Source: an uncultured delta proteobacterium
GTDB lineage: Bacteria; Desulfobacterota; RBG-13-43-22
Length of the DNA: 64,000 bases
Direction of reading: 5' to 3'
NCBI GenBank assembly: GCA_963743305.1
Contig: CAVUPH010000042.1
Location: 1 to 64,000, forward strand
The notes below the pieces were generated by a model. The model made no database searches, was not told the origin of the DNA, and saw nothing but the letters and a program-made list of their open reading frames with translations. Both the position numbers and the translations under genes were made by a program. The stretch's first letter is position 1. Every line of letters starts with the position of its first letter. Shown here piece by piece: positions 1 to 64,000 of the stretch.

Positions 1-452
1 GATTCTGGAGCGGGGATTTGACCGCCAGCGGAAATATGAGCACCCTGCTTCGCTGGCCCAGCCGGTTCGGGCCGTAGGGCCATCTTTGACGCTGCCGTTG
101 TTCCAGGGCGGACAGCTTAGCGCCAACCTTGGCCAGCCAGGCACCTCCTACGAGGAAACCGTCGCCCGTTATCGCCAGACCGTGTTGACCGCTTTTGCGG
201 ATGTCGAAAACAACCTGGCAGCCGAGCATCTCCTGGCCCGCCAAATGAGGAGGTAATGGCTTCATGAGAGTCCGCGCGCGGCAACTGGAGATCGCCGACA
301 ATCGGTACGGCGCTGGCCTGGTGACTTACCTGGAAGTGGCGACGGCCGGAACACCACGCTCGGAATCGACGCTCCGGCATGCGCCTCCGCCGGCAGCAAC
401 TGGCGGCGGCGGTCGCTTTAATCAAAGCACACTGGAGGCGGCTGGCAGGTGA
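1..452 (+). CDS. 3' part of an RND outer-membrane efflux protein (NodT/OprM type); partial and frameshifted
   Basis: Pieced frames give LTLPLFQGG...YEETVARYRQTVL(T)AFADVENNLAA...ADNRYGAGLVTYLEVATA, a typical OEP C-terminal repeat. Confidence 0.7.
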
Positions 453-504
453 CGGATACCGGTGGTAGAGAACCTGAGCCTTAATAAGAAGTTGTAAAAT
501 TAAC

Positions 505-546
505 TTGACAAGGATTTAATTAGCAGTTATTTTATATAACTATATA
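505..546 (+). promoter_or_regulatory. sigma70-like promoter with overlapping AT-rich operator candidate upstream of the czc unit
   Basis: TTGACA (505-510), 17 nt spacer, TATTTT (528-533), then TATATAACTATATA (533-546). Confidence 0.5.
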
Positions 547-584
547 GGAATTAACGAGCCGATAGCCGATTGGAATTTTAATCT

Positions 585-1056
585 GTGAAAAGTCAAGTTT
601 TAAGAAAGCTTATTTCGACCGTTTTATTGAGCGTTTTTCTGGTGTTGCCCGTTGCTGACGGGCTGGCCCATGGGGACTGCGGAATCGAAGGTCTCCCTTT
701 TTTGCCAGGAGCCCGGAGGGAACTTTTTTTCGTATCTTATCGATTTCAACCAAACCTATTTATAATGATTGTTGCCCATTGGAAAAAAATGGAGCACGCC
801 ACCCATGCGCGTGTCTGTTTATTACATGCCCATGCCCTTGTGAATCATGGTGGCCCGCAAGTTAACCTTTCTTCAACCTCCTTTGAAAATCCTATCATCT
901 CTTCGCTACCGGTTTGAACCCGTTTTTATCATCTACGAACCTCCTAAGGTTGTAGTCTTTTCCTCGAAAAACACCTCTCAGAACTGGTTAAAAATTAATA
1001 GAGGGATTCCGTCCTCCCCGGCAAGAAATTATTCCCTGAATCAAGTTCAGGACTAA
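585..1056 (+). CDS. Small exported His/Cys-containing protein upstream of czcC (CzcI/DUF2946-like); frameshifted
   Basis: Signal-like N-terminus; His/Cys patch (DCCP, HPCAC, HAHA across frames); EPVFIIYEPPK motif in the downstream frame; 3' end uncertain. Confidence 0.4.
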
Positions 1057-1130
1057 TGCGCAATTTCCTGGAGAGAAGGGGCGTGCTTCCCTTTATCGCG
1101 CTCTATCTATTTTATGCAGGAGGAAGGATC

Positions 1131-2341
1131 ATGCTTTATCTGATCACGGCGTTTGTCTTACTCCTTTCCGGCCCTGTCTTCGCTTTCACGATGGAAGAGG
1201 CGGTGGCGACCGGGCTGAAGAACAACCCGGAGATGCAGGCCTTCAGGTTCGAGGAGGAGGCGGCCAAGGGGGAGATGCAGAAGGCGAAGCTGCCCCCGTT
1301 CTCGAACCCCGTCGTTGAAGGCGGCCTGTCGCGAAGGCCGGCCGCCGGGTGAACCCGGAGGCACATTCAGGAACAACCAGATCAGCCTATCCCAACGCGT
1401 CGAGGTGGCGGGTCAACGAGGCTTGCGTATCGATGCGGCCACGAGCAACCTGGAGCGGACGCGGCTCGAGATTCGCGGACCTCGAGCCGGACTGAGGGCC
1501 GACATCAGGGACCTCTTTGCGCAGGCGCTCTTTCTGCGCGAGAGGGAGAGGCTCGCCAGGGAGTACATCCAACTCCAGGAGGAGCTTTCCGATCTCGTCT
1601 CGGTGAAGTATGAGGCGGGGGACGTCGCCGCACTCGAGGTAAACCTGAGCCAGGTCGAGCTGGCCCGGGCCAGGAGGGACCGGATGGCCGCTTCGACGGA
1701 CTACAGAAAAGCTCTTCTTTCGCTCGTGACGCTTTTCGGCCTGGCCTCTGGTGCCGCTCTGACCGTCGAGGGCGAGCTGGTGGCAGGACTTCCTCCGTTG
1801 CCGGAAAGGGAGACGCTCCTGGCCCGAGTACCCGCGCGACCCGACGTAAGGCGGCCGAGGCCGAGACAAGGAGGTCAGCGGCGGCGCAAGACTTGTCAGG
1901 AGGGAGGTGATCCCGAACGTGACTGGAGTGTCTTTCAAGGAAGGGAGGAGCAGCGGGACGAGACGGGGTGCGCTCTGGTTTAGATCCCTCTCTTTGACCG
2001 GAAACAGGGCGAGCGTATGGAGGCCAAGGCGAAGGCTTTCCCAGGCGCGCATCCGGAGGCCGGTGTGACTAGGACCGCCCAGAGGGAGATTGAGGGGTCG
2101 ATGCGGCAGCCGCTTCATCCTTCAGGGAACTCGATCTTTTGAGAGAGGCAATCTTAGGCGCACCACGGAAAACCTCGATCTCCTCCAACTCGCTTTCCGG
2201 GAAGGCAAGATAAGCTTCTACGACGTCCGCATCGCCCAGCGGGAGACCATCGAGACGCGCAACTCGTACTTGCATGCGCTGCTTGCCGCGCAACGCGCGT
2301 ATAATGCCCTTGAAAGGGCGATCGGAGGTGAACTGAGATGA
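1131..2341 (+). CDS. czcC: CzcC/TolC-family outer-membrane factor; several frameshifts
   Basis: Signal peptide, FTMEEAVATGLKNNPE, SNPVVEG, ISLSQRVEVAGQRGLR, YEAGDVAALEVNL, AFREGKISFYDV across consecutive ORFs. Confidence 0.85.
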
Positions 2342-3574
2342 AGGGCTACGGGCTTAGAGGATGAATATCGTGCGATGTTCTGCGTCGTGCTCTTGCCGGC
2401 GCTGTGCTCGCGGGCGGATGTTCGAAGAAGGAGAAACGGAGGAACGGGGGTTGCCGGGCGCGCGGAAGGCGGAGCCCGAAAAGAAGGAGGCGCCACCGGA
2501 AGGCCGAGTCAAGCCACACCGGAGGGCGTAAAGGCTGCCGGCATAGAGGTGCAGACCGTCGTCGCCACGACACCTTCGGTGCTGATTTCGGCAACGGCGG
2601 TGCTGGAGATGAACGGGGACTGGGGTCTCCCGGGTCAATCCGCGGGTGACGGGACGGCTGTCAAGGTCAATGCTTCGCTCGGGGATAGGGTGGGTTTCGG
2701 CCAGACGCTCGCCCAGATCGATTCCGTGGAAGTGGACCAGGCGTGGTCCGACTACCTGAAGGCGAGGGCCAGGCTCGATCTCGCGCCGCGGAGAGCGTCA
2801 GGCGTGAAGAGACCCTCTTTCAGAAGAAGGTGTCGCCCGAGAAGGATCTGCTTAAGGCGCGCCAGGAGCTCGGGGAGGCCGAGGCCGACATGCTGCTCGC
2901 CAGCGAGAAGTTCCGGCTGCTGGGTGTCGACGTGGGCCAGGTCGAATCAAATACGAACGGAACGAAGCACAACCATCCGCTCATCCCCGTCCAGGCCCCC
3001 CTGTCAGGGGTTGTTGTCGGAAAGACTCGTGACCCAGGGGGAGATGGTCGGCCCGGAGAAGACACTCTTCACGGTTGCCGATCTCTCGACGCTCTGGCTC
3101 ATGATCGATATCTACGAGCGGGACATCGGCAGGGTCAAAACCGGCATGCAGACAAAACTTCGATTGCCACCTATCCGGGAAAGGAATTCAGGGGACGCAT
3201 CTCGTACGTCGGCGACGTTATGTATGAGAAGTCACGGACGGTGAAGGCGCGGGTGACTATCGACAACAGGGACGGTCTGCTGAAGCCGGGAATGTTTGCA
3301 GCGGCTTCGATAGACTCCTGTCAAGAGCCCAGGCCGAGAAAAAGTGATCGCCGTCCCCGAAGAGGCAGTCTTTCTCGACGGTTCGGATAGGTACGTCTTT
3401 ATCCGCGAAGGGGATGGCAGGTTCGTTGCGAGAGAGTCTCCGTCGGCCCTGCATCGGGCGGCAAGATCGAAATCAAGGAGGGGCTTAAAGGAGGGAGACG
3501 CGGTGGTCACCAAGGGGGTCTTTACGCTCAAATCGGAACTCAAGAAAGAAACCCTCCACGCTGACGAGCACTGA
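2338..3574 (+). CDS. czcB: CzcB-type RND membrane fusion protein; frameshifted
   Basis: LFTVADLSTLW, RTVKARVTIDNRDGLLKPGMF, GLKEGDAVVTKGVFTLKSEL; lies between czcC and czcA. Confidence 0.85.
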
Positions 3575-3585
3575 GGAGCAGAGCC

Positions 3586-6500
3586 ATGTTGGAAAAAATC
3601 ATCGCCTTGGTGCTCAGACAGAAAGGGACGGTCCTGGTTTTCTCGTTGCTCCTCGTGGCCTTTGGAGTCTATTCCTATATCAAGCTTCCCATCGACGCCT
3701 TCCCCGATGTCACCAACATCCAGGTGGAAGTCGTCAGCCACGCCAACGGACTTTCCGCACTGGAGATCGAGCGTTCGGTGACCTATCCCATCGAAATGTC
3801 CATGCGCGGGCTTCCGAAGAGTCAAACAGATGCGCTCTGTCACCAAGTTCGGCCTTTCCCTGGTGACCATTGTCTTTGAAGACAGTGTCGATATTTACTT
3901 TGCCCGACAGCTTGTCTTTGAGAGACTGGCCGAAGCGAGGGAGAATGTCCCCAAAGGCGTCGAAGTCGCCATGGGACCCATTGCGACCGCCATGGGGGAG
4001 ATATACCAGTTCACGCTCGACGGCAAGATGCCCGATGATCCCCAGAAGAAAATCGAGTATTTGACGAACTTGAGAACGATTCAGGAATGGATCATCAACC
4101 CGCTGCTGAAAAGCGTTCCGGGAGTGAACGAAATAAATTCCTTCGGCGGGTATTTCAAGCAGTATCAGGTGATCGTTTCTCCCGACAGGCTCTTGAAACA
4201 TAACCTTTCCGTCGACCAGGTATACACGGCGATCGAAAAGAATAATCAGAATGCCGGCGGGAATGTGACTCGAAAAATACTCCGATCAGTATATCGTCCG
4301 GGGCGTCGGACTCATCAAGAATACGGCCGACATGGAGAACATCGTTCTCAAATCCTCCGGCGGCACGCCGACTTATCTGAAAGACGTTGCCGAAATACGG
4401 ATCGGGGAAGCCGTCCGGCAAGGCGCCGCCATGATCAACGGCAAGGACGAGGCGGTCGGCGGCATTGTCATGATGCTTCGGGGAGAGAACAGCCGCGAAG
4501 TGGTCGAACGGGTCAAGGAGAAGGTCAAAGAAATAAACGAGAACAACATTCTCGCCAAAGGGAATCAAGATACTACCCTATTACGATCGGTCCGATATCG
4601 TGAATGCCAGTGTCGCCACAGTCACCAAGGCGCTGGCTCGAAGGCGCCTTTCTCGTATTGATCGTTCTTTATCTTCTGCTGAGAAGCTTCAGGGCCTCCT
4701 TCGTCGTATTGATTGCCCTTCCGCTTTCTTTGCTGTCCACCTTCATCGTCATGAAGATAGTTGGATTAAGCGCCAATCTGATGTCTCTCGGCGGATTGGC
4801 GATTTCGATCGGCATGATCATAGACGCGACCATCATTCAGGTGGAAAACGTCCAGAGGCATCTCAGCGAAGACGCGGCATCGGAGCGCAAAAGCTACTAC
4901 CGTGCTCAAGGCGGTCCTCGAGGTAAGAAAGCCGAGCATCCTCGGCGAGTTGATCATCGCCATCACCTTTATTCCCATTCTGGCCCTGGAAGGGATTGAA
5001 GGGAAGATGTTCGGGCCCCTGGCCATGACGGTCGCCATCGCCCTTCTCTCGTCCCTGGTTCTTTCGATCTTCGTCATTCCGGTCTTGTGCGCCCTGATCC
5101 TGAAGCCGCAACCGGAAAAAGAGAGCGTCATCATGAGGCCTGTAAAGAAACTCTATCTGCCGGTGCTCAAGTACACCATGAAGAAGAGAAAACCGGTCTT
5201 GGCCACGGCCGGTGTCTTTCTTATCCTGTCCCTGGTCATTATTCCACGGCTGGGAACGGAATTCATACCGATCATGGATGAAGGGGCTTTTGATATGGAT
5301 GTATCTCTTCTGCCCGGCGTTTCACTGGATAAAGCCATGGAGATAAACAAACTCATAGGTGAAAAGCTAAAAACGTTCCCGGAATTGCAAACGGTGGTTT
5401 CCCGAACGGGACAAACCGGGGTGGCCCTGGACACGCGGGGTGTGGATAAGACCGGCTACGTCGGGGTGTTGAAGCCGAGAAAGGAATGGAAAAGCGATCT
5501 GAACCGGGAGGAATTGACCGGCAAGATGAGAGAGGCCTATAGAGGCCATACCGGGAATAGGATTTGGTTTCAGCCAGCCCATCCAATGCAGAATCGATGA
5601 ACTGGTGGCCGGAACGCGGGCCCAGCTTATTCTGAGACTTTTTGGCGAGGACATGGAGATATTGAAGATCGAAGGCGGACGAAATAGCGCGGGTCCTCTC
5701 CAAAATCGAAGGCGCAACCGATTTGCTTACGGAAAAGGTGACCGGGCAGTCGTATCTCACCATCGAGATAGACCGACCGAAAATCGCCCGCTACGGATTG
5801 AATATCAGCGATATCCAAAACCTGGTTGAAATCGCTATTGCCGGCAAATCGGCATCCAGGTTCTATGAGGAGAACAGGAGCTTCGATATTACCGTCCGCC
5901 TGCCGGAGGAAAACAGGAACTCGGTGGAGACCATCGGCAATATTCTGGTGCCGACGGCGGGCGGTTCGAATGTTCCCCTCAGTCAGCTGGCGAAGATCTC
6001 TCTCTCGGAAGGACCGGCACAGATAAGCAGGGAGGACGGCCTACGGAGAATCGGCATCGAGATGAACATAGACGGAAGAGACATCGGGGGTTTTGTCGCA
6101 GGAAGCAAAACAAAAGATAGCGGAAAAGGTGAAACTGCCTTCCGGATACTACCTCACCTGGGGAGGACAGTTTGAAAACCAGCAGCGGGCCATGGCCAAG
6201 ATGATGATCATCGGACCGGTGGCAATCGGACTGATTCTGCTTCTCCTCTTTGCCACCTTCCGATCGATAAAACCGGCCCTGCTGGTAATCCTCAATCTGC
6301 CCTTTGCCTTGATCGGCGGCGTGTTCTCGCTGTGGATTTCCGGTCTATACCTGTCGGTTCCGGCTTCGGTCGGGTTTATCGTGCTCTTCGGGGTCGCGGT
6401 GTTGAACGGGGTGGTTCTGGTGTCCCGCATCTCCCAATTGCGCGAGGAAGAGGGGTTGGAGTTGACGGAGGCGATTCTCAAAGGCAGCGCAAGACCGATT

Positions 6501-6702
6501 GCGTCCGGTGCTGATGACGGCCTCTATCGCCATTTTCAGTCTGATCCCCATGCTTTACGCCGGTGGAGCAGGTTCTGAAATCCAGAAACCGCTGGCCACT
6601 GTGGTGGTGGGGGGATTGGTGACCTCCACGCTTCTGACGCTCTTGCTCATCCCTTCCATGTACGGCTGGTTCGAGAAAAAACAACCTGAGGCTGAAATGT
6701 AA
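3586..6702 (+). CDS. czcA: CzcA/CusA heavy-metal efflux RND transporter; frameshifted
   Basis: LPIDAFPDVTNIQV, ANLMSLGGLAISIGMIIDA, EGKMFGPLA, RPVLMTA, SEIQKPLATVVVGGL. Confidence 0.93.
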
Positions 6703-6741
6703 CAGTTCGATGGACCACTGGGCTGGCGCCGGTGTCTTGTT

Positions 6742-6870
6742 TTGGCGGCGGACAAGCCCGGCATTGGGATTTTGTCGCATCTGGCCGGTGTTATTCTGGG
6801 CGGATTGTTGAGTCCCCCCGTGCTCAATAGGATCGTTCTCCCGGCGCTCTTGTTCAATAGGAAAAAGGAG
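6742..6870 (+). pseudogene. Degenerate C-terminal fragment of a second heavy-metal RND transporter
   Basis: KPGIGILSHLAGVILGGLLSPPVLNRIVLPALL resembles the RND end motif G.EI..PLA.VILGGL.SST.LN..V.PAL; no N-terminal part. Confidence 0.5.
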
Positions 6871-6880
6871 GATTCGAAAA

Positions 6881-7475
6881 ATGAAAAAATTATTATGTTA
6901 TTTGCTCCTGTTGGTTTTCGTTAGTGCCGCTTTGGGATGCGGCCTGACGGCCCGAGAGATAAAAATCAAATCACAAAGTGAAAGAACGGATATTTTCAGG
7001 GAGGTGAGCGAGGAAGGCCCTGCGCCTAAAGGTTTAGTCGATTTGATCATCAAGGCCTCCGTTAAAACCCATGTGGAAGGGTATTACTTCTTCGAACCGG
7101 AAAAAACCTTCCATGGCCAACCGGACTATCCGTTCTTAGTCAATATAGACGGCCAAGCGGTTATTTGGAGAGCAGAGCGGAGGAAAGAGACCACCCCGGT
7201 GTATGACGACCAAGGGAGGAGGGATCTCGAAGGGGGAGAGGGCATGTCGCTATATCCTGAATAAAAGGCTCAGGCTTTCTCCCGGGCCGCACCATGTAAT
7301 TTTTGGTCTCCCCGGAGAAGAGTTTTTGAGGGAAGTTAACCTGACCCTAATCGGAGATGAGGTGCAGGTAATAGAATTTAAACCGGTCTACCGAGCCAAG
7401 AGAGGGGATGCTGGACGCAGTTTTCTAAACGGGGTCAATGGAGGAAAGATTTTTTTTAACGGGAATCTTTTGTAA
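6881..7475 (+). CDS. Hypothetical lipoprotein; one frameshift near 7250
   Basis: SD AAGGAGG, lipobox-like AALGC; ORFs 6881-7264 and 7203-7475 join. Confidence 0.65.
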
Positions 7476-7711
7476 TCGAGTATTTATATGTCCTGGTGGA
7501 GCTAAATCTATGGTGAGGTCGCTTAGCCTTTCTCTCGCCAGGAGGGAAGTTGTTGTCTCGATCCTGGGCCAAAAATGCGGTCTGCTCGGGATCTTTTATG
7601 CCGAAATCATTGGCGGTATCGCCCTATTTTTGCCACCCGCCGTTTTCCCCTTTGGTGGATATCTCCACGACTATGGGGTCTTCATTGAGGTGCTCGATAT
7701 TATTGTGGCCG

Positions 7712-7906
7712 TATAGGGAGTGCCGATCTCCTGCTCCGGCAGGTGACAGGGGGGATAATGGACCAGGTGGCCCGGCACGGGACGGAAGTCCGTGGCGAGA
7801 GCACCCTGGAGTTTAAGGTGACCCAGGTATTCCCCCAGATCATAGGTGTGCTCGGCGACCTGGATTCTTTTTCAGCGGTTTTTTCAGGGTCGATCTTTTC
7901 CACCAA
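7712..7906 (-). pseudogene. Fragment of a CCG-domain Fe-S oxidoreductase (GlpC/HdrB-like)
   Basis: Shifted frame reads IQVAEHTYDLGEYLGHLKLQGALATDFRPVPGHLVHYPPCHLPEQEIGTPY, then similarity ends abruptly. Confidence 0.5.
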
Positions 7907-7910
7907 ACCT

Positions 7911-8222
7911 TCACCCTTTCAAGTTGTTTGCCGCTTGATCTTTGAGGTAGGTCCGGTACTCCCGCAAGAGGGCATAGGCGTATTCGCGGCGGACCCGGTC
8001 CGACGAAGGGATATAGTTCTTTTGGGCTTCCAAGCGGTCGAGTATCTCTTCGGCCGTCGCCTCATTTGCCGGCCGACCTTGCGCGTAAAGGTCGGCCATG
8101 ATCTCGACCAACCCATTAACCCGGACCTGGGTATCATCGGGAAATTTCAATATTCGCTGACTAACTGTCGGCTTTTCGGGCTCGCCTCAGGTGACTCAAC
8201 CGATCACTTCAATCGGGACCAT
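7911..8222 (-). CDS. Putative selenoprotein with N-terminal UxxU motif, 103 aa (MVPIEVIG-U-VT-U-GEPEKPTVSQRILKFPDDTQVRVNGLVEI...LLREY...)
   Basis: SD AGGAGA 6 nt before ATG at 8222; in-frame TGA at 8196-8198 and 8187-8189; frame continuous with ORF 7911-8150; SECIS-like hairpin 8156-8172. Confidence 0.75.
8156..8172 (-). promoter_or_regulatory. Candidate bacterial SECIS element for the UxxU gene
   Basis: GC-C-GAC [AGUUA] GUC-A-GC; loop starts 20 nt after the 2nd UGA and 29 nt after the 1st; G at loop position 2; stem is short. Confidence 0.5.
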
Positions 8223-8295
8223 ATTCCATCTCCTGTATTGTTTCTTTTTCGACCCAGGCCGGTTGGGAGGGTTTGCTCCTTCCCGGAAAAGCGAA

Positions 8296-8703
8296 CTAAT
8301 GAATCCAGATAATCTTGACCTCTTTTTCCACTTGTTTGAATTCCATATCCCCGGTAACCAACTCTGCCTTATAGTGTTTTGCTGTGGCCGCGGCATAACA
8401 ATCGGCATAGGACATCTTTTTACAGGATTTGAATTCGGCGGCCTGCCGGGTCAGGTCCAAATCCGCCTGAACAATTTGGATCGGCAGGGTTGAAATCAGA
8501 TGAGTTACCTCATCTAACCGTTTTCGCCCTGCCTCTCGCAGGGTAATATAATAGACCTCTCCCCAATTCACGGTGGAAAGGAAAAGATTTGCTTTGGAAT
8601 CTCGGGCATCTTGTATCATTTCAATCACTTTTTCCTTGCCCTGCTCCCCTTCCAGATAAGCAATAAGACTATAAGAGTCTAAGACTCTACTGATCAAACT
8701 CAC
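8296..8703 (-). CDS. vapC: PIN-domain toxin (VapC)
   Basis: VLDSYSLIAYL, STVNWGEVYY, MSYADCYAAATA, LVTGDMEF PIN motifs. Confidence 0.9.
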   Translation of the reverse strand: MSLISRVLDSYSLIAYLEGEQGKEKVIEMIQDARDSKANLFLSTVNWGEVYYITLREAGRKRLDEVTHLISTLPIQIVQADLDLTRQAAEFKSCKKMSYADCYAAATAKHYKAELVTGDMEFKQVEKEVKIIWIH

Positions 8704-8930
8704 AGCATCTTCTCCTTATCTTTCTCTTCTTTTAAGGCCTTAAGCAATCTTCCCTGAGTGCCCGTGATGCCGGACATGGCTCGAATATATTCATCGGTAA
8801 TCGGTTTGATAATAAGTTCTCCCTTGCGTTCAAAAAGGGAAAGACGGGTACCCTTCTTAATATTGAATTTTCTCCTATATTTAGCCGGAATCACCACTTG
8901 ACCTTTTGAGGTCACGATTACGTTATCCAT
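8700..8930 (-). CDS. vapB: AbrB/MazE-family antitoxin (VapB)
   Basis: VTSKGQVVIPAKYRRKFNIKKG; 4-nt overlap with the toxin gene. Confidence 0.9.
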   Translation of the reverse strand: MDNVIVTSKGQVVIPAKYRRKFNIKKGTRLSLFERKGELIIKPITDEYIRAMSGITGTQGRLLKALKEEKDKEKML

Positions 8931-8943
8931 AGCCCCCCCCCCC

Positions 8944-8997
8944 TTGATTGACTTACAAAATAAAAAAGTACCCCATTATAAAAAGTAAGTCAATCAA
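8944..8997. promoter_or_regulatory. 13-bp perfect inverted repeat, probable TA autoregulatory operator/promoter
   Basis: TTGATTGACTTAC (8944-8956) ... GTAAGTCAATCAA (8985-8997) directly upstream of vapB. Confidence 0.65.
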
Positions 8998-9142
8998 TTT
9001 TTAACCCCTAAACCTGAGTTCGTTTGGAATTATTTGCCACAGACCCACGCGGACAAAGACGGAAATTTTTTAAGCCGAGTCTCGCGGCACGCGGGACTTA
9101 AACCCGTCATCGCCGGTGCGAAAAAAATCCCAATATTCATTT

Positions 9143-10055
9143 CTAACAAGGCTTTCTGGCCTCAATATAGGCTGAAACGACATAATCAGCCGCATTTTTA
9201 CTTTTTTCCGGCTCCCACTCCCGGATTATTTCCTGGCTTTTGTCGTGAGGGATGACCCTGATTTCCCTGAAACCGGCCTTCCGCAGCATATCTTCGGTAT
9301 CTTGAATCGTGGCTGCACCCCCGATGCAAGCGCTGAGCAGGGCCAGATTGTTTTTGATGTCCTCCGGCAGGGGAGCTGTCGCCACGACGTCGGAGATGGC
9401 CAGCCTCCCTCCCGGCTTCAGTACCCTGAAGGCATCACGATACACCGCTCGTTTTATCCGGCGATAGGTTGATCACGCAATTCGACATGATAATGTCGGC
9501 CGTGTTATCGCCGACCGGCAGGTGTTCGATCTCCCCCAGGCGGAATTCGACGTTCGTGTGCTTGAATTTTTTCGGCATTTTTTCTCGCCTTGCTGATCAT
9601 GTCCGGCGTCATGTCCACACCGATGATGTGTCCCGTTTCCCCTACTTCCTTTGCGGCCAGGAAGCAGTCGAAACCACCGCCGCAGCCCAGATCGACCACC
9701 GTCTCTCCGGGTTTAAGGGAGGCCAGCGCCACCGGGTTCCCGCAACCCAGCATCATGTTCGCCCCGTCGGGAGCGCTGTCTAAATCCTTCTGGGAATAGC
9801 CAAGGTTCCCCATGTAAGCGGCCATTTTTTCAACGGAAAAATCCACCGCGCCGCAGCAGGATGCCTCTTGCCCGGAAGCGGCATCGGTAGCCCCGCAGCA
9901 TGACACCAGAGGGAAGAGCGTTCCTTTGAATATCGCTTGTCGAACAACACGACGCGGCAGATCCAGGTTTCGGGTGTGTCGTTCCCTGCCTTGGCGATGC
10001 TGCCGTAGCGGTCACGTACGGTTGCCCTTATTTTTTCTTTTTCCATCGTTTCCAT
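9143..10055 (-). CDS. arsM: Arsenite S-adenosylmethionine methyltransferase; frameshifted
   Basis: [12 protein letters not shown] repeats, [63 protein letters not shown]. Confidence 0.92.
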
Positions 10056-10069
10056 TGATTAATCTCCTT

Positions 10070-10397
10070 TCAATTAAAAAAATTCTTTAAGGCCGCTACG
10101 GCCTCGGGATCGATAAAATATTCGATTTTTTGCCCGTTCCGCTTCATTCTGATCAAGCCGGCCTGACGCAATTCCTTGATATGATGAGATAATGTGGAAG
10201 GAACGATCCCGAGGTCCTGGCCGAGGTCTCCCACACATGTGCAAACGTCCGGACCGGAATTCGATTTTTCCGGAATGCTCCACACGGTTCCAGGAGAGCA
10301 ACACGAAATTAGTCGCAGGAAAATCCTCAACCGGTTCGGGTTGGAAAGGGCTTTGAACATTCCGGCAAAACGCTCAATATTTTCATATATTCGACAT
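10070..10397 (-). CDS. arsR: ArsR/SmtB-family repressor; probable frameshift just after the start
   Basis: FKALSNPNRLRIF, CC and CTCVG, PSTLSHHIKELRQAGLI; directly upstream of arsM. Confidence 0.88.
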
Positions 10398-10434
10398 ATT
10401 TCGAATAATAATATTTTCTTGAAAATATTTCAAG
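10388..10434. promoter_or_regulatory. Two inverted repeats over the arsR start/promoter (ArsR operator candidates)
   Basis: TATTCGA-N6-TCGAATA (10388-10407); CTTGAAA-ATA-TTTCAAG (10418-10434). Confidence 0.6.
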
Positions 10435-10514
10435 GGAAAAAAGTAAATCGCGATTGGAGCTCTCCGCTGAAGCCTGACCTTGGGCCAGGGGGAATCGATA
10501 TCCCTTACCAAGCC

Positions 10515-10538
10515 GGCGGGCGGGGACGCCCGCCCTAC
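10515..10538 (-). repeat. GTAG-type REP palindrome
   Basis: Minus strand GTAG-GGCGGGCG-TCCC-CGCCCGCC. Confidence 0.6.
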
Positions 10539-10613
10539 GTTTTTCAAGAATTTTTTAGAAATTATTTGCTACAATAACTGGCGCTACCAAATTTTTCGGG
10601 TTGGGAGGAGAAA

Positions 10614-11042
10614 ATGGGAATACCGAAAATACTTTTTCTGTGCACCGGCAATTCCTGCCGCAGTCAAATGGCCGAAGGCTGGACCAAGGGCCTCAAAGGC
10701 GATCAACTGGAGGCTTATTCCGCCGGGATCCAACCGAAGGGCGTGGACCCCCGGGCGGTCAAGGTCATGGACGAGGCCGGCATTGATATTTCCGGGCAGA
10801 AGTCCAAGGACATCGACTCCCTGGGCAACCTGGAATTTGAATACGTGGTCACCCTCTGCGACAACGCCCGGGAGTCCTGCCCCTTCTTCCCGGCCAAGAC
10901 GAAGCGGGTCCACATGGGATTTGAGGACCCGCCCCTTTTGGCCGACGGCGCCGCGTCAGAAGAGGAGGCCCTGGTCCCTTACCGGCGGGTGCGGGATGAA
11001 ATCAGGGCTTTTGTCGAATCGCTTCCGGAAGGCCTCGGTTGA
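10614..11042 (+). CDS. arsC: Thioredoxin-coupled arsenate reductase (LMW-PTP fold)
   Basis: FLCTGNSCRSQMAEG, VTLCDNARESCP, FEDP, RRVRDEI. Confidence 0.92.
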   Translation: MGIPKILFLCTGNSCRSQMAEGWTKGLKGDQLEAYSAGIQPKGVDPRAVKVMDEAGIDISGQKSKDIDSLGNLEFEYVVTLCDNARESCPFFPAKTKRVHMGFEDPPLLADGAASEEEALVPYRRVRDEIRAFVESLPEGLG

Positions 11043-11190
11043 ATGGAATCTATCAGATATGCGGGATTCTACTTATTACCCTACCATCACCCAGAAGCCA
11101 CCCGCGAAGCATGAAAATTTAGGATTAGTTAAATATCAAGGGCACCCATAAATGTTGTGGCAGAAAATCCTAAATGAGGAGGAACGTAAA

Positions 11191-11322
11191 ATGCCGTCAG
11201 GAAAGGAAGTCAGACCGGAAAAGTGGGGCGAAGTCTTGGAACTGTACGACGACGGGAATTATTCGGCTATCTGGAGTTCATATGACGCTTTGAAGACCCA
11301 GAAGCGCCCCGAGTTCGATTAA
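11191..11322 (+). pseudogene. Short 43-aa ORF, probably a truncated hypothetical gene
   Basis: SD GAGGAGG then MPSGKEVRPEKWGEVLELYDDGNYSAIWSSYD...; its tail overlaps the convergent flavoprotein gene. Confidence 0.35.
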
Positions 11323-11678
11323 CCGCGCGCCCAGGTTCCTGGCCGATTCGATAGCCTCCGGGTCATCCGCTATTTCTCCCACCGCAAAAGCCCGGCCATG
11401 GACCCCTCGGTTGGCCGGTATCATCTCGTGTTCAGGAAAAAGGCCTGAATCGCCGTTATCGCGCTTTCCGCGCCATCTCTCCGGCCCACCACGACGGCGC
11501 CGCCAATCCTATTTCTCAGTTGCCCTTTGATGCACCAGGTGCGATCCATAAATATCTTGAGCTGCCCGGATACATTATTGATGAGGAAATCTCCTCCGGT
11601 TACGGATAAGGTTTCTTTCAGCAGGTAATCGGTGTTGCTGTTTTTCCTTGGGCTTCCGGAAATATACAAGACCTTCAT
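11278..11678 (-). pseudogene. Iron-sulfur flavoprotein/flavodoxin family gene with internal deletion and a frameshift
   Basis: ISGSPRKNSNT joined directly to NNVSGQLKIFMDR; the Cys cluster and GSPVY segment are absent; C-terminus HEMIPANRG... is in a shifted frame. Confidence 0.65.
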
Positions 11679-11709
11679 ACAAGATGCTCTTTCTTAAGCC
11701 TTGGCTATC

Positions 11710-12021
11710 TTAGACAGGGTTATTGGGTCGGTTGACTTCGTCCACTACCCGGCGGACGTCAGCCAGGCATCAGCGACCTTTCGGGTTTTTTGCGGCACAG
11801 TCACACCCACCGGCTTTCTTTGCGGCGGAGATCTTTTCCAGAATCAGGGAACGGCCATTCTTGATGAAATCCTGTTCGATATCCCGCCTGGTATGACCGA
11901 AACAGTAACAAACAAGATCGGTGGTCTGTTTTTCCTCGGGAATCCGGTCATCGGGACGACCCCAAGCGACCGGTATCGGTGCTGTCGGCACAATTAGATT
12001 AATTTCTTTCGCTTTTTTCAT
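11710..12021 (-). CDS. Putative selenoprotein, CopZ-associated/BFD-like [2Fe-2S] metallochaperone domain (...CDCAAKNPKGR-U-CLADVRRVVD...)
   Basis: VCYCF and CxCxxxNPxGxCC family motif with TGA (11770-11772) at the first Cys of CC; frame open to TAA at 11710; strong hairpin follows. Confidence 0.85.
11733..11761 (-). promoter_or_regulatory. Bacterial SECIS element candidate
   Basis: UGAC-GUCCGC [CGGGUA] GUGGAC-GAA-GUCA; loop begins 18 nt after the UGA with G at position 2. Confidence 0.75.
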
Positions 12022-12052
12022 AAGGTCGCCGAGTGACGGGAGAGCAGGATTC

Positions 12053-13212
12053 TTACTTTTTGGCCTCTCGAACCACTCCTCTGGCTATCCCTACTAAAAG
12101 CAGGAGGAAAAGTCCATATAACCCATAAAAGGAGGCATACCCAACGGAGGAAATTATTCTCCCTCCGATGGCCGTGCCTACGCCGCCGCCGCCCATGAAG
12201 CCGAAAGCCACCAAGGACATGGCGGTACCCCGGGCCATCTTGGCGAATTCCGTCGCGATGGTGATCAGACTGGAATGGGCCAGCATGAATCCAATACCCA
12301 ATAGGGCGATGGCTATGACCAACAGCACGGGTTGTGTAGTGACCGAGAATAGAAGACCATCGGCGATTACGGCCGAGAGAAGGCCAAGACTCAAGGTATT
12401 CAGCCGGCCGATTCGTTGCGCGATTTTTCCCACCAAGCGACCGGTAATCACCGCCCCGGCCCCGAAGGCGGTCAGGATCAAGCCGATAACAAAATAATTA
12501 TAGCTGAAGAGGTATTCGGTATAGGCCCCCAGAGTAGGAAAAAGAGCCGATGATCAGGATACCTTCGAGGAGAACGACGATATAAACCCAAAGACTCCGC
12601 ACATTACGCAGCAAGTCAACATAGGGCTTGAAAAAGCGACTGTTCGGGTTTTTCTTGGAGTGGGCCTGACTACCGACGAGGATCAACAGCAGGGTGGAAA
12701 TAACGGAAAGGGCGGCATAAGTGAAAAAGACCCCCCGCCAACTGACGAAATAGGCAATGGAGCCCCCCACCGCCATGCTCAATCCTTGCCCCAAAAAAGC
12801 GATTCCCATAAAGGTGCCGATGGCCTGCTGACGCCGCTCCATCGGAATCACATCCCCGATCAAGGCCAGTGAAATGGGCATGACCGAGGCCGCAAAAACG
12901 CCGGTGACGGCCCGGTACAGGGCCAGGTCAAAAAGGCCGAGGCCAAGCCCGCACAAGGCCGTGCCGACGGTGAAGAAGATCATGGAGAAGGTGATCACCG
13001 GTCGTTTTCCATAGCGGTCGGCCAGTGGTCCAAAGACCAACTGGAAGAGGCCGAAAGGGATCATATAGGCGCTGATCAACAGTCCGGCCCGAACCGGAGA
13101 AACCTGTAAGGACTTGGCAATAGCCGGGAGGATAGGGGACACCACCCAGTTGTCGGCCATGACCACAAAACCGGCCAGGCCCAGATATTAAAATAAGGCG
13201 ATTTTCATTCAT
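12053..13212 (-). CDS. MFS transporter; frameshifts near 13180 and 12520
   Basis: GPLADRYGKR motif A, multiple TM segments, ARGTAMSL; ATG overlaps the CDF stop codon. Confidence 0.85.
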
Positions 13213-14189
13213 TTCTTTTCCTTTTCCAATGGCTGTTTTTGGAGTGGTAACGGACCCTCCTGTGCGCATAGGTTGCACAAAAGATCCATGGGGGCATAGC
13301 CTTCCGTCTCAAACTGCAAAATGGGGTGATCGACTTTAAATCGGCGGTAGAGCAGCTCCCGGACCCGGGCGGCTATTTCATCCACCTTACTCAGTGGCTG
13401 GTCGGGTACAATGATATGGGCCGCCAAAGCGATACTTCCTGAGGAAGGGTTCCAGACATGGAGATGGTGCATGCCCTTAATACCTTCTAATGCCTCCACC
13501 TCCTGTTGTATGGATTGGAGATTCATGCCCGGAGGGGCGGCATTCATTAATATGAGCAGGGCCTCTTTAATAATTCCCCAGCCGCTATAAAGGATCAAGG
13601 CGACGATAGCCCAGGAAATCAGAGGATCGAGCCAGTACCAGGGACGGAAGATCCAAATTACGCCTAAAAGTGCCACGCCGATGGAAGTCAGGGCATCGAC
13701 GAGCATATGCAGGAAGGCCCCCCGCAGATTCAGATTTTCTTTCGCTCCGGAGTGCAATAGTAAGGTGGACAGGCCGTTGGCCGCAAAAGCGGCCAGGGCC
13801 ACCCAGATGACGATCGTTCCTTGAATAGGGACAGGATTTTTCAGGCGGCCCCAACCGGCTGCGGCGATATAAAAGGCGGCCCCGAAGAGGAGGGCCACAT
13901 TGAAGACGGCGGCCATCACCTCCACCCGCCGATAGCCGAAGGTTTGGTTCAGGCTGGGTCCTCGACCGCCGATCTTCAGGGCGGCATAACTGATCATCAA
14001 GGAGGTCAGGTCGCTCAGGTTATGCAGGGCATCGCTGATTAAGGCCATGCTGCCCGCTATGATCCCGGCATAGATCTCGATCAAGGGAATGATCAGATTC
14101 AGGATCATGGTCAGGATCAAACGCCGGCCCCAGGGGATTTCCGCTTGATTATGATTATGAGACCCTATTTCCAAGGCCGAGCCCTCCAT
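13209..14189 (-). CDS. czcD: Cation diffusion facilitator (CzcD/ZitB)
   Basis: SMALISDALHNLSD, TFGYRRVE, NLRGAFLHMLVD, HHLHVW. Confidence 0.92.
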   Translation of the reverse strand: MEGSALEIGSHNHNQAEIPWGRRLILTMILNLIIPLIEIYAGIIAGSMALISDALHNLSDLTSLMISYAALKIGGRGPSLNQTFGYRRVEVMAAVFNVALLFGAAFYIAAAGWGRLKNPVPIQGTIVIWVALAAFAANGLSTLLLHSGAKENLNLRGAFLHMLVDALTSIGVALLGVIWIFRPWYWLDPLISWAIVALILYSGWGIIKEALLILMNAAPPGMNLQSIQQEVEALEGIKGMHHLHVWNPSSGSIALAAHIIVPDQPLSKVDEIAARVRELLYRRFKVDHPILQFETEGYAPMDLLCNLCAQEGPLPLQKQPLEKEKK

Positions 14190-14896
14190 CACGAAAAAAA
14201 GAAGGGGTTAATGATAAAATAAATTCCCAGCATTCCGATAAGGACCCCGGCCAGGCGGCGGAACCATTGGCTGCCGGTCTGCCAGGACCGGTTTTCAACC
14301 ACTTTGCGGACGGCGGCGGTGGAACTCCCGGCAATGACGATGGGCAGGCAATGGCCGACGGCGAACAGCAGGATCAGCAGCAGGCCGAAGGACACTTCCT
14401 TCTGCACGGAGATAATGGCCAATATCGGGGCGATAAAACCAAAAGTGCAGGAACCGGAAAGCACCCCGTAGGCCAATCCCAGGATCAGTGCCCCGAAGAG
14501 ACCTTTCAACTTAAGGCGGTATAACAGACTGCCGGACATGGAAAACTTTTCCACTCCCAGCATGCCCAGGGCCACCCAGATCAGGATCACTCCCACCAGG
14601 ATCTGCCAATAGTTGCCGATATCGCCCAGTATCCGGCCGAGCAGCACGGAGATGACTCCAATCAGGGCAATGGTAATAAAAAGTCCGGTGGTGAAGATTA
14701 TGGAATAATAGCCCGCCTGCCGGGGCTGGAGGACCCGCTCCTGTCCTCCCACATAAGCCACGATCAAAGGGATGGAAGCCAGGTGGCAGGGGCTGAAGAG
14801 GACGCTGACCATACCCCAGAGAAAAGATCCCCAAAAGGCGATAGCCGTTCCCCCGGCCAGCCATTCGTTGATGGTCAGGAAAATTTGCTCCATCAT
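14189..14896 (-). CDS. ccdA: CcdA/DsbD transmembrane disulfide-interchange protein
   Basis: LFSPCHLASIPL and GSCTFGFIAP Cys motifs; about 6 TM segments. Confidence 0.88.
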   Translation of the reverse strand: MMEQIFLTINEWLAGGTAIAFWGSFLWGMVSVLFSPCHLASIPLIVAYVGGQERVLQPRQAGYYSIIFTTGLFITIALIGVISVLLGRILGDIGNYWQILVGVILIWVALGMLGVEKFSMSGSLLYRLKLKGLFGALILGLAYGVLSGSCTFGFIAPILAIISVQKEVSFGLLLILLFAVGHCLPIVIAGSSTAAVRKVVENRSWQTGSQWFRRLAGVLIGMLGIYFIINPFFFS

Positions 14897-14899
14897 CGG

Positions 14900-15286
14900 T
14901 TAATTGACCCCTAATTTTTTGAGAACGGCGACGATATCTTTTTCGCTCATGAAGCCTTCGTGGCGATAGACCTCTTTGCCTTTTTTATCGTAAAAAATCT
15001 GGGTGGGGATCACCCGGATCTTGAAGGGCTCGGCCCCGTCCGGATTTTTCCAGACATCGACAAACACAACGGCCGCCTTGCCCTGATAGACTTTTTCCAG
15101 TTTTTCCAGAATGGGCGCCATCATCTTACAGGGAATGCAGGAGCCGGCGCCCAGGTCCACCAGTGTGACCATTCCTTTGACCGGGATTTCCGGGGAAGGC
15201 CCGGCCCAGGAAGGTCCCACTCCCAGTATAACCAAAAATCCGATCAGGAGCACAACCCCAAGTTTTTGATAAGGCAGATTATTCAT
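14900..15286 (-). CDS. Exported thioredoxin-family protein
   Basis: Signal peptide, DLGAGSCIPCKMM, IPTQIFYD, RHEGF. Confidence 0.9.
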   Translation of the reverse strand: MNNLPYQKLGVVLLIGFLVILGVGPSWAGPSPEIPVKGMVTLVDLGAGSCIPCKMMAPILEKLEKVYQGKAAVVFVDVWKNPDGAEPFKIRVIPTQIFYDKKGKEVYRHEGFMSEKDIVAVLKKLGVN

Positions 15287-15321
15287 CTGTAATTTTCCTT
15301 CCTTTCAAATCATTCCGGCCA

Positions 15322-16242
15322 TCAATTGGTGAGACCCAATTGGGCAAGTTTTTTTTCGATTTCCACCTCGGGGAAAAAGCCGGAATGGCGGAAAACTTCG
15401 GTTCCGGTTTTATCAAAAAAGACCTGCACCGGGACGAACCGGATTCCAAACCGGGTGGCCAAGAACTGTTCTTCTTGAACATGAACGAAAAACACATTTA
15501 ATTTTCCCTGGTATTTCTTTTTCAGTTTGTCCAATATGGGGGTCATCAGATCACAAGGGCCGCAGCCGGTGGAGCCAAAATCCACCAGGCTCGGTTTCCC
15601 GGACAGGCGCAATTTGTCCACCGGATGGTCCCGGGCCAGAAGGGCCTGTTTTTTAATCCAGGACTCGTCCACATAAATCGAGCTTCGCCGGGACAAGGTC
15701 TGGATGTAGCTTTCCATCGCTTTTTTCTGTTCCTGCTGGAGAAGGACCATCCTCAATATGCCCCTGACCTCTTCCAGGGGCGCTCCACCGAAAGAGGACT
15801 TATTTTCCTCATAGGAGCGGATCAGGTCTTCCTCGGACACCTGGATGTTTTTCACCTTTTCTCCGAGAAAGTCGCGAATCATCTGAGTTTCGTCTTTGGT
15901 CTTTTTATGCCCGGCGGCCCGGGCTTCTTGAAGCACAAGAGCATTGGAAGCCAAGTTTTCCAGAAGAAAAACTTCGTTTTTCTTGAGTTGCGCCTGGAGG
16001 GGGGCGGGTGCCTTGTTAATGGTTTGCGCCAATTCGGCCGCTTTGATGGTCACTTTATCGACGGTCAGGAGCGTTCCCGGGGGCAATTTGGCCAGGTAGG
16101 CCGTTTTTAAAATACCGTCAGCCAATCCGGGATAGGTCGCCTCAACGGTTTTGTGATCCTGGGCCAGGGCATTTTGGAAGAACCCGAGAGTTAAAAACAG
16201 GAACGTCGTAAAGACCGCAGGGCCTATTCTCGGGAAGGGCAT
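15322..16242 (-). CDS. Exported protein with helical (SurA-N-like) region and C-terminal thioredoxin domain
   Basis: Signal peptide; DFGSTGCGPCDLM, VPVQVFFD, RHSGF. Confidence 0.8.
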   Translation of the reverse strand: MPFPRIGPAVFTTFLFLTLGFFQNALAQDHKTVEATYPGLADGILKTAYLAKLPPGTLLTVDKVTIKAAELAQTINKAPAPLQAQLKKNEVFLLENLASNALVLQEARAAGHKKTKDETQMIRDFLGEKVKNIQVSEEDLIRSYEENKSSFGGAPLEEVRGILRMVLLQQEQKKAMESYIQTLSRRSSIYVDESWIKKQALLARDHPVDKLRLSGKPSLVDFGSTGCGPCDLMTPILDKLKKKYQGKLNVFFVHVQEEQFLATRFGIRFVPVQVFFDKTGTEVFRHSGFFPEVEIEKKLAQLGLTN

Positions 16243-16330
16243 CTTTTTTCCACCTTTCTGATTTTGTATTTCCGATTTATGGAAGCACCGGCCAGGGTTA
16301 TCCGGACTGGTGCCTTTGATCTGTCACGTT

Positions 16331-16537
16331 CTAGCCACAGCAGGACGAACGGGAGGCGTCTGCCAGTGCCAGGGGGAGAATGATCTCCTGGACCTGAGAT
16401 CGGGGCCAGGGTCAGGTCGGGGCGACGCTGGCCCCGGTCGCTTTGGCGGCCTGATTGGACAACTCGGCCACATTCGAGCCACCCAAATGGGCCGGGATCA
16501 TGATATTCTCGGAAGGGGCGCAGCAGTTTTCAACCAT
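16331..16537 (-). pseudogene. Degenerate, internally deleted DGC-domain (putative zinc-binding) gene
   Basis: SD GGAGGAG; MVENCCAPSENIMIPAHLGGSNVAELSNQAA resembles DGC start ACSGGSNVGQLSNQAA; in-frame TGA, then ends SSCCG-TAG; the DGC core is missing. Confidence 0.6.
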
Positions 16538-16556
16538 AACGGCTCTCCTCCAAAAT

Positions 16557-16790
16557 CTATGGTTTAATCCACTTCAAAACTTCTTCTTTTTTCGGGATTT
16601 TTCCCATGGATCTAACCTGCCCATCCACCACCACGGCGGGCGTCCCAAAAACCCCGTAGCCGGCTATCTCCTTAATATCGGTCACTTTTTCAATTTCGGC
16701 CTGAACCCCGCTAGCGGCTACGGTTTCTCTAACTATCTTTTCCGTCTGCTGGCACCTCGGACAACCCGGCCCCAAAACCTTGATTTTCAC
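16557..16790 (-). CDS. Small redox-active disulfide protein 2 (MTH895-like thioredoxin)
   Basis: SD AAGGAGG plus GTG; KIKVLGPGCPRC, YGVFGTPAVVVDG. Confidence 0.92.
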   Translation of the reverse strand: MKIKVLGPGCPRCQQTEKIVRETVAASGVQAEIEKVTDIKEIAGYGVFGTPAVVVDGQVRSMGKIPKKEEVLKWIKP

Positions 16791-16903
16791 GGAATAACCT
16801 CCTTGGAGAATGACCACACCGCATGCTTTCTGATGGGGCCATTCGCGAATAAAAATTATATAATAACTATATGCCTATCAAGTTATAATTTCAACAAAAA
16901 AAT

Positions 16904-17230
16904 TTATAAATGGGAAAGGATTTCCCGCTGCTCCCGGGCTTGATTTTTGAGCATCAGAGAAACTCCATTGATCAGACCCAGGACTTCTTTGTTTTTAATC
17001 CAATAGAACACCCGCAGGCCTTCTTTTCTGGAGTCCAGGATCCCGGATTGCTTAAGGATGGTCAGGTGTTTGGAGACATTCGCCTGTTCCTGGTCGATAG
17101 CCGGGAAAATTTCACAGACGCAGCGTTCGCCGTTTTTCAATAAATCCAGGATCTGCAGCCGGGTAGGCTGTCCCAGGGCTTTGAGAAAAACCGCCTGGTT
17201 TTCATAGACTTTCTGTTGAATATTTTCCAT
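16904..17230 (-). CDS. ArsR/SmtB-family repressor
   Basis: KALGQPTRLQIL, ERCVCEI, QANVSKHLTILK. Confidence 0.92.
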   Translation of the reverse strand: MENIQQKVYENQAVFLKALGQPTRLQILDLLKNGERCVCEIFPAIDQEQANVSKHLTILKQSGILDSRKEGLRVFYWIKNKEVLGLINGVSLMLKNQAREQREILSHL

Positions 17231-17289
17231 AATTATATGGTTATATATATTATAATCGGACCCAAGTCAATAGAAAAATGACAGGAAAT

Positions 17290-17318
17290 AAAAAAGGGGT
17301 GTGAAACCACCCCTTTTT
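17290..17318. terminator. Bidirectional intrinsic terminator ending the sulfur-relay operon
   Basis: AAAAAAGGGGTG-TGAAAC-CACCCCTTTTT. Confidence 0.8.
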
Positions 17319-17341
17319 AGTAAATTAGAAGTAGGGACAGG

Positions 17342-17917
17342 TTATTCCTGGGGGATGCACTCCTTATAGTAGGATTTGTAATCCACGAATTCCCGGTCGT
17401 GGATCGGCCCTTTTTCCTTGAAGGGGTGGCCGTATTCCTCCACCTTGAAACGGCCCATGAAGCGATTCACCAAAGGATGCCCCAGTTTCATCCATTCCAC
17501 GACGCCGCCTTTGGCCCAATACACGTTCTTGTAGCCATACTTATACATCAGGGCCGTGAAGTAAGCGGAACGGTGAGCGGTTCGGCAAAAGATCCAATAT
17601 TCGGCGTTGGCATCGGGAAAGCGTTTGGGCAGGGTGTAGACATGGGACAGGGTCACCAGGTTGGTACCCTCGATATGCCCGGCATCGAACTCCGGATGGG
17701 TGCGGGCATCGATTAATATGGCCTTGCTCTTCCCGGCCTGGACCTCCAGCCAGACCTTGTTCAGGTCGGCCATTGTTTTAATTTTATCTTTGGGAATGGC
17801 CTTTTCCAGATCGGCCTTAAAGGCTTCTTCACCCTTGGTTACATCCTGGGCAGGGGAAAGGCCCGTAAAAGCAAAAAAGACAAACAAGAGACTCAGTACG
17901 CTAATTATTTTTTTCAT
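17342..17917 (-). CDS. Exported rhodanese-domain sulfurtransferase
   Basis: Signal peptide (..SPA-QD), IDARTHPEFDAGHIEG, active loop FCRTAHRS, KGGVVEW. Confidence 0.88.
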   Translation of the reverse strand: MKKIISVLSLLFVFFAFTGLSPAQDVTKGEEAFKADLEKAIPKDKIKTMADLNKVWLEVQAGKSKAILIDARTHPEFDAGHIEGTNLVTLSHVYTLPKRFPDANAEYWIFCRTAHRSAYFTALMYKYGYKNVYWAKGGVVEWMKLGHPLVNRFMGRFKVEEYGHPFKEKGPIHDREFVDYKSYYKECIPQE

Positions 17918-18027
17918 CCATATCCCTCCTGAAAATTAATTCATCCATTTAGAAAATTACCCAATTGCCGCCAATTTTTCAAAACAAAACAATACCACCT
18001 CCCTCCAGAGAGAATTTTAAGTTTATC

Positions 18028-18648
18028 TTAACATCCTTCATCTTTTAAAATCTTAAATCCACCCGGGGCCGGGGCGGGGGCTGGGGTCACCGGTGCCGCC
18101 GGCGCCGACGGGGCGGTTACCGCCGGTTTTTTGGGCTCCGCCGGTTTTTTGATTCCGGGGGCCGGGTAAGGCTTTTCTTTGGCGCCCGGTTTTTTTACCT
18201 CCGGGGCCGGATACGGCTTTCCCTTCCCGGCGGGGGGAATGGCTTTCCCCTTGAGCATTTTATCGAACAGAGTCGCCCCGTCAACGGCCGGGGCTTTAGG
18301 GGACGCCAGTTCTTGGGTCGCTTCCACTGGGGGGGCGCTGGAGAGGACAATTTTCCCATGATTCTTGTACTGCTCCCCTACCGTGTAAAAAAGGCTCAAG
18401 TCATAATATGACCAGGCTTTTTGGGAAGTAGGATCGGCCTGTACGGCTTTCCGAAAAAAATCCTTGGCCTCACTATATTTGGACCGGCTGAAGGATTCCT
18501 GCCCTTTGCGCAGCATTAAAGCGCAACGTTCCGGATCCACCTGAAGCGTTTGGCCGGTTCCGGAAGTCTGGGCATAAGCCCATTCCAAGCCCCACCCCAT
18601 GAGCAGGATGATCGCCAACCCCAGTACGAATAATTTCTTTTCAGCCAT
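18028..18648 (-). CDS. Exported TPR-like protein with long Pro/Ala/Lys-rich tail ending in ...ILKDEGC
   Basis: SD GGAGG; signal peptide (AYA-Q); GQESFSRSKYSEAKDFFRKAVQADP TPR-like segment; low-complexity tail; terminal Cys. Confidence 0.8.
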   Translation of the reverse strand: MAEKKLFVLGLAIILLMGWGLEWAYAQTSGTGQTLQVDPERCALMLRKGQESFSRSKYSEAKDFFRKAVQADPTSQKAWSYYDLSLFYTVGEQYKNHGKIVLSSAPPVEATQELASPKAPAVDGATLFDKMLKGKAIPPAGKGKPYPAPEVKKPGAKEKPYPAPGIKKPAEPKKPAVTAPSAPAAPVTPAPAPAPGGFKILKDEGC

Positions 18649-18680
18649 AAAACGCACCTCCCTACGAATTTTTCCCGGCA

Positions 18681-18854
18681 TTACCACCAGCTAATAACCT
18701 TATCATTGGAAAAAATCAATTCAACCAGTCGGTCGTAATCTACCGGCCCGGGGTAGAGGGGAAACCGAACGGCCTCCTGCCCTTCCGAGAGGATGGCGGT
18801 CAGTTTTTCCACATCCGGTGTGGGTTCGGACCGGAAAATGTGTAATACTTTCAT
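18681..18854 (-). CDS. 57-aa DsrH/TusB-like protein (absent from the ORF track)
   Basis: MKVLHIFRSEP...VDYDRLVELIFSNDKVISWW; C-terminus matches the DsrH-like DY..LV.L......VISW pattern; follows dsrE/F-like genes. Confidence 0.75.
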   Translation of the reverse strand: MKVLHIFRSEPTPDVEKLTAILSEGQEAVRFPLYPGPVDYDRLVELIFSNDKVISWW

Positions 18855-18877
18855 AAGAATCCTTTTCGTTAAATTCG

Positions 18878-19162
18878 TTAAAAGGGAATAATGAAGTCCA
18901 TCTCTTTTAGTCTCTCCCCCAGTTCCCCGATGGTGATGGGCTTAAAACCAAATTTTTCCACATTGGCCGGGATATTGGAATAGTATTCTCCTTCCATGTC
19001 AATAAACCAGTCCAGGTTCTCCTGGTAGGCCTCGGTCATCTCCACTTCGTGATCCAGGACCACCATGGTGACGAAATTATTTTCAATGACCAGACCCAGG
19101 CTGGAGCGCATCCCTTCCCACAGCTCATCTTTGGTTCGCACCAGAAAGGCTACTTTTTTCAT
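18878..19162 (-). CDS. DsrF/TusC-like protein
   Basis: KKVAFLVR...EGMRSSLGL...MDFIIPF; no Cys; position between dsrE-like and dsrH-like genes. Confidence 0.65.
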   Translation of the reverse strand: MKKVAFLVRTKDELWEGMRSSLGLVIENNFVTMVVLDHEVEMTEAYQENLDWFIDMEGEYYSNIPANVEKFGFKPITIGELGERLKEMDFIIPF

Positions 19163-19172
19163 AGTTTCTCCT

Positions 19173-19481
19173 TCACATCACCAGGTAACGGTCGCAGTCT
19201 TCGATCATTTCACCATGTCGGGCTTGAGTGGCGAAACCGGTTTCATCCATACCGGGAACAGTTTTACCCTTGAGCCCCTGGGCTTCAAACCCCACATTGC
19301 AGACCGCGTATTTGGCGTGGCCGACCAATTCCTGAAATTCCGGTTCCTGGGTCAACAGAACTCCTTTGTGCGAGAAAAAGAGAGTCACCTCTTTCCCGGC
19401 CCGTTCGGCCGCTTTGGTGATCTCAATTACGTGGCGAAGATGCCGGTCGGAGTTTACAAAAATTCCTAATTTTTCAGCCAT
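19173..19481 (-). CDS. DsrE-family sulfur-relay protein
   Basis: GKEVTLFFSHKGV, AVCNVG Cys, MIEDCDRYLV. Confidence 0.8.
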   Translation of the reverse strand: MAEKLGIFVNSDRHLRHVIEITKAAERAGKEVTLFFSHKGVLLTQEPEFQELVGHAKYAVCNVGFEAQGLKGKTVPGMDETGFATQARHGEMIEDCDRYLVM

Positions 19482-19496
19482 TTCTTTATCCTTTAA

Positions 19497-19733
19497 TTAC
19501 TTCTTCTTAACATAAAAACGGACAAATCCTTCGTCCTGCTTTTCTCCCAGAAACTCGTTACCGGTCCGTTTGGTCCAACTGGGGAGATCATTCCGGGTTC
19601 CCGGGTCGGTGCTGAGGATTTCCAGGACCTGCCCGGATTTTAAATTGTCCATGGTCTTTTTGGTCTTCAGGACCGGCATGGGACAGCTCAGCCCCCGGGC
19701 GTCCAAAGTTTCATCGGCCTTCACTTCTTCCAT
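19497..19733 (-). CDS. tusA: TusA/YeeD sulfur carrier
   Basis: LDARGLSCPMP, GQVLEILSTDPG. Confidence 0.93.
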   Translation of the reverse strand: MEEVKADETLDARGLSCPMPVLKTKKTMDNLKSGQVLEILSTDPGTRNDLPSWTKRTGNEFLGEKQDEGFVRFYVKKK

Positions 19734-19822
19734 AAAATTACCTCCTTAGGCTATTCCATTTGGTCTGTCTGGTTTATTTAAAGGATTTATTGGGTCTTAA
19801 CGCTTTGCGCCAGCCCTTTTTT

Positions 19823-21010
19823 CTATAATCCAACTGTGAATTTATTGGTTTCTTCGTTCCAGGTAACTAAAAGATACCACAATAAAAGGATCCCTGCAAT
19901 AAAGAGCAGGCTTCCGCCCCAGCCGAAAACGTCCGGCAGGAATATGGCTCGGCCCAGTTTCTGCCGCCAACCGGTACTCCGTAAAAATGCGGTGCTTAAG
20001 GAATTAAAAGTGGCAAAGGTCAGCAGGGCGGCCCATAATTTGAGCTGGCCTTCGCCCACCCGCCAAAGGGTCCCGCTTCCGCACCCGCCGGCAATCACCA
20101 TGCCTATGCCAAATATCAGCCCTCCGAAGAGGGAACCTCCCCAAAAAGCCGGGATGACATAGGTGCTTTCCGCACGAACGCCAGTCCATTTGAGTACGGC
20201 TACGCCTAAGGAACCCAGGATGATGCTCAAGGCGATGGCCTTGGCGATCCCGGCTTCCCCGGTCATGAAGGGATCCCGAAAAGCCCGGACAAAGCAGAAG
20301 CGGCACCGTTGCAGGATGATGCCGAAGGCCGCCCCGAAAAGGAGCAGGCCGCCGATTTCCGTGTAGGCCCGACCGGCATACCCATAAGCCCAGAGGATCA
20401 ACCCCAGGAGTACCAGCACCCCCAGATAGGGCTGAACGGACTTCCAGTCAAAGCTTTTTTTCCCTGGTTTGGCCGGGGGGACAAAGCCGGCTTTGGACGG
20501 GAATTTTTCCAGTTCCCAGAGCAGGTACTTGAGCCCGATAAAGGCACCGATCATCAGGCCGATCAGCATGGGGAACGCGCTAGCCGAAAGGTTGATCAGG
20601 GGGGTGTAGAAGGCTCCCACGTTGCAGCCGATGGCCAAGGCCGAGCCGACCCCCATCAGGGTTCCACCCGCCAGTCCTTTGATCATTTCCAGAGGCGGGG
20701 CCCAGCGAAAGGCAAATTCCTTGGCCATCAGAGCCGATCCGAAGGTGCCCAGGAGGAAGCCGATATCCATCACGGACCCGGAAAACAAGATAGGGTTCTC
20801 CGGCCGCGCAGGATAGAGGCCGAGCCCGTAAAAAAGCCAGTCGGCCCAATTTCTAATCCCGCCCACGATACCCCAGGGACGGGACCAGGCCACGATCAAA
20901 ATACTGAACAACCCCAGGAGCAGGCCCCCGGTGAGGGCCGGCCACTGGGCGTAGAAAACGGCGGCATATCCCTCTTTGAACTTATTTTTTAAAACGTTTT
21001 CTTCGGCCAT
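19823..21010 (-). CDS. yeeE: YeeE/YedE sulfur-compound transporter
   Basis: AIGCNVG, QRCRFCF, AGGCGSG Cys motifs; polytopic membrane protein. Confidence 0.92.
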   Translation of the reverse strand: MAEENVLKNKFKEGYAAVFYAQWPALTGGLLLGLFSILIVAWSRPWGIVGGIRNWADWLFYGLGLYPARPENPILFSGSVMDIGFLLGTFGSALMAKEFAFRWAPPLEMIKGLAGGTLMGVGSALAIGCNVGAFYTPLINLSASAFPMLIGLMIGAFIGLKYLLWELEKFPSKAGFVPPAKPGKKSFDWKSVQPYLGVLVLLGLILWAYGYAGRAYTEIGGLLLFGAAFGIILQRCRFCFVRAFRDPFMTGEAGIAKAIALSIILGSLGVAVLKWTGVRAESTYVIPAFWGGSLFGGLIFGIGMVIAGGCGSGTLWRVGEGQLKLWAALLTFATFNSLSTAFLRSTGWRQKLGRAIFLPDVFGWGGSLLFIAGILLLWYLLVTWNEETNKFTVGL

Positions 21011-21221
21011 GGCTTCCTTCCTCAATTAACTCAGTGATTCATCATGGATTTTCGGATTTTGGCCTTAAATTTTAAAATTATAATGCTCAAAGCCGCCATT
21101 GTCAAATTTTCAAATCTGGTTTACAAGCCTCTCTTTTTTTAGTAAGACGAGACCACTCCCTAATAAAACCTCCGGATTTGCGAGGGCGCTTTGGGGCACG
21201 GAAATAAAGTGTGACCAAAAT

Positions 21222-21463
21222 TCGTCATTCCGGACGCAATCCGGAATCCAGCCTCGGATAAGCTCGGGAAGTCCTGGATACCGGATCAAGTCCGGTAAGA
21301 CTACCCAAAAAAAGGCCTTAAAAAGCGATGTTCGATTTTATTTTCGTACTAAACCCCCATGCCCGGGGCGGGCATCCCGAAGCATGAAAATCCCCCCTCG
21401 CCCCCCTTTGCCAAAGGGGGGAGTTAAAGTCCCCCTTTAACAAAGGGGGATTTAGAGGGATTT
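21222..21463. repeat. Stack of intergenic palindromic repeats
   Basis: CGTCATTCCGG..TCCGGAATCC...GGATACCGGATCAAGTCCGG; CGAAGCATGAAAAT (also near 11104); CCCCCCTTT..AAAGGGGGG pair related to 59396-59482. Confidence 0.65.
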
Positions 21464-21549
21464 CAAAAGGGCTGGGATAACCACCGAATCTTCTATTTTC
21501 GTATTAAACCTAAATATAAAGGCTTATCACCCCAGTGATCAGACCATAA

Positions 21550-23670
21550 ATGATGACCGGAAAAACGAATATCTACCAGAAAAATCTCAATGCCGCACAA
21601 CTGGAAGCCGTCCAAGCCCCCGACGGGCCGAGCTTGATTATTGCCGGCGCCGGCAGCGGAAAAACTCGGACCCTGGTTTATCGCGTAGCCTGGTTGGTTG
21701 AGCAGGGGATCGATCCAGGACGGATCCTGCTGCTGACCTTTACCCGCAAGGCGGCCCAGGAGATGCTTAACCGGGTGGAGACGATGTTGGGCATCTCCTG
21801 CCGGGAAATTTCCGGGGGGACTTTCCATTCCCTGGGCTACCGCATTCTGCGCCGGCAGGGGGGCCTGATCGGGTTGTCCGGCCATCCCACGGTCATGGAC
21901 CGTTCCGACGCAGTGGAAATCATGGGGCGGCTGATCAAGGCCCAAGGTCTGGACCAGCACTCCGAGGCCCCGGGACGCAAGGACCTGGTGGAACTGGTTA
22001 GCCGGATCAACAACCGGGCCCTGGATTTTGAACAAGGGGTTCGGGTGTTTGCCCCTCAATGGGAAAACCTGATCCCCCGGCTCACTCTTTTACGGCAGGC
22101 CTTCGAAGATTACAAAAGACAGCATTTCCTCCTGGACTACGACGACTTACTGCTTTACACCCTGAAGCTGTTTGGCGACCACCCGGAAGTGGCTCGAAAT
22201 CTTTCCGAACACTATCAGTATGTGATGGTGGATGAATACCAGGATACCAATCTGCTGCAGGCCCAAATGGTCCGCGCGCTGATTCAGGCCCACGGGAATC
22301 TTATGGTCGTGGGGGATGATTCCCAATCCATCTATGGCTTTAGGGGCGCCCGGGTCAAGAACATCCTCGAGTTCCCCAAGAGCTTTCCCCAGGCCCGGGT
22401 TATCAAGCTGGAAGAAAACTACCGCAGTTCCCAGGCCATTCTGACTTTAGCCAATACCGTGATCAGTTTCGCCGCTCAGCGGCACAGTAAATGCCTACGG
22501 GCACATAACCCGGCCGGGGACCTCCCTCGGTGCATCGAGTTGCCCCACGAGGAAGGACAATCCCAGTTCATCGTCAGCCAATTGAAGGCTTTGCAAAAAC
22601 AAGGCCTTCCCTGGTCGGAAACGGCTGTCCTCTTTCGGGCCGGTCATCATTCTTTCAATCTGGAAATCCATCTGCAGAAAAGCGGAATTCCTTTCGTCAA
22701 GTACGGCGGCCGCAAGTTGACCGAGGGCGCCCATATCAAGGACCTGCTGGCCTACCTCAAGGTATCCCAAAATCCTCAGGAGGCCTTGTCCTGGGAGCGG
22801 ATTCTACGACACTTGGAGGGGCTGGGACCCAAAAGGGCAGGACAGATCGTGAGTGGATTATTGGAGATCGAGGAATGGGACTCCCGAATCCGGTTTCTCA
22901 GGGAGTACCCGCGGCCCCAACCCCAGCTCGGCCGACTGGGGGAGATGCTGAATCTCTTGAGCCAGGAACCCCTTTCTCCGTCTGCCGCGCTGGAAATAAT
23001 CTGGGAGTATTACCAGCCTCTGCTTCCCCGGCTTTTTGAAGATCCGGAATACAGGAAAAAGGATATTGAGGAGTTGCTGCGGGTCAGCAATGTCTATACC
23101 GAGGTGGACGAATTCTTAGGAGATCTGTTGCTGGAAACCCCTGACCGGGGTGCTGATTCAGGGCAGGAACGGCTGGTGCTCTCCACGGTCCATTCGGCCA
23201 AGGGGCTGGAATGGCAGGCAGTTTTCGTCATCTGGCTGACGGAAGGACGTTTTCCTTCCACGCATGCTCGTGAAAGTCAGGAGGAATTGGAGGAGGAACG
23301 TCGTTTGCTCTATGTGGCCATCACCCGGGCCAAGGAAAAACTTTTCCTGACCTATCCCTTGCAAGGCTCTGAAAGAGGGGGAGGCTGGCAGCACAATGAA
23401 GCCTCTCGGTTTATCGCCCTGCTGCCCGAGGAGATCCTGCGCCGTCAAACCCCGCTGCGGGAAAACGTCCCGCGAGTTTTTCAGGCCGAACCCCCTCGCC
23501 GTAAGGTCCGGGAAGACGGCGGCTACCCGGTGGGGCTCAAAGTATACCATCCACTTTTCGGGTCCGGTATCGTCGAAGAATCCCCCCAGGACCGGAAGAT
23601 TCGGGTCAAATTCCGGAGCTACGGCATCAAGGTGCTGCACTTGGATTTTGCCCGTCTGGAAAAGGCATAA
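21550..23670 (+). CDS. UvrD/PcrA/Rep-family ATP-dependent DNA helicase
   Basis: IAGAGSGKTRTL, VDEYQDTN, GDDSQSIYGFRGA, TVHSAKGLEW, EERRLLYVAITRA. Confidence 0.95.
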   Translation: MMTGKTNIYQKNLNAAQLEAVQAPDGPSLIIAGAGSGKTRTLVYRVAWLVEQGIDPGRILLLTFTRKAAQEMLNRVETMLGISCREISGGTFHSLGYRILRRQGGLIGLSGHPTVMDRSDAVEIMGRLIKAQGLDQHSEAPGRKDLVELVSRINNRALDFEQGVRVFAPQWENLIPRLTLLRQAFEDYKRQHFLLDYDDLLLYTLKLFGDHPEVARNLSEHYQYVMVDEYQDTNLLQAQMVRALIQAHGNLMVVGDDSQSIYGFRGARVKNILEFPKSFPQARVIKLEENYRSSQAILTLANTVISFAAQRHSKCLRAHNPAGDLPRCIELPHEEGQSQFIVSQLKALQKQGLPWSETAVLFRAGHHSFNLEIHLQKSGIPFVKYGGRKLTEGAHIKDLLAYLKVSQNPQEALSWERILRHLEGLGPKRAGQIVSGLLEIEEWDSRIRFLREYPRPQPQLGRLGEMLNLLSQEPLSPSAALEIIWEYYQPLLPRLFEDPEYRKKDIEELLRVSNVYTEVDEFLGDLLLETPDRGADSGQERLVLSTVHSAKGLEWQAVFVIWLTEGRFPSTHARESQEELEEERRLLYVAITRAKEKLFLTYPLQGSERGGGWQHNEASRFIALLPEEILRRQTPLRENVPRVFQAEPPRRKVREDGGYPVGLKVYHPLFGSGIVEESPQDRKIRVKFRSYGIKVLHLDFARLEKA

Positions 23671-23673
23671 TCT

Positions 23674-25044
23674 ATGGATAAGCAGTTTGAACCTCTGTCC
23701 CGGGATTCGGTCTACGATCAGGCCTTATCGTATCTGTACGGTCTGCAGAAGTTCGGCATGAAATTCGGTCTTTCCAAGACCGAGAACCTCCTTCAGGCTT
23801 TTGGCCGTCCCCAGGACCAATTGAAGCTGATCCATATCGCCGGCACGAACGGTAAGGGTTCGGTGGCAGCTATGGCGGCCTCCATCTTTTCACAGGCCGG
23901 TTATCGGGTGGGGCTTTATACTTCCCCCCATCTCGTGGATTTTCGCGAGCGTTTTCAGATCAATGGACGCCTGATCCCCCCCGGGGTGACCCTGGACTTG
24001 GTCCGGGAGGTGAAGGAACGGACGAATGCGGAAGAACCGCCCACTTTTTTCGAGATGGTGACGGCCATGGCCCTCATTTATTTCGCCCGGGAAAAGGTGG
24101 ACCTGGCGTTCATCGAGGTTGGATTGGGGGGGCGTTTGGACGCTACCAATATCATCCGGCCTCGAGTGACGGTTATCACCACGCTGGGTCTGGAGCATCA
24201 GGAATATCTGGGGAACACCTTGAGGCGGATTGCCTGGGAAAAGGGGGGGATCATCAAACCCGGTATCCCCCTGGTATCCGGGGTAACCCAGCCGGTAGCC
24301 CGGGAAGTCATCGGGCAAATCTGCCGGGAGCAGGGATCCCCCCTGTTTTTAGCCGGCCGGGATTTCCAGACCCGAAAAATCAAGGGCACCCAATTCAATT
24401 ACACCGGTTTTGGAAAGGTTTATAAGGGCCTGCGAAATAAACTGCTTGGACCCCACCAGATTAGAAACGCCGGGCTGGCCTTAAGCCTGGTCAACCTCTG
24501 GCCTCTGGAGGGTAAAACTCTTTCCGAGGATCATATCCGGGAGGGCTTGCTCCGGGTTAATTGGCCGGGCCGGATGGAAGTCTGGGCTGAAAAACCTCGG
24601 ATTGTATTGGACGGCGCCCACAACCCGGCGGCCATGAAGGTGCTGGCCGAGACCCTGCCCAAGGCCCTGCCCTATCGACGACTGTTGCTGGTGATCGGGA
24701 TCATGCAAGACAAAGACATCCCGGCCATCTTGGCGCCTATCGTCCCTTTGGCGGATCGGGTCTTTCTAACCCGGGCGGAATACCTTCGGTCGGCGGAGCC
24801 GGAAAAACTGCTCTCTTTCATAGACCGGGACCGAAGCAAATGCCGCTTGTTTTCTGCCCTCTCCCTGGCGATTGACCGGGCGGTCAGCGAAGCGGCGGAG
24901 AACGACCTGATCTGTATCACCGGCTCGCTGTTCGTGGTCGGCGAGGCCCGGGCCTACCTGGAGAAAAGATACAAAATTTCAAACGGCGCCGCCCCCCCAT
25001 CGGAATTAACTCCGCAGTGCATTCCAAAAGGTAAGGTGTTATAA
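23674..25044 (+). CDS. folC: Folylpolyglutamate synthase/dihydrofolate synthase
   Basis: HIAGTNGKGS, YTSPHL, EVGLGGRLDATN, DGAHNP. Confidence 0.96.
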   Translation: MDKQFEPLSRDSVYDQALSYLYGLQKFGMKFGLSKTENLLQAFGRPQDQLKLIHIAGTNGKGSVAAMAASIFSQAGYRVGLYTSPHLVDFRERFQINGRLIPPGVTLDLVREVKERTNAEEPPTFFEMVTAMALIYFAREKVDLAFIEVGLGGRLDATNIIRPRVTVITTLGLEHQEYLGNTLRRIAWEKGGIIKPGIPLVSGVTQPVAREVIGQICREQGSPLFLAGRDFQTRKIKGTQFNYTGFGKVYKGLRNKLLGPHQIRNAGLALSLVNLWPLEGKTLSEDHIREGLLRVNWPGRMEVWAEKPRIVLDGAHNPAAMKVLAETLPKALPYRRLLLVIGIMQDKDIPAILAPIVPLADRVFLTRAEYLRSAEPEKLLSFIDRDRSKCRLFSALSLAIDRAVSEAAENDLICITGSLFVVGEARAYLEKRYKISNGAAPPSELTPQCIPKGKVL

Positions 25045-25080
25045 AAATTTATTAATTTAGGTTGTAGTTATTATCAATTT

Positions 25081-27441
25081 ATGTTAAAAAAAGCGAAAAA
25101 AAATGGAAAGGGTTTGATCAAGCCCATGGGGGCAAATTCGCTACCATCCTGCCGGCAGTTTTTTGCCTGTCTATTCTGGTTTTTCCTATTAGGGGTCCCC
25201 TGGGCGGCCGCCCAGGAAACCCTTTTTTCCGCTGGTTCCCCATCCGAAAAAGTCCCCTGGGATATTGAGGCGCGGGAATTAAATTACGACCATGATACGA
25301 ATATATATACGGCTATCGGGGAAGTGGTCATTAAGAAAGGGGATCGGGTATTAAAGAGTGACTATGCCCGGTTAGACCGAAATACCATGATCGCCGAAGC
25401 CCGGGGAAACGTGGTCTACACGGCCGGGGGGGATGAACTGCGGGGCGATCACCTAACGATCGACTTACAAAAGCAGACCGGCGAGGTGGAAAAAGGACGC
25501 TTGTTCCTGAAGAAAAATAACTATCACGTCACCGGGACCCGGATCTGGAAAACCGGCGAATCCACCTATCGGATCCTGGAGGGCACCGTCACCTCCTGTG
25601 ATGGGGATGATCCCCCCTGGATGATCACCGCCAAAGACTTTGACGTAACCGTGGAAGGGTACGGCAAGTTATATCAGGCCTCCCTCCGGGCCCGCGACAT
25701 CCCCGTCCTGTACACGCCCTATCTGATCTTTCCGGTCAAAACCAAACGACAAAGCGGCCTGTTGTTTCCGGAACCCGGATATTCCCAGCGGGACGGCCTG
25801 ACGCTCAACGCGCCCTTCTACTGGGCCATAGCGGATAACCTGGACGCCACCTTTTACCAGTATTTCATGAGCAATCGGGGCTACATGCAGGGGGCGGAAT
25901 TTCGCTATGTCACCGATCCAAACTCCAAAGGGGCGTTCATGGCGGACTATCTCCCTAAGGACCTGCTGGGCGAGGAGGAATTCAAGGCGAAGCGAAACAG
26001 TGAAGCCTACAACGAACGATACTGGTTCCGAGGCAAGGCCAACCAGGATCTGCCGAAAGGGTATGTACTTAAAGTGGACCTGGACTTGCTCAGCGACCGG
26101 GACTACCTCAGAGAATTCCGAGGAGCGGGCAACGGGCTGGACCGCAATCGACCTTATTTTTTGAGTGAGTTCGGCCGGGATTTCGATGACGAGACGGTCT
26201 TGGATCGCCGGAACACGGCTATCGTCACCCGCAGCCTGGGGAATTATAATTTTACCGGCGGGTTTCAATATTTCCAGGAGTTGGACAATAGCGATGATGC
26301 TTTGAACCAGCTCCCCTATTTCCGTTATGACAGCACAAAATACGAACTCGGGAAAAATTTCTTTTTCCAGTTGAATTCCGATTACAATCATTACTGGCGG
26401 AAAAGCCTGGATCGGGGCCAGTTCATGGAAATTAATCCGATTCTTTCCTACCCCTATAAATTTCTTAACGTTCTCAACACGGAAACCTCTGTCGGGGCCA
26501 ACCAGGCCTTTTTCCAGGTGGAGAATAAAACCGGTACCGGGGTAGCGGATTGGGGCGCCCGAACCGTGCCGAGTTTAAAGCTGGATTTGTCTACGGATAT
26601 CCAGCGCGTTTTTGATGTCTCCGATAAAACGCTCCGGAAAATCAAACACAGCATCCGCCCGCAGGTGGTTTATGATTTTACTCCGGACATAACGAATAAC
26701 AATACCGCCGATTCTTTGCCGACTTTTGTCTCCCCACTGATTAAAACCAATACCATTACCTATTATCTGAATAACACGCTGACCGCCAAAAACTTTATCG
26801 GGAAAGGGAAAGAAGGGGAAGATCTTCATTCTTACCTGGATTTTGTCTATTTTAAAATTTACCAGACCTATGACATCAATGAGGCCACTCGGGACGAAAA
26901 AACCCCAAGAATTTTAGGAATTACGACCACCGGAACCACCGGAACCGCTCCTGTCACCGGAATCACCGGGACCACCGGAATCGTACCAGTCACCGGAATC
27001 GGTGGAACCACCGGAACTACCGGAACCACCAGTTCCCGGAGACCTTTTTCCAATGTGACGGGGGAGCTGGAATTCATCCCCAGTCCGTATATCCGGTTTC
27101 GCTCTTATGCCGGCTGGTCGCCTTACGACAACCGGTTCGATACCCAGACCCATACGCTCAGCCTGAACACTCTAGGGGGGAGCTGGGCCTCTGTGGATTA
27201 TCAAACCATCAACGGGGACCAGTACAGGCAGATTAACACTTCGTTGCTTTGGAAGATCAATCCCACCTGGACAGCCGATTTCCTGAATAGATTCTCCATC
27301 GATCAAAATAAGAACTATGAGACCAACTTGGGGCTGGCTTACGCCCATCAATGCTGGGGAATTAAAGCCACTTACACGGATAGCTATGGCGATAAACGAT
27401 TCCTCCTTTCCCTTAATTTAAAAGGTCTGGGCGAATTTTAG
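25081..27441 (+). CDS. lptD: LPS assembly protein LptD
   Basis: OstA-like N-terminus, VTSCD, KRQSGLLFP, QCWG, C-terminal LKGLG; start could be 25126. Confidence 0.92.
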   Translation: MLKKAKKNGKGLIKPMGANSLPSCRQFFACLFWFFLLGVPWAAAQETLFSAGSPSEKVPWDIEARELNYDHDTNIYTAIGEVVIKKGDRVLKSDYARLDRNTMIAEARGNVVYTAGGDELRGDHLTIDLQKQTGEVEKGRLFLKKNNYHVTGTRIWKTGESTYRILEGTVTSCDGDDPPWMITAKDFDVTVEGYGKLYQASLRARDIPVLYTPYLIFPVKTKRQSGLLFPEPGYSQRDGLTLNAPFYWAIADNLDATFYQYFMSNRGYMQGAEFRYVTDPNSKGAFMADYLPKDLLGEEEFKAKRNSEAYNERYWFRGKANQDLPKGYVLKVDLDLLSDRDYLREFRGAGNGLDRNRPYFLSEFGRDFDDETVLDRRNTAIVTRSLGNYNFTGGFQYFQELDNSDDALNQLPYFRYDSTKYELGKNFFFQLNSDYNHYWRKSLDRGQFMEINPILSYPYKFLNVLNTETSVGANQAFFQVENKTGTGVADWGARTVPSLKLDLSTDIQRVFDVSDKTLRKIKHSIRPQVVYDFTPDITNNNTADSLPTFVSPLIKTNTITYYLNNTLTAKNFIGKGKEGEDLHSYLDFVYFKIYQTYDINEATRDEKTPRILGITTTGTTGTAPVTGITGTTGIVPVTGIGGTTGTTGTTSSRRPFSNVTGELEFIPSPYIRFRSYAGWSPYDNRFDTQTHTLSLNTLGGSWASVDYQTINGDQYRQINTSLLWKINPTWTADFLNRFSIDQNKNYETNLGLAYAHQCWGIKATYTDSYGDKRFLLSLNLKGLGEF
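26917..27033 (+). repeat. Thr/Gly-rich coding repeat inside lptD
   Basis: ACCGGA-based units encoding GITTTGTTGTAPVTGITGTTGIVPVTGIGGTTGTTGTT. Confidence 0.8.
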
Positions 27442-27462
27442 CCCCCTCCCCCCTAAAAAATA

Positions 27463-27491
27463 TTGACAACTTAAATTAATTGGGGTAAATT
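27463..27491 (+). promoter_or_regulatory. sigma70 promoter of rplM-rpsI
   Basis: TTGACA-N17-TAAATT. Confidence 0.6.
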
Positions 27492-27523
27492 ATCTTTTTT
27501 TAACTTTATAGGGGTAGGGTACG

Positions 27524-27952
27524 ATGAAAACATTTCGACCTAAAGCAGGTGAATTTGAGCGGAAATGGTATCTGGTCGATGCCAAAGACCTGGTTCTGGG
27601 TCGGTTGGCCTCGGAAATTGCCAGTCGTCTGAGGGGTAAAATGAATCCCCGTTTTGTCCCTTATGCCGACATGGGCGATTTTGTAATCGTAGTCAATGCC
27701 GAGCAGATCAAACTGACGGGCAGAAAAATAGACCAAAAGATATATTACCATCATTCGGGATTTATCGGCGGACTGAAATCCATTACCGCGAAAAAATTGA
27801 TGGAAAAACGACCCGAAGATTTGATTCGTCAGGCGGTTCGAGGCATGTTGCCGAAGAACAGCTTGGGCCGGAAAATTAATAAGAAATTAAAGGTTTATGT
27901 GGGCCCGGAACATCCTCATCAAGCCCAGCAACCCATCACCTTAACGCTGTAG
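27524..27952 (+). CDS. rplM: 50S ribosomal protein L13
   Basis: [32 protein letters not shown]. Confidence 0.98.
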
Positions 27953-27966
27953 AGGTTAACTGAATT

Positions 27967-28359
27967 ATGGCCGAAAAGGAATACTACGCCACAGGAAAAA
28001 GAAAATGCGCTATCGCCCGGACCTGGCTGCGGCCGGGAACCGGTCAGATCGTGATTAATGACCGGCCGGTGGATAATTACTTCAGCCGGGAAACCGCCAA
28101 GATGGTGGTCCTCCAACCTTTGGAATTGACCGATACGGTCGGAAAATTTGATATTTTGGTCAACGTGCAGGGCGGGGGATTGACCGGCCAGGCCGGGGCC
28201 GTTAAACATGGAATCAGTAAGGCTCTGCTGGTCTTTGATCCTAATTTACGGGCCGTATTAAAAAAGGCGGGGTTCTTAACCCGTGATTCCAGGATCAAGG
28301 AACGGAAAAAATACGGTCAGAAAGGGGCCAGGGCCCGTTTTCAATATTCGAAGCGTTAA
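27967..28359 (+). CDS. rpsI: 30S ribosomal protein S9
   Basis: [26 protein letters not shown]. Confidence 0.98.
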
Positions 28360-28387
28360 TAGGTAACATAAAAAAAATTAAAATTCG

Positions 28388-28423
28388 AAAGGGAAGGCCC
28401 GAGAGGGTACTTCCCTTTTTTTT
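28388..28423 (+). terminator. Intrinsic terminator after rpsI
   Basis: AAAGGGAAG...CTTCCCTTTTTTTT. Confidence 0.7.
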
Positions 28424-28433
28424 GGAGGGGATC

Positions 28434-29486
28434 ATGGCAGAATCAAAAACAAAGGCAGTTATAGTAGGAGGATCGGGGTATACCGGTCTGGAGCTCTTGC
28501 GTCTATTGCTTCGGCATCCCCGGGTGGAGGTGGTCGGCGTGACCTCCCGGACCCACCAAGGCCAGAAGGTCCAGCAGGTTTTCCCCTCCTTGGGCTATAC
28601 GGATCTGCTTTTCAGCGACCCGGCGTCCAAGGAGAGCACCCGGGAGGCGCAAGTCGTTTTTACCGCCGTGCCCCATAAAGAGGCCATGGAGATCATCGCC
28701 CGAATCTTCCCGGATCAAAGGCTTAAAATTATCGATCTGAGCGCGGATTTTCGGTTTCAGGACCCGGAAATCTATCAGGCCTGGTACGGTCCCCATCAGG
28801 CGCCCGACCTGCTGAAACAAGCGGTTTACGGGCTGCCCGAGATCCACACCCCGGCCATTCGGCAGGCCCGACTGATCGGGAATCCCGGCTGCTATCCCAC
28901 CAGTATTATTTTAGGACTGGCCCCCCTGCTGAAGGAAAAGGTGATTGAACCTCAGGGGCTGGTGGCGGATTCTAAATCCGGCGTCAGCGGTGCCGGACGG
29001 TCGGTTCATTTAGGGAGCTTGTACTGCGAGGTGGATGAAGGCTTCAAGGCCTATAAAGTGGGTGGCCAGCACCGCCATACCCCTGAAATTGAACAGGAAT
29101 TAAGCCGGTTGGCTGAACAGTCGCTGACTATCACCTTCACTCCCCACCTGGTGCCCATGTCCCGGGGGATACTATCCACTCTTTACGCCTATCCTCAAAA
29201 GGAAACGACCTGGGAGGACCTCAAGGATCTTTATAGCGACTTTTACCGGGAAGCCCCTTTCGTCCGCTTGCTGGAGAAAGGGGAACTCCCTAATACCCTC
29301 AGGGTCCGGGGTTCCAACTACTGCGAAATCGGATGGCGTCTGGATCCCAGGACGGGGCGGGTGATCGTCCTCTCGGCCATCGATAATTTGGTCAAGGGGG
29401 CCTCCGGGCAGGCTATCCAAAATATGAATATCCTCCTGGGCTGGGACCAGACCCTGGGCTTGACCCAACTGCCGCTTTATCCGTAA
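28434..29486 (+). CDS. argC: N-acetyl-gamma-glutamyl-phosphate reductase
   Basis: GGSGYTG, DLSADFR, NPGCYPT, DNLVKGASGQA. Confidence 0.97.
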   Translation: MAESKTKAVIVGGSGYTGLELLRLLLRHPRVEVVGVTSRTHQGQKVQQVFPSLGYTDLLFSDPASKESTREAQVVFTAVPHKEAMEIIARIFPDQRLKIIDLSADFRFQDPEIYQAWYGPHQAPDLLKQAVYGLPEIHTPAIRQARLIGNPGCYPTSIILGLAPLLKEKVIEPQGLVADSKSGVSGAGRSVHLGSLYCEVDEGFKAYKVGGQHRHTPEIEQELSRLAEQSLTITFTPHLVPMSRGILSTLYAYPQKETTWEDLKDLYSDFYREAPFVRLLEKGELPNTLRVRGSNYCEIGWRLDPRTGRVIVLSAIDNLVKGASGQAIQNMNILLGWDQTLGLTQLPLYP

Positions 29487-29489
29487 TAA

Positions 29490-29622
29490 CGTTGATTTGG
29501 TTTATATGGTTTATTTCGTTATCTGGTTTAGCAAGAGAAGACCGTTGCCACCTATTAACCACTTCCGATATTAACCAAACCAACGTAATCAACGAAACAA
29601 ACCAAACAAACCAAATAAACGA
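29490..29622. repeat. Imperfect inverted array of ~9-nt units (TTTGGTTTA-like ... AAACCAAAT-like)
   Basis: ttgatttggtttatatggtttatttcgtt at left; aaacaaaccaaacaaaccaaataaacgaa at right. Confidence 0.55.
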
Positions 29623-29624
29623 AG

Positions 29625-30368
29625 ATGACTTCCCGTACTATCCGCCTGCTCATCGCTTATGACGGTACCGATTTCCAGGGCTGGCAGCGCCAGCCCCAGG
29701 CCCCCACGATTCAGGGAACTCTGGAAGCCGTATTGCAAAAAATTACCCGGGAGCCAATCGCCTTGACGGGGGCCGGCCGAACGGACGCCGGAGTTCACGC
29801 TTGGGGTCAGGTGGCCCATTTTAAAACGCCGGCGGCCCTGACTCCGGAAAAATGGCAAAGCGCCCTTAACGCCCTTCTGCCTCCGGATATCCGCATTCGA
29901 TCGGTTCAGGAAACGCTGCCCGACTTTCATGCCCGATATGACAGCCGCCTGAAGACCTATGATTATTATCTCTTGAATGGAGGCTGGCCGGCGCCTTTTT
30001 ATCGGCGTTACAGTTGGTGGATCGGTCAACCGCTGGATTTTGGGCTGATGAGCCAGGGGCTTTTGGAGCTCAAAGGGGAGCATGATTTTTCAGCCTACCA
30101 GACTGCCGGGAGTGACGTGAAGCAGACGGTCAAGACCCTGTTTCAGGCCGATTTGATTCGTTTACGCCGGGGAGGGGTCCGTTTGCGATTCCAGGGCGAC
30201 GGGTTTCTCCGGCACATGGTCCGTAATCTGGTCGGGGCTTTGGTTCGTCTGGGGTTGAAAAAGATCACCCTGGGGCAGTGGCAGGATATTTTGGCTTCTC
30301 GGGACCGGTCCCAGGCCGGAGCCATGGCCCCGGCCCAGGGGCTGTTTCTACGAAAAGTGATCTATTGA
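29625..30368 (+). CDS. truA: tRNA pseudouridine(38-40) synthase
   Basis: YDGTDFQGWQ, GAGRTDAGVHA, GFLRHMVRN, APAQGL. Confidence 0.97.
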   Translation: MTSRTIRLLIAYDGTDFQGWQRQPQAPTIQGTLEAVLQKITREPIALTGAGRTDAGVHAWGQVAHFKTPAALTPEKWQSALNALLPPDIRIRSVQETLPDFHARYDSRLKTYDYYLLNGGWPAPFYRRYSWWIGQPLDFGLMSQGLLELKGEHDFSAYQTAGSDVKQTVKTLFQADLIRLRRGGVRLRFQGDGFLRHMVRNLVGALVRLGLKKITLGQWQDILASRDRSQAGAMAPAQGLFLRKVIY

Positions 30369-30374
30369 TGGTGG

Positions 30375-30683
30375 TTCGCCCTTTTGGGTGGGTACCCCCT
30401 AGATCCGGTATGGCCGTGGGGTCTCGGCGAAAGGGTTTTCCAAAGGTACTCCGGACTTCGAACCCGGGCCTAAATTACTAACTTTATTTAAAGCAGGCCC
30501 ATACTCCGAGTATTTTGATGTCTCCCCGGCCGGCCCTGCCTTCTGGAAAATTTGATAGTAAGAGGGCCGGGTTAGAACTTAAAAAGCAATATGGAAAACC
30601 CTTTCGCCGAGACCCCACGGCCAGGGAGGCCCGATTTCAGGTCAATCTACCCTATATTGCAGCCACCCACCCAAAAGGGCGAA
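30375..30683. repeat. ~310-bp element with nested perfect inverted repeats (MITE/REPIN-like)
   Basis: 19-bp IR 30375-30393/30665-30683 and 32-bp IR 30411-30442/30592-30623; internal hairpins. Confidence 0.75.
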
Positions 30684-30695
30684 GCGTCCTATTGA

Positions 30696-30848
30696 TTAGG
30701 CTTTATTGGTTTGGACTGTTTCTTCCACAGTCCGGTAAATGCCCCGGAAGGCTTCATCGAAGCTGCTGATGGCCAGCCGCCCGATTTCAATGTATTTAAT
30801 GACGATTTCCTTGGTCACTTTCAGGATCAATTCCTCTTCCGGTTTCAT
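30696..30848 (-). CDS. 50-aa hypothetical protein (absent from the ORF track)
   Basis: SD GGAGG; MKPEEELILKVTKEIVIKYIEIGRLAISSFDEAFRGIYRTVEETVQTNKA, amphipathic helices. Confidence 0.65.
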   Translation of the reverse strand: MKPEEELILKVTKEIVIKYIEIGRLAISSFDEAFRGIYRTVEETVQTNKA

Positions 30849-31179
30849 AGTCCAAAACCTCCGCAGAAGGTAATAAGCTAGCCAAAAATATTTGAAATAT
30901 TTTTGGCTGTAATAAAATCCATTTTAATAGACAAATTCTCAGAACAATGGATGTAAGAAGCTAAAGGCCTCTACTTCAGGAAGAAGGCGTTTTCAGGAAG
31001 CAGAGGCCTTTTATTTTAAGAAGAACCTTGGCAGCCCTCCTTGAATTAAGGATACCGCATAAAAGCCATAAAAAGCAAGGTTGAAGTCAGGGTCGAAATT
31101 GATGAACCGGGGGATTTCCTTTGGTTGCGGGCAAAGGTTTATGCTATAAAAAGGGCCGGCATCTTTCCCGAATGATCCT

Positions 31180-32967
31180 ATGGAAAACAGAATTAAAATA
31201 CTCTCCGAAATGCTGATCAACCAGATCGCCGCCGGTGAAGTGGTGGAGCGGCCGGCTTCGGTGGTGAAGGAACTGTTGGAAAACGCGGTAGACGCCGGGG
31301 CCACCGAAATCCGGGTGGAAATTCAACAAGCCGGGACCTCCCAAATCCTGGTGACGGATAACGGCCAGGGGATGACGCTGGAAGATCTTTCTCTGTCCGT
31401 CGAACGGCACGCCACCAGCAAAATTAAAGGGCTCAACGACCTCTACGGTTTGAAGACCATGGGTTTTCGGGGCGAGGCCTTGCCCAGCATCGCCGCTGTC
31501 AGCCGGCTGTCCATCCGTTCCATCCCCCGGGGCGCCGGCAGCGGCCAGCGCCTCGAGATCTGGGGTGGTGAGAAGAAAGGGCTGGTGGAGATCGCCGGGA
31601 TCTCCGGGACTACCGTGGAGGTAAACGATTTATTCTACCATACCCCGGCGCGCCTGGCCTTTCTAAAGAGCCCTCGGGCCGAATGGAGCCGGATTCAATC
31701 GGCCTTTGAGCGGGTGGCCCTGGGGTTCCCGGAGATCCAGATGAGCTTGCACCATAACGGAAAAAAGGTCATTCATCTGCTGCCGACGAAACAGCGTGTC
31801 TTTCGACTGGAAGAACTCTGGGGAAAAGAGCGGACTTCGGGATTGATCGGAGTGGAAGGGGAGGAATATAATGTCCGGGTTCAAGGATTTGTTTCTCCGC
31901 CCCAGGTTCACCTCAATACCGGCCGCTATGTAGCCTTGATCGTCAACCGCCGCTGGGTTCGGAGCCCTTTAATTTATCCTCTGATTTTGAATTCTTATAA
32001 AGGCCTGCTCCCCCAGGGCCGATTCCCCTTGGCCGCCTTGTGGATGGAGGTTCCTCCCGAACTGGTGGACGTAAATATTCATCCCGCCAAGCAGGAGGTC
32101 CGTTTCAGCCACGAGGAATGGGTGCTGGAGGTGGGTCGAAAAGCCCTGGGCCGGGCCTTAAAAAACCTGACGCCGCTGGAGGTCAATTCGCGAACGGCCT
32201 ATTTCCCGCCTTTTCGAGAAACCGCTTCGGACGAGTTGCCCTTGCTTCGCGAACCGCAGGCGGCCTTGGCTTCACCGGCAGCCTTTTCCTCCTTCCGGTC
32301 CGGACCTGGATTCCGGCCGGAAGCGGAAAGGGCTTCCGAAGCGGCGCCGACTTTTTCCGGGACAGCGGTTGAGGGGAAAACCGGCCCCTTTTCGGGACTG
32401 TTCCTGCTGGGGCAAGTATACCGATCGTACCTTTTGGCCGTGGGAGAATCGGGTCTGCTGGTGGTGGATCAGCACGCCGCCCATGAACGGGTCCTTTATG
32501 AAAAATTTCTTCAGGGCCGGCGCCGGGGCGGGGTGGCCTCGCAGCTTTTGTTGACGCCCTTGGTGCTCGAACTCGCGCCGACGGACTCGGAAACGGTCCA
32601 GGACCTGGAGAGCAGTCTTCGGGCCTTGGGTTTTGATTGGGCGCCGGGCAGGGGACCCTCGTACCGGATTACGGCCATCCCGCAGGAATTATCGCCGGCC
32701 CAGGCGGCGGAAGCCGTGCAGGAAATTTTTTTGACCCTAACGTCCGGGCGGGAAACAAGCGATCACTCCGATCAGGCCGAGAGGCTTCTGAAGAGCCTGG
32801 CCTGCCACGGGGCCATTAAAGCCGGTCAATCCTTGACGGAAGCGGAGATGCGGAGTTTGCTGCGCGATTTGGATCAAACCGAACAACCATCACACTGCCC
32901 TCACGGTCGGCCCCTGTGGTTCCTACTGTCGCTGGATGAAATCGAGAGGCGGCTGAAAAGGAAATAA
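31180..32967 (+). CDS. mutL: DNA mismatch repair protein MutL
   Basis: IAAGEVVERPASVVKEL, GFRGEAL, DQHAAHER, CPHGRP. Confidence 0.98.
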   Translation: MENRIKILSEMLINQIAAGEVVERPASVVKELLENAVDAGATEIRVEIQQAGTSQILVTDNGQGMTLEDLSLSVERHATSKIKGLNDLYGLKTMGFRGEALPSIAAVSRLSIRSIPRGAGSGQRLEIWGGEKKGLVEIAGISGTTVEVNDLFYHTPARLAFLKSPRAEWSRIQSAFERVALGFPEIQMSLHHNGKKVIHLLPTKQRVFRLEELWGKERTSGLIGVEGEEYNVRVQGFVSPPQVHLNTGRYVALIVNRRWVRSPLIYPLILNSYKGLLPQGRFPLAALWMEVPPELVDVNIHPAKQEVRFSHEEWVLEVGRKALGRALKNLTPLEVNSRTAYFPPFRETASDELPLLREPQAALASPAAFSSFRSGPGFRPEAERASEAAPTFSGTAVEGKTGPFSGLFLLGQVYRSYLLAVGESGLLVVDQHAAHERVLYEKFLQGRRRGGVASQLLLTPLVLELAPTDSETVQDLESSLRALGFDWAPGRGPSYRITAIPQELSPAQAAEAVQEIFLTLTSGRETSDHSDQAERLLKSLACHGAIKAGQSLTEAEMRSLLRDLDQTEQPSHCPHGRPLWFLLSLDEIERRLKRK

Positions 32968-32997
32968 CCATATTAAAGGAAAACTCGAAATCCGAAA

Positions 32998-33925
32998 ATG
33001 GGTAATGAAGCACCTAAAGTGGTAATTATTACCGGTCCGACCGCTGTCGGTAAATCGAGCCTGGGGCATCGCCTGGCCAAAACCCTGGGCGGGGAGATCA
33101 TCAATGCCGATTCCATGCAGGTTTACCGGCGCCTGGATATCGGAACGGCCAAGCCAAGTCCGGAAGAGCGGAGGGAAGTCCCCTATCACCTGATCGATAT
33201 TCGTAATCCCGATCAGTCCTTCCAGGCCGCCGATTTCAGAAACCTGGCCCTGGAGGCCATCTCCGGGCTGGCTGTCCGGCAAAAGCCTATTATCGTGATC
33301 GGCGGGACAGGCCTTTACTTGCGGGTCCTGCAGCGGGGTCTGTTCCCCTGCCCGGAACCGAAGGCGGAGATTCGGCAGAAATGGGTCGATCAAGCTGCGG
33401 GGCGGGAAGAGACATTTCCTCTGGGAATGTTTGAATGACAGGGATCCGGCGGCAGCCGGTCGAATTCATTTCCGGGACCGGGTCCGATTGATCCGTGCCC
33501 TGGAAGTGCTGGAACTGACCGGGCGTCGCCTTTCGGAATGGCAGCAGTGGGACCGGAGGCCGGAGGATCCCGGATTTTTTTTTTGGATCGGACTGCGGGA
33601 GGACCGGCCCAAACTCTATGAGCGCATCAACCGGAGGGCTGATGAAATGATCCGGCAGGGGTTTCTGGAGGAGGTGGAAGGATTGCTGGCTCAAGGATAC
33701 GGGCCGGAACTACGTCCACTGAATGCCTTGGGGTACCGCCACTTGATCAAGGTCGTGAAAGGGGAGTGGGAACTGGGTCAGGCGCTGGAACTCCTTAAAC
33801 GAGACACCCGCCGCTATGCCAAGCGGCAATTCACCTGGCTCTCCAGGGAGCCTGATTTGAACTGGTTTTTCCCGGAAGAGTTTGATACCATCCTCGAAAA
33901 GGCAAAAATTTTCCTGAAAGGATGA
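32998..33925 (+). CDS. miaA: tRNA dimethylallyltransferase; frameshift near 33400-33430
   Basis: GPTAVGKS, ADSMQVY, GGTGLY; C-half RALEV, LGYR, TRRYAKRQFTW. Confidence 0.95.
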
Positions 33926-33929
33926 GGTT

Positions 33930-34457
33930 GTGAATTCGTTCGCCAATTGGATCACCCTGATCCGGATCATCCTGATCCCCTGGTTTGCCATCCTGCTGAT
34001 CAACGGGGCACTGAATCAGGCGCTCTGGGTTTTTATGGCGGCGGCCGTGTCTGATGCCCTGGATGGGTTTGTGGCCCGGGTGTTCTCCCAGAAGACCCGC
34101 CTGGGTTCGTTCCTGGACCCGATTGCCGATAAGCTCCTGTTGTCCACGGCCTTTATCACGCTGGCCGTCTTGAAACAGATCCCGGGCTGGCTGACCGTGA
34201 TTGTCATCAGCCGGGATGTGGTGATCGTCGTCGGCGTAGCCATCCTTTTCCTCAACCAGTTGCGGCTGGACATTAAGCCTTCAATCGTCAGCAAACTGAC
34301 CACCGCCTGCCAGGCCCTGCTGATCGTGATTATTCTGGCTTCCGGATACCTCCAATGGGCACCCTGGGTGAAGCCGGGGATTGTGTACCTGACGCTGGTC
34401 CTGACGGTCGTCTCGGGATTGCATTACATCTATTCCGGTCTGCGGACTATTACCTGA
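33930..34457 (+). CDS. CDP-alcohol phosphatidyltransferase (PgsA-like)
   Basis: NWITLIRI, DALDGFVAR...LGSFLDPIADK. Confidence 0.9.
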   Translation: MNSFANWITLIRIILIPWFAILLINGALNQALWVFMAAAVSDALDGFVARVFSQKTRLGSFLDPIADKLLLSTAFITLAVLKQIPGWLTVIVISRDVVIVVGVAILFLNQLRLDIKPSIVSKLTTACQALLIVIILASGYLQWAPWVKPGIVYLTLVLTVVSGLHYIYSGLRTIT

Positions 34458-34547
34458 TAACCTCGCTGGCGAGTCCCTCGTCACTTGAAACCGATTTTTT
34501 CTTGACAGCCGCACGGATAATTGATTAGGATCGTAAATGAAAAGAAT

Positions 34548-34622
34548 AGGCACGTAGCTCAGTGGGAGAGCACTACCCTGACACGGTAGGGGTCACGAGT
34601 TCAACCCTCGTCGTGCCTACCA
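34548..34622 (+). tRNA. tRNA-Val (GAC)
   Basis: Acceptor AGGCACG/CGTGCCT, anticodon arm CTACC-CTGACAC-GGTAG, GTTCAA T-loop, encoded CCA; TTGACA promoter at 34502. Confidence 0.97.
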
Positions 34623-34632
34623 GGAGAAACCT

Positions 34633-34677
34633 GAGGAGTTAATCCGGCCAACCCGGCCTGGATTAACTCCTTTTTTG
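34633..34677 (+). terminator. Intrinsic terminator after tRNA-Val (element-supplied)
   Basis: AGGAGTTAATCC...GGATTAACTCCT-TTTTT. Confidence 0.75.
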
Positions 34678-34816
34678 ATTTCAGACTAACCCCCAGGGGG
34701 ACGCGGCGGAATGCGCCAAGGCAAAAATTGGAAGCAGCGGATCCCTGTTCGCCCTCACAGATATAATAGGATTGTAATCCTAACAAAAAGATACTATAAT
34801 AATCGATATCAAGGAC

Positions 34817-35960
34817 TTAGACCCATTTGCGGATTAAGTCCTTTTTCGTTTCTGCTACCATTTTGCTACCATCCTTCACAAAAATGGCATTTTCCAGCCG
34901 CTGAACGGCCTCTTGATTGGTGGGTTTCAATAGGTGGGTATAGACGTTTAACGTCACCGTCGGGGAAGAGTGCCCCAACTGGGTTTGAATGTATTTGACG
35001 TTCTCCCCCTGCTCGATCATCAAAGAAGCGTAGGTATGCCGAAGATCGTGAAACGTTATCGTCGGTAACTTGGCTTTCTTCAAAGCAGGAAGGTAATACC
35101 GTCCAACAAGATTGTTCCGGCTCATCATGTTTCCGGTTTCGGTGGGGAATATCGAGCTTATCTACGTCTTTACTGAAAAGAGACTCCAGCCGCCAGCTTT
35201 CTTAACTCCCTGACCACAACCGGGGACAAATCAATCCTCCGGTTGGAAGTCGTCGTCTTGGTAGGGAACAACCGGCCATCTCTCCCGGTCCGTTGAATAT
35301 GGACTTGTTTCTTCTCAAGGTCCAGGTCCCCCCATTGCAGGGAAAAGATTTTCGTCCCTGCCTTGCGCCGGTCATTACCGCAAATAGAAAAAGGGTTCGA
35401 TACATTCCGGTCGGGGTGTTCTCTAATAACTGGCCAACCTGCTCCGGGGCCAGTATTTGCATTTCCCGGCCTTCGTGCCTTACATCCCTTGGCCGTTCGG
35501 TATCCCGGAAGCGGGTTACTGTTCGAAATCACCTGTTCTTCACCGCATAGGCTAGGACTTGCCCCAAAGTGACCAGCACCTTGCGCAGGGTGGCAATGTT
35601 CATCTTCTTTGCCTGCCTATCGGTGATATACTTTTCCAAAACCGGAATGGTTATTTGGCTGATCTTCAGAGGGTCCAGGTCGGTAAAGTGTTTCCTGATA
35701 TGAACATCCAATACCTCCCAATAGGTTTCCCTGACTTTCGGTTTCTTATAAGCCAGCCAATACTTGGCAACCTCGGCAAAGGTCGGTATATCCGCCTTTG
35801 GTAAATAGGTTTGGTCCTCTACCTGCTCAAGTATTCGCTTCATCTCCCGTTCAGCGTCGTCCTTCTTCATGCCCTTGCGCAGGGTCTTCCAGCGTCTTGC
35901 CCCGGTATGATCCCGAAAGTCAACTACCCATCTTCCGCGCCTTTTTACGATACAGGCCAT
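34817..35960 (-). CDS. int: Tyrosine recombinase/integrase; frameshifted
   Basis: N-terminal arm-binding region, AVMTGARQG, FHDLRHTYAS, QLGHSSPTVTLNVYTH. Confidence 0.92.
34852..34871 (+). repeat. Integrase arm-type site candidate (left copy)
   Basis: CTGCTACCATTTTGCTACCA, identical to 41251-41270; tandem TGCTACCA. Confidence 0.75.
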
Positions 35961-36159
35961 TTATTTTCACCTCCTTTCGTTTTTGGTTTGGGAGGGTGGC
36001 GTCAATTGCCTGGAGTGCCAGGTGCAGGAAAGGCGATATCTTTCTTGTCCCGGCCTCCCATCGGATTACAGTCATGACCGCAACCCCTAAACGGTGGGCA
36101 AGTTCACGCTGTAACATCTCCCTTCCGTGTCTCCAGACTTTGAGTTCCTCCCTGGTCAT
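35920..36159 (-). CDS. XRE-family HTH protein
   Basis: QRELAHRLGVAVMTVIRWEAG. Confidence 0.85.
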   Translation of the reverse strand: MTREELKVWRHGREMLQRELAHRLGVAVMTVIRWEAGTRKISPFLHLALQAIDATLPNQKRKEVKINGLYRKKARKMGS

Positions 36160-36209
36160 GTTCTATTAATAACCAATGGTTATTTAAATGTTTCAAGCAA
36201 AAAATTAAG

Positions 36210-36525
36210 CTAACATCGCCCATTCATCAAGTCTCGCCATTTCAGGACATCTTTAAGCTTAAATGACAAATATTTTCCGGTTTTGTGGTGGGGGATTGGA
36301 TTTTTCTTTAAACACGTCTTTCTGTGAATCCATTTAGGGGAAACGTTCAGGAAATCGGCCAACATGTCTAACGTTCATCTGCTCCCGTTTTGACCATTTT
36401 TCCACCATCAAGCTTCTCTACGGAGCTGTCCAAAAACATCTAATATCATTGGTCTGACTTTCTTCAAAGATTCTAATAGCCACTTGCTCGGCTAGTTCAT
36501 CGGAGAAGGATATTTTAGCTTCCAT
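36210..36525 (-). CDS. Excisionase-like (HTH_17) protein; frameshifted, absent from the ORF track
   Basis: Pieced MEAKISFSDELAEQVAIRIF...MLADFLNVSPKWIHRK...IP(H)HKTGKYLSFKLKDVLKW. Confidence 0.6.
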
Positions 36526-37034
36526 CAAACAACCTTGATTCCCCAAAAAACAACGAGATAAGAATTAATCCTATGAATTGCTTGCCCCTCCCTGTTTTTT
36601 TCCTTATGATCACTGGTCATTCTCATAACCGCATCCCCACGCTTTTTTCTTTCTATTACTTATTATAACCCCAGTTCCGGGAATTGGACAAAAACCGAGT
36701 GAATAATTTTCAAGAAATTTTTATAGTCAGGGAAATCTTTCGGCCTGATAGCTGATGGGGAGATGGAAGAGGATAACTTGAAGGGGTTTGTTGGATTACG
36801 ATGAGGATCAACCGGGAGGTGAGGGTTGAATCTTCTGTGACCGAAGCACATTACTGTATATGTCCAACTGCACATAAATTTTTTCCGGTTTTCGAGAATT
36901 ATCGATTTTGTGGAACTGTACTGGGTGAGGTTCACGGATTTGCTCCCGTTCATAAGTACATTTTAGAGTACCGGGATGCCTTTGACCAAAGTGATCAGAG
37001 GACTAATCGGAATTAAATTGTTCAGGGGGTGAGA

Positions 37035-38078
37035 TGTGAAAAAGCTGAGTAAATTTAGTTCAAAAAAAAATAACTGAAGCGTCTTGGCAACGCAGCGAGT
37101 TTCAAGTCATAGGAGCGGATGTTATTGCTGGCGATCAAAAGAGTTGGGCGCAACCCCATGAGTACGACAAAGCCATATGCATATAGAATAAGGTGTTTTG
37201 TTCATGCACTTATGCTAAGAAGCCCATCATGAGTATCCAGCAATACGTAATGGCCATTTATTGGAAAGTTATTTCCAAGTAAAAATTAGCCGATTGCCTA
37301 GGCTTACCAAAAGAATATGTCGGAACGAAAAGATTTTCGATTGAGTTTTTTCGTTATCAAAGCCAAAACTTCAAATTCCTCCCGTCCTGCTATATTATGA
37401 TCCATCCCAAAGAAAATGTTTCTGCTCAAAGATATAAAGAGTTCCTTCTTTGGGTTTGATGCAAATCTCCGTGGATTGAAGGTTTCAAGAATTGAATATG
37501 CTTCGGATCAGTTTTGTCATGGACCATCAGAAGTTGAACGGCTTTTTGACCTGGAGCAAGGGTATCTTTATGTCCCCCATTCAAGAAAATGCAGGTTGGT
37601 CGGGGGAGAAGTATGCCAATTTTGGCCAACAAAATCGGAAAGATTTATGTCCACGATAATGGAAAAATAAAGATTTATGAAAGAGGTCCAGAATAGTAAA
37701 AAAAATGGGAAGGCATGGGAAAGAAAATTCATAAATAGAGTTCGGTTGGAATATACGGCCAACCATAGAAACAACTTTCTGAAGAATAACGGGTTAGAAT
37801 ATTTAAACCAGTTTATTGCTTCACCTAAATTTCTTCAAATGAATAAAGAACGATTTCGGTTTATGTGTTTTGAAGGTTCAAAAAAACTACCCGCTATATG
37901 GGAAGACTACAGTTTGCCAGACTCTTACGGATCAAGGAAGGATCTTTTCTAGGCCCAACATATTAAGTTAAAAAAGAAAATCCTGAATATAGCGGCTTAT
38001 GTGGCCAAGGTTGAGGAATTTGATCCCCTAATGTCGAGGTTGGAAGCCCTATGGGCAGAATTCGATCAGAAGTGGTAA
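37035..38078 (+). CDS. Heavily frameshifted ORF, candidate Rep_trans-like replication initiator
   Basis: Ordered motifs VSRIEYASD, KIKIYERGP, RVRLEYT across frames; boundaries approximate. Confidence 0.4.
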
Positions 38079-38698
38079 AATTAATTTTTGGGGTAATCGA
38101 ACGACAAGGAGTGGGGGGATATATAATACGTACAAACTATAAATTTTTTCTATCTGTAGACCTAAATAGAAATAGCAATTGCCTTAAAAAGGCCTTGAAT
38201 TAGAATAATTTAAAATGATAGTGGATTATTAGTCTTAACTAATAGATTTTGCTAACCAAATTTAAGGAAAAAGCCACTTTATGATATATGCCATGAAATA
38301 AGGTAATACATGTCTAAGTTATTAGTTTAATAACAATTTGATATCATTTAACATTAGTCCATGTTGTGTTTCAGGCTGATATCCAGGGGGGAAGGGGGTC
38401 TTTAACGCATGAAAAAGGCTTTAGTGTGGCCTTTCTATTTATGGGCTAAAATGAGGATAGGCTCCCTGAGAGCGTCGATTCTGGGGCATTTTGAAAGGCT
38501 TAAAAGGGTATCCTGGGGGGGTGCAATAGCCAACAAAAGACGTTGACAACCCATTAAATTTCTGGTTATCGTCCTACAATAACTTTTAAGAATCTCCGAC
38601 TATTCCAAAAAAACAGCACTAAGCAGTTATTGACGTTCTAACCCTACCGAACCGGGTTATCCGGTTAATGGACTGGAGGATGGCGATGATGGAAAACG

Positions 38699-38732
38699 GC
38701 CCCGTTTCTGAAAAGAAATGGGGTTTTATTTT
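38699..38732 (+). terminator. Terminator-like hairpin in the leader of the collagen-like gene
   Basis: CCCCGTTTCT-GAAA-AGAAATGGGG-TTTTATTTT, just before the SD of 38752. Confidence 0.65.
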
Positions 38733-38751
38733 CAAATAAGGAGGGATTAAC

Positions 38752-39437
38752 ATGAAAAAATTAGTCGTTTCGGTATTAAGCAATATCATCCTAACGGTAT
38801 TTATTTTAGCGGGAAATGTGGCAGCCGGGGAAATTTATGGTTGTTATGGAAAAATTGGAGGACTGCTAAGAATAGTTGATGGACCAAATAAATGTACCAA
38901 ATTAGAAAAACCAATTTTCTGGAACTCAATTGGTATACAAGGGCCAGCAGGGCCTAGGGTCTTCCGGGTCCACAAGGCCCTCAAGGAATTCAAGGAATAA
39001 AAGGCGATACTGGCCCACAAGGTCCAGCGGGGCCAGCAGGACCAACAATAAAAACCGGGCAAGTTATTTTCTCAAACGGACTATGGCCCCCTTTAATTTT
39101 GAATGAACAACCCAATCAAGATATTCCAAGGTCGGAATTGGCTTTAAATTTAGAGCAGGAAAGCACCTTACTAATTATCTTAAATGCTGACATTCAAGTG
39201 GAAAATTCCATTGTTTCCGTTTACTTAATGGTTGATAATGCTCCGAATATTCAGGCAATTTTTGCTGGAGCTGGTGGAAATGAAGGAAATGGTGGGGAAA
39301 GGGGTACAGTTTCAGAAACTGCTTTGTTTGATTTGCCAGCAGGAGATCATGTCATTAAACTGCATGCGACTTTGCATCAAGGAACTTACGGATTAGTGTG
39401 GGGGACTAAATATACTTATATAATTATTCCAAAATAG
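38752..39437 (+). CDS. Exported collagen-like (GXY) protein; frameshift near 38955
   Basis: Signal peptide, IYGCY...LRIV...C...E..IFWN, GPAGP/GPQGPQGIQGIKGDTGPQGPAGPAGP, C-terminal beta-rich domain. Confidence 0.8.
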
Positions 39438-39448
39438 ATAAACAGTTC

Positions 39449-40280
39449 ATGCCTCTTCTAAAGTGCCCTGAATGTTTTAAGGAAATATCAGATAAGGCCA
39501 AAGTTTGCCCTAATTGCGGATTTCCATTCACAGTAAGGAATTGGAAATTAATCCGAAAACTATTTATTTGGCTCCTTGTCATTCCGGTATTAATAATTTT
39601 GTTAAGTATCTTCTATTATTCTCGACAAATCTTAATTCCTCTTCCAATTTTTGGCCTCATCCCCCTATTTTTACTAATTGGAATATTTGGGATTTCTTTA
39701 GCTCAATATAAAATTACCAAATTTAAATTTATAAGGACTCATTATAAATATGTTATTGGTTTTGCCTTGTTAATCGCTTTATCAACCGGGGTATATTACA
39801 TTTATAATCAATATGATACACCTTCTAAAAACCAAACAAGTCCCGCCACGTTGCCAGATGCCAAAAGAATTACAAGAATATTAAGTGGATGGGAGAAGAT
39901 GTTAACTGGAAGGGAAGAGAGTGTAAAATCGGAGGATTTTCCGGAAGGACTTAGGAATAAGATTAAAGAAGAGAAAATGGAAGGGAGCAATTTTTGGATA
40001 CCCGGTTGATTTGAATAAGGACGGTATAAACGAATGGTTTGTAACCGGATCGGGATTCATGGGAAGTCAAGGGATTACTTTTACGGTTTTCTATCAAAGG
40101 AATTCCAAATGGGAGGAAATAGATAACAAAGATATGTTCGGTGGCTTAGATGCTATTGGGCCAACAATGACGAAGGGATTTTACGATATTTTTACCAGCA
40201 CTAAGAATGATGATCAAAAATATAAACATGTTTGGGATGGTAATAAGTACCAGTCGGTATTGATTGAAGACCAATTCTAA
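39449..40280 (+). CDS. Zinc-ribbon membrane protein; probable frameshift near 40005
   Basis: CPECFKEISDKAKVCPNCG, three TM segments; continuation DLNKDGINEW. Confidence 0.7.
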
Positions 40281-40573
40281 AATCAATGATTAACTCCGTG
40301 AGAAAAAGCAAAAAGAAGGAAGAATTAGCAAATCGGCCTTGGGAATACATAAAAGTAGTCTACGGCAGCATGGGCAAAAGGGGACCCTATTGTTAACCTG
40401 GATATAACAATAGAGAATAAGAGCGAGTATGATGTTAAAGATATAACATTTAACATCCGACTTTATATTCAGAATCTGGAACATTACTAAAGTAGCTATT
40501 TGTATACTTTGTATGCTGTCTTGCATAAAGGTGAAAAAAGAACTTTTAATAGATTTAATTATTGGGGTGAGGC

Positions 40574-41218
40574 ATGCAACAAGCCGTTACATCAACGGGT
40601 AGGGTTGTTAAAGTGGAAATTATAAATGGGAATTCAAACAAAGAGTTAAATCTAAACAGTGCTCCGGTTCTAAATCCTGCAAGAACCAACGGAAGGTGGA
40701 TCTTGTATAGCCCATTATTAGGTAACATCTGGGTAGGAACCGAGCTATATCTCAAATCCGATTACAAGTACATAGGGAAAGTAGTTGATATTGAATCTGG
40801 TCACTTATTTCCGGATGGGTCCAAACGTGATGGGGTTAAAATAGATTTTGCTGAAGGTGGATTATTCTGGATGCCTAGAGAAACGGTTATAAATATTTAC
40901 CTGGCGGGTACTGGTAAAAGAAATGGAAAAGATGATAATATAAATTCGGCCATTAAAACCGAATCAAATCCAATTCTACCAATGATGATAGATGAAATTG
41001 ATACAGGCAAACCGCTGTCATCTAAAATACCATTGGGAACAAGACTTTTTCTTAAGGATGAAGACAAATATAGATACATAGGAAGAGTAATTGCTACTGA
41101 AGATGGCCATCTTTTTCCGGATGGATCAATAAGTGATGGTGTAAAAATAGAGATTGCCAGGAAATACATAGTATTGGATGCCCAAAAAAACAGTAATGGA
41201 TATTTATGTGACGAATGA
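40574..41218 (+). CDS. Hypothetical protein with an internally duplicated ~50-aa domain
   Basis: GTELYLK..YKYIGKV...GHLFPDGSKRDGVKI and GTRLFLK...YRYIGRV...GHLFPDGSISDGVKI. Confidence 0.7.
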   Translation: MQQAVTSTGRVVKVEIINGNSNKELNLNSAPVLNPARTNGRWILYSPLLGNIWVGTELYLKSDYKYIGKVVDIESGHLFPDGSKRDGVKIDFAEGGLFWMPRETVINIYLAGTGKRNGKDDNINSAIKTESNPILPMMIDEIDTGKPLSSKIPLGTRLFLKDEDKYRYIGRVIATEDGHLFPDGSISDGVKIEIARKYIVLDAQKNSNGYLCDE

Positions 41219-41250
41219 TTGAAATTAATTCACTTTTTAACAAGAAAAAC

Positions 41251-41270
41251 CTGCTACCATTTTGCTACCA
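41251..41270 (+). repeat. Integrase arm-type site candidate (right copy)
   Basis: Identical 20-mer to 34852-34871. Confidence 0.75.
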
Positions 41271-41401
41271 CTATCTAGCAAAATAGGAGGAAACAAAGGG
41301 AACAATAAAACAGACGAAAACGGCTAAAACCGTCATGGTTATTGGCCCTCATCTTTCCTGTTTGTTCCCCTTGTTTCCCCATGTTCCCCTGTTTCGTAAC
41401 T

Positions 41402-41446
41402 CTGACACGGTAGGGGTCACGAGTTCAACCCTCGTCGTGCCTACCA
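41402..41446 (+). repeat. att repeat: duplicated 3' half of tRNA-Val
   Basis: CTGACACGGTAGGGGTCACGAGTTCAACCCTCGTCGTGCCTACCA. Confidence 0.95.
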
Positions 41447-41455
41447 TGCCTAGCC

Positions 41456-41497
41456 AGGACCTAGTCCCGCCCTTATAAGCGGGACTAGGTCCTTTTT
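41456..41497 (+). terminator. Intrinsic terminator, probably the original tRNA-Val terminator
   Basis: AGGACCTAGTCCCGC-N8-GCGGGACTAGGTCCT-TTTT directly after the att repeat. Confidence 0.85.
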
Positions 41498-41639
41498 ATC
41501 TTCTATGGTCCCAGCGGTCGTATCTGTCCCCGCCATGTCGACGGTGTCCACCACCGTCATCATAATAGGGAATGAAACAGCCCCCCAGGGATGTTAAAAC
41601 CATCCCGAACATAATCCAAAACATAATAGTTTTTTTCAT
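41496..41639 (-). CDS. 47-aa lipoprotein (absent from the ORF track)
   Basis: SD GAGG; MKKTIMFWIMFGMVLTSLGG-C-FIPYYDDGGGHRRHGGDRYDRWDHRR. Confidence 0.7.
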   Translation of the reverse strand: MKKTIMFWIMFGMVLTSLGGCFIPYYDDGGGHRRHGGDRYDRWDHRR

Positions 41640-41759
41640 TTTTCTATCCTCTAAGTTTATTATTTAATCGTTTTACGTTTATCCTTATCGAGCCCGATTG
41701 CTCACGACGGCACGGTGTAAGGCGGCGTGAGCAATCGGCGATCGACGGTGAGGATCCCC

Positions 41760-42048
41760 CTAGCGAATATCGAACGGGAAGGGGAGGAAGATTCTGATGC
41801 CCGGCGACGGAGCCGGGACAGCGTAGATCGGTGGACCATAACTCGGTCCCGGACGGTAGTAGCCATGGGGCCGATACGCCCGCCGTCCACGATCGTACTG
41901 CCGCCCGCGGTCATCGGCGCCAGTCGCGTTGCTGCGGCCTTTGGACTCTATCGCCATTTCTGCCGAGCGCCGGCCCCGCGGATATACCGCCGATCAGGGA
42001 GACAAAGATAAGCGCCATCATGATCTTACCGACTATTGAGATTCTCAT
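41760..42048 (-). CDS. Small exported Arg/Pro/Tyr-rich protein; frameshifted
   Basis: Signal peptide (..SAGPALG), then YRPHGYYRPGPSYGPPIYAVPAPSPGIRIFLP. Confidence 0.6.
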
Positions 42049-42089
42049 AGGTCCCTTCCTTTCTTGACTTGTGGTTGTCAGGCCGGCGA

Positions 42090-42578
42090 TCATTTGCTTC
42101 TGCCCTTGCCCTTCCTATGGATTCCACGACGAAACAGGGTATCCGCATCCTTTTTCTGCTCGTCCGACATGCTGGCATAGAGCGCCTCGAAGGCCGGGAT
42201 GAAATTCTTGAGCCCCTCCGCATGGGCCTGGGCGATTTCGCTATAGGATTTGAGATCTTCGACGGCGGTCAGGTCCTTTGCTTTTTCGACCCTGGCCTGG
42301 TAAAGGGTGTCCATCGTTTTGGCATTGTCCCGCATCACCTGGGTGACCTTTTTCCATAGTTCTTCCTGGGCTGGTGTGATTTTGAGCTTGGCCTGAAGGT
42401 CTTTGATGCGAGCCTCGGTGCGGTCGACTTTAGAGACCTTAGCCGGGGGCTTCTGGGCCGGTTCGGCCGAAGCCGCCGGGAAAGATTGGCGCTGGCGAAC
42501 GCGATAGTGACCAAGAAGGCCACCGCCGAAATAACCAGTGCGCGTTGGATTAGTAAACTGATGAGCAATTCGTTTCAT
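42090..42578 (-). CDS. Spy/CpxP-family (LTxxQ) periplasmic chaperone; frameshift in the signal region
   Basis: LKITPAQEELW, LYASMSDEQKKDAD. Confidence 0.85.
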   Translation of the reverse strand: MKRIAHQFTNPTRTGYFGGGLLGHYRVRQRQSFPAASAEPAQKPPAKVSKVDRTEARIKDLQAKLKITPAQEELWKKVTQVMRDNAKTMDTLYQARVEKAKDLTAVEDLKSYSEIAQAHAEGLKNFIPAFEALYASMSDEQKKDADTLFRRGIHRKGKGRSK

Positions 42579-42900
42579 GATCGGTCTCCTTTTGAGTGAT
42601 TAATGGCAAGTTGCCGGGGTTTTGGATCAAATTTCTTGCTTCGGTTCCCAAATTTCCATTTCGAGTGTAACCATCTTTGATGTCTCTTTTCATTTAACTC
42701 ATATTGCTTTCGATCGTGTGGGAGGGAAAAAGGTTAAAAAAAATAATAAGCGCGGATGGGTCCTTATTATCCCCCATAAAGGGAAGGAGACGCCGAAATT
42801 ATTTAGCTTATTGCCCCCGAGCGAACTCCAACTACCAGCCCTTAAGCAGGCTAATCTTAAAAATCAAGGAATACCGTTTGTAATGGGGGTCCGCCTTGGC

Positions 42901-43265
42901 CTATGTTTTATCCAACTCTTTCCTCACGGCCAGCCCCAGCTTCTCGATGACATAAGGCTTTTTCACATATTCGCCCGCACCCCAGGTCTAGGCGGTCGTT
43001 ACCCGATCCGACTCCGAAAAGCCGCTGACGATGATCGCTTTCTGTTGGGGAAGGATTTCCAAAATACGCTTAAACGTATCCCGTCCGTCCATACCGGGCT
43101 CCATAATCATATCCAGCACCAATAAATCCACTTCCTGCCCCCTTAAATATTCGATGGCCGCCTCACCGCTGGGAACACTCGCCACGCGGTAATTCAGCTT
43201 CTTCAGCATGGCCGCCGCCAGATCTCGCTGACCCTGGACCTCATCCACTACCAGAATGACTTCTC
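42901..43265 (-). pseudogene. Orphan receiver (REC) domain resembling a hybrid-kinase C-terminus
   Basis: ILVVDE, DLLVLDMIMEPGMDG, IIVSGF, shifted-frame LGAGEYVKKPY; no clear start. Confidence 0.7.
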
Positions 43266-43267
43266 TC

Positions 43268-44066
43268 TTACCTTCTATGGTCTCCCTCCTCTCCTTCAGG
43301 TCTTCCCGAGGCTGAGAGTGTTGTGGTTGCTGGACCTGCGGTCTTGGCTCTCGTCTTGGCGGCTGTTGAACCCTTTCCCGAGGTTCCTGCCTTGGCTGCT
43401 GGACCTGCGGTCTTGGCTCCCGTCTTGGCAGCGGCTGAACCCTTTCCTGAGGTTCCTGTCTTGGCTGCTGGACCCGAGGTGGTCTCTGTGGTTGCTGAAC
43501 CGAGGTGGTCTCAGTTGCTGATGTCGCTGAACCTCTGGCCTCTGTTGATATTGCTGCTGCCTTTGTTGTCTTAGTTCCTGTATCTGGTGTTGTGGTCGAG
43601 GTCGATAGCCCTGGACATCCCAAGTTCTTTGCCTTTCCCAATGTCGATCATTATGCCAGCTCTTCCAGTTCTGTTGAAGTTGGTGGTAAGGAATCCGTTC
43701 ATAATTCCACCGGTGCCCGTACCAATTATGGTCTCTGTAGTATCCTCTCCAACCTGGGTCTACCTCAAAATAAAAACTTGGAACACTATCATAATAACCC
43801 CAGCTCCGGTCATAATAGTGTGAGCGGTACCAGCGACCTTCCCATAGACGCCACCACCAACCATTCCAGAAAAACAGATCGACATCTATAGTAGGCACCA
43901 CGTAAACATCATGGGTATCGGGTATCACGATCACCTCCGGAGGCGCCTGAAAGACGATGGGTGGAGGCAGAGAAATATCGACGTAAATATTTGCCGCTGC
44001 CCTCGTTGAAATTGGAAGGACAATTAGCAGCGCAAAAAGCATTGTTCCCCAAAGCAACTTTTTCAA
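43268..44066 (-). CDS. Exported Trp/Tyr-rich protein with Gln/Pro/Arg repeat tail; frameshifted
   Basis: Signal peptide, PPPIVFQAPPEV, FFWNGWWWRLWEGRWY; ~66-bp tandem repeats near 43330-43480. Confidence 0.7.
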
Positions 44067-44209
44067 TGTATGGCCTCCTTCCAGTAGGTAGTTTTCCTTT
44101 ACAGGTCAGCCCATAAGAGCCATTTCTTATTATCTCAAGGTTATATTATATACCCCTGGCCTCCAAGGTCGAGGGATTAAAGCGGGTCCGCTGCTTCTCA
44201 CGGGGATCT

Positions 44210-44855
44210 TCATGGAGATGCCGGTGCGGAAGGTCCCGGTTGTGAAGCGGGTGGCCTGGGGGCCGGGACCTGGTTTTTGGAATCCGATGGGACCCGGACT
44301 CGACGTTCGGGGACCCATTTTCCGTTTACATAATGCCCCGGTACGGTGAACCATACCCCTTCACTATAAGCCGGTGGGGGTGGGGGGTGGTGTGTAGGTC
44401 CGCGTCGGACGGCGGACGACACCGGGGATCTGGTTTCCCTTGGCATACATGCATTGCTGATAGGCTATGTCGTAGCGCCTCTGGAGCTGATACCCGGAAG
44501 AAGCGCCGGCGCTGCCTCCGATGGAGGTTCCGCCGAGAAGACCGGCACCGGCTCCGATGGCCGCACCGGCGCCCGCGTTACCCGTGGCCGCACCGACCAA
44601 AGCACCCAGACCGGCCCCGACCACCGTTCCAACGGCCGCTCCGGTGGCCAGGTTTTCATTGGCGGTTTGACTTGGCGATGTTCCTCCGATCTGCTGCTGG
44701 GCCCACTCTCGGCAGACGCCGTCATCGGCCATGAACACTTCAAAGGGCTTTCCCGGGTTCGGCATCACCGTGACGGTCGGTCCTATCGGCATCGTGGCGC
44801 ATCCGCTCAGGACCAGGACCGGGAAGAGGACGAGAAGACCTGGTTTCCAATTCAT
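44210..44855 (-). CDS. Glycine-zipper lipoprotein; frameshift near 44375
   Basis: VLSGC lipobox, GAAVGTVVGAGLGALVGAA, YDIAYQQCMYAKGN. Confidence 0.8.
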
Positions 44856-44856
44856 A

Positions 44857-45309
44857 CTATCTCCTTTCTTTTTCCGAAGGGGGAGGAGTCGGAACCACCC
44901 TCGTCCACCCACCCGGACAGCTGGTGACGTAGGGGTAATACCCGGGGGGAGCCTGGCAGTAGTACCAATAGGGGTCTGGCTCCGGTTCGGCGTAGACGGG
45001 AGGCTGGGTAACCGCATCCGGGTAATAAGGAGATGGATCGGAATAAGGATAGTAATAGGGGTAAGGATAATACTCGTACGGATAGTAGTAGGGGAAGCCA
45101 AAGTGTCCGCCGAAAAAGACGCGCGGACCTCCGTAGAAATGGCCTCGGTTATGAAACCCTCCGTGGCCGCCAGAGAACCCTCTGTGGCCACCGCTAAATC
45201 CTCCATGACTACCGAAGCCTCCACCCCCACGATCAGCCTCTGCCTGATTCGGTGACACTAGTATGGTCAACAAAAAAAGGAGGCTTAACAAACAGATGAT
45301 TTTTTTCAT
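44857..45309 (-). CDS. Exported Gly/His- and Pro/Tyr-rich protein
   Basis: Signal peptide, GGH(R/G)GF repeats, YYPYP repeats, YWYYC...GYYPYV..CPGGW. Confidence 0.8.
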   Translation of the reverse strand: MKKIICLLSLLFLLTILVSPNQAEADRGGGGFGSHGGFSGGHRGFSGGHGGFHNRGHFYGGPRVFFGGHFGFPYYYPYEYYPYPYYYPYSDPSPYYPDAVTQPPVYAEPEPDPYWYYCQAPPGYYPYVTSCPGGWTRVVPTPPPSEKERR

Positions 45310-45727
45310 ATTTTTTTCTCCCCGCTAGATTGAAGCGAGCAACTGGTTTGCTCAGGTTTTTTATTGATAAGACTTTTAAATGGACAAAAAAGTTAAAAAC
45401 CCCCTTCAAGACTATTTATGGTTTCCTGACTTCGTCTTTTTTAACATAATCATTTTCCGCATTTTACCAGGATAGGCCTTTAAACGAGAGGGGACAACCG
45501 GGTTCATTAAGAATTTGATTTCAGCAGCCAGACCCAAGTAAGCTTAACCTTAAAAAGTGATGGCCTTCGCCGGAACCGACTCCCGCAGATCGATTAGAAT
45601 TGAAAAACCAATATAATTTAGATAATAATAAATATCACCATCCCTTGGTGCAAAATCTTTAAGGAGTTTTCCTTTAAGTTTTTTTCTTTTCTTTCGATAA
45701 ATCCTATCAGAAGGAGTTTTTTTAACG

Positions 45728-46990
45728 ATGACCAAGGTCAATAGTGGCGTTCTCAATCCTGGGATGGTCCTGGGAGAAGATATCCATCTGCCGGATGGCC
45801 GACTGCTGCTGAAAAAGGGGACCATCCTCGATTTTGAGCATTTACGGTCGGTTAGGGTAGGAGGCGTGAAGGAAGTCGATGTTCTGGAGACCCTTAAACC
45901 GGGGTCCGGTTCCGGCACAACCGCCCCTGCGGTTCCGGATATCCACCATGGCGGAGAAAAAGCTCCCTGGGAAAAAAGGTTTTCCAAATGCGATCCGGAC
46001 CACCCGATCATCCAGGAGCTGTATCGGTTGGCCGCTGCAAACCTGGAATTTTCCGATCAAAAAGATTGGTCCGCTCCGGACTCGGAAAGCGGGCCACCCT
46101 CCGGTTTGACGACGGAGGAGCCCTCCTCTACCTATCAAGCCTTTCTCGGCGATCCTCGATCCTTGATTGGTCCGGACCTGGAACTGGTCTCCCTACCAGA
46201 GATTTTTTACCAGATTGAGGCGGTCATCAACAACCCCCGTAGTTCCGCTTTTCAGATAGCCGAGGTAATCAGCAAGGATCCCAACCTTTCCGCCAAACTG
46301 TTGAGGATTGTCAATAGCGCTTTCTATGGGTTTCCCAAGCAGGTGGACACCATCTCCCGAGCGGTAGCCCTGGTGGGCAGCGATCAGTTGCACCTCCTGA
46401 CTTTGGGGACTTCGGTTATTGCCTTATTTCGGGATATCCCTTCGGCGCTCATGAATATGGGCTGGTTTTGGGAACATAGCTTGGCCTGCGGAATAACCGC
46501 CCGCTTGATCGCCAGCTATAAAAATTTTCTTAACATCGAACAACTGTTTATTTCCGGACTGCTTCACGACCTGGGGAAGCTCATTATTTTTAGAAACCAT
46601 CCCCGGGAGGCCTCGGCTGCCCTAACCCAGGCCGGACGGGCCGAGTCGTTTCATTATCTGATGGAGCAAACGTTTTTGGGCTTTGATCACCTCCAGGTCG
46701 GATTGGCCCTGGCGGAAAAATGGAAACTTCCCTTAAGCCTGCAACAGGCCATTGGCGGTCATCACGACCCGTTGAATTATCCTCCTTCGGTGGATGCCGT
46801 CGTGGTCAATCTGGCCGATAATTTGGTGAATGCCCTGGGTTATGGAAGCAGCGGAGAGCATCTGGTAAACCCCGGGGTGGTGGATGTCTGTGAATTCCTG
46901 AGTCTGCCCGCCGGATTTTTGGGAAAACTGATCCCCCTGATTAATCGCCAAGTGGACGAAACCTTCCATCTTTTCCAGGCCTCTTCCTGA
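45728..46990 (+). CDS. HDOD-domain protein
   Basis: SLPEI, DPNLSAKLLRIVNSAFYG, FWEHSL, GLLHDLGK. Confidence 0.92.
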   Translation: MTKVNSGVLNPGMVLGEDIHLPDGRLLLKKGTILDFEHLRSVRVGGVKEVDVLETLKPGSGSGTTAPAVPDIHHGGEKAPWEKRFSKCDPDHPIIQELYRLAAANLEFSDQKDWSAPDSESGPPSGLTTEEPSSTYQAFLGDPRSLIGPDLELVSLPEIFYQIEAVINNPRSSAFQIAEVISKDPNLSAKLLRIVNSAFYGFPKQVDTISRAVALVGSDQLHLLTLGTSVIALFRDIPSALMNMGWFWEHSLACGITARLIASYKNFLNIEQLFISGLLHDLGKLIIFRNHPREASAALTQAGRAESFHYLMEQTFLGFDHLQVGLALAEKWKLPLSLQQAIGGHHDPLNYPPSVDAVVVNLADNLVNALGYGSSGEHLVNPGVVDVCEFLSLPAGFLGKLIPLINRQVDETFHLFQASS

Positions 46991-47123
46991 ACGTTTCCTG
47001 AGAGTTTCCTCCTGGCGCGGAACGGGTGCCCTTCGGGCCCCTGCACGCTCTCCCGGCCCGAGGCGGGAAAAGGGGCAGGCGCCGTTCTGAACAAAAACCA
47101 GGAGGGTAAGGGGCCGCCGGAGC

Positions 47124-48026
47124 TTAGCGCAGCTTTTTGGCGAAGGCCGAGGCCTGGAGTCCGGCCACGCAGCCCTCGCCTACGGCCTTGGCCACCTGCC
47201 AGGGAGGGCCGCAGATATCCCCGGCGGCGTAGATCCCGGGGACATTGGTTTCCTGATTTTTGTCGGTCACGATATAACGGAGGGACTCGCTGTCCAAAAG
47301 GACCCCCAGCTTGCCGGCCAGTCCAATGGCCCCTTTGGCGCCCAGTTCGATAAAGACACCTTCCACCGGTACCAAAGACCCGTCATCCAGGACGAGCCCT
47401 TCCACCCGACCGGCACCTTGAATTTTATTTACGCTCCGGCCCTCGTGCAAATGAATGGCGCTTTTCCGAATTTGGAGGGCCAGCTTTTCAGCGACGTTCA
47501 ACTGCCGGCAGATGAGGTGAACCTCGGGGCTATAAAACAGGAGGGTTAAGGCGCCGCCGGCCGCCGCGCTTTCCCCGCCCACCACGGCCACCGGCAGATC
47601 CCGGTAGAAATTGGCGTCGCATTCCACGCAGTAGCTGACTCCCTTCCCGAGGAGCTCCTTTTCTCCGGGAACGCCCAGTTTGTTCCGGGAAATACCCATG
47701 CTGAGGATCAGGGCCTTGGCGCTGAAGATTTCACCGGCCTCGGTTCGGACTTGGAATTCCGGGGTCTGGCCTTCGATGTCCAGTACGTCCTCGTCAAGAA
47801 ACCGGGCGCCGGAACGCTCGGCCTGCCGATGCCCTTCCAAAAGCAGCGATTCCCCGGTTACCCCTGGCAGGCAACAGTAGTTTTCAATGTGGGCTTTGAA
47901 CAGGCTGCTTTTCGGCTGCCGGCCCAGGACCAGGACCGAAACTTTGGCTCGGGCCGCATGAATAGCCGCTTGCAGACCGGCCGGTCCGGTTCCCAGGATA
48001 ATAACCTCAATATGATTTTCGTTCAT
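47124..48026 (-). CDS. Thioredoxin-reductase-like FAD oxidoreductase
   Basis: GTGPAGLQAA, GVSYCVECDA, TNVPGIYAAGD. Confidence 0.9.
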   Translation of the reverse strand: MNENHIEVIILGTGPAGLQAAIHAARAKVSVLVLGRQPKSSLFKAHIENYCCLPGVTGESLLLEGHRQAERSGARFLDEDVLDIEGQTPEFQVRTEAGEIFSAKALILSMGISRNKLGVPGEKELLGKGVSYCVECDANFYRDLPVAVVGGESAAAGGALTLLFYSPEVHLICRQLNVAEKLALQIRKSAIHLHEGRSVNKIQGAGRVEGLVLDDGSLVPVEGVFIELGAKGAIGLAGKLGVLLDSESLRYIVTDKNQETNVPGIYAAGDICGPPWQVAKAVGEGCVAGLQASAFAKKLR

Positions 48027-48049
48027 GGGCTCCTCCGAAAGCGAATGGC

Positions 48050-49201
48050 TTAAACGGGGATTTTCAGGGTCACGGTAGTGCCTTTCCCCGGATTTCCCTC
48101 GATGGTCAATTCCCCTCCAAACAGGATGGCCCGCTCCCGCATGCCCACCAGGCCCAGAGATTTGCTCCTGGAAATTTCCTCCTCCGAAATTCCCCGGCCG
48201 TTATCCCGGATGGTCAGCCGTAACCACTTTTTCTCTTCACTCAAGGCCGCTTCGACCCTGGTGGCCTCGGAATGGCGGACTACATTGGTCAAGGTTTCCT
48301 GAAAAATACGAAAAACAGCCACCGACCGGTCCGGATCCAGATCGAGTTTCTGAAGAGAGGACCGGAATCGGCAGCGAATGCCGGTTTTTTTTTCAAATTC
48401 CCGGGTCTGCCACTCCAGGGCCGCGACCAGTCCGAAGTCATCCAGAATGCGGGGCCTCAGTTCCGTGGAAAGCCGACGGACGGATCGAACGGTCTGATCG
48501 ATGCGTTTTTCCATGGCCTGCAATTTATCCCTCAGGGCGGTCTGATCCGGGAGGAGATTTTTCTCCACCCAGGCGGAGTCCAGCTTCAGGACGGTCAAAG
48601 CCTGCCCCAGATCGTCGTGGATTTCCCGGGCGATCTTGGCCCGTTCTTCTTCCCGGACCGATTGCAGCCGGGCTGAAAGGGCCCGTAATTTTCTTTGAGA
48701 GTTCTGGAGTTCCTCCTCCGCCATTTTTCGTTCGGTGATATCGCGGGAGATCCCTAAAATGGACTGGATCCGGTTTTTTTTCTTCTGAAAAGGCACCAGC
48801 CAAGTGTTGATCCAGACCTCCCGGGTGCCGAAAACGATTTTATTTTCCACATTGAGAGGGTTTCCGGTCTGGAAAACCTTCTCCAGGCTTTTTCCCTGGG
48901 CTTCGGCCACTCCGGCGGGAAAAAGGTTTTTCCGGGGGGTTCCGATTATTTTTTCGACGGGGAGACCCAGTTGGTGCGCCCCGAAGCGGTTGACATAAAC
49001 CACTTGATCCCGGCGATCAATGACGAAAATAAAATCATTGGCCGCATTCGCCAGCACCCCGTAGGGGTCATCATTCTTCACCCGGGGGGGACTTAGAGGG
49101 CGCAGGGGTGGGCGGCTGTTTTCCAAGGAGGCCAGCCGTTTTCGCAGGGTCAGGAGTTCGGCGACAAGCTGCTTTTTGGTTTTTCGATCGTCGACGGTCA
49201 T
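48050..49201 (-). CDS. Cytoplasmic PAS sensor histidine kinase (HisKA_3)
   Basis: PAS, ERAKIAREIHDDLGQ, QETLTNVVRHS, DNGRG, GLVGMRER. Confidence 0.92.
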   Translation of the reverse strand: MTVDDRKTKKQLVAELLTLRKRLASLENSRPPLRPLSPPRVKNDDPYGVLANAANDFIFVIDRRDQVVYVNRFGAHQLGLPVEKIIGTPRKNLFPAGVAEAQGKSLEKVFQTGNPLNVENKIVFGTREVWINTWLVPFQKKKNRIQSILGISRDITERKMAEEELQNSQRKLRALSARLQSVREEERAKIAREIHDDLGQALTVLKLDSAWVEKNLLPDQTALRDKLQAMEKRIDQTVRSVRRLSTELRPRILDDFGLVAALEWQTREFEKKTGIRCRFRSSLQKLDLDPDRSVAVFRIFQETLTNVVRHSEATRVEAALSEEKKWLRLTIRDNGRGISEEEISRSKSLGLVGMRERAILFGGELTIEGNPGKGTTVTLKIPV

Positions 49202-49367
49202 ATTCCTTATTAGAAACCTTTGGCCCGGCCAAAGTCAACTTGAAAGAGTTCCCCGGCCCCTGGGGGGCCTCTCAAAAGGAAGGAGCCCGGAAAAAGATTG
49301 GCGGCTTGATTAGGGACCCGGTTTGGAATATAATCGAGTTTTTCTTTGGAAAGGATCCACGAATAAG

Positions 49368-51363
49368 ATGGTCTATCGACTCCGCGCGCTGAGGTATTAT
49401 TTTTTGACGTTTCTGGTCCTGTTGTCGTCCGGGCTGGCCCTGGTCGGTAGCGGTTCGGTCCAGGCCCAGGAACCGGTGGTCCGCTATCCCCTGCTTCCTC
49501 CCCGGTACAGTTCCATCAAAGTCTTCGACGTCAAAGGGCGCTTTGTCGGGCGGATATTGTCGGAGAAACGCTACTGGGTGCCGATCGAACGAATCCCGGT
49601 TTTTCTGCAAAACGCCCTGGTGGCCATCGAAGACGCCCGATTCTATGAACACAGCGGAATCGATTTCAAGGGCATTGCTCGGGCACTGATGAAAGATGTC
49701 ATTAAGGGCCGAATGGCCGAGGGCGGATCGACCATCACCCAACAGTTGATCAAAAACAAATACCTCTCCCAGGAAAAAACGCTCCAGCGCAAAGTGAAAG
49801 AGGGACTGCTGGCCATGGAGTACGAGCGGAAATATTCCAAGAAGAAAATTCTGGAGATGTATTTCAATGAAGTTTTTTTCGGCAACGGGGCCTGGGGCCT
49901 TGCCCAGGCGGCGCGCCTGTATTTTGACAAGAATCCCGACGAGTTGAATGAGGCGGAGTGCGCCCTCCTGGCCGGGGTTCCTAAAGCCCCGACCCGCTTC
50001 AATCCCTTGGGCGAACCGACCAAGGTGCGGGACCGGCGGAATCTGGTCCTGCGGCGGATGGTGGAGCTGAAGATGATTTCCTCCGCCCTAGGCGGAAGAC
50101 TGATGGCCAGCCCGGTCAGCATTATCAAGCCGGGGGAGGCCCCCTACTATATGGACCATATCCGTCAGAAACTGGCGGAGCGTTATGGACCGGAAATCCT
50201 GGAAGGGGGGGGGGCTGGAGGTCACCGCCTCCCTGGACCTGGACCTCCAGCGTCTGGCCGAACGGGTGATCAGCGAAGGGGTGAAGCGTCTGGCGCCCGG
50301 CCTGCAGGGGGCCTTGCTCTGCCTCGACCCGGCTACGGGGGATGTCTTGGCCGTGGTGGGGGGGGTGGATTATAAAAGGAGTCCCTATAACCGGGCGTTC
50401 TACGCCAAGCGCCAGCCCGGTTCGGCGATCAAGCCGCTGATCTACGCCGCCGCCTTGGATGCGGGCCAGACCGCCAGCTCCCTGTGGAACGACACCCCGG
50501 TAACCTATAACAAAGGAAATGGGGAAAAATGGACGCCCTTGAATTACGAAAGGAAATTATACGGGGAAATCCCCTTGCGCCGGGCCTTGGCTTTTTCCAA
50601 CAACATCATCACCGTCAAGCTGCTGGAGCGCATCGGAGTCCCCTATTTTTTGGAATACGCTGCCCGGCTTGGCCTTTCCCTGCGTTCTCCCAACGATCTT
50701 TCTCTGGCCCTGGGAACGGAGGAGCTTTCCCTAAGCGATCTGGTTTTGGCCTATGATCCGCTGGCCAACCAGGGGGTCCGGGTGGAGCCCCGAATGATCC
50801 TCCGTCTCTACGATCGAAACCGGCAGGCCTGGTTGGAAAATCCTCCCCTGTCCATCCCGGCCATTTCTGCGGCCGAGGCTTATGTGATGACCCAAATGCT
50901 GAAAGATGTATTACTTTACGGTACCGCCAAATCGATCGCCGGGTTTGCCGGAGAACGTCCGGCAGCGGGCAAGACCGGGACCACGGATGATTACCGGGAC
51001 GCCTGGTTTGTGGGCTACACCCCCCAATTGATAGCCGGGGTTTGGGTAGGTTACGACCGGCCCCGGCCGGGGGGTCGGGGGTTTACCGGTGGAGCAATCT
51101 GCGCTCCCCTCTGGGCCAGGTTCATGCAGGGGGCCTTAAAAGACAAACCGGTGCTGGATTTTACCAGACCTCCCGGGGTGGTCTCGGCCTGGATTGACGT
51201 CCAGACCAATGCCCTGGCCAATAGCGGTTGTCCTAAGAGGCAGGAAGAGGTTTATTTGGCCGGGACCGAACCCACGGTCCACTGCCCGCTGCATGGCGGT
51301 GAGCCGATCGGTCCGTCGGGTTCCGTCGAGCGGGAGCCGAATAATCGTCCCTCGTTCTGGTAG
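49368..51363 (+). CDS. Class A penicillin-binding protein (PBP1A family); frameshift in a G10 run at 50205-50214
   Basis: EDARFYEH, GGSTITQQL, RQPGSAIKP, GKTGTT. Confidence 0.93.
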
Positions 51364-51368
51364 TTTTA

Positions 51369-52902
51369 ATGGGATCTCGAAAGGACGTCATCGTAGTCGG
51401 CGCGGGGCTGGGCGGGCTGGTAGCGGCGGCCCGACTGGTCCAGGCCGGCTGTCAGGTCCTGGTACTGGATCGGAATCCCCATGTAGCCGGGACCGCCTGG
51501 GTCTTCAACCGGGCCGGTTTTAGCTTTCCCATGGGACCCCTGGGTTTCAGCGGCTCTCACCTGGTCCAAAAAACGATTTCGGAATTGGTCCCGGGAGCCG
51601 AATTGTCTTTGAAGAGGGTCCATTATCGGTTGCGAGCCTTCGGACTGAACCTCCCCCTGTCTCTTTCCCGTCCGGCCCTGCGAGCGGCCTTGAGCCGGAT
51701 CTTTCCTCAAGAGGCCCAGGGGATAACCCGTTTTTTTGAAAAAGTCGAAAGCCTGTTCAACCTCCTGCGCGAACCGTGTTCCGAAAAAAACCGCATCGCC
51801 TTGGAAGCCGCCGCGAACGAGCCCGCCCGGGAATACCTGGATACCTTGATCGGGGATTGGCGTTTGCGGCGGGTGCTGGGCAGCCAGGGCGGTTCGGAAG
51901 CCTACGCGGCGCTGCCTCTGCTGGCCGCTATGTGGGGCCTGATGACGGAGGAAGGAATCTGGTACCCAGCAAGGGGGGCTGACGGGTTTGGGCGGCCGGC
52001 TGCAAGCGGCGGTCCTTTCTGCGAAGGGCCGGGGCGAGATCCGGCTGGGGTCGGAGGTGGGGGCCATCCGGACTCAAAAGGGACAGGTGACCGGAGTGAG
52101 GCTGACTTCCGGGGAAGTACTGGAGGCGCCGGTGGTGGTCTCCAATGGGGATTTTAAGACCACTTTTCTTAGTCTCCTGGAGCAAGACGAAATTCCCGAG
52201 ATCCTTCGACAGGAAGTGGCCGCGGCCCGGCAGACCGAATCCAATCTTCAGGTGAGCATAGGGCTCAATGAAAGCCAAGTGGATCTGTCGGCCTTTGATC
52301 AAGGCAGCCGGATTATTTTCCAGGGTGAAGGGGAGGAAAATCCCCCGGACTGGTCCGCCCCAAGAATCGAGCCCTCCAGACTGGCCGCGGGGCAAATGGA
52401 GCTCTGTCTATGGAGCGCCGACGATCCGGCTTTAGCTCCTGCCGGACGGGCCGTGCTGGTGATCCGCACCGCTGCCGACCACGGGCATTTTGCCCGTTTT
52501 CGCCCGGCCCGGGGCCGGCGGGTGGCCGGTTACCGGGAGTACAAACTGGCCCTGGGCCGGGCCATGATCCAGGAAGCGGAAAAAATTATTCCCGGCTTGA
52601 ACGGGGCCATTGAAACCCTGGATCTGGCCACTCCCTTGACCTTTGAAGAGCAGGGCGGGCGGAGCGAGGGAGCGGTGGCCGGCTGGTCCTGGGACTATGA
52701 AGACGGCCGTGACGCGAGTCCCCGTGAATTGATTCGCACCCCGATCGGCGGGCTTTTCATGGTGGGCTATCAGGCCTTTTCGGCACTATTTCTGGGGGGC
52801 GTACCCACTGCCCTGGAAAGCGGCAACCGTGCCGCAGCCTATATCTTGGAAGGTGCGGGACCGGTGGCGGAGTTTCACCTGCCCGGGAGTTTGAAGAAAT
52901 AA
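51369..52902 (+). CDS. Phytoene-desaturase-family FAD oxidoreductase; frameshift near 51975
   Basis: VVGAGLGGL, WYPARG, ATPLTF, TPIGGLFMVG, GGVP. Confidence 0.8.
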
Positions 52903-52935
52903 TCAGGTTACGACTCAATCGGGAATACTGCAGAA

Positions 52936-54720
52936 TCACCGGGGAGCTGAACGGGCCAGGGGGACCTCCGGCTGGATCCCTCCCAGCTTGGTCTCTTTGA
53001 TGTACCGCGCCACCCCCTTAAAAATTCCCTCGACAATCTGCTCCTGGTAGTCCTCCTGCATCAGGCGTTCCCGATCCTGGGAGTTGCTGATAAAAGAGAC
53101 TTCCACCAGGATGGAAGGCATCTGGGCCCCGATGAGGACGTAAAAGGGGGCCTGCTTGACCCCTAAATTTTTTATCGGCCCAAATTTTTCGTTCAGGGTC
53201 TCATACAGGTTTTGCTGGACATGATGGGCCAGCCGGGAAGATTCGTCGATTTTGGTGTTCAACATCAGATCTTTCAGGATTTTTTGCAGGTCACCGATCC
53301 GTTTCGTGGAAGTGGCGTTCTCCCTGGCCGCTACCCGCACCGCCTCCTCATCGGAAGCCAGGTTTAAGAAGTAGGTCTCAACTCCCTGGGCCAGCGGGTT
53401 GGGGCTGGCGTTGACATGAATGGACAGGAAGAGGTCGGCCTGCTTGGTGTTGGCGATGGCCGTTCGTTCCTCCAGGGGGATAAAACGATCGCCTTCGCGG
53501 CTCATAATGGTCTGGATCTTTAATTCCCGGTGGATTTTTTGGGCCAATTTTTTGGCCAATTGCAGGGTCAGGTCTTTTTCATAAAGGGTGCCATCCCCGA
53601 TGGCCCCCTTGTCCTTCCCGCCGTGTCCGGCATCAACGACCACCCGCTGGACCCCCAGACACAATTGCTGGGCCAGGGATAATTTCTGGTCCTTTGCCGG
53701 GGTGCCGGGAAGCGGAGCCGCCACTTGTTTTTCCTTGCCGCTAACGTCGATAATGACTCGAAAAGGGTTTTCCAGGAAAAAAACCTTGTAGCCTTTAATA
53801 CTTTCAATATCGAGCACCACCCGGACCGTGGAAAAATCATACTGGCCGGCCCGGGCCGAGCGGAGCAATCCGTCTCGGATGACCAGAGGTTCTTTAAGTT
53901 CTTTATTTAACCGGGCCGGATAGAGATCCAGATAAAGACGCTCCGGTTTTTCTATGGCGGGATTTTTTTTAAGCAGCCGCTGGCGCAGGGAAACCTTTTC
54001 TTCCACATCCACCACGATCCGGGTGTATTCAGGGGTCGTCCAGTAGCGGATGCCGGTGACCTGGGGCAAAGACTTGGCCACGGGTTCGGCGGGCGGAGTC
54101 GTATTTTTTTCTTCGAGGGGCAGGATTTCAGCGGGGTTTTCCAGGGGCGGATTCACCGCCGCCGGGGCCTCCTTACCCATTTGGGCCAGTAGATCTTCGG
54201 CCTTCTTCCGCATATCCCCCTGGGGGTATTTTTTGATCAGGGTTTGCAGCAGTTCCCGGGCCCGATCCGGATTCATTTTAAAGCGCTGCTGAATTTCCGC
54301 CAGCTTGAACAGGGCGTCGTCGGCCAGGGAGCTTTCGGGATAGTGGTTGGTAAAACGAATAAAATAATCCTGGGCCAGGTCCAGGTCGGCCGGCAGCCAC
54401 GTCTGCTGATAGAGGTTTAGATAAATCCGGGCGAGCATGAACATGGACTTCTCTCCCCAAAGGGATTGGGGCTGCTCCTTATAGAAGTGTTTAAACTGGT
54501 CGATCAGGGGCTGCCAGTTATGGCGATACAGGCGCTGGGGGGATTTTTCCAGGGCCAGAAAAGCCTTTCGCGACTCCTGGTAGGCGTCTTCGAGGTTCGG
54601 AGCGGAAACGGCCCAGAGTTGCTGAGGGACGAGGAGACTCCAAAAGACCAATCCCCAGAGGAGCAGCGGTAGAGGCGCTTTCCAGGATCCTGAAAAAGAC
54701 ATAGGCTTATTTTTCCTCAA
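52936..54720 (-). CDS. N-acetylmuramoyl-L-alanine amidase with TPR and AMIN domains
   Basis: VDAGHGGKD, FLSIHVNA, QAPFYVL, SILVE; start may be slightly downstream. Confidence 0.93.
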   Translation of the reverse strand: MRKNKPMSFSGSWKAPLPLLLWGLVFWSLLVPQQLWAVSAPNLEDAYQESRKAFLALEKSPQRLYRHNWQPLIDQFKHFYKEQPQSLWGEKSMFMLARIYLNLYQQTWLPADLDLAQDYFIRFTNHYPESSLADDALFKLAEIQQRFKMNPDRARELLQTLIKKYPQGDMRKKAEDLLAQMGKEAPAAVNPPLENPAEILPLEEKNTTPPAEPVAKSLPQVTGIRYWTTPEYTRIVVDVEEKVSLRQRLLKKNPAIEKPERLYLDLYPARLNKELKEPLVIRDGLLRSARAGQYDFSTVRVVLDIESIKGYKVFFLENPFRVIIDVSGKEKQVAAPLPGTPAKDQKLSLAQQLCLGVQRVVVDAGHGGKDKGAIGDGTLYEKDLTLQLAKKLAQKIHRELKIQTIMSREGDRFIPLEERTAIANTKQADLFLSIHVNASPNPLAQGVETYFLNLASDEEAVRVAARENATSTKRIGDLQKILKDLMLNTKIDESSRLAHHVQQNLYETLNEKFGPIKNLGVKQAPFYVLIGAQMPSILVEVSFISNSQDRERLMQEDYQEQIVEGIFKGVARYIKETKLGGIQPEVPLARSAPR

Positions 54721-57328
54721 TCAAATCCTTTAATTCTTTCAAGGTCACCAAGGCTTGAAAAGGAGTTAAGTGGTCAAGGGAAAGGTTCTTGAGCCGTTCT
54801 TCCAGCACCCCGTTCAGGCGGGGAAAAATCTCCATCTGGGCTGATGAGGTTTCACCCGACTGAAGAGAAGACCGGGCCAGCGGGGGCACTCCCCAGAGGT
54901 CCAGTTCTCCTTTTTCCAAATTATCGAGGACCTCCCGGGCCCGTTCAATCACCGCGTCGGGGATGCCGGCCAACCGGGCCACTTGAATTCCGTAGCTCCG
55001 ACTGGTTCCGCCTTCCTTCAGCTTGCGGAGGAAGATGATCTGGTTGTTGAATTCCTTGACCGCCACATGTACATTTTTAACTTTTTTTTTGGTCTGCGTC
55101 AAGTCCGTCAATTCGTGATAGTGGGTGGCAAAGAGGGTTTTTACCCCCCGACCCCGCAGATCATGAAGGCCTTCGGCTACCGCCCAGGCGATGCTCAATC
55201 CGTCAAAGGTACTGGTTCCCCGGCCGATTTCGTCGAGCAAAACCAAACTCTGGGGGGTGGCCTGGTGCAGAATCTGGGCCGTTTCCTGCATCTCCACCAT
55301 AAAAGTGCTCTGCCCCTGGGAGAGGTCGTCTGAGGCCCCCACCCGGGTGAAGATCTGGTCCACCAGGCCGATTTCCGCCGCCGCCGCCGGAACGAAGGAG
55401 CCCATCTGGGCCATCAAAACGATCAGGGCCGTCTGGCGCAGGACGGTGGATTTGCCGGCCATATTGGGCCCGGTAATGATGATCATTTGCTGGGATTCAT
55501 TGTCCAGGGTGATGGAATTGGGGACAAAGGCTTGGGCGGGCAGGTGCTTTTCGATCACCGGATGTCGGCCGTCCTGGATCCGGATCGCTTCACCGTTATT
55601 GAGGACCGGCCGGCAATAATGATTTTCCTGGGCTATTTGGGCGAGTGCGGCCAGGACGTCCAGGTCGGAAACGATCCGGGCGGTTTGTTGCAGGCGGCCG
55701 CTTTCCCGAGCCACCTGCTGACGAATTTCCTGGAAGAGCTGCATTTCCAGTTGCCAGCGTTTTTCTTCGGCTTCGAGGACCAGGGTTTCGTAGTCCTTTA
55801 ATTCGGGGGTCAGAAAGCGTTCGCCGTTGACCAGGGTTTGCTTGCGCTGGTAATCCTCGGGGACCAGATGCAGATTGGCTTTGGAGACTTCGAGGTAATA
55901 ACCAAAGACCCGATTGAAGCCCACCTTCAGAGAGCCGATCCCCGATCGTTTCCGTTCCTTGGCTTCCAGGGCCGCGATCCACTCCTTCCCTTCCAGGCTG
56001 ACGTGCAGGTATTGGTCCAGGGTCGGGTGGTAGCCCCGGCGAATGACCCGGGACTCCTTATCCCGGATAGTCGGGGAGGGTTCATCCAGCAGGGCCTGCT
56101 GGAGGGCGTCCGCCATATCGGTTAAGGGATCCAGCCCCTGCCCCAGGGTGCTTAAGGACGCCTGTCGGCTTTGAAGTAATGATTCCCGAAAGGCCGGAAG
56201 CTGTTGGAGTGAGATTTTCAGGGCCACCAGGTCACGGGGGGTGGCCTGCTGGAGGCAGGCCTTGGCCACCAGGCGTTCCAGGTCGTAGATGCGTTCCAGG
56301 GAGGCCCGCAACCGCTGACGCAGCGGGGGATCTTCGACGAGCGCTTCCACCCGTTCCTGCCTTTCCTGGATGCGCTCTCGTTCCCGCAGGGGATAGGTGA
56401 TCCAGTGCTTGAGTTTCCGGCTGCCCATGGCCGTCAGGGTCTGGTCCAGAATGGAGAGCAGGGAACCCTGGCGGGTGCCCCGGTAAAGGGTCCGGGTCAG
56501 TTCCAGGTGGCGCTGCGTGGATTCGTTCAGGGTCAGGAATTCGGAAAGGTGATAGACTTGCAGGCTGCGTAAATGGGAGAGGTCCCCTTTTTGGGTTTCC
56601 TGCAAGTACAAAAAAAGGGCCCCGGCGGCCCGGACGCCCTCCGGTCTATCCGCCAGGCCAAAGCCGGCCAGGGAGTGGACCTGAAAGTGATCTTTCAGCA
56701 GGGATTCGGCGCGATTCAATTCGAAGGTCGAGTCCTGTCCAAAGCTCAAGAAATAGGCGCTCAGCTTTTCCCTGAAATCCTGGAGCGCGGGGTTATCCTT
56801 TATGGACCGGGGCAGGAGGACCTCCGCCGGACCCAGCCGGGCGATTTCCTCCAAAGTCTGGTTGGGGTTTTGAAAATCCGTAACCCGGAATTCGCCGGTG
56901 GAGAGATCGACCACCGCCAGTCCGATGGTCTTCTCCCGCGGGCATAACGAGAGAAGATACCGGTTTCCCTGATTGGAAGGCTCATCCAGAAAGACGCCGG
57001 GAGTGATCAAGCGCGTCACTTCCCGGCGCACGATTCCTTTGGCCAGGGCCGGATCTTCCACCTGCTCGCAGAGGGCGACCTTGTACCCTTTTTCAACCAG
57101 GCGGGCGATATAGCCGGAAACGGCTTGCACCGGAACGCCGCACATGGGGACGGGATTCGCCGCTCCCTTATTTCGAGAAGTCAGCGTGATCTCCAGGACC
57201 CGGGAGGCGACCAGGGCGTCTTCGAAAAACATCTCGTAAAAATCTCCCAGGTGGTACAAAAGGAGATAATCCTGATGCCGGGCTTTAATTTCCAGGTATT
57301 GTTCCAGCATGGGAGTGGTTTTATTCAT
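54707..57328 (-). CDS. mutS: DNA mismatch repair protein MutS
   Basis: TPMLEQY, GDFYEMF, TGPNMAGKST, DEIGRGTST, ATHYHEL. Confidence 0.98.
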   Translation of the reverse strand: MNKTTPMLEQYLEIKARHQDYLLLYHLGDFYEMFFEDALVASRVLEITLTSRNKGAANPVPMCGVPVQAVSGYIARLVEKGYKVALCEQVEDPALAKGIVRREVTRLITPGVFLDEPSNQGNRYLLSLCPREKTIGLAVVDLSTGEFRVTDFQNPNQTLEEIARLGPAEVLLPRSIKDNPALQDFREKLSAYFLSFGQDSTFELNRAESLLKDHFQVHSLAGFGLADRPEGVRAAGALFLYLQETQKGDLSHLRSLQVYHLSEFLTLNESTQRHLELTRTLYRGTRQGSLLSILDQTLTAMGSRKLKHWITYPLRERERIQERQERVEALVEDPPLRQRLRASLERIYDLERLVAKACLQQATPRDLVALKISLQQLPAFRESLLQSRQASLSTLGQGLDPLTDMADALQQALLDEPSPTIRDKESRVIRRGYHPTLDQYLHVSLEGKEWIAALEAKERKRSGIGSLKVGFNRVFGYYLEVSKANLHLVPEDYQRKQTLVNGERFLTPELKDYETLVLEAEEKRWQLEMQLFQEIRQQVARESGRLQQTARIVSDLDVLAALAQIAQENHYCRPVLNNGEAIRIQDGRHPVIEKHLPAQAFVPNSITLDNESQQMIIITGPNMAGKSTVLRQTALIVLMAQMGSFVPAAAAEIGLVDQIFTRVGASDDLSQGQSTFMVEMQETAQILHQATPQSLVLLDEIGRGTSTFDGLSIAWAVAEGLHDLRGRGVKTLFATHYHELTDLTQTKKKVKNVHVAVKEFNNQIIFLRKLKEGGTSRSYGIQVARLAGIPDAVIERAREVLDNLEKGELDLWGVPPLARSSLQSGETSSAQMEIFPRLNGVLEERLKNLSLDHLTPFQALVTLKELKDLIEEK

Positions 57329-57410
57329 CCGGAACGATGCTCCGCGAAATCAGGAGCCCGGTGGTATCCGGGCGTCGGGAAGGTGAGCAACAAAAAAACA
57401 TGGGAAGTTT

Positions 57411-57761
57411 TTATTCCCGGGTGGGTGAAGGAGAGGCTGTTTTGATCCGGGTGGCGGGATCCGACCGATCTTCGAGACGCTGCCGTTCCGTTTCCAGCGT
57501 ACGATTTATATTTTGCAGAGACTTGATTTCTTTTTTCAAATGATGGGCCTTGAAAAAATACAGCAGCCCGGCCAAGAGAAATCCCATCATAAAAAGAAGG
57601 AAGGCCGTCAGGTAGAAGGGCAGGGGAACGGATTCCAGATTGACGAGCCCTAGATTCAAATGCAGCGAATGGTTGGTGGTCAAGGTGGTGTAATTTTGAA
57701 CTACAAAAACGAGCAACAGCAGCAGTAGGAGGATGTAAAAAAAAAGCCTGAGGTTGGTCAT
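57411..57761 (-). CDS. LapA-family membrane protein
   Basis: FVVQN motif, two TM segments, coiled-coil tail. Confidence 0.75.
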   Translation of the reverse strand: MTNLRLFFYILLLLLLLVFVVQNYTTLTTNHSLHLNLGLVNLESVPLPFYLTAFLLFMMGFLLAGLLYFFKAHHLKKEIKSLQNINRTLETERQRLEDRSDPATRIKTASPSPTRE

Positions 57762-57762
57762 G

Positions 57763-58254
57763 TCAGCCTTCCCTCACCTCCTGGAAACACCGGACCAGAC
57801 GTTCATAGGTCTGGTCCAGATGCTCCGGAATGACCCGCAGGTCGCCGACCACGGCCATGAAATTCGTGTCCCCGTTCCAGCGGGGGACGATGTGAAAATG
57901 CAGGTGATCAGCCACCCCGGCGCCGGCCACTTTCCCCAGGTTCAATCCCACATTGAATCCTTCCGGGTCGAGGACCTGCTTGAGGATGGCCACCGATCGG
58001 CGGACCATGGCCAGCAGGGCCGAAAGTTCTTTATCGGTCAAGGGTTCCAGGTCGGGGACATGCCTGACCGGGGCTACCAGCAGATGACCGTTATTATAGG
58101 GAAACTTGTTCATCATCACCAGGGTGGTTTCATCCCAATAAAGGATGTGCCGCTCTTTCATTTCGTCTAAAGAGGTCGGACAAAAAATACAACCGGGTTC
58201 TTTTTGGTTATTGAGGATATATTCCATCCGCCAGGGGGCCCATAAAACCTTCAC
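57763..58254 (-). CDS. HIT-family hydrolase
   Basis: LWAPWR, CIFC, PYNNGH, HLHFHIVPRW. Confidence 0.93.
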   Translation of the reverse strand: MKVLWAPWRMEYILNNQKEPGCIFCPTSLDEMKERHILYWDETTLVMMNKFPYNNGHLLVAPVRHVPDLEPLTDKELSALLAMVRRSVAILKQVLDPEGFNVGLNLGKVAGAGVADHLHFHIVPRWNGDTNFMAVVGDLRVIPEHLDQTYERLVRCFQEVREG

Positions 58255-58263
58255 GGTTTTCTC

Positions 58264-58734
58264 CTAAATTTCGATGATTTCACCTGTTAGTTGTGATCCC
58301 AGTTGAAGAATGCCGACCGTCGGCCGGCGGCCGGACCCGGAGGCTGAACCGGGATTGAAAAAAAACTGGTTGCCGCTCCAATGATTGGCCGGGATATGGG
58401 AATGCCCGTAAACAATGGCGTCCGCTTCGGGGAACTCCCGGCGGATCCGTTCTTCCAGCCCCAGCGCCGATCCCCAGCCGTGCATCAGGCCGATTCGAAA
58501 GCCTCCCAGGTGGAGGGTTTTTTTTACCGGCAATTCCTCCCGGAGCGGCCACTCATCCATGTTCCCCTGCACGGCCTCCAGCGGGAGGGCGGTCAGGTAG
58601 CGGTACACCGCGGACCCGACCATATCCCCGGCATGAATCAGGAGATCGACATCCCGGAAACATTCCTCGATGATCTGCTCCAGTTTCGGGGTGACCCGGG
58701 TCAGATGGGTATCGGAAAGGACGCCGATGCGCAT
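58264..58734 (-). CDS. YfcE-family metallophosphoesterase
   Basis: SDTH, HAGD, GNMD, GHSH, NPGS. Confidence 0.92.
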   Translation of the reverse strand: MRIGVLSDTHLTRVTPKLEQIIEECFRDVDLLIHAGDMVGSAVYRYLTALPLEAVQGNMDEWPLREELPVKKTLHLGGFRIGLMHGWGSALGLEERIRREFPEADAIVYGHSHIPANHWSGNQFFFNPGSASGSGRRPTVGILQLGSQLTGEIIEI

Positions 58735-58810
58735 GATCTCAAGCATAATAAATTGCCGCATTTTGTCAAGTTAAACTTGGATCGGGGGGGACTCCCTTCC
58801 CGAATACGGC

Positions 58811-59353
58811 TTACCCAAAGATCCAGTTCACCAGCCAGACCGAGGTGAGGATTCCAACTACATCGGCTACGATGCCGGCCGGTACGGCCTGTCGGGTCCG
58901 GGAGATCCCCACCGAGCCGAAATAGACGGCCAGGACATAAAAAGTGGTTTCACCGCTGCCCATCATGACCGAGACCATTCGGCCGATCAAGGAATCCGGT
59001 CCCTGGGCTTTGAGGGTTTCCGCCATGACCCCCAGGGCCCCGCTGCCCGATAGCGGGCGCATCAGGGCCATGGGCAGGGTTTCGGCCGGCATGCCGATCC
59101 AGCGGGTCAGCGGCGAAAGGAGCATCGTCAACAGGTCCATGGCCCCGCCGGAGCGAAAAATGCCGATGGCTACCAACATGGCCACCAGGTAGGGGATAAT
59201 CCGGACCCCTACGTTGAACCCCTCACGGGCGCCTTCCACAAAGGCCTCGTAGATTTTGACCTTTTTGACGGCCCCGTGAATCACGATGACCAGCACCAGC
59301 AAAGGGATGGCCAGCAGGGAAAGGACTTCGATGATTTGGGCCAGTAAGTCCAC
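58811..59353 (-). CDS. spmB: SpmB-like nucleoside-recognition (gate) membrane protein
   Basis: YEAFVEGAREG, RPLSGSG, ETTFYVLAVYFGSV. Confidence 0.9.
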   Translation of the reverse strand: MDLLAQIIEVLSLLAIPLLVLVIVIHGAVKKVKIYEAFVEGAREGFNVGVRIIPYLVAMLVAIGIFRSGGAMDLLTMLLSPLTRWIGMPAETLPMALMRPLSGSGALGVMAETLKAQGPDSLIGRMVSVMMGSGETTFYVLAVYFGSVGISRTRQAVPAGIVADVVGILTSVWLVNWIFG

Positions 59354-59395
59354 GGTAAGGTTAACCTTTAATTGGTTTTGAAAACAAAAGCAACA

Positions 59396-59482
59396 AATCC
59401 CCCCTGCTCCCCCCTTTTTCTAAGGGGGGAAATCCTTCCGTAAGTCTCCTCCCTTTAATAAAGGGAGGTTGGGAGGGATTTT
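59396..59482. repeat. Intergenic palindromic repeat (CCCCCCTTT..AAGGGGGG family)
   Basis: Related to the copy at ~21388-21463. Confidence 0.65.
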
Positions 59483-59490
59483 TGAAAGGA

Positions 59491-60472
59491 TCAATCCAAC
59501 TGTCTTCTAAAAAAAGACCAGCGGGCCAAGAGTTTAACGGTAAGGATTCCGACCACGGTATTGATCGTCGTGGCCAGGATCACCGGGCCGATGATCTCCG
59601 TGGGATTGGCAGACCCGGAGGCGGCCCGGATGGCGATTACCGTGGCCGGGATCAACTGAACGCTGCTGGTATTGATCACCAGGAACGTGCACATGGCATC
59701 GGTGGCCGTGCCCGTTTTTGGGTTGAGCCGGTTCAGTTCTTCCATGGCCTTCAGTCCCAGGGGTGTGGCCGCATTGCCCAGTCCCAGCATGTTGGCCGCG
59801 ATATTCATGATCATGGCTCCCATGGCCGGGTGGTCCGGCGGCACGTCGGGAAAGAGCCGGGTCATGACCGATTTCAGGGAGCAAGCCAGAGCGGAGACCA
59901 ACCCGGACCGCTCGGCAATTTTCATCAGTCCCAGCCAGAGGGCCATGATGCCGATCAGGCCGATGGCCAATTCTACGGCGATCTGGGCAGAACGCAGGAT
60001 TCCCTCCCGGGTTACGGCCTGGACCGTGGCAAAACGGACGGGGTCAAAAGAGATCCAGGCCGCACCCTCCGGGGCTCGGGAAGGCTCCCAGCGGACCCGG
60101 GCCCAGAGGGCCTCCGGGTCGTTTTGGGCTTTTTGAATTTCTTTCCAGAGCGTCGGGGTTTGGGCATTCGGGATAATCCGCAGTCTTCCTAGTCCGGGAC
60201 GGAGGGTGCGTGAGCTCGGCCCGTTGCCGCAGGGGACCGCCGCCGGGGAGGGGTCGGCCATAGAATTTCTGGAAAACCTGAGGGTCGATGGAGAAAGTGC
60301 CCGGGATGGGAGCGGGTCGGGAGAGCGCCTCGGAAACGGGCGGGCTGAATTCCAGGGAAATGGCCAGTTCCTGCCCGTTCCGGAAACGGTTGACGGCCAG
60401 GTCCACCGTGTCTTTTCCGATGGCCAACAAACTGCCCAGGAGAATCAGCGCCATCCAGATATAATTAAGCAC
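59491..60472 (-). CDS. spmA: SpmA-like membrane protein with an extra soluble insertion; frameshifted
   Basis: MLNYIW start; ANMLGLGNAATPLGLKAMEEL, INTSSVQLIP. Confidence 0.88.
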
Positions 60473-60536
60473 AATCGATGCCCTTTCAAACCTCGCAATG
60501 ACAGAACGGGGGATATCCTGCAAACCACAATCGAGG

Positions 60537-63152
60537 TCATTGAGGTTTGTTCCGGGTTTTCGCCGGCGGAGACCCGGTCGACGGCGGCGGCTGGAAGGTA
60601 TAATTCCCCTTAAAAAATTCCTCCACGAACCAGTCGATTTTCCGATCATCGGACAGAACCATGTCCAGCAGGCGTACGGAGCCCATGAGCCGGCCGAGCA
60701 GGTCCAGTTTCTCCCGGATCAAATTTTGGTCGTGTTTTTTAAGCTGGCCCCGAAGCCTATCGCCTTTTTGTTCCACCATAAAACCCAGGCGTTTGAGGAT
60801 CGCGGCCACCAGGATGGCCCGGCGGGTTCGCCGTTCGATATCCGCCGCCCCGCCTTTAAAATAAAAGGTAATGTAATTGTTGTTGATATTCCGGCCGCAA
60901 TAGGTATCCAAGGTGGCAAAGTGGTAACCCAGGCGGGAACTGAAATTCAGGTATTTGGCCGAGATGACGGCGTAGCTGATTCCCCCCATTTCGCCCTCCT
61001 TTTGGGGGTCCCGCAGGATGGATTCCATCAAGATGGAGCCAAAGCCCCCCCAGTCCATCTTATTCTGCCCCAGCCATTCCACCCCTTCATGCGTCATCCC
61101 CTGGAGCAAGGCCAGGAAGGGGATGGAAGTAATATTTTCCAGCCTGACCTCCCGGGCCGCCGCATCGGCCGCCAGTCCGCCTCCCAGGTCGACCACATAC
61201 AAATTCAAGGGTAAGTGCGAGCGGAAGCGGACCGCGATACCGGGGCCCGGTTCCAGGTCTTCGCCGATTTGAAACATTTCCTGCATAGCCATTTCGTGGA
61301 CGAAGCGGATAAGGTCGTGAATGGTCTCACAGCCGCCGGGGTTGAAATTTTCCTGCTGAGGGTCGACCAGATGCAAGGGGGCGATCTTTTTTAAGACCCG
61401 TTCCATAATCCGGTAAGCCGGGCTGCCTCTTAGGGGATTCAAGGCCGGCCGGTTCTGGAGCAGTTCTTCCACCCGACCCTGGTAGACGATCCGGTTGCGG
61501 GCGTCCACGGTAATTATCTGCCCCGGAGGAATCCGTTCGGTGGCCTGACCGGTGCCCACCAAGGTGGGGATCCGAAATTCCCTGGCCACCGAGGCCATGT
61601 GGCCGGTGACACTGCCGATATCGGTCACGATGGCCCGTACCCGCCCGATGATCGGTACGTAGCGGGGGGAGGTTTGCCGGGCGATTAAAATAACTCCTTC
61701 CGGGACGCTGGGAAGGTTATGGTCCGATTTCAGGACATAGGCCGGGCCGCTGGCCACGCCATCGGCCGCCGATGCTCCTCCCCTCAAGAGGACCGGATAA
61801 TTTTCCAGAACGGGGGCCAGGGCCTCCTCCGTCGGCGGGCTTTCCTGGCGGGTAAAGCCCAGGGGACGGGCCTGCAGCACATAGATTTTACCGTCCGGTT
61901 CCAGCGCCCATTCAATATCCAGAGGGAGCCCGTAATGGTTTTCCAGTTTTGATCCGTATTGGACCAGGAGCTGCAATTGCGCGTCGCTCAGGCAGGACCG
62001 ATCCACCAGGTCGTCTGGCACCCTTTCTTCCTGAAGCCCGGCTCCCGGCCGGGAGCGCAGCCGGGTTGGTTTTCGGGCCAGCTCTCTGATTTCGATTTGC
62101 CGGTTCATCTTTTCAACCTGAAAAAAATCCGTAGGCTGTGATCCGTCGACGGCGCTGAGGCCCAAACCCCAGAGGGCGCTGACCATGAAGACCTCATGAT
62201 TGCGGTTGTTGGGGTCTACGGTGTACATGACCCCGCTGGCCAGCGCTTCAATCATTCGAATACAAGCAACACTCATCAGGACGTCCTGGTCGGAATAGCC
62301 TTTGCTGTGCCGGTAGAAGATGGCCCGGGGATTGAAGGTGCTGGCCACCACTTGTTTATAGGCCTGGAGCAGATTCTCGCGGGTGACGTTCAGGACCGTT
62401 GAATGCTGCCCGGCAAAACTGACTTCGGAATCCTCGCTGGTGGCGCTGCTCCGAACCGCCAAGCGGACCCCGGAACCGAAACGGCCTTCCAGGGTTTCCT
62501 GGGCCGCGAGGATCGCCTCTTCCAACTCCGGAGGCAGGGGGGTCAAAAGGATTTTTTGCTTCACCGTTTCGCTGCGCTTCAGCAAGGTTTCGGTGTCATT
62601 GATGTCCAGACCCTGCAGTTGTTCGTCAATCCACTGCCGCAGGTCCTGTTGTTCTAAAAAATATTGACAGGCATAGGCCGATACGGCAAATCCCTCGGGT
62701 ACGGGCAATCGCACCCGGTTGAGGATCTCCCCTAAGTTAGCCGCCTTGCCGCCCACCGCCGGGACTTCAGCCTTCCCGATTTTTTCCAGCGGGAGGACCA
62801 GAGGGGTCGGGTTGATTTTTTTCCGGACATCTAATTCCGGGAGGATCTCTCCCCCCACCCGTTCCAGGGCCTCAAACAGGTCGGGGTACTTCCCCCGGGC
62901 CAAGGCGTTCAGGTCCTCGATGATTTCGCAGACCACGTCCAGCAGTTGCCGGGATTGCTCCCGCAGGGTTCCCAGGGTAAAGGGCCGGTCTTCGTAGAAT
63001 AAATGCTCCAGATCGGTGATGATTTCCAGTGCCCGGTTGTTTCCGGTCAAGACTTGCTTGAAATGATCGTATTTGTGGAGCAGAAAGCCTTTCTCGGCCG
63101 AAAAACGGCCGCCGCCTTGGCTCTTTCGGAAAATATCGAGTATTTTAAACAT
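60537..63152 (-). CDS. PEP-synthase/pyruvate,water-dikinase-like protein
   Basis: GGKAANLGE, AVRSSA, SFAGQ, DIEWA, LQARPL, phospho-His loop TGHMASVARE. Confidence 0.88.
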   Translation of the reverse strand: MFKILDIFRKSQGGGRFSAEKGFLLHKYDHFKQVLTGNNRALEIITDLEHLFYEDRPFTLGTLREQSRQLLDVVCEIIEDLNALARGKYPDLFEALERVGGEILPELDVRKKINPTPLVLPLEKIGKAEVPAVGGKAANLGEILNRVRLPVPEGFAVSAYACQYFLEQQDLRQWIDEQLQGLDINDTETLLKRSETVKQKILLTPLPPELEEAILAAQETLEGRFGSGVRLAVRSSATSEDSEVSFAGQHSTVLNVTRENLLQAYKQVVASTFNPRAIFYRHSKGYSDQDVLMSVACIRMIEALASGVMYTVDPNNRNHEVFMVSALWGLGLSAVDGSQPTDFFQVEKMNRQIEIRELARKPTRLRSRPGAGLQEERVPDDLVDRSCLSDAQLQLLVQYGSKLENHYGLPLDIEWALEPDGKIYVLQARPLGFTRQESPPTEEALAPVLENYPVLLRGGASAADGVASGPAYVLKSDHNLPSVPEGVILIARQTSPRYVPIIGRVRAIVTDIGSVTGHMASVAREFRIPTLVGTGQATERIPPGQIITVDARNRIVYQGRVEELLQNRPALNPLRGSPAYRIMERVLKKIAPLHLVDPQQENFNPGGCETIHDLIRFVHEMAMQEMFQIGEDLEPGPGIAVRFRSHLPLNLYVVDLGGGLAADAAAREVRLENITSIPFLALLQGMTHEGVEWLGQNKMDWGGFGSILMESILRDPQKEGEMGGISYAVISAKYLNFSSRLGYHFATLDTYCGRNINNNYITFYFKGGAADIERRTRRAILVAAILKRLGFMVEQKGDRLRGQLKKHDQNLIREKLDLLGRLMGSVRLLDMVLSDDRKIDWFVEEFFKGNYTFQPPPSTGSPPAKTRNKPQ

Positions 63153-63272
63153 AAATTAAGTTTTCTTTTCCTTTTTTATATTGCTATATTCAACATAGTT
63201 TTTATAATTTTTCAAAATTAATTTTGACAAGTTCGAAAAAAATAAAAAAAGACCTTTAGCCGTAAAGGATCC

Positions 63273-64000
63273 ATGATGCCAAATATTCAGGCCCTCATTT
63301 TAGCCGCCGGTCGGGTGGATGAGCTTTCCCTCCTGACCCTGGATCGTCCAAAATCCGCAGTCCCCTTTGGGGGACTTTATCGGGTGATCGACTTTGCCCT
63401 GAGCAATCTGATGCACTCCCGGATCGGCCGGGTGGGAATCCTCTCCCAGTACCAATCCACCTCGCTCATTACGCACATTGGCAATGGGGAGTCCTGGGAT
63501 ATGGTCGGGCGCCATCGGAAAGTAAGCCTGCTTCCCCCCTCTTCCGGGGGGAAAGGATGCGAATGGTACCGAGGGACGGCGGATGCCGTGGCCCAAAACA
63601 TGGAATTCATCGTCGAAAATGAACCCGATCTGGTACTTATCCTCTCAGGGGATCATATCTACCAGATGGACTACCAGGAACTGATTCAATTTCACTTGGC
63701 TCAAAAAGCGGATCTGACGGTCGGATTCGTTAAAGTTCCCTTGACCGAGGCCCCTCGTTTTGGTTTGGGGTTGATCGAGGCCAAAAGCGGCCATCCTGGA
63801 GGCCGGCTGCGGGAATACCGGGAAAAACCCGCCCAACCGATTTCTCCCTGGGCCTCCTTAACCATCTATCTTTTTAAACCGCAGGTCCTCTTCGAGGTCC
63901 TCAAAAGTCCTGAGGGTGGAAGTCCCCGGCTGGAGTTCGGGAGGGATATTCTTCCCGAAATGGTTCACCACTTTCGGGTTTTCGGCTATCGTTTTAACGG
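63273..64000 (+). CDS. glgC: Glucose-1-phosphate adenylyltransferase family; runs off the window
   Basis: LILAAG...RPKSAVPFGGLYRVIDFALSN, WYRGTADAV, LSGDHIYQMDY, EKP. Confidence 0.9.
   Translation, partial: MMPNIQALILAAGRVDELSLLTLDRPKSAVPFGGLYRVIDFALSNLMHSRIGRVGILSQYQSTSLITHIGNGESWDMVGRHRKVSLLPPSSGGKGCEWYRGTADAVAQNMEFIVENEPDLVLILSGDHIYQMDYQELIQFHLAQKADLTVGFVKVPLTEAPRFGLGLIEAKSGHPGGRLREYREKPAQPISPWASLTIYLFKPQVLFEVLKSPEGGSPRLEFGRDILPEMVHHFRVFGYRFN

Follow-up and report, generated by a model that had tools for sequence, protein, structure and literature searches.

An exported TPR protein with a conserved terminal EGC, candidate periplasmic sulfur carrier for the YeeE-TusA-DsrEFH relay of Desulfobacterota

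The stretch of DNA analysed here (the window, 64,000 nucleotides from an uncultured delta proteobacterium) carries on its minus strand, at positions 18028 to 18648, a gene for an exported 206-residue protein with a single tetratricopeptide repeat (TPR), a disordered arm and a terminal DEGC. The family of this EGC protein is real, centred on the Desulfobacterota, without a curated model and apparently undescribed. Its sequence features make it probable that the EGC protein is a soluble periplasmic swinging-arm carrier of persulfide (sulfane) sulfur for the YTD relay (YeeE-TusA-DsrEFH type II) of these bacteria. This reading follows from a free, acidic, glycine-preceded terminal cysteine, a tether of arbitrary length, export, and ties to sulfurtransferases and to a sulfur transporter. 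From the anatomy, conservation, genomic context and natural fusions observed in the family we infer persulfidation of the cysteine, contacts with partners and a direction of transfer. The terminal cysteine would receive sulfur derived from polysulfide or thiosulfate from a periplasmic rhodanese and carry it as a persulfide. Cationic active sites would attract the acidic tip, which amounts to a small thiol tethered to a protein, and the arm would bring the sulfur to the periplasmic entrance of YeeE, from where it would move along the three-cysteine path of the transporter to the cysteine of cytoplasmic TusA. The EGC protein would correspond, in the periplasm, to YeeD/TusA, in a relay that may also run outward.

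The reading frame closes with GGFKILKDEGC and a TAA stop, and the plus strand over the same interval has no open frame. The ATG start at 18648 is closely preceded by a GGGAGG ribosome-binding site; a longer version starting at GTG 18687 was rejected as it would overlap the dsrH gene. All parts of the protein are given here by their minus-strand positions. A Sec signal peptide (residues 1-26, boundary AYA/Q; 18571 to 18648) is predicted from the sequence, a hydropathy of 3.31 and a model helix spanning residues 2-24. The conserved three-helix core that comes next (residues 37-99; 18352 to 18540) consists of one TPR and a capping helix and bears Cys42, which together with Cys206 makes up the full cysteine content of the protein. 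The arm (residues 104-195; 18064 to 18339) is rich in Pro, Ala and Lys (57 of the 93 residues from 104 to 196) and disordered in the model. It includes two KPYPAP.[VI]KKP units (residues 144-154 and 159-169; 18187-18219 and 18142-18174) and leads to the conserved tail GGFKILKDEGC (18031 to 18063), whose Cys206 codon occupies 18031-18033.

The original prediction had named the signal peptide, the short TPR-like domain with one cysteine, the Pro/Ala/Lys tail, the KPYPAP.(V/I)KKP repeat and the terminal GGFKILKDEGC, all of which are real. Its flexible arm of about 100 residues is found in the window protein but does not describe the family, in which the Pro/Ala-rich, nearly Cys-free arm ranges from 26 to 112 residues and usually measures about 40-45. 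Because only the closest relatives have them, the long arm and the KPYPAP repeat are lineage-specific extras. A functional importance of the repeat was rejected, as it is missing from most of the family.

AlphaFold2, run with a 109-row alignment, predicts confident helices at residues 39-54, 58-71 and 76-97 and zero strands in the confident region, with pLDDT of 93-98 over residues 41-100; residues beyond 100 are structureless (pLDDT 53-66). TPR_1/2/8 of Pfam match residues 46-74, all below cut-off (TPR_1 E 0.0023), and no model of Pfam or NCBIfam scores above cut-off for the family. Foldseek finds no fold match in the PDB at E<=0.001. VIA-align returns generic TPR matches only, the best having a Z of 10.0, which is within the range usual for helical bundles, and an rmsd of 1.2 A over 59 residues. 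A sequence search of the PDB gives TPR proteins only among the best 60 of 116 matches.

Searching with the single sequence retrieves 74 proteins, 52 of them EGC-terminal. A profile search extends this to 641 proteins at E<=0.001; among the best 120 of the 641 there are 73 new proteins and all 73 end in DEGC, a count biased by a ranking that favours the tail. This bias was reduced by re-scoring 150 listed representatives of 50% clusters with a core HMM devoid of the tail, which led to dropping 63 representatives that scored below 50 bits, chiefly fragments and long proteins with several TPRs, and keeping 87. A cysteine is found within the last three residues of 77 of these 87 representatives. 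It is preceded by G at position -1 in 75 of the 77 tips and by E or D at position -2 in 74, and in 73 of them the final 8 residues carry a net negative charge; one tip ends in GGCG. Most of the ten representatives without a tip cysteine look frameshifted, truncated or chimeric, while P0157 ends in EEGG, which counts against a carrier. The database proteins P0060 and P0074 end in KDEG. Of 67 free (unfused) members tested, 66 have a hydrophobic leader. P0177 has two TPR-like modules ahead of its tail and in P0186 a YeeE motif is joined to the core, a junction that suggests a deletion.

In GTDB, scanning for a pattern limited to the core led to 91 confirmed places, of which the best 80 were analysed; nearly all of these records are titled as Desulfobacterota or deltaproteobacteria. 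These loci are phylogenetically clustered, not independent of each other, and biased to Desulfobacterales and Desulfatiglandales. The protein ends in EGC in 76 of the 80; two others run off the contig and two are truncated or chimeric. Tip codons for Cys and Gly vary synonymously across the 80 loci, and the 76 stops that follow the cysteine are distributed between TAA (26), TAG (26) and TGA (24). Among 722 neighbouring ORFs of at least 150 residues, a control set that includes some spurious ORFs, none ends in [ED]GC and seven end in C. The conservation of the terminal EGC exceeds chance. The expectation that a terminal (D/E)EGC would be kept while the linker varies is thus borne out in 76 of the best 80 of 91 loci and in 77 of the 87 representatives, with arms of 26-112 residues, and a loss of conservation of the cysteine, which would have spoken against the prediction, is not seen in those loci.

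In the window the EGC gene is sixth in a predicted operon of the order yeeE-tusA-dsrEFH(type II)-EGC gene-exported rhodanese, all on the minus strand. The first gene (19823 to 21010) codes a YeeE/YedE sulfur transporter with motifs around Cys129, Cys239 and Cys310. The TsuA and Pfam profiles align with its two halves in swapped order, the YedE/FdhT model colinearly. It is followed by genes for TusA (19497 to 19733; motif CPMP), for DsrE type II (the YTD DsrE-like protein; 19173 to 19481), for DsrF type II (YTD CHP1; 18878 to 19162) and for the 57-residue DsrH type II (YTD CHP2; 18681 to 18854). The DsrE assignment combines a weak Pfam DsrE match with likeness by eye to the DsrE rows in the supplement of PMC12998232, and the CHP1 and CHP2 assignments are matches by eye to the chp1 and chp2 rows of the same supplement. 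DsrE, CHP1 and CHP2 were identified as DsrEFH type II (PMC13293266, partial text). The synteny of yeeE, tusA, dsrE, chp1 and chp2 over 18681-21010 makes this a YTD cluster, with dsrE and the chp genes assigned by eye. The gene for DsrF type II (CHP1) is found in 35 of the best 80 of 91 loci in addition to the window. Downstream of the EGC gene lies the gene of an exported single-domain rhodanese with the active loop CRTAHR (17342 to 17917).

A perfect sigma-70 consensus (TTGACA-17-TATAAT, 12/12; 21077 to 21105) precedes yeeE and a strong hairpin resembling an intrinsic terminator (17291 to 17318) follows the rhodanese gene at the operon end. Both are on the minus strand and, as consensus matches, they make it likely that the seven genes from yeeE to the rhodanese gene form one transcript. 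Elsewhere in the window are an AcrB-family gene in five pieces (3830-6578), integrase fragments (34817-35960), and a split penicillin-binding protein and oxidoreductase (49323-52902); these broken genes are pseudogenes or result from indel errors.

The association with yeeE and rhodanese genes recurs across the best 80 of 91 loci. The next gene is yeeE in 58 of them (57 found by script, plus L017 with its 20-bp gap), mostly after a gap of 15-40 bp. A rhodanese gene is adjacent in 23 loci and both genes in 14, and yeeE, rhodanese, tusA or dsrEFH is present within 3 kb in 75. Linkage to yeeE is kept where tusA and dsrEFH are lacking, for example in L016, L020 and L034. Among 50 YeeE proteins taken from EGC loci and the window, the three cysteines never vary. 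At the genomic level the originally proposed link to the rhodanese and YeeE is favoured, their genes being the dominant neighbours and natural fusions to rhodaneses being found. TauE/SafE exporter genes follow yeeE in L034 and L053, and yeeE is frameshifted in L055 and L062. In L054, L057, L058, L061-L063, L065, L066 and L068 genes for HdrA-like, small HTH-like, 4Fe-4S, CCG-domain and DsrE proteins recur upstream of the rhodanese, on the same strand before rhodanese-EGC-yeeE.

Loci without yeeE fall into two clades of a quick tree (68 columns, most forks open) that was used only to place them. In the first (L001-L008 and L010) yeeE is not nearby in any of the nine loci, dsrEFH is found in two, tusA in six and none of them in three, with the EGC gene intact. 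The six that keep tusA (L001-L005 and L007) belong to the clade that includes strain NaphS2, and the related L006, L008 and L010 lack yeeE, tusA, dsrE and rhodanese within 3 kb; the pattern is an apparent stepwise loss of neighbours. A group centred on Desulfarculaceae has, of these sulfur genes, only a rhodanese of the window type. Such intact EGC genes with part or all of the context missing nearby also count against a carrier. Cultured bacteria that carry the gene include strain NaphS2 (L001) and Desulfocarbo indianensis (L072). L071 has no yeeE, and its EGC gene carries a foreign tail.

Two types of rhodanese adjoin EGC genes: a single-domain protein with a leader and the motif CRTxxR, and an exported triple-domain protein. 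Furthermore, five proteins fuse the TPR-arm-EGC module to two different rhodanese architectures. In P0209, P0228 and the partial P0237 the module is joined to the multi-rhodanese family that is also found upstream of free genes. P0293 (746 residues) combines in one chain ten CxxCH haem motifs, a tandem TST-type rhodanese and a TPR-arm-DEGC module, and P0205 is a fragment of the same kind (tandem TST-type rhodanese and module). P0293 is possibly, to judge from its domains, a self-contained periplasmic sulfur redox enzyme. No second leader or signal peptide precedes the module in the protein sequences of the five fusions, which argues that they are true fusions rather than read-through products. 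The AlphaFold2 model of P0209 has a disordered tail (pLDDT about 40, pTM 0.49).

The sulfur route to YeeE in Sox-less sulfur-oxidising or disproportionating Desulfobacterota is a gap, for which the EGC family offers a small soluble single-cysteine candidate. [quoted passage not shown] The YeeE-YeeD structure features a path lined by three cysteines of the transporter, the cysteine of cytoplasmic YeeD being the fourth (PMC11073785, partial text). Passage of sulfur from the SoxY cysteine to SoxT, an analogous YeeE-type importer, was proposed as conceivable (PMC11582611, partial text). It can be put forward tentatively, with rather less assurance than the carrier role itself, that the EGC protein is an independently evolved SoxY-like persulfide carrier of the periplasm and that anaerobes devoid of Sox use it as the so far missing donor to YeeE from outside. 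The cysteine at its end would be a 'zeroth' cysteine that extends the YeeE-TusA-DsrEFH-DsrC relay into the periplasm, and rhodaneses of the single-domain, the selenocysteine triple-domain or the decahaem-fused kind could load it interchangeably. Many nominal sulfate reducers would then gain a complete path for zero-valent sulfur from the outside to DsrC, the YTD cluster a periplasmic module, and hundreds of proteins labelled hypothetical or TPR a function. The candidate suits the mass-spectrometry assay of persulfide transfer that was already applied to TusA and DsrEFH type II.

Several observations temper this picture. Structural work on YeeE-YeeD found that free thiosulfate ions move through the cysteine path, so that YeeE would not need a covalent carrier (PMC11073785, partial text). 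The YTD clusters described in publications for cable bacteria and disproportionators, of five or six genes, have no EGC gene and the protein is therefore not an obligatory part of YTD. Thiosulfate did not persulfidate TusA, DsrEFH type II or DsrC of cable bacteria in vitro, which renders it a doubtful donor (PMC13293266, partial text). Complex prediction for YeeE and the mature form of its EGC partner (the homologous L056 pair, with 50 and 104 alignment rows) scored 0.00 twice, with controls not folded, and weighs neither for nor against binding. The swinging-arm sulfur carrier originally proposed is partly supported: conservation, context and fusions speak for it, persulfidation, partners and direction of transfer are predicted, thiosulfate is a doubtful donor, and a selenocysteine variant of the tip was not seen in the best 80 of 91 loci.

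The same context and conservation data would also fit a protein that works as an adaptor, plug or redox gate, its TPR body docked on YeeE or on the rhodanese. Its acidic Cys tip would then mimic the anionic substrate or form a mixed disulfide, protecting or regulating a cysteine of the partner with no bulk carriage of sulfur. TPR folds are interaction modules, the acidic tip could imitate thiosulfate, and genes for thioredoxin and thioredoxin reductase follow yeeE in several loci. A long arm that varies freely between 26 and 112 residues is better suited to a shuttle between sites than to a plug fixed in place, however, and the ties of the module to three types of rhodanese as well as to YeeE suggest a common substrate-like role. 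Such a gating function is unlikely, if still worth consideration beside the persulfide carrier.

A purely structural or parking disulfide would suit the exported location: Cys206 would be bonded to Cys42 or to a further subunit, and the periplasmic rhodanese would have the EGC protein as its scaffold. It could apply to many members, as 54 of 72 representatives have the body cysteine. The tip is nevertheless kept in the 18 of 72 that lack it, 16 of which have no cysteine in the 12 residues upstream of the tip either, and of 52 close relatives ending in EGC, 25 have C and 24 have S at the body site, which is unparsed in three. In 15 members a nearby upstream cysteine could pair with the body cysteine instead. 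The dispensable body cysteine argues that the terminal cysteine is not merely half of an internal disulfide, and a role limited to disulfide formation is improbable.

The cargo of the tip might instead be selenide or perselenide, delivered to YeeE so that these selenocysteine-rich bacteria can make selenoproteins. The best match of the window YeeE is indeed the selenium YedE/FdhT model, at 149 bits for a cut-off of 350. The gene of the upstream triple rhodanese, for which no NCBIfam model scores above cut-off, has an in-frame TGA at the CxxxxU position in 13 of 13 loci listed (L027, L040, L052, L054, L057, L058, L060-L064, L066 and L068; e.g. L060:415-1749), the site reading CGGPT-U or CEGMR-U, and Cys replaces it in P0209 and P0228. 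This exported enzyme is, on sequence grounds, a probable selenoprotein. At the tip of the EGC protein itself the suggested GU variant did not materialise: in the best 80 of 91 loci no TGA replaces the cysteine codon, which is TGT or TGC in 76, and a selenocysteine form of the tip was rejected. In addition, no sel genes are among the frequent same-operon neighbours of these loci, and TusA with DsrEFH type II, encoded alongside, forms a relay for which a flow of sulfur to DsrC has been demonstrated (PMC13293266, partial text). A selenium cargo is accordingly hard to credit.

Past the terminator, the window holds ArsR regulators, thioredoxins, a DsbD-type membrane protein and a CDF exporter (9500-17230), together with arsenate-reductase-like and methyltransferase-like ORFs recognized by eye. 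That the acidic tip chelates Hg, As or other soft metals, like the C-terminal Cys tails of detoxification proteins, gains some appeal from the ArsR/thioredoxin/CDF cluster but is very improbable, since that cluster lies beyond the operon and is not a frequent neighbour in the best 80 of 91 loci, and the tip has a single cysteine and no vicinal pair.

The carrier was said to be unrecognised, and the family does appear to be undescribed: besides the lack of a curated model in Pfam and NCBIfam, no description of it was found in searches of the openly accessible literature, with supplements covered for PMC12998232. The word 'tetratricopeptide' is absent from the main text of PMC13047784, PMC13293266, PMC8780430, PMC13490349, PMC9676032, PMC12998232, PMC12545173, PMC9751629 and PMC13188914, and its two occurrences in PMC8528874 are unrelated to the family. 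The window operon is a YTD cluster (YeeE, TusA, DsrE, CHP1, CHP2 and optional CHP3) and has the EGC gene inside, a gene that is not among the described components. Identity with CHP3 was rejected, as by eye the CHP3 rows in the part of PMC12998232 drawn on lack a leader, the QADP motif and an EGC end. Atlas clusters of the family are currently named 'tetratricopeptide repeat protein', and the EGC protein does share with TPR proteins a TPR-like hairpin plus helix and the structural match to TPR domains. It differs from them by its single repeat below the Pfam cut-off, three helices in place of a tandem array of at least three repeats, the family-specific core motifs FRKAVQADP and AWxYYD, and the near-invariant terminal cysteine.

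SoxY and DsrC carry sulfur on a cysteine at the end of a mobile C-terminal arm. The body of SoxY is an Ig-like beta sandwich and its arm has the motif GGCGG, while cytoplasmic DsrC combines a helical body with a short mobile C-terminal arm, a Gly-Cys end and a second body cysteine that is strictly conserved. The polysulfide transferase Sud has a rhodanese fold and mediates periplasmic delivery of sulfur to a membrane complex. Like the periplasmic anion-binding proteins Sbp/CysP and like Sud, the EGC protein would act in the periplasm to deliver sulfur species to a membrane complex; it has neither the solute-binding fold of the former nor the rhodanese fold of the latter, and its sulfur would be bound covalently to a cysteine on a tether. 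With DsrC/TusE it shares a flexible C-terminal arm that ends in Gly-Cys, the helical body, often a second body cysteine, and the overall pathway (PMC13293266, partial text). In contrast to DsrC/TusE it has a signal peptide and a low-complexity arm of 26-112 residues, its body cysteine is dispensable (present in only 54 of 72), and no DsrC match is found in Pfam or NCBIfam. The likeness to SoxY lies in export, in a substrate-binding cysteine that ends a C-terminal arm after Gly, and in the proposed feeding of a YeeE-type transporter, SoxT in the case of SoxY (PMC11582611, partial text). The all-helical TPR body of the predicted model, the acidic (D/E)EGC-COOH tip of most members and the neighbouring yeeE, tusA, dsrEFH and rhodanese genes set the EGC protein apart from SoxY; no SoxY match is found in Pfam at E<=0.1, and neither soxZ nor soxAXB is among the frequent neighbours of the best 80 of 91 loci, where some neighbour clusters are unannotated. 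The EGC protein is unrelated to SoxY and, if it is a carrier, would be convergent with it, a swinging-arm solution to sulfur transport that arose alongside SoxY and DsrC.
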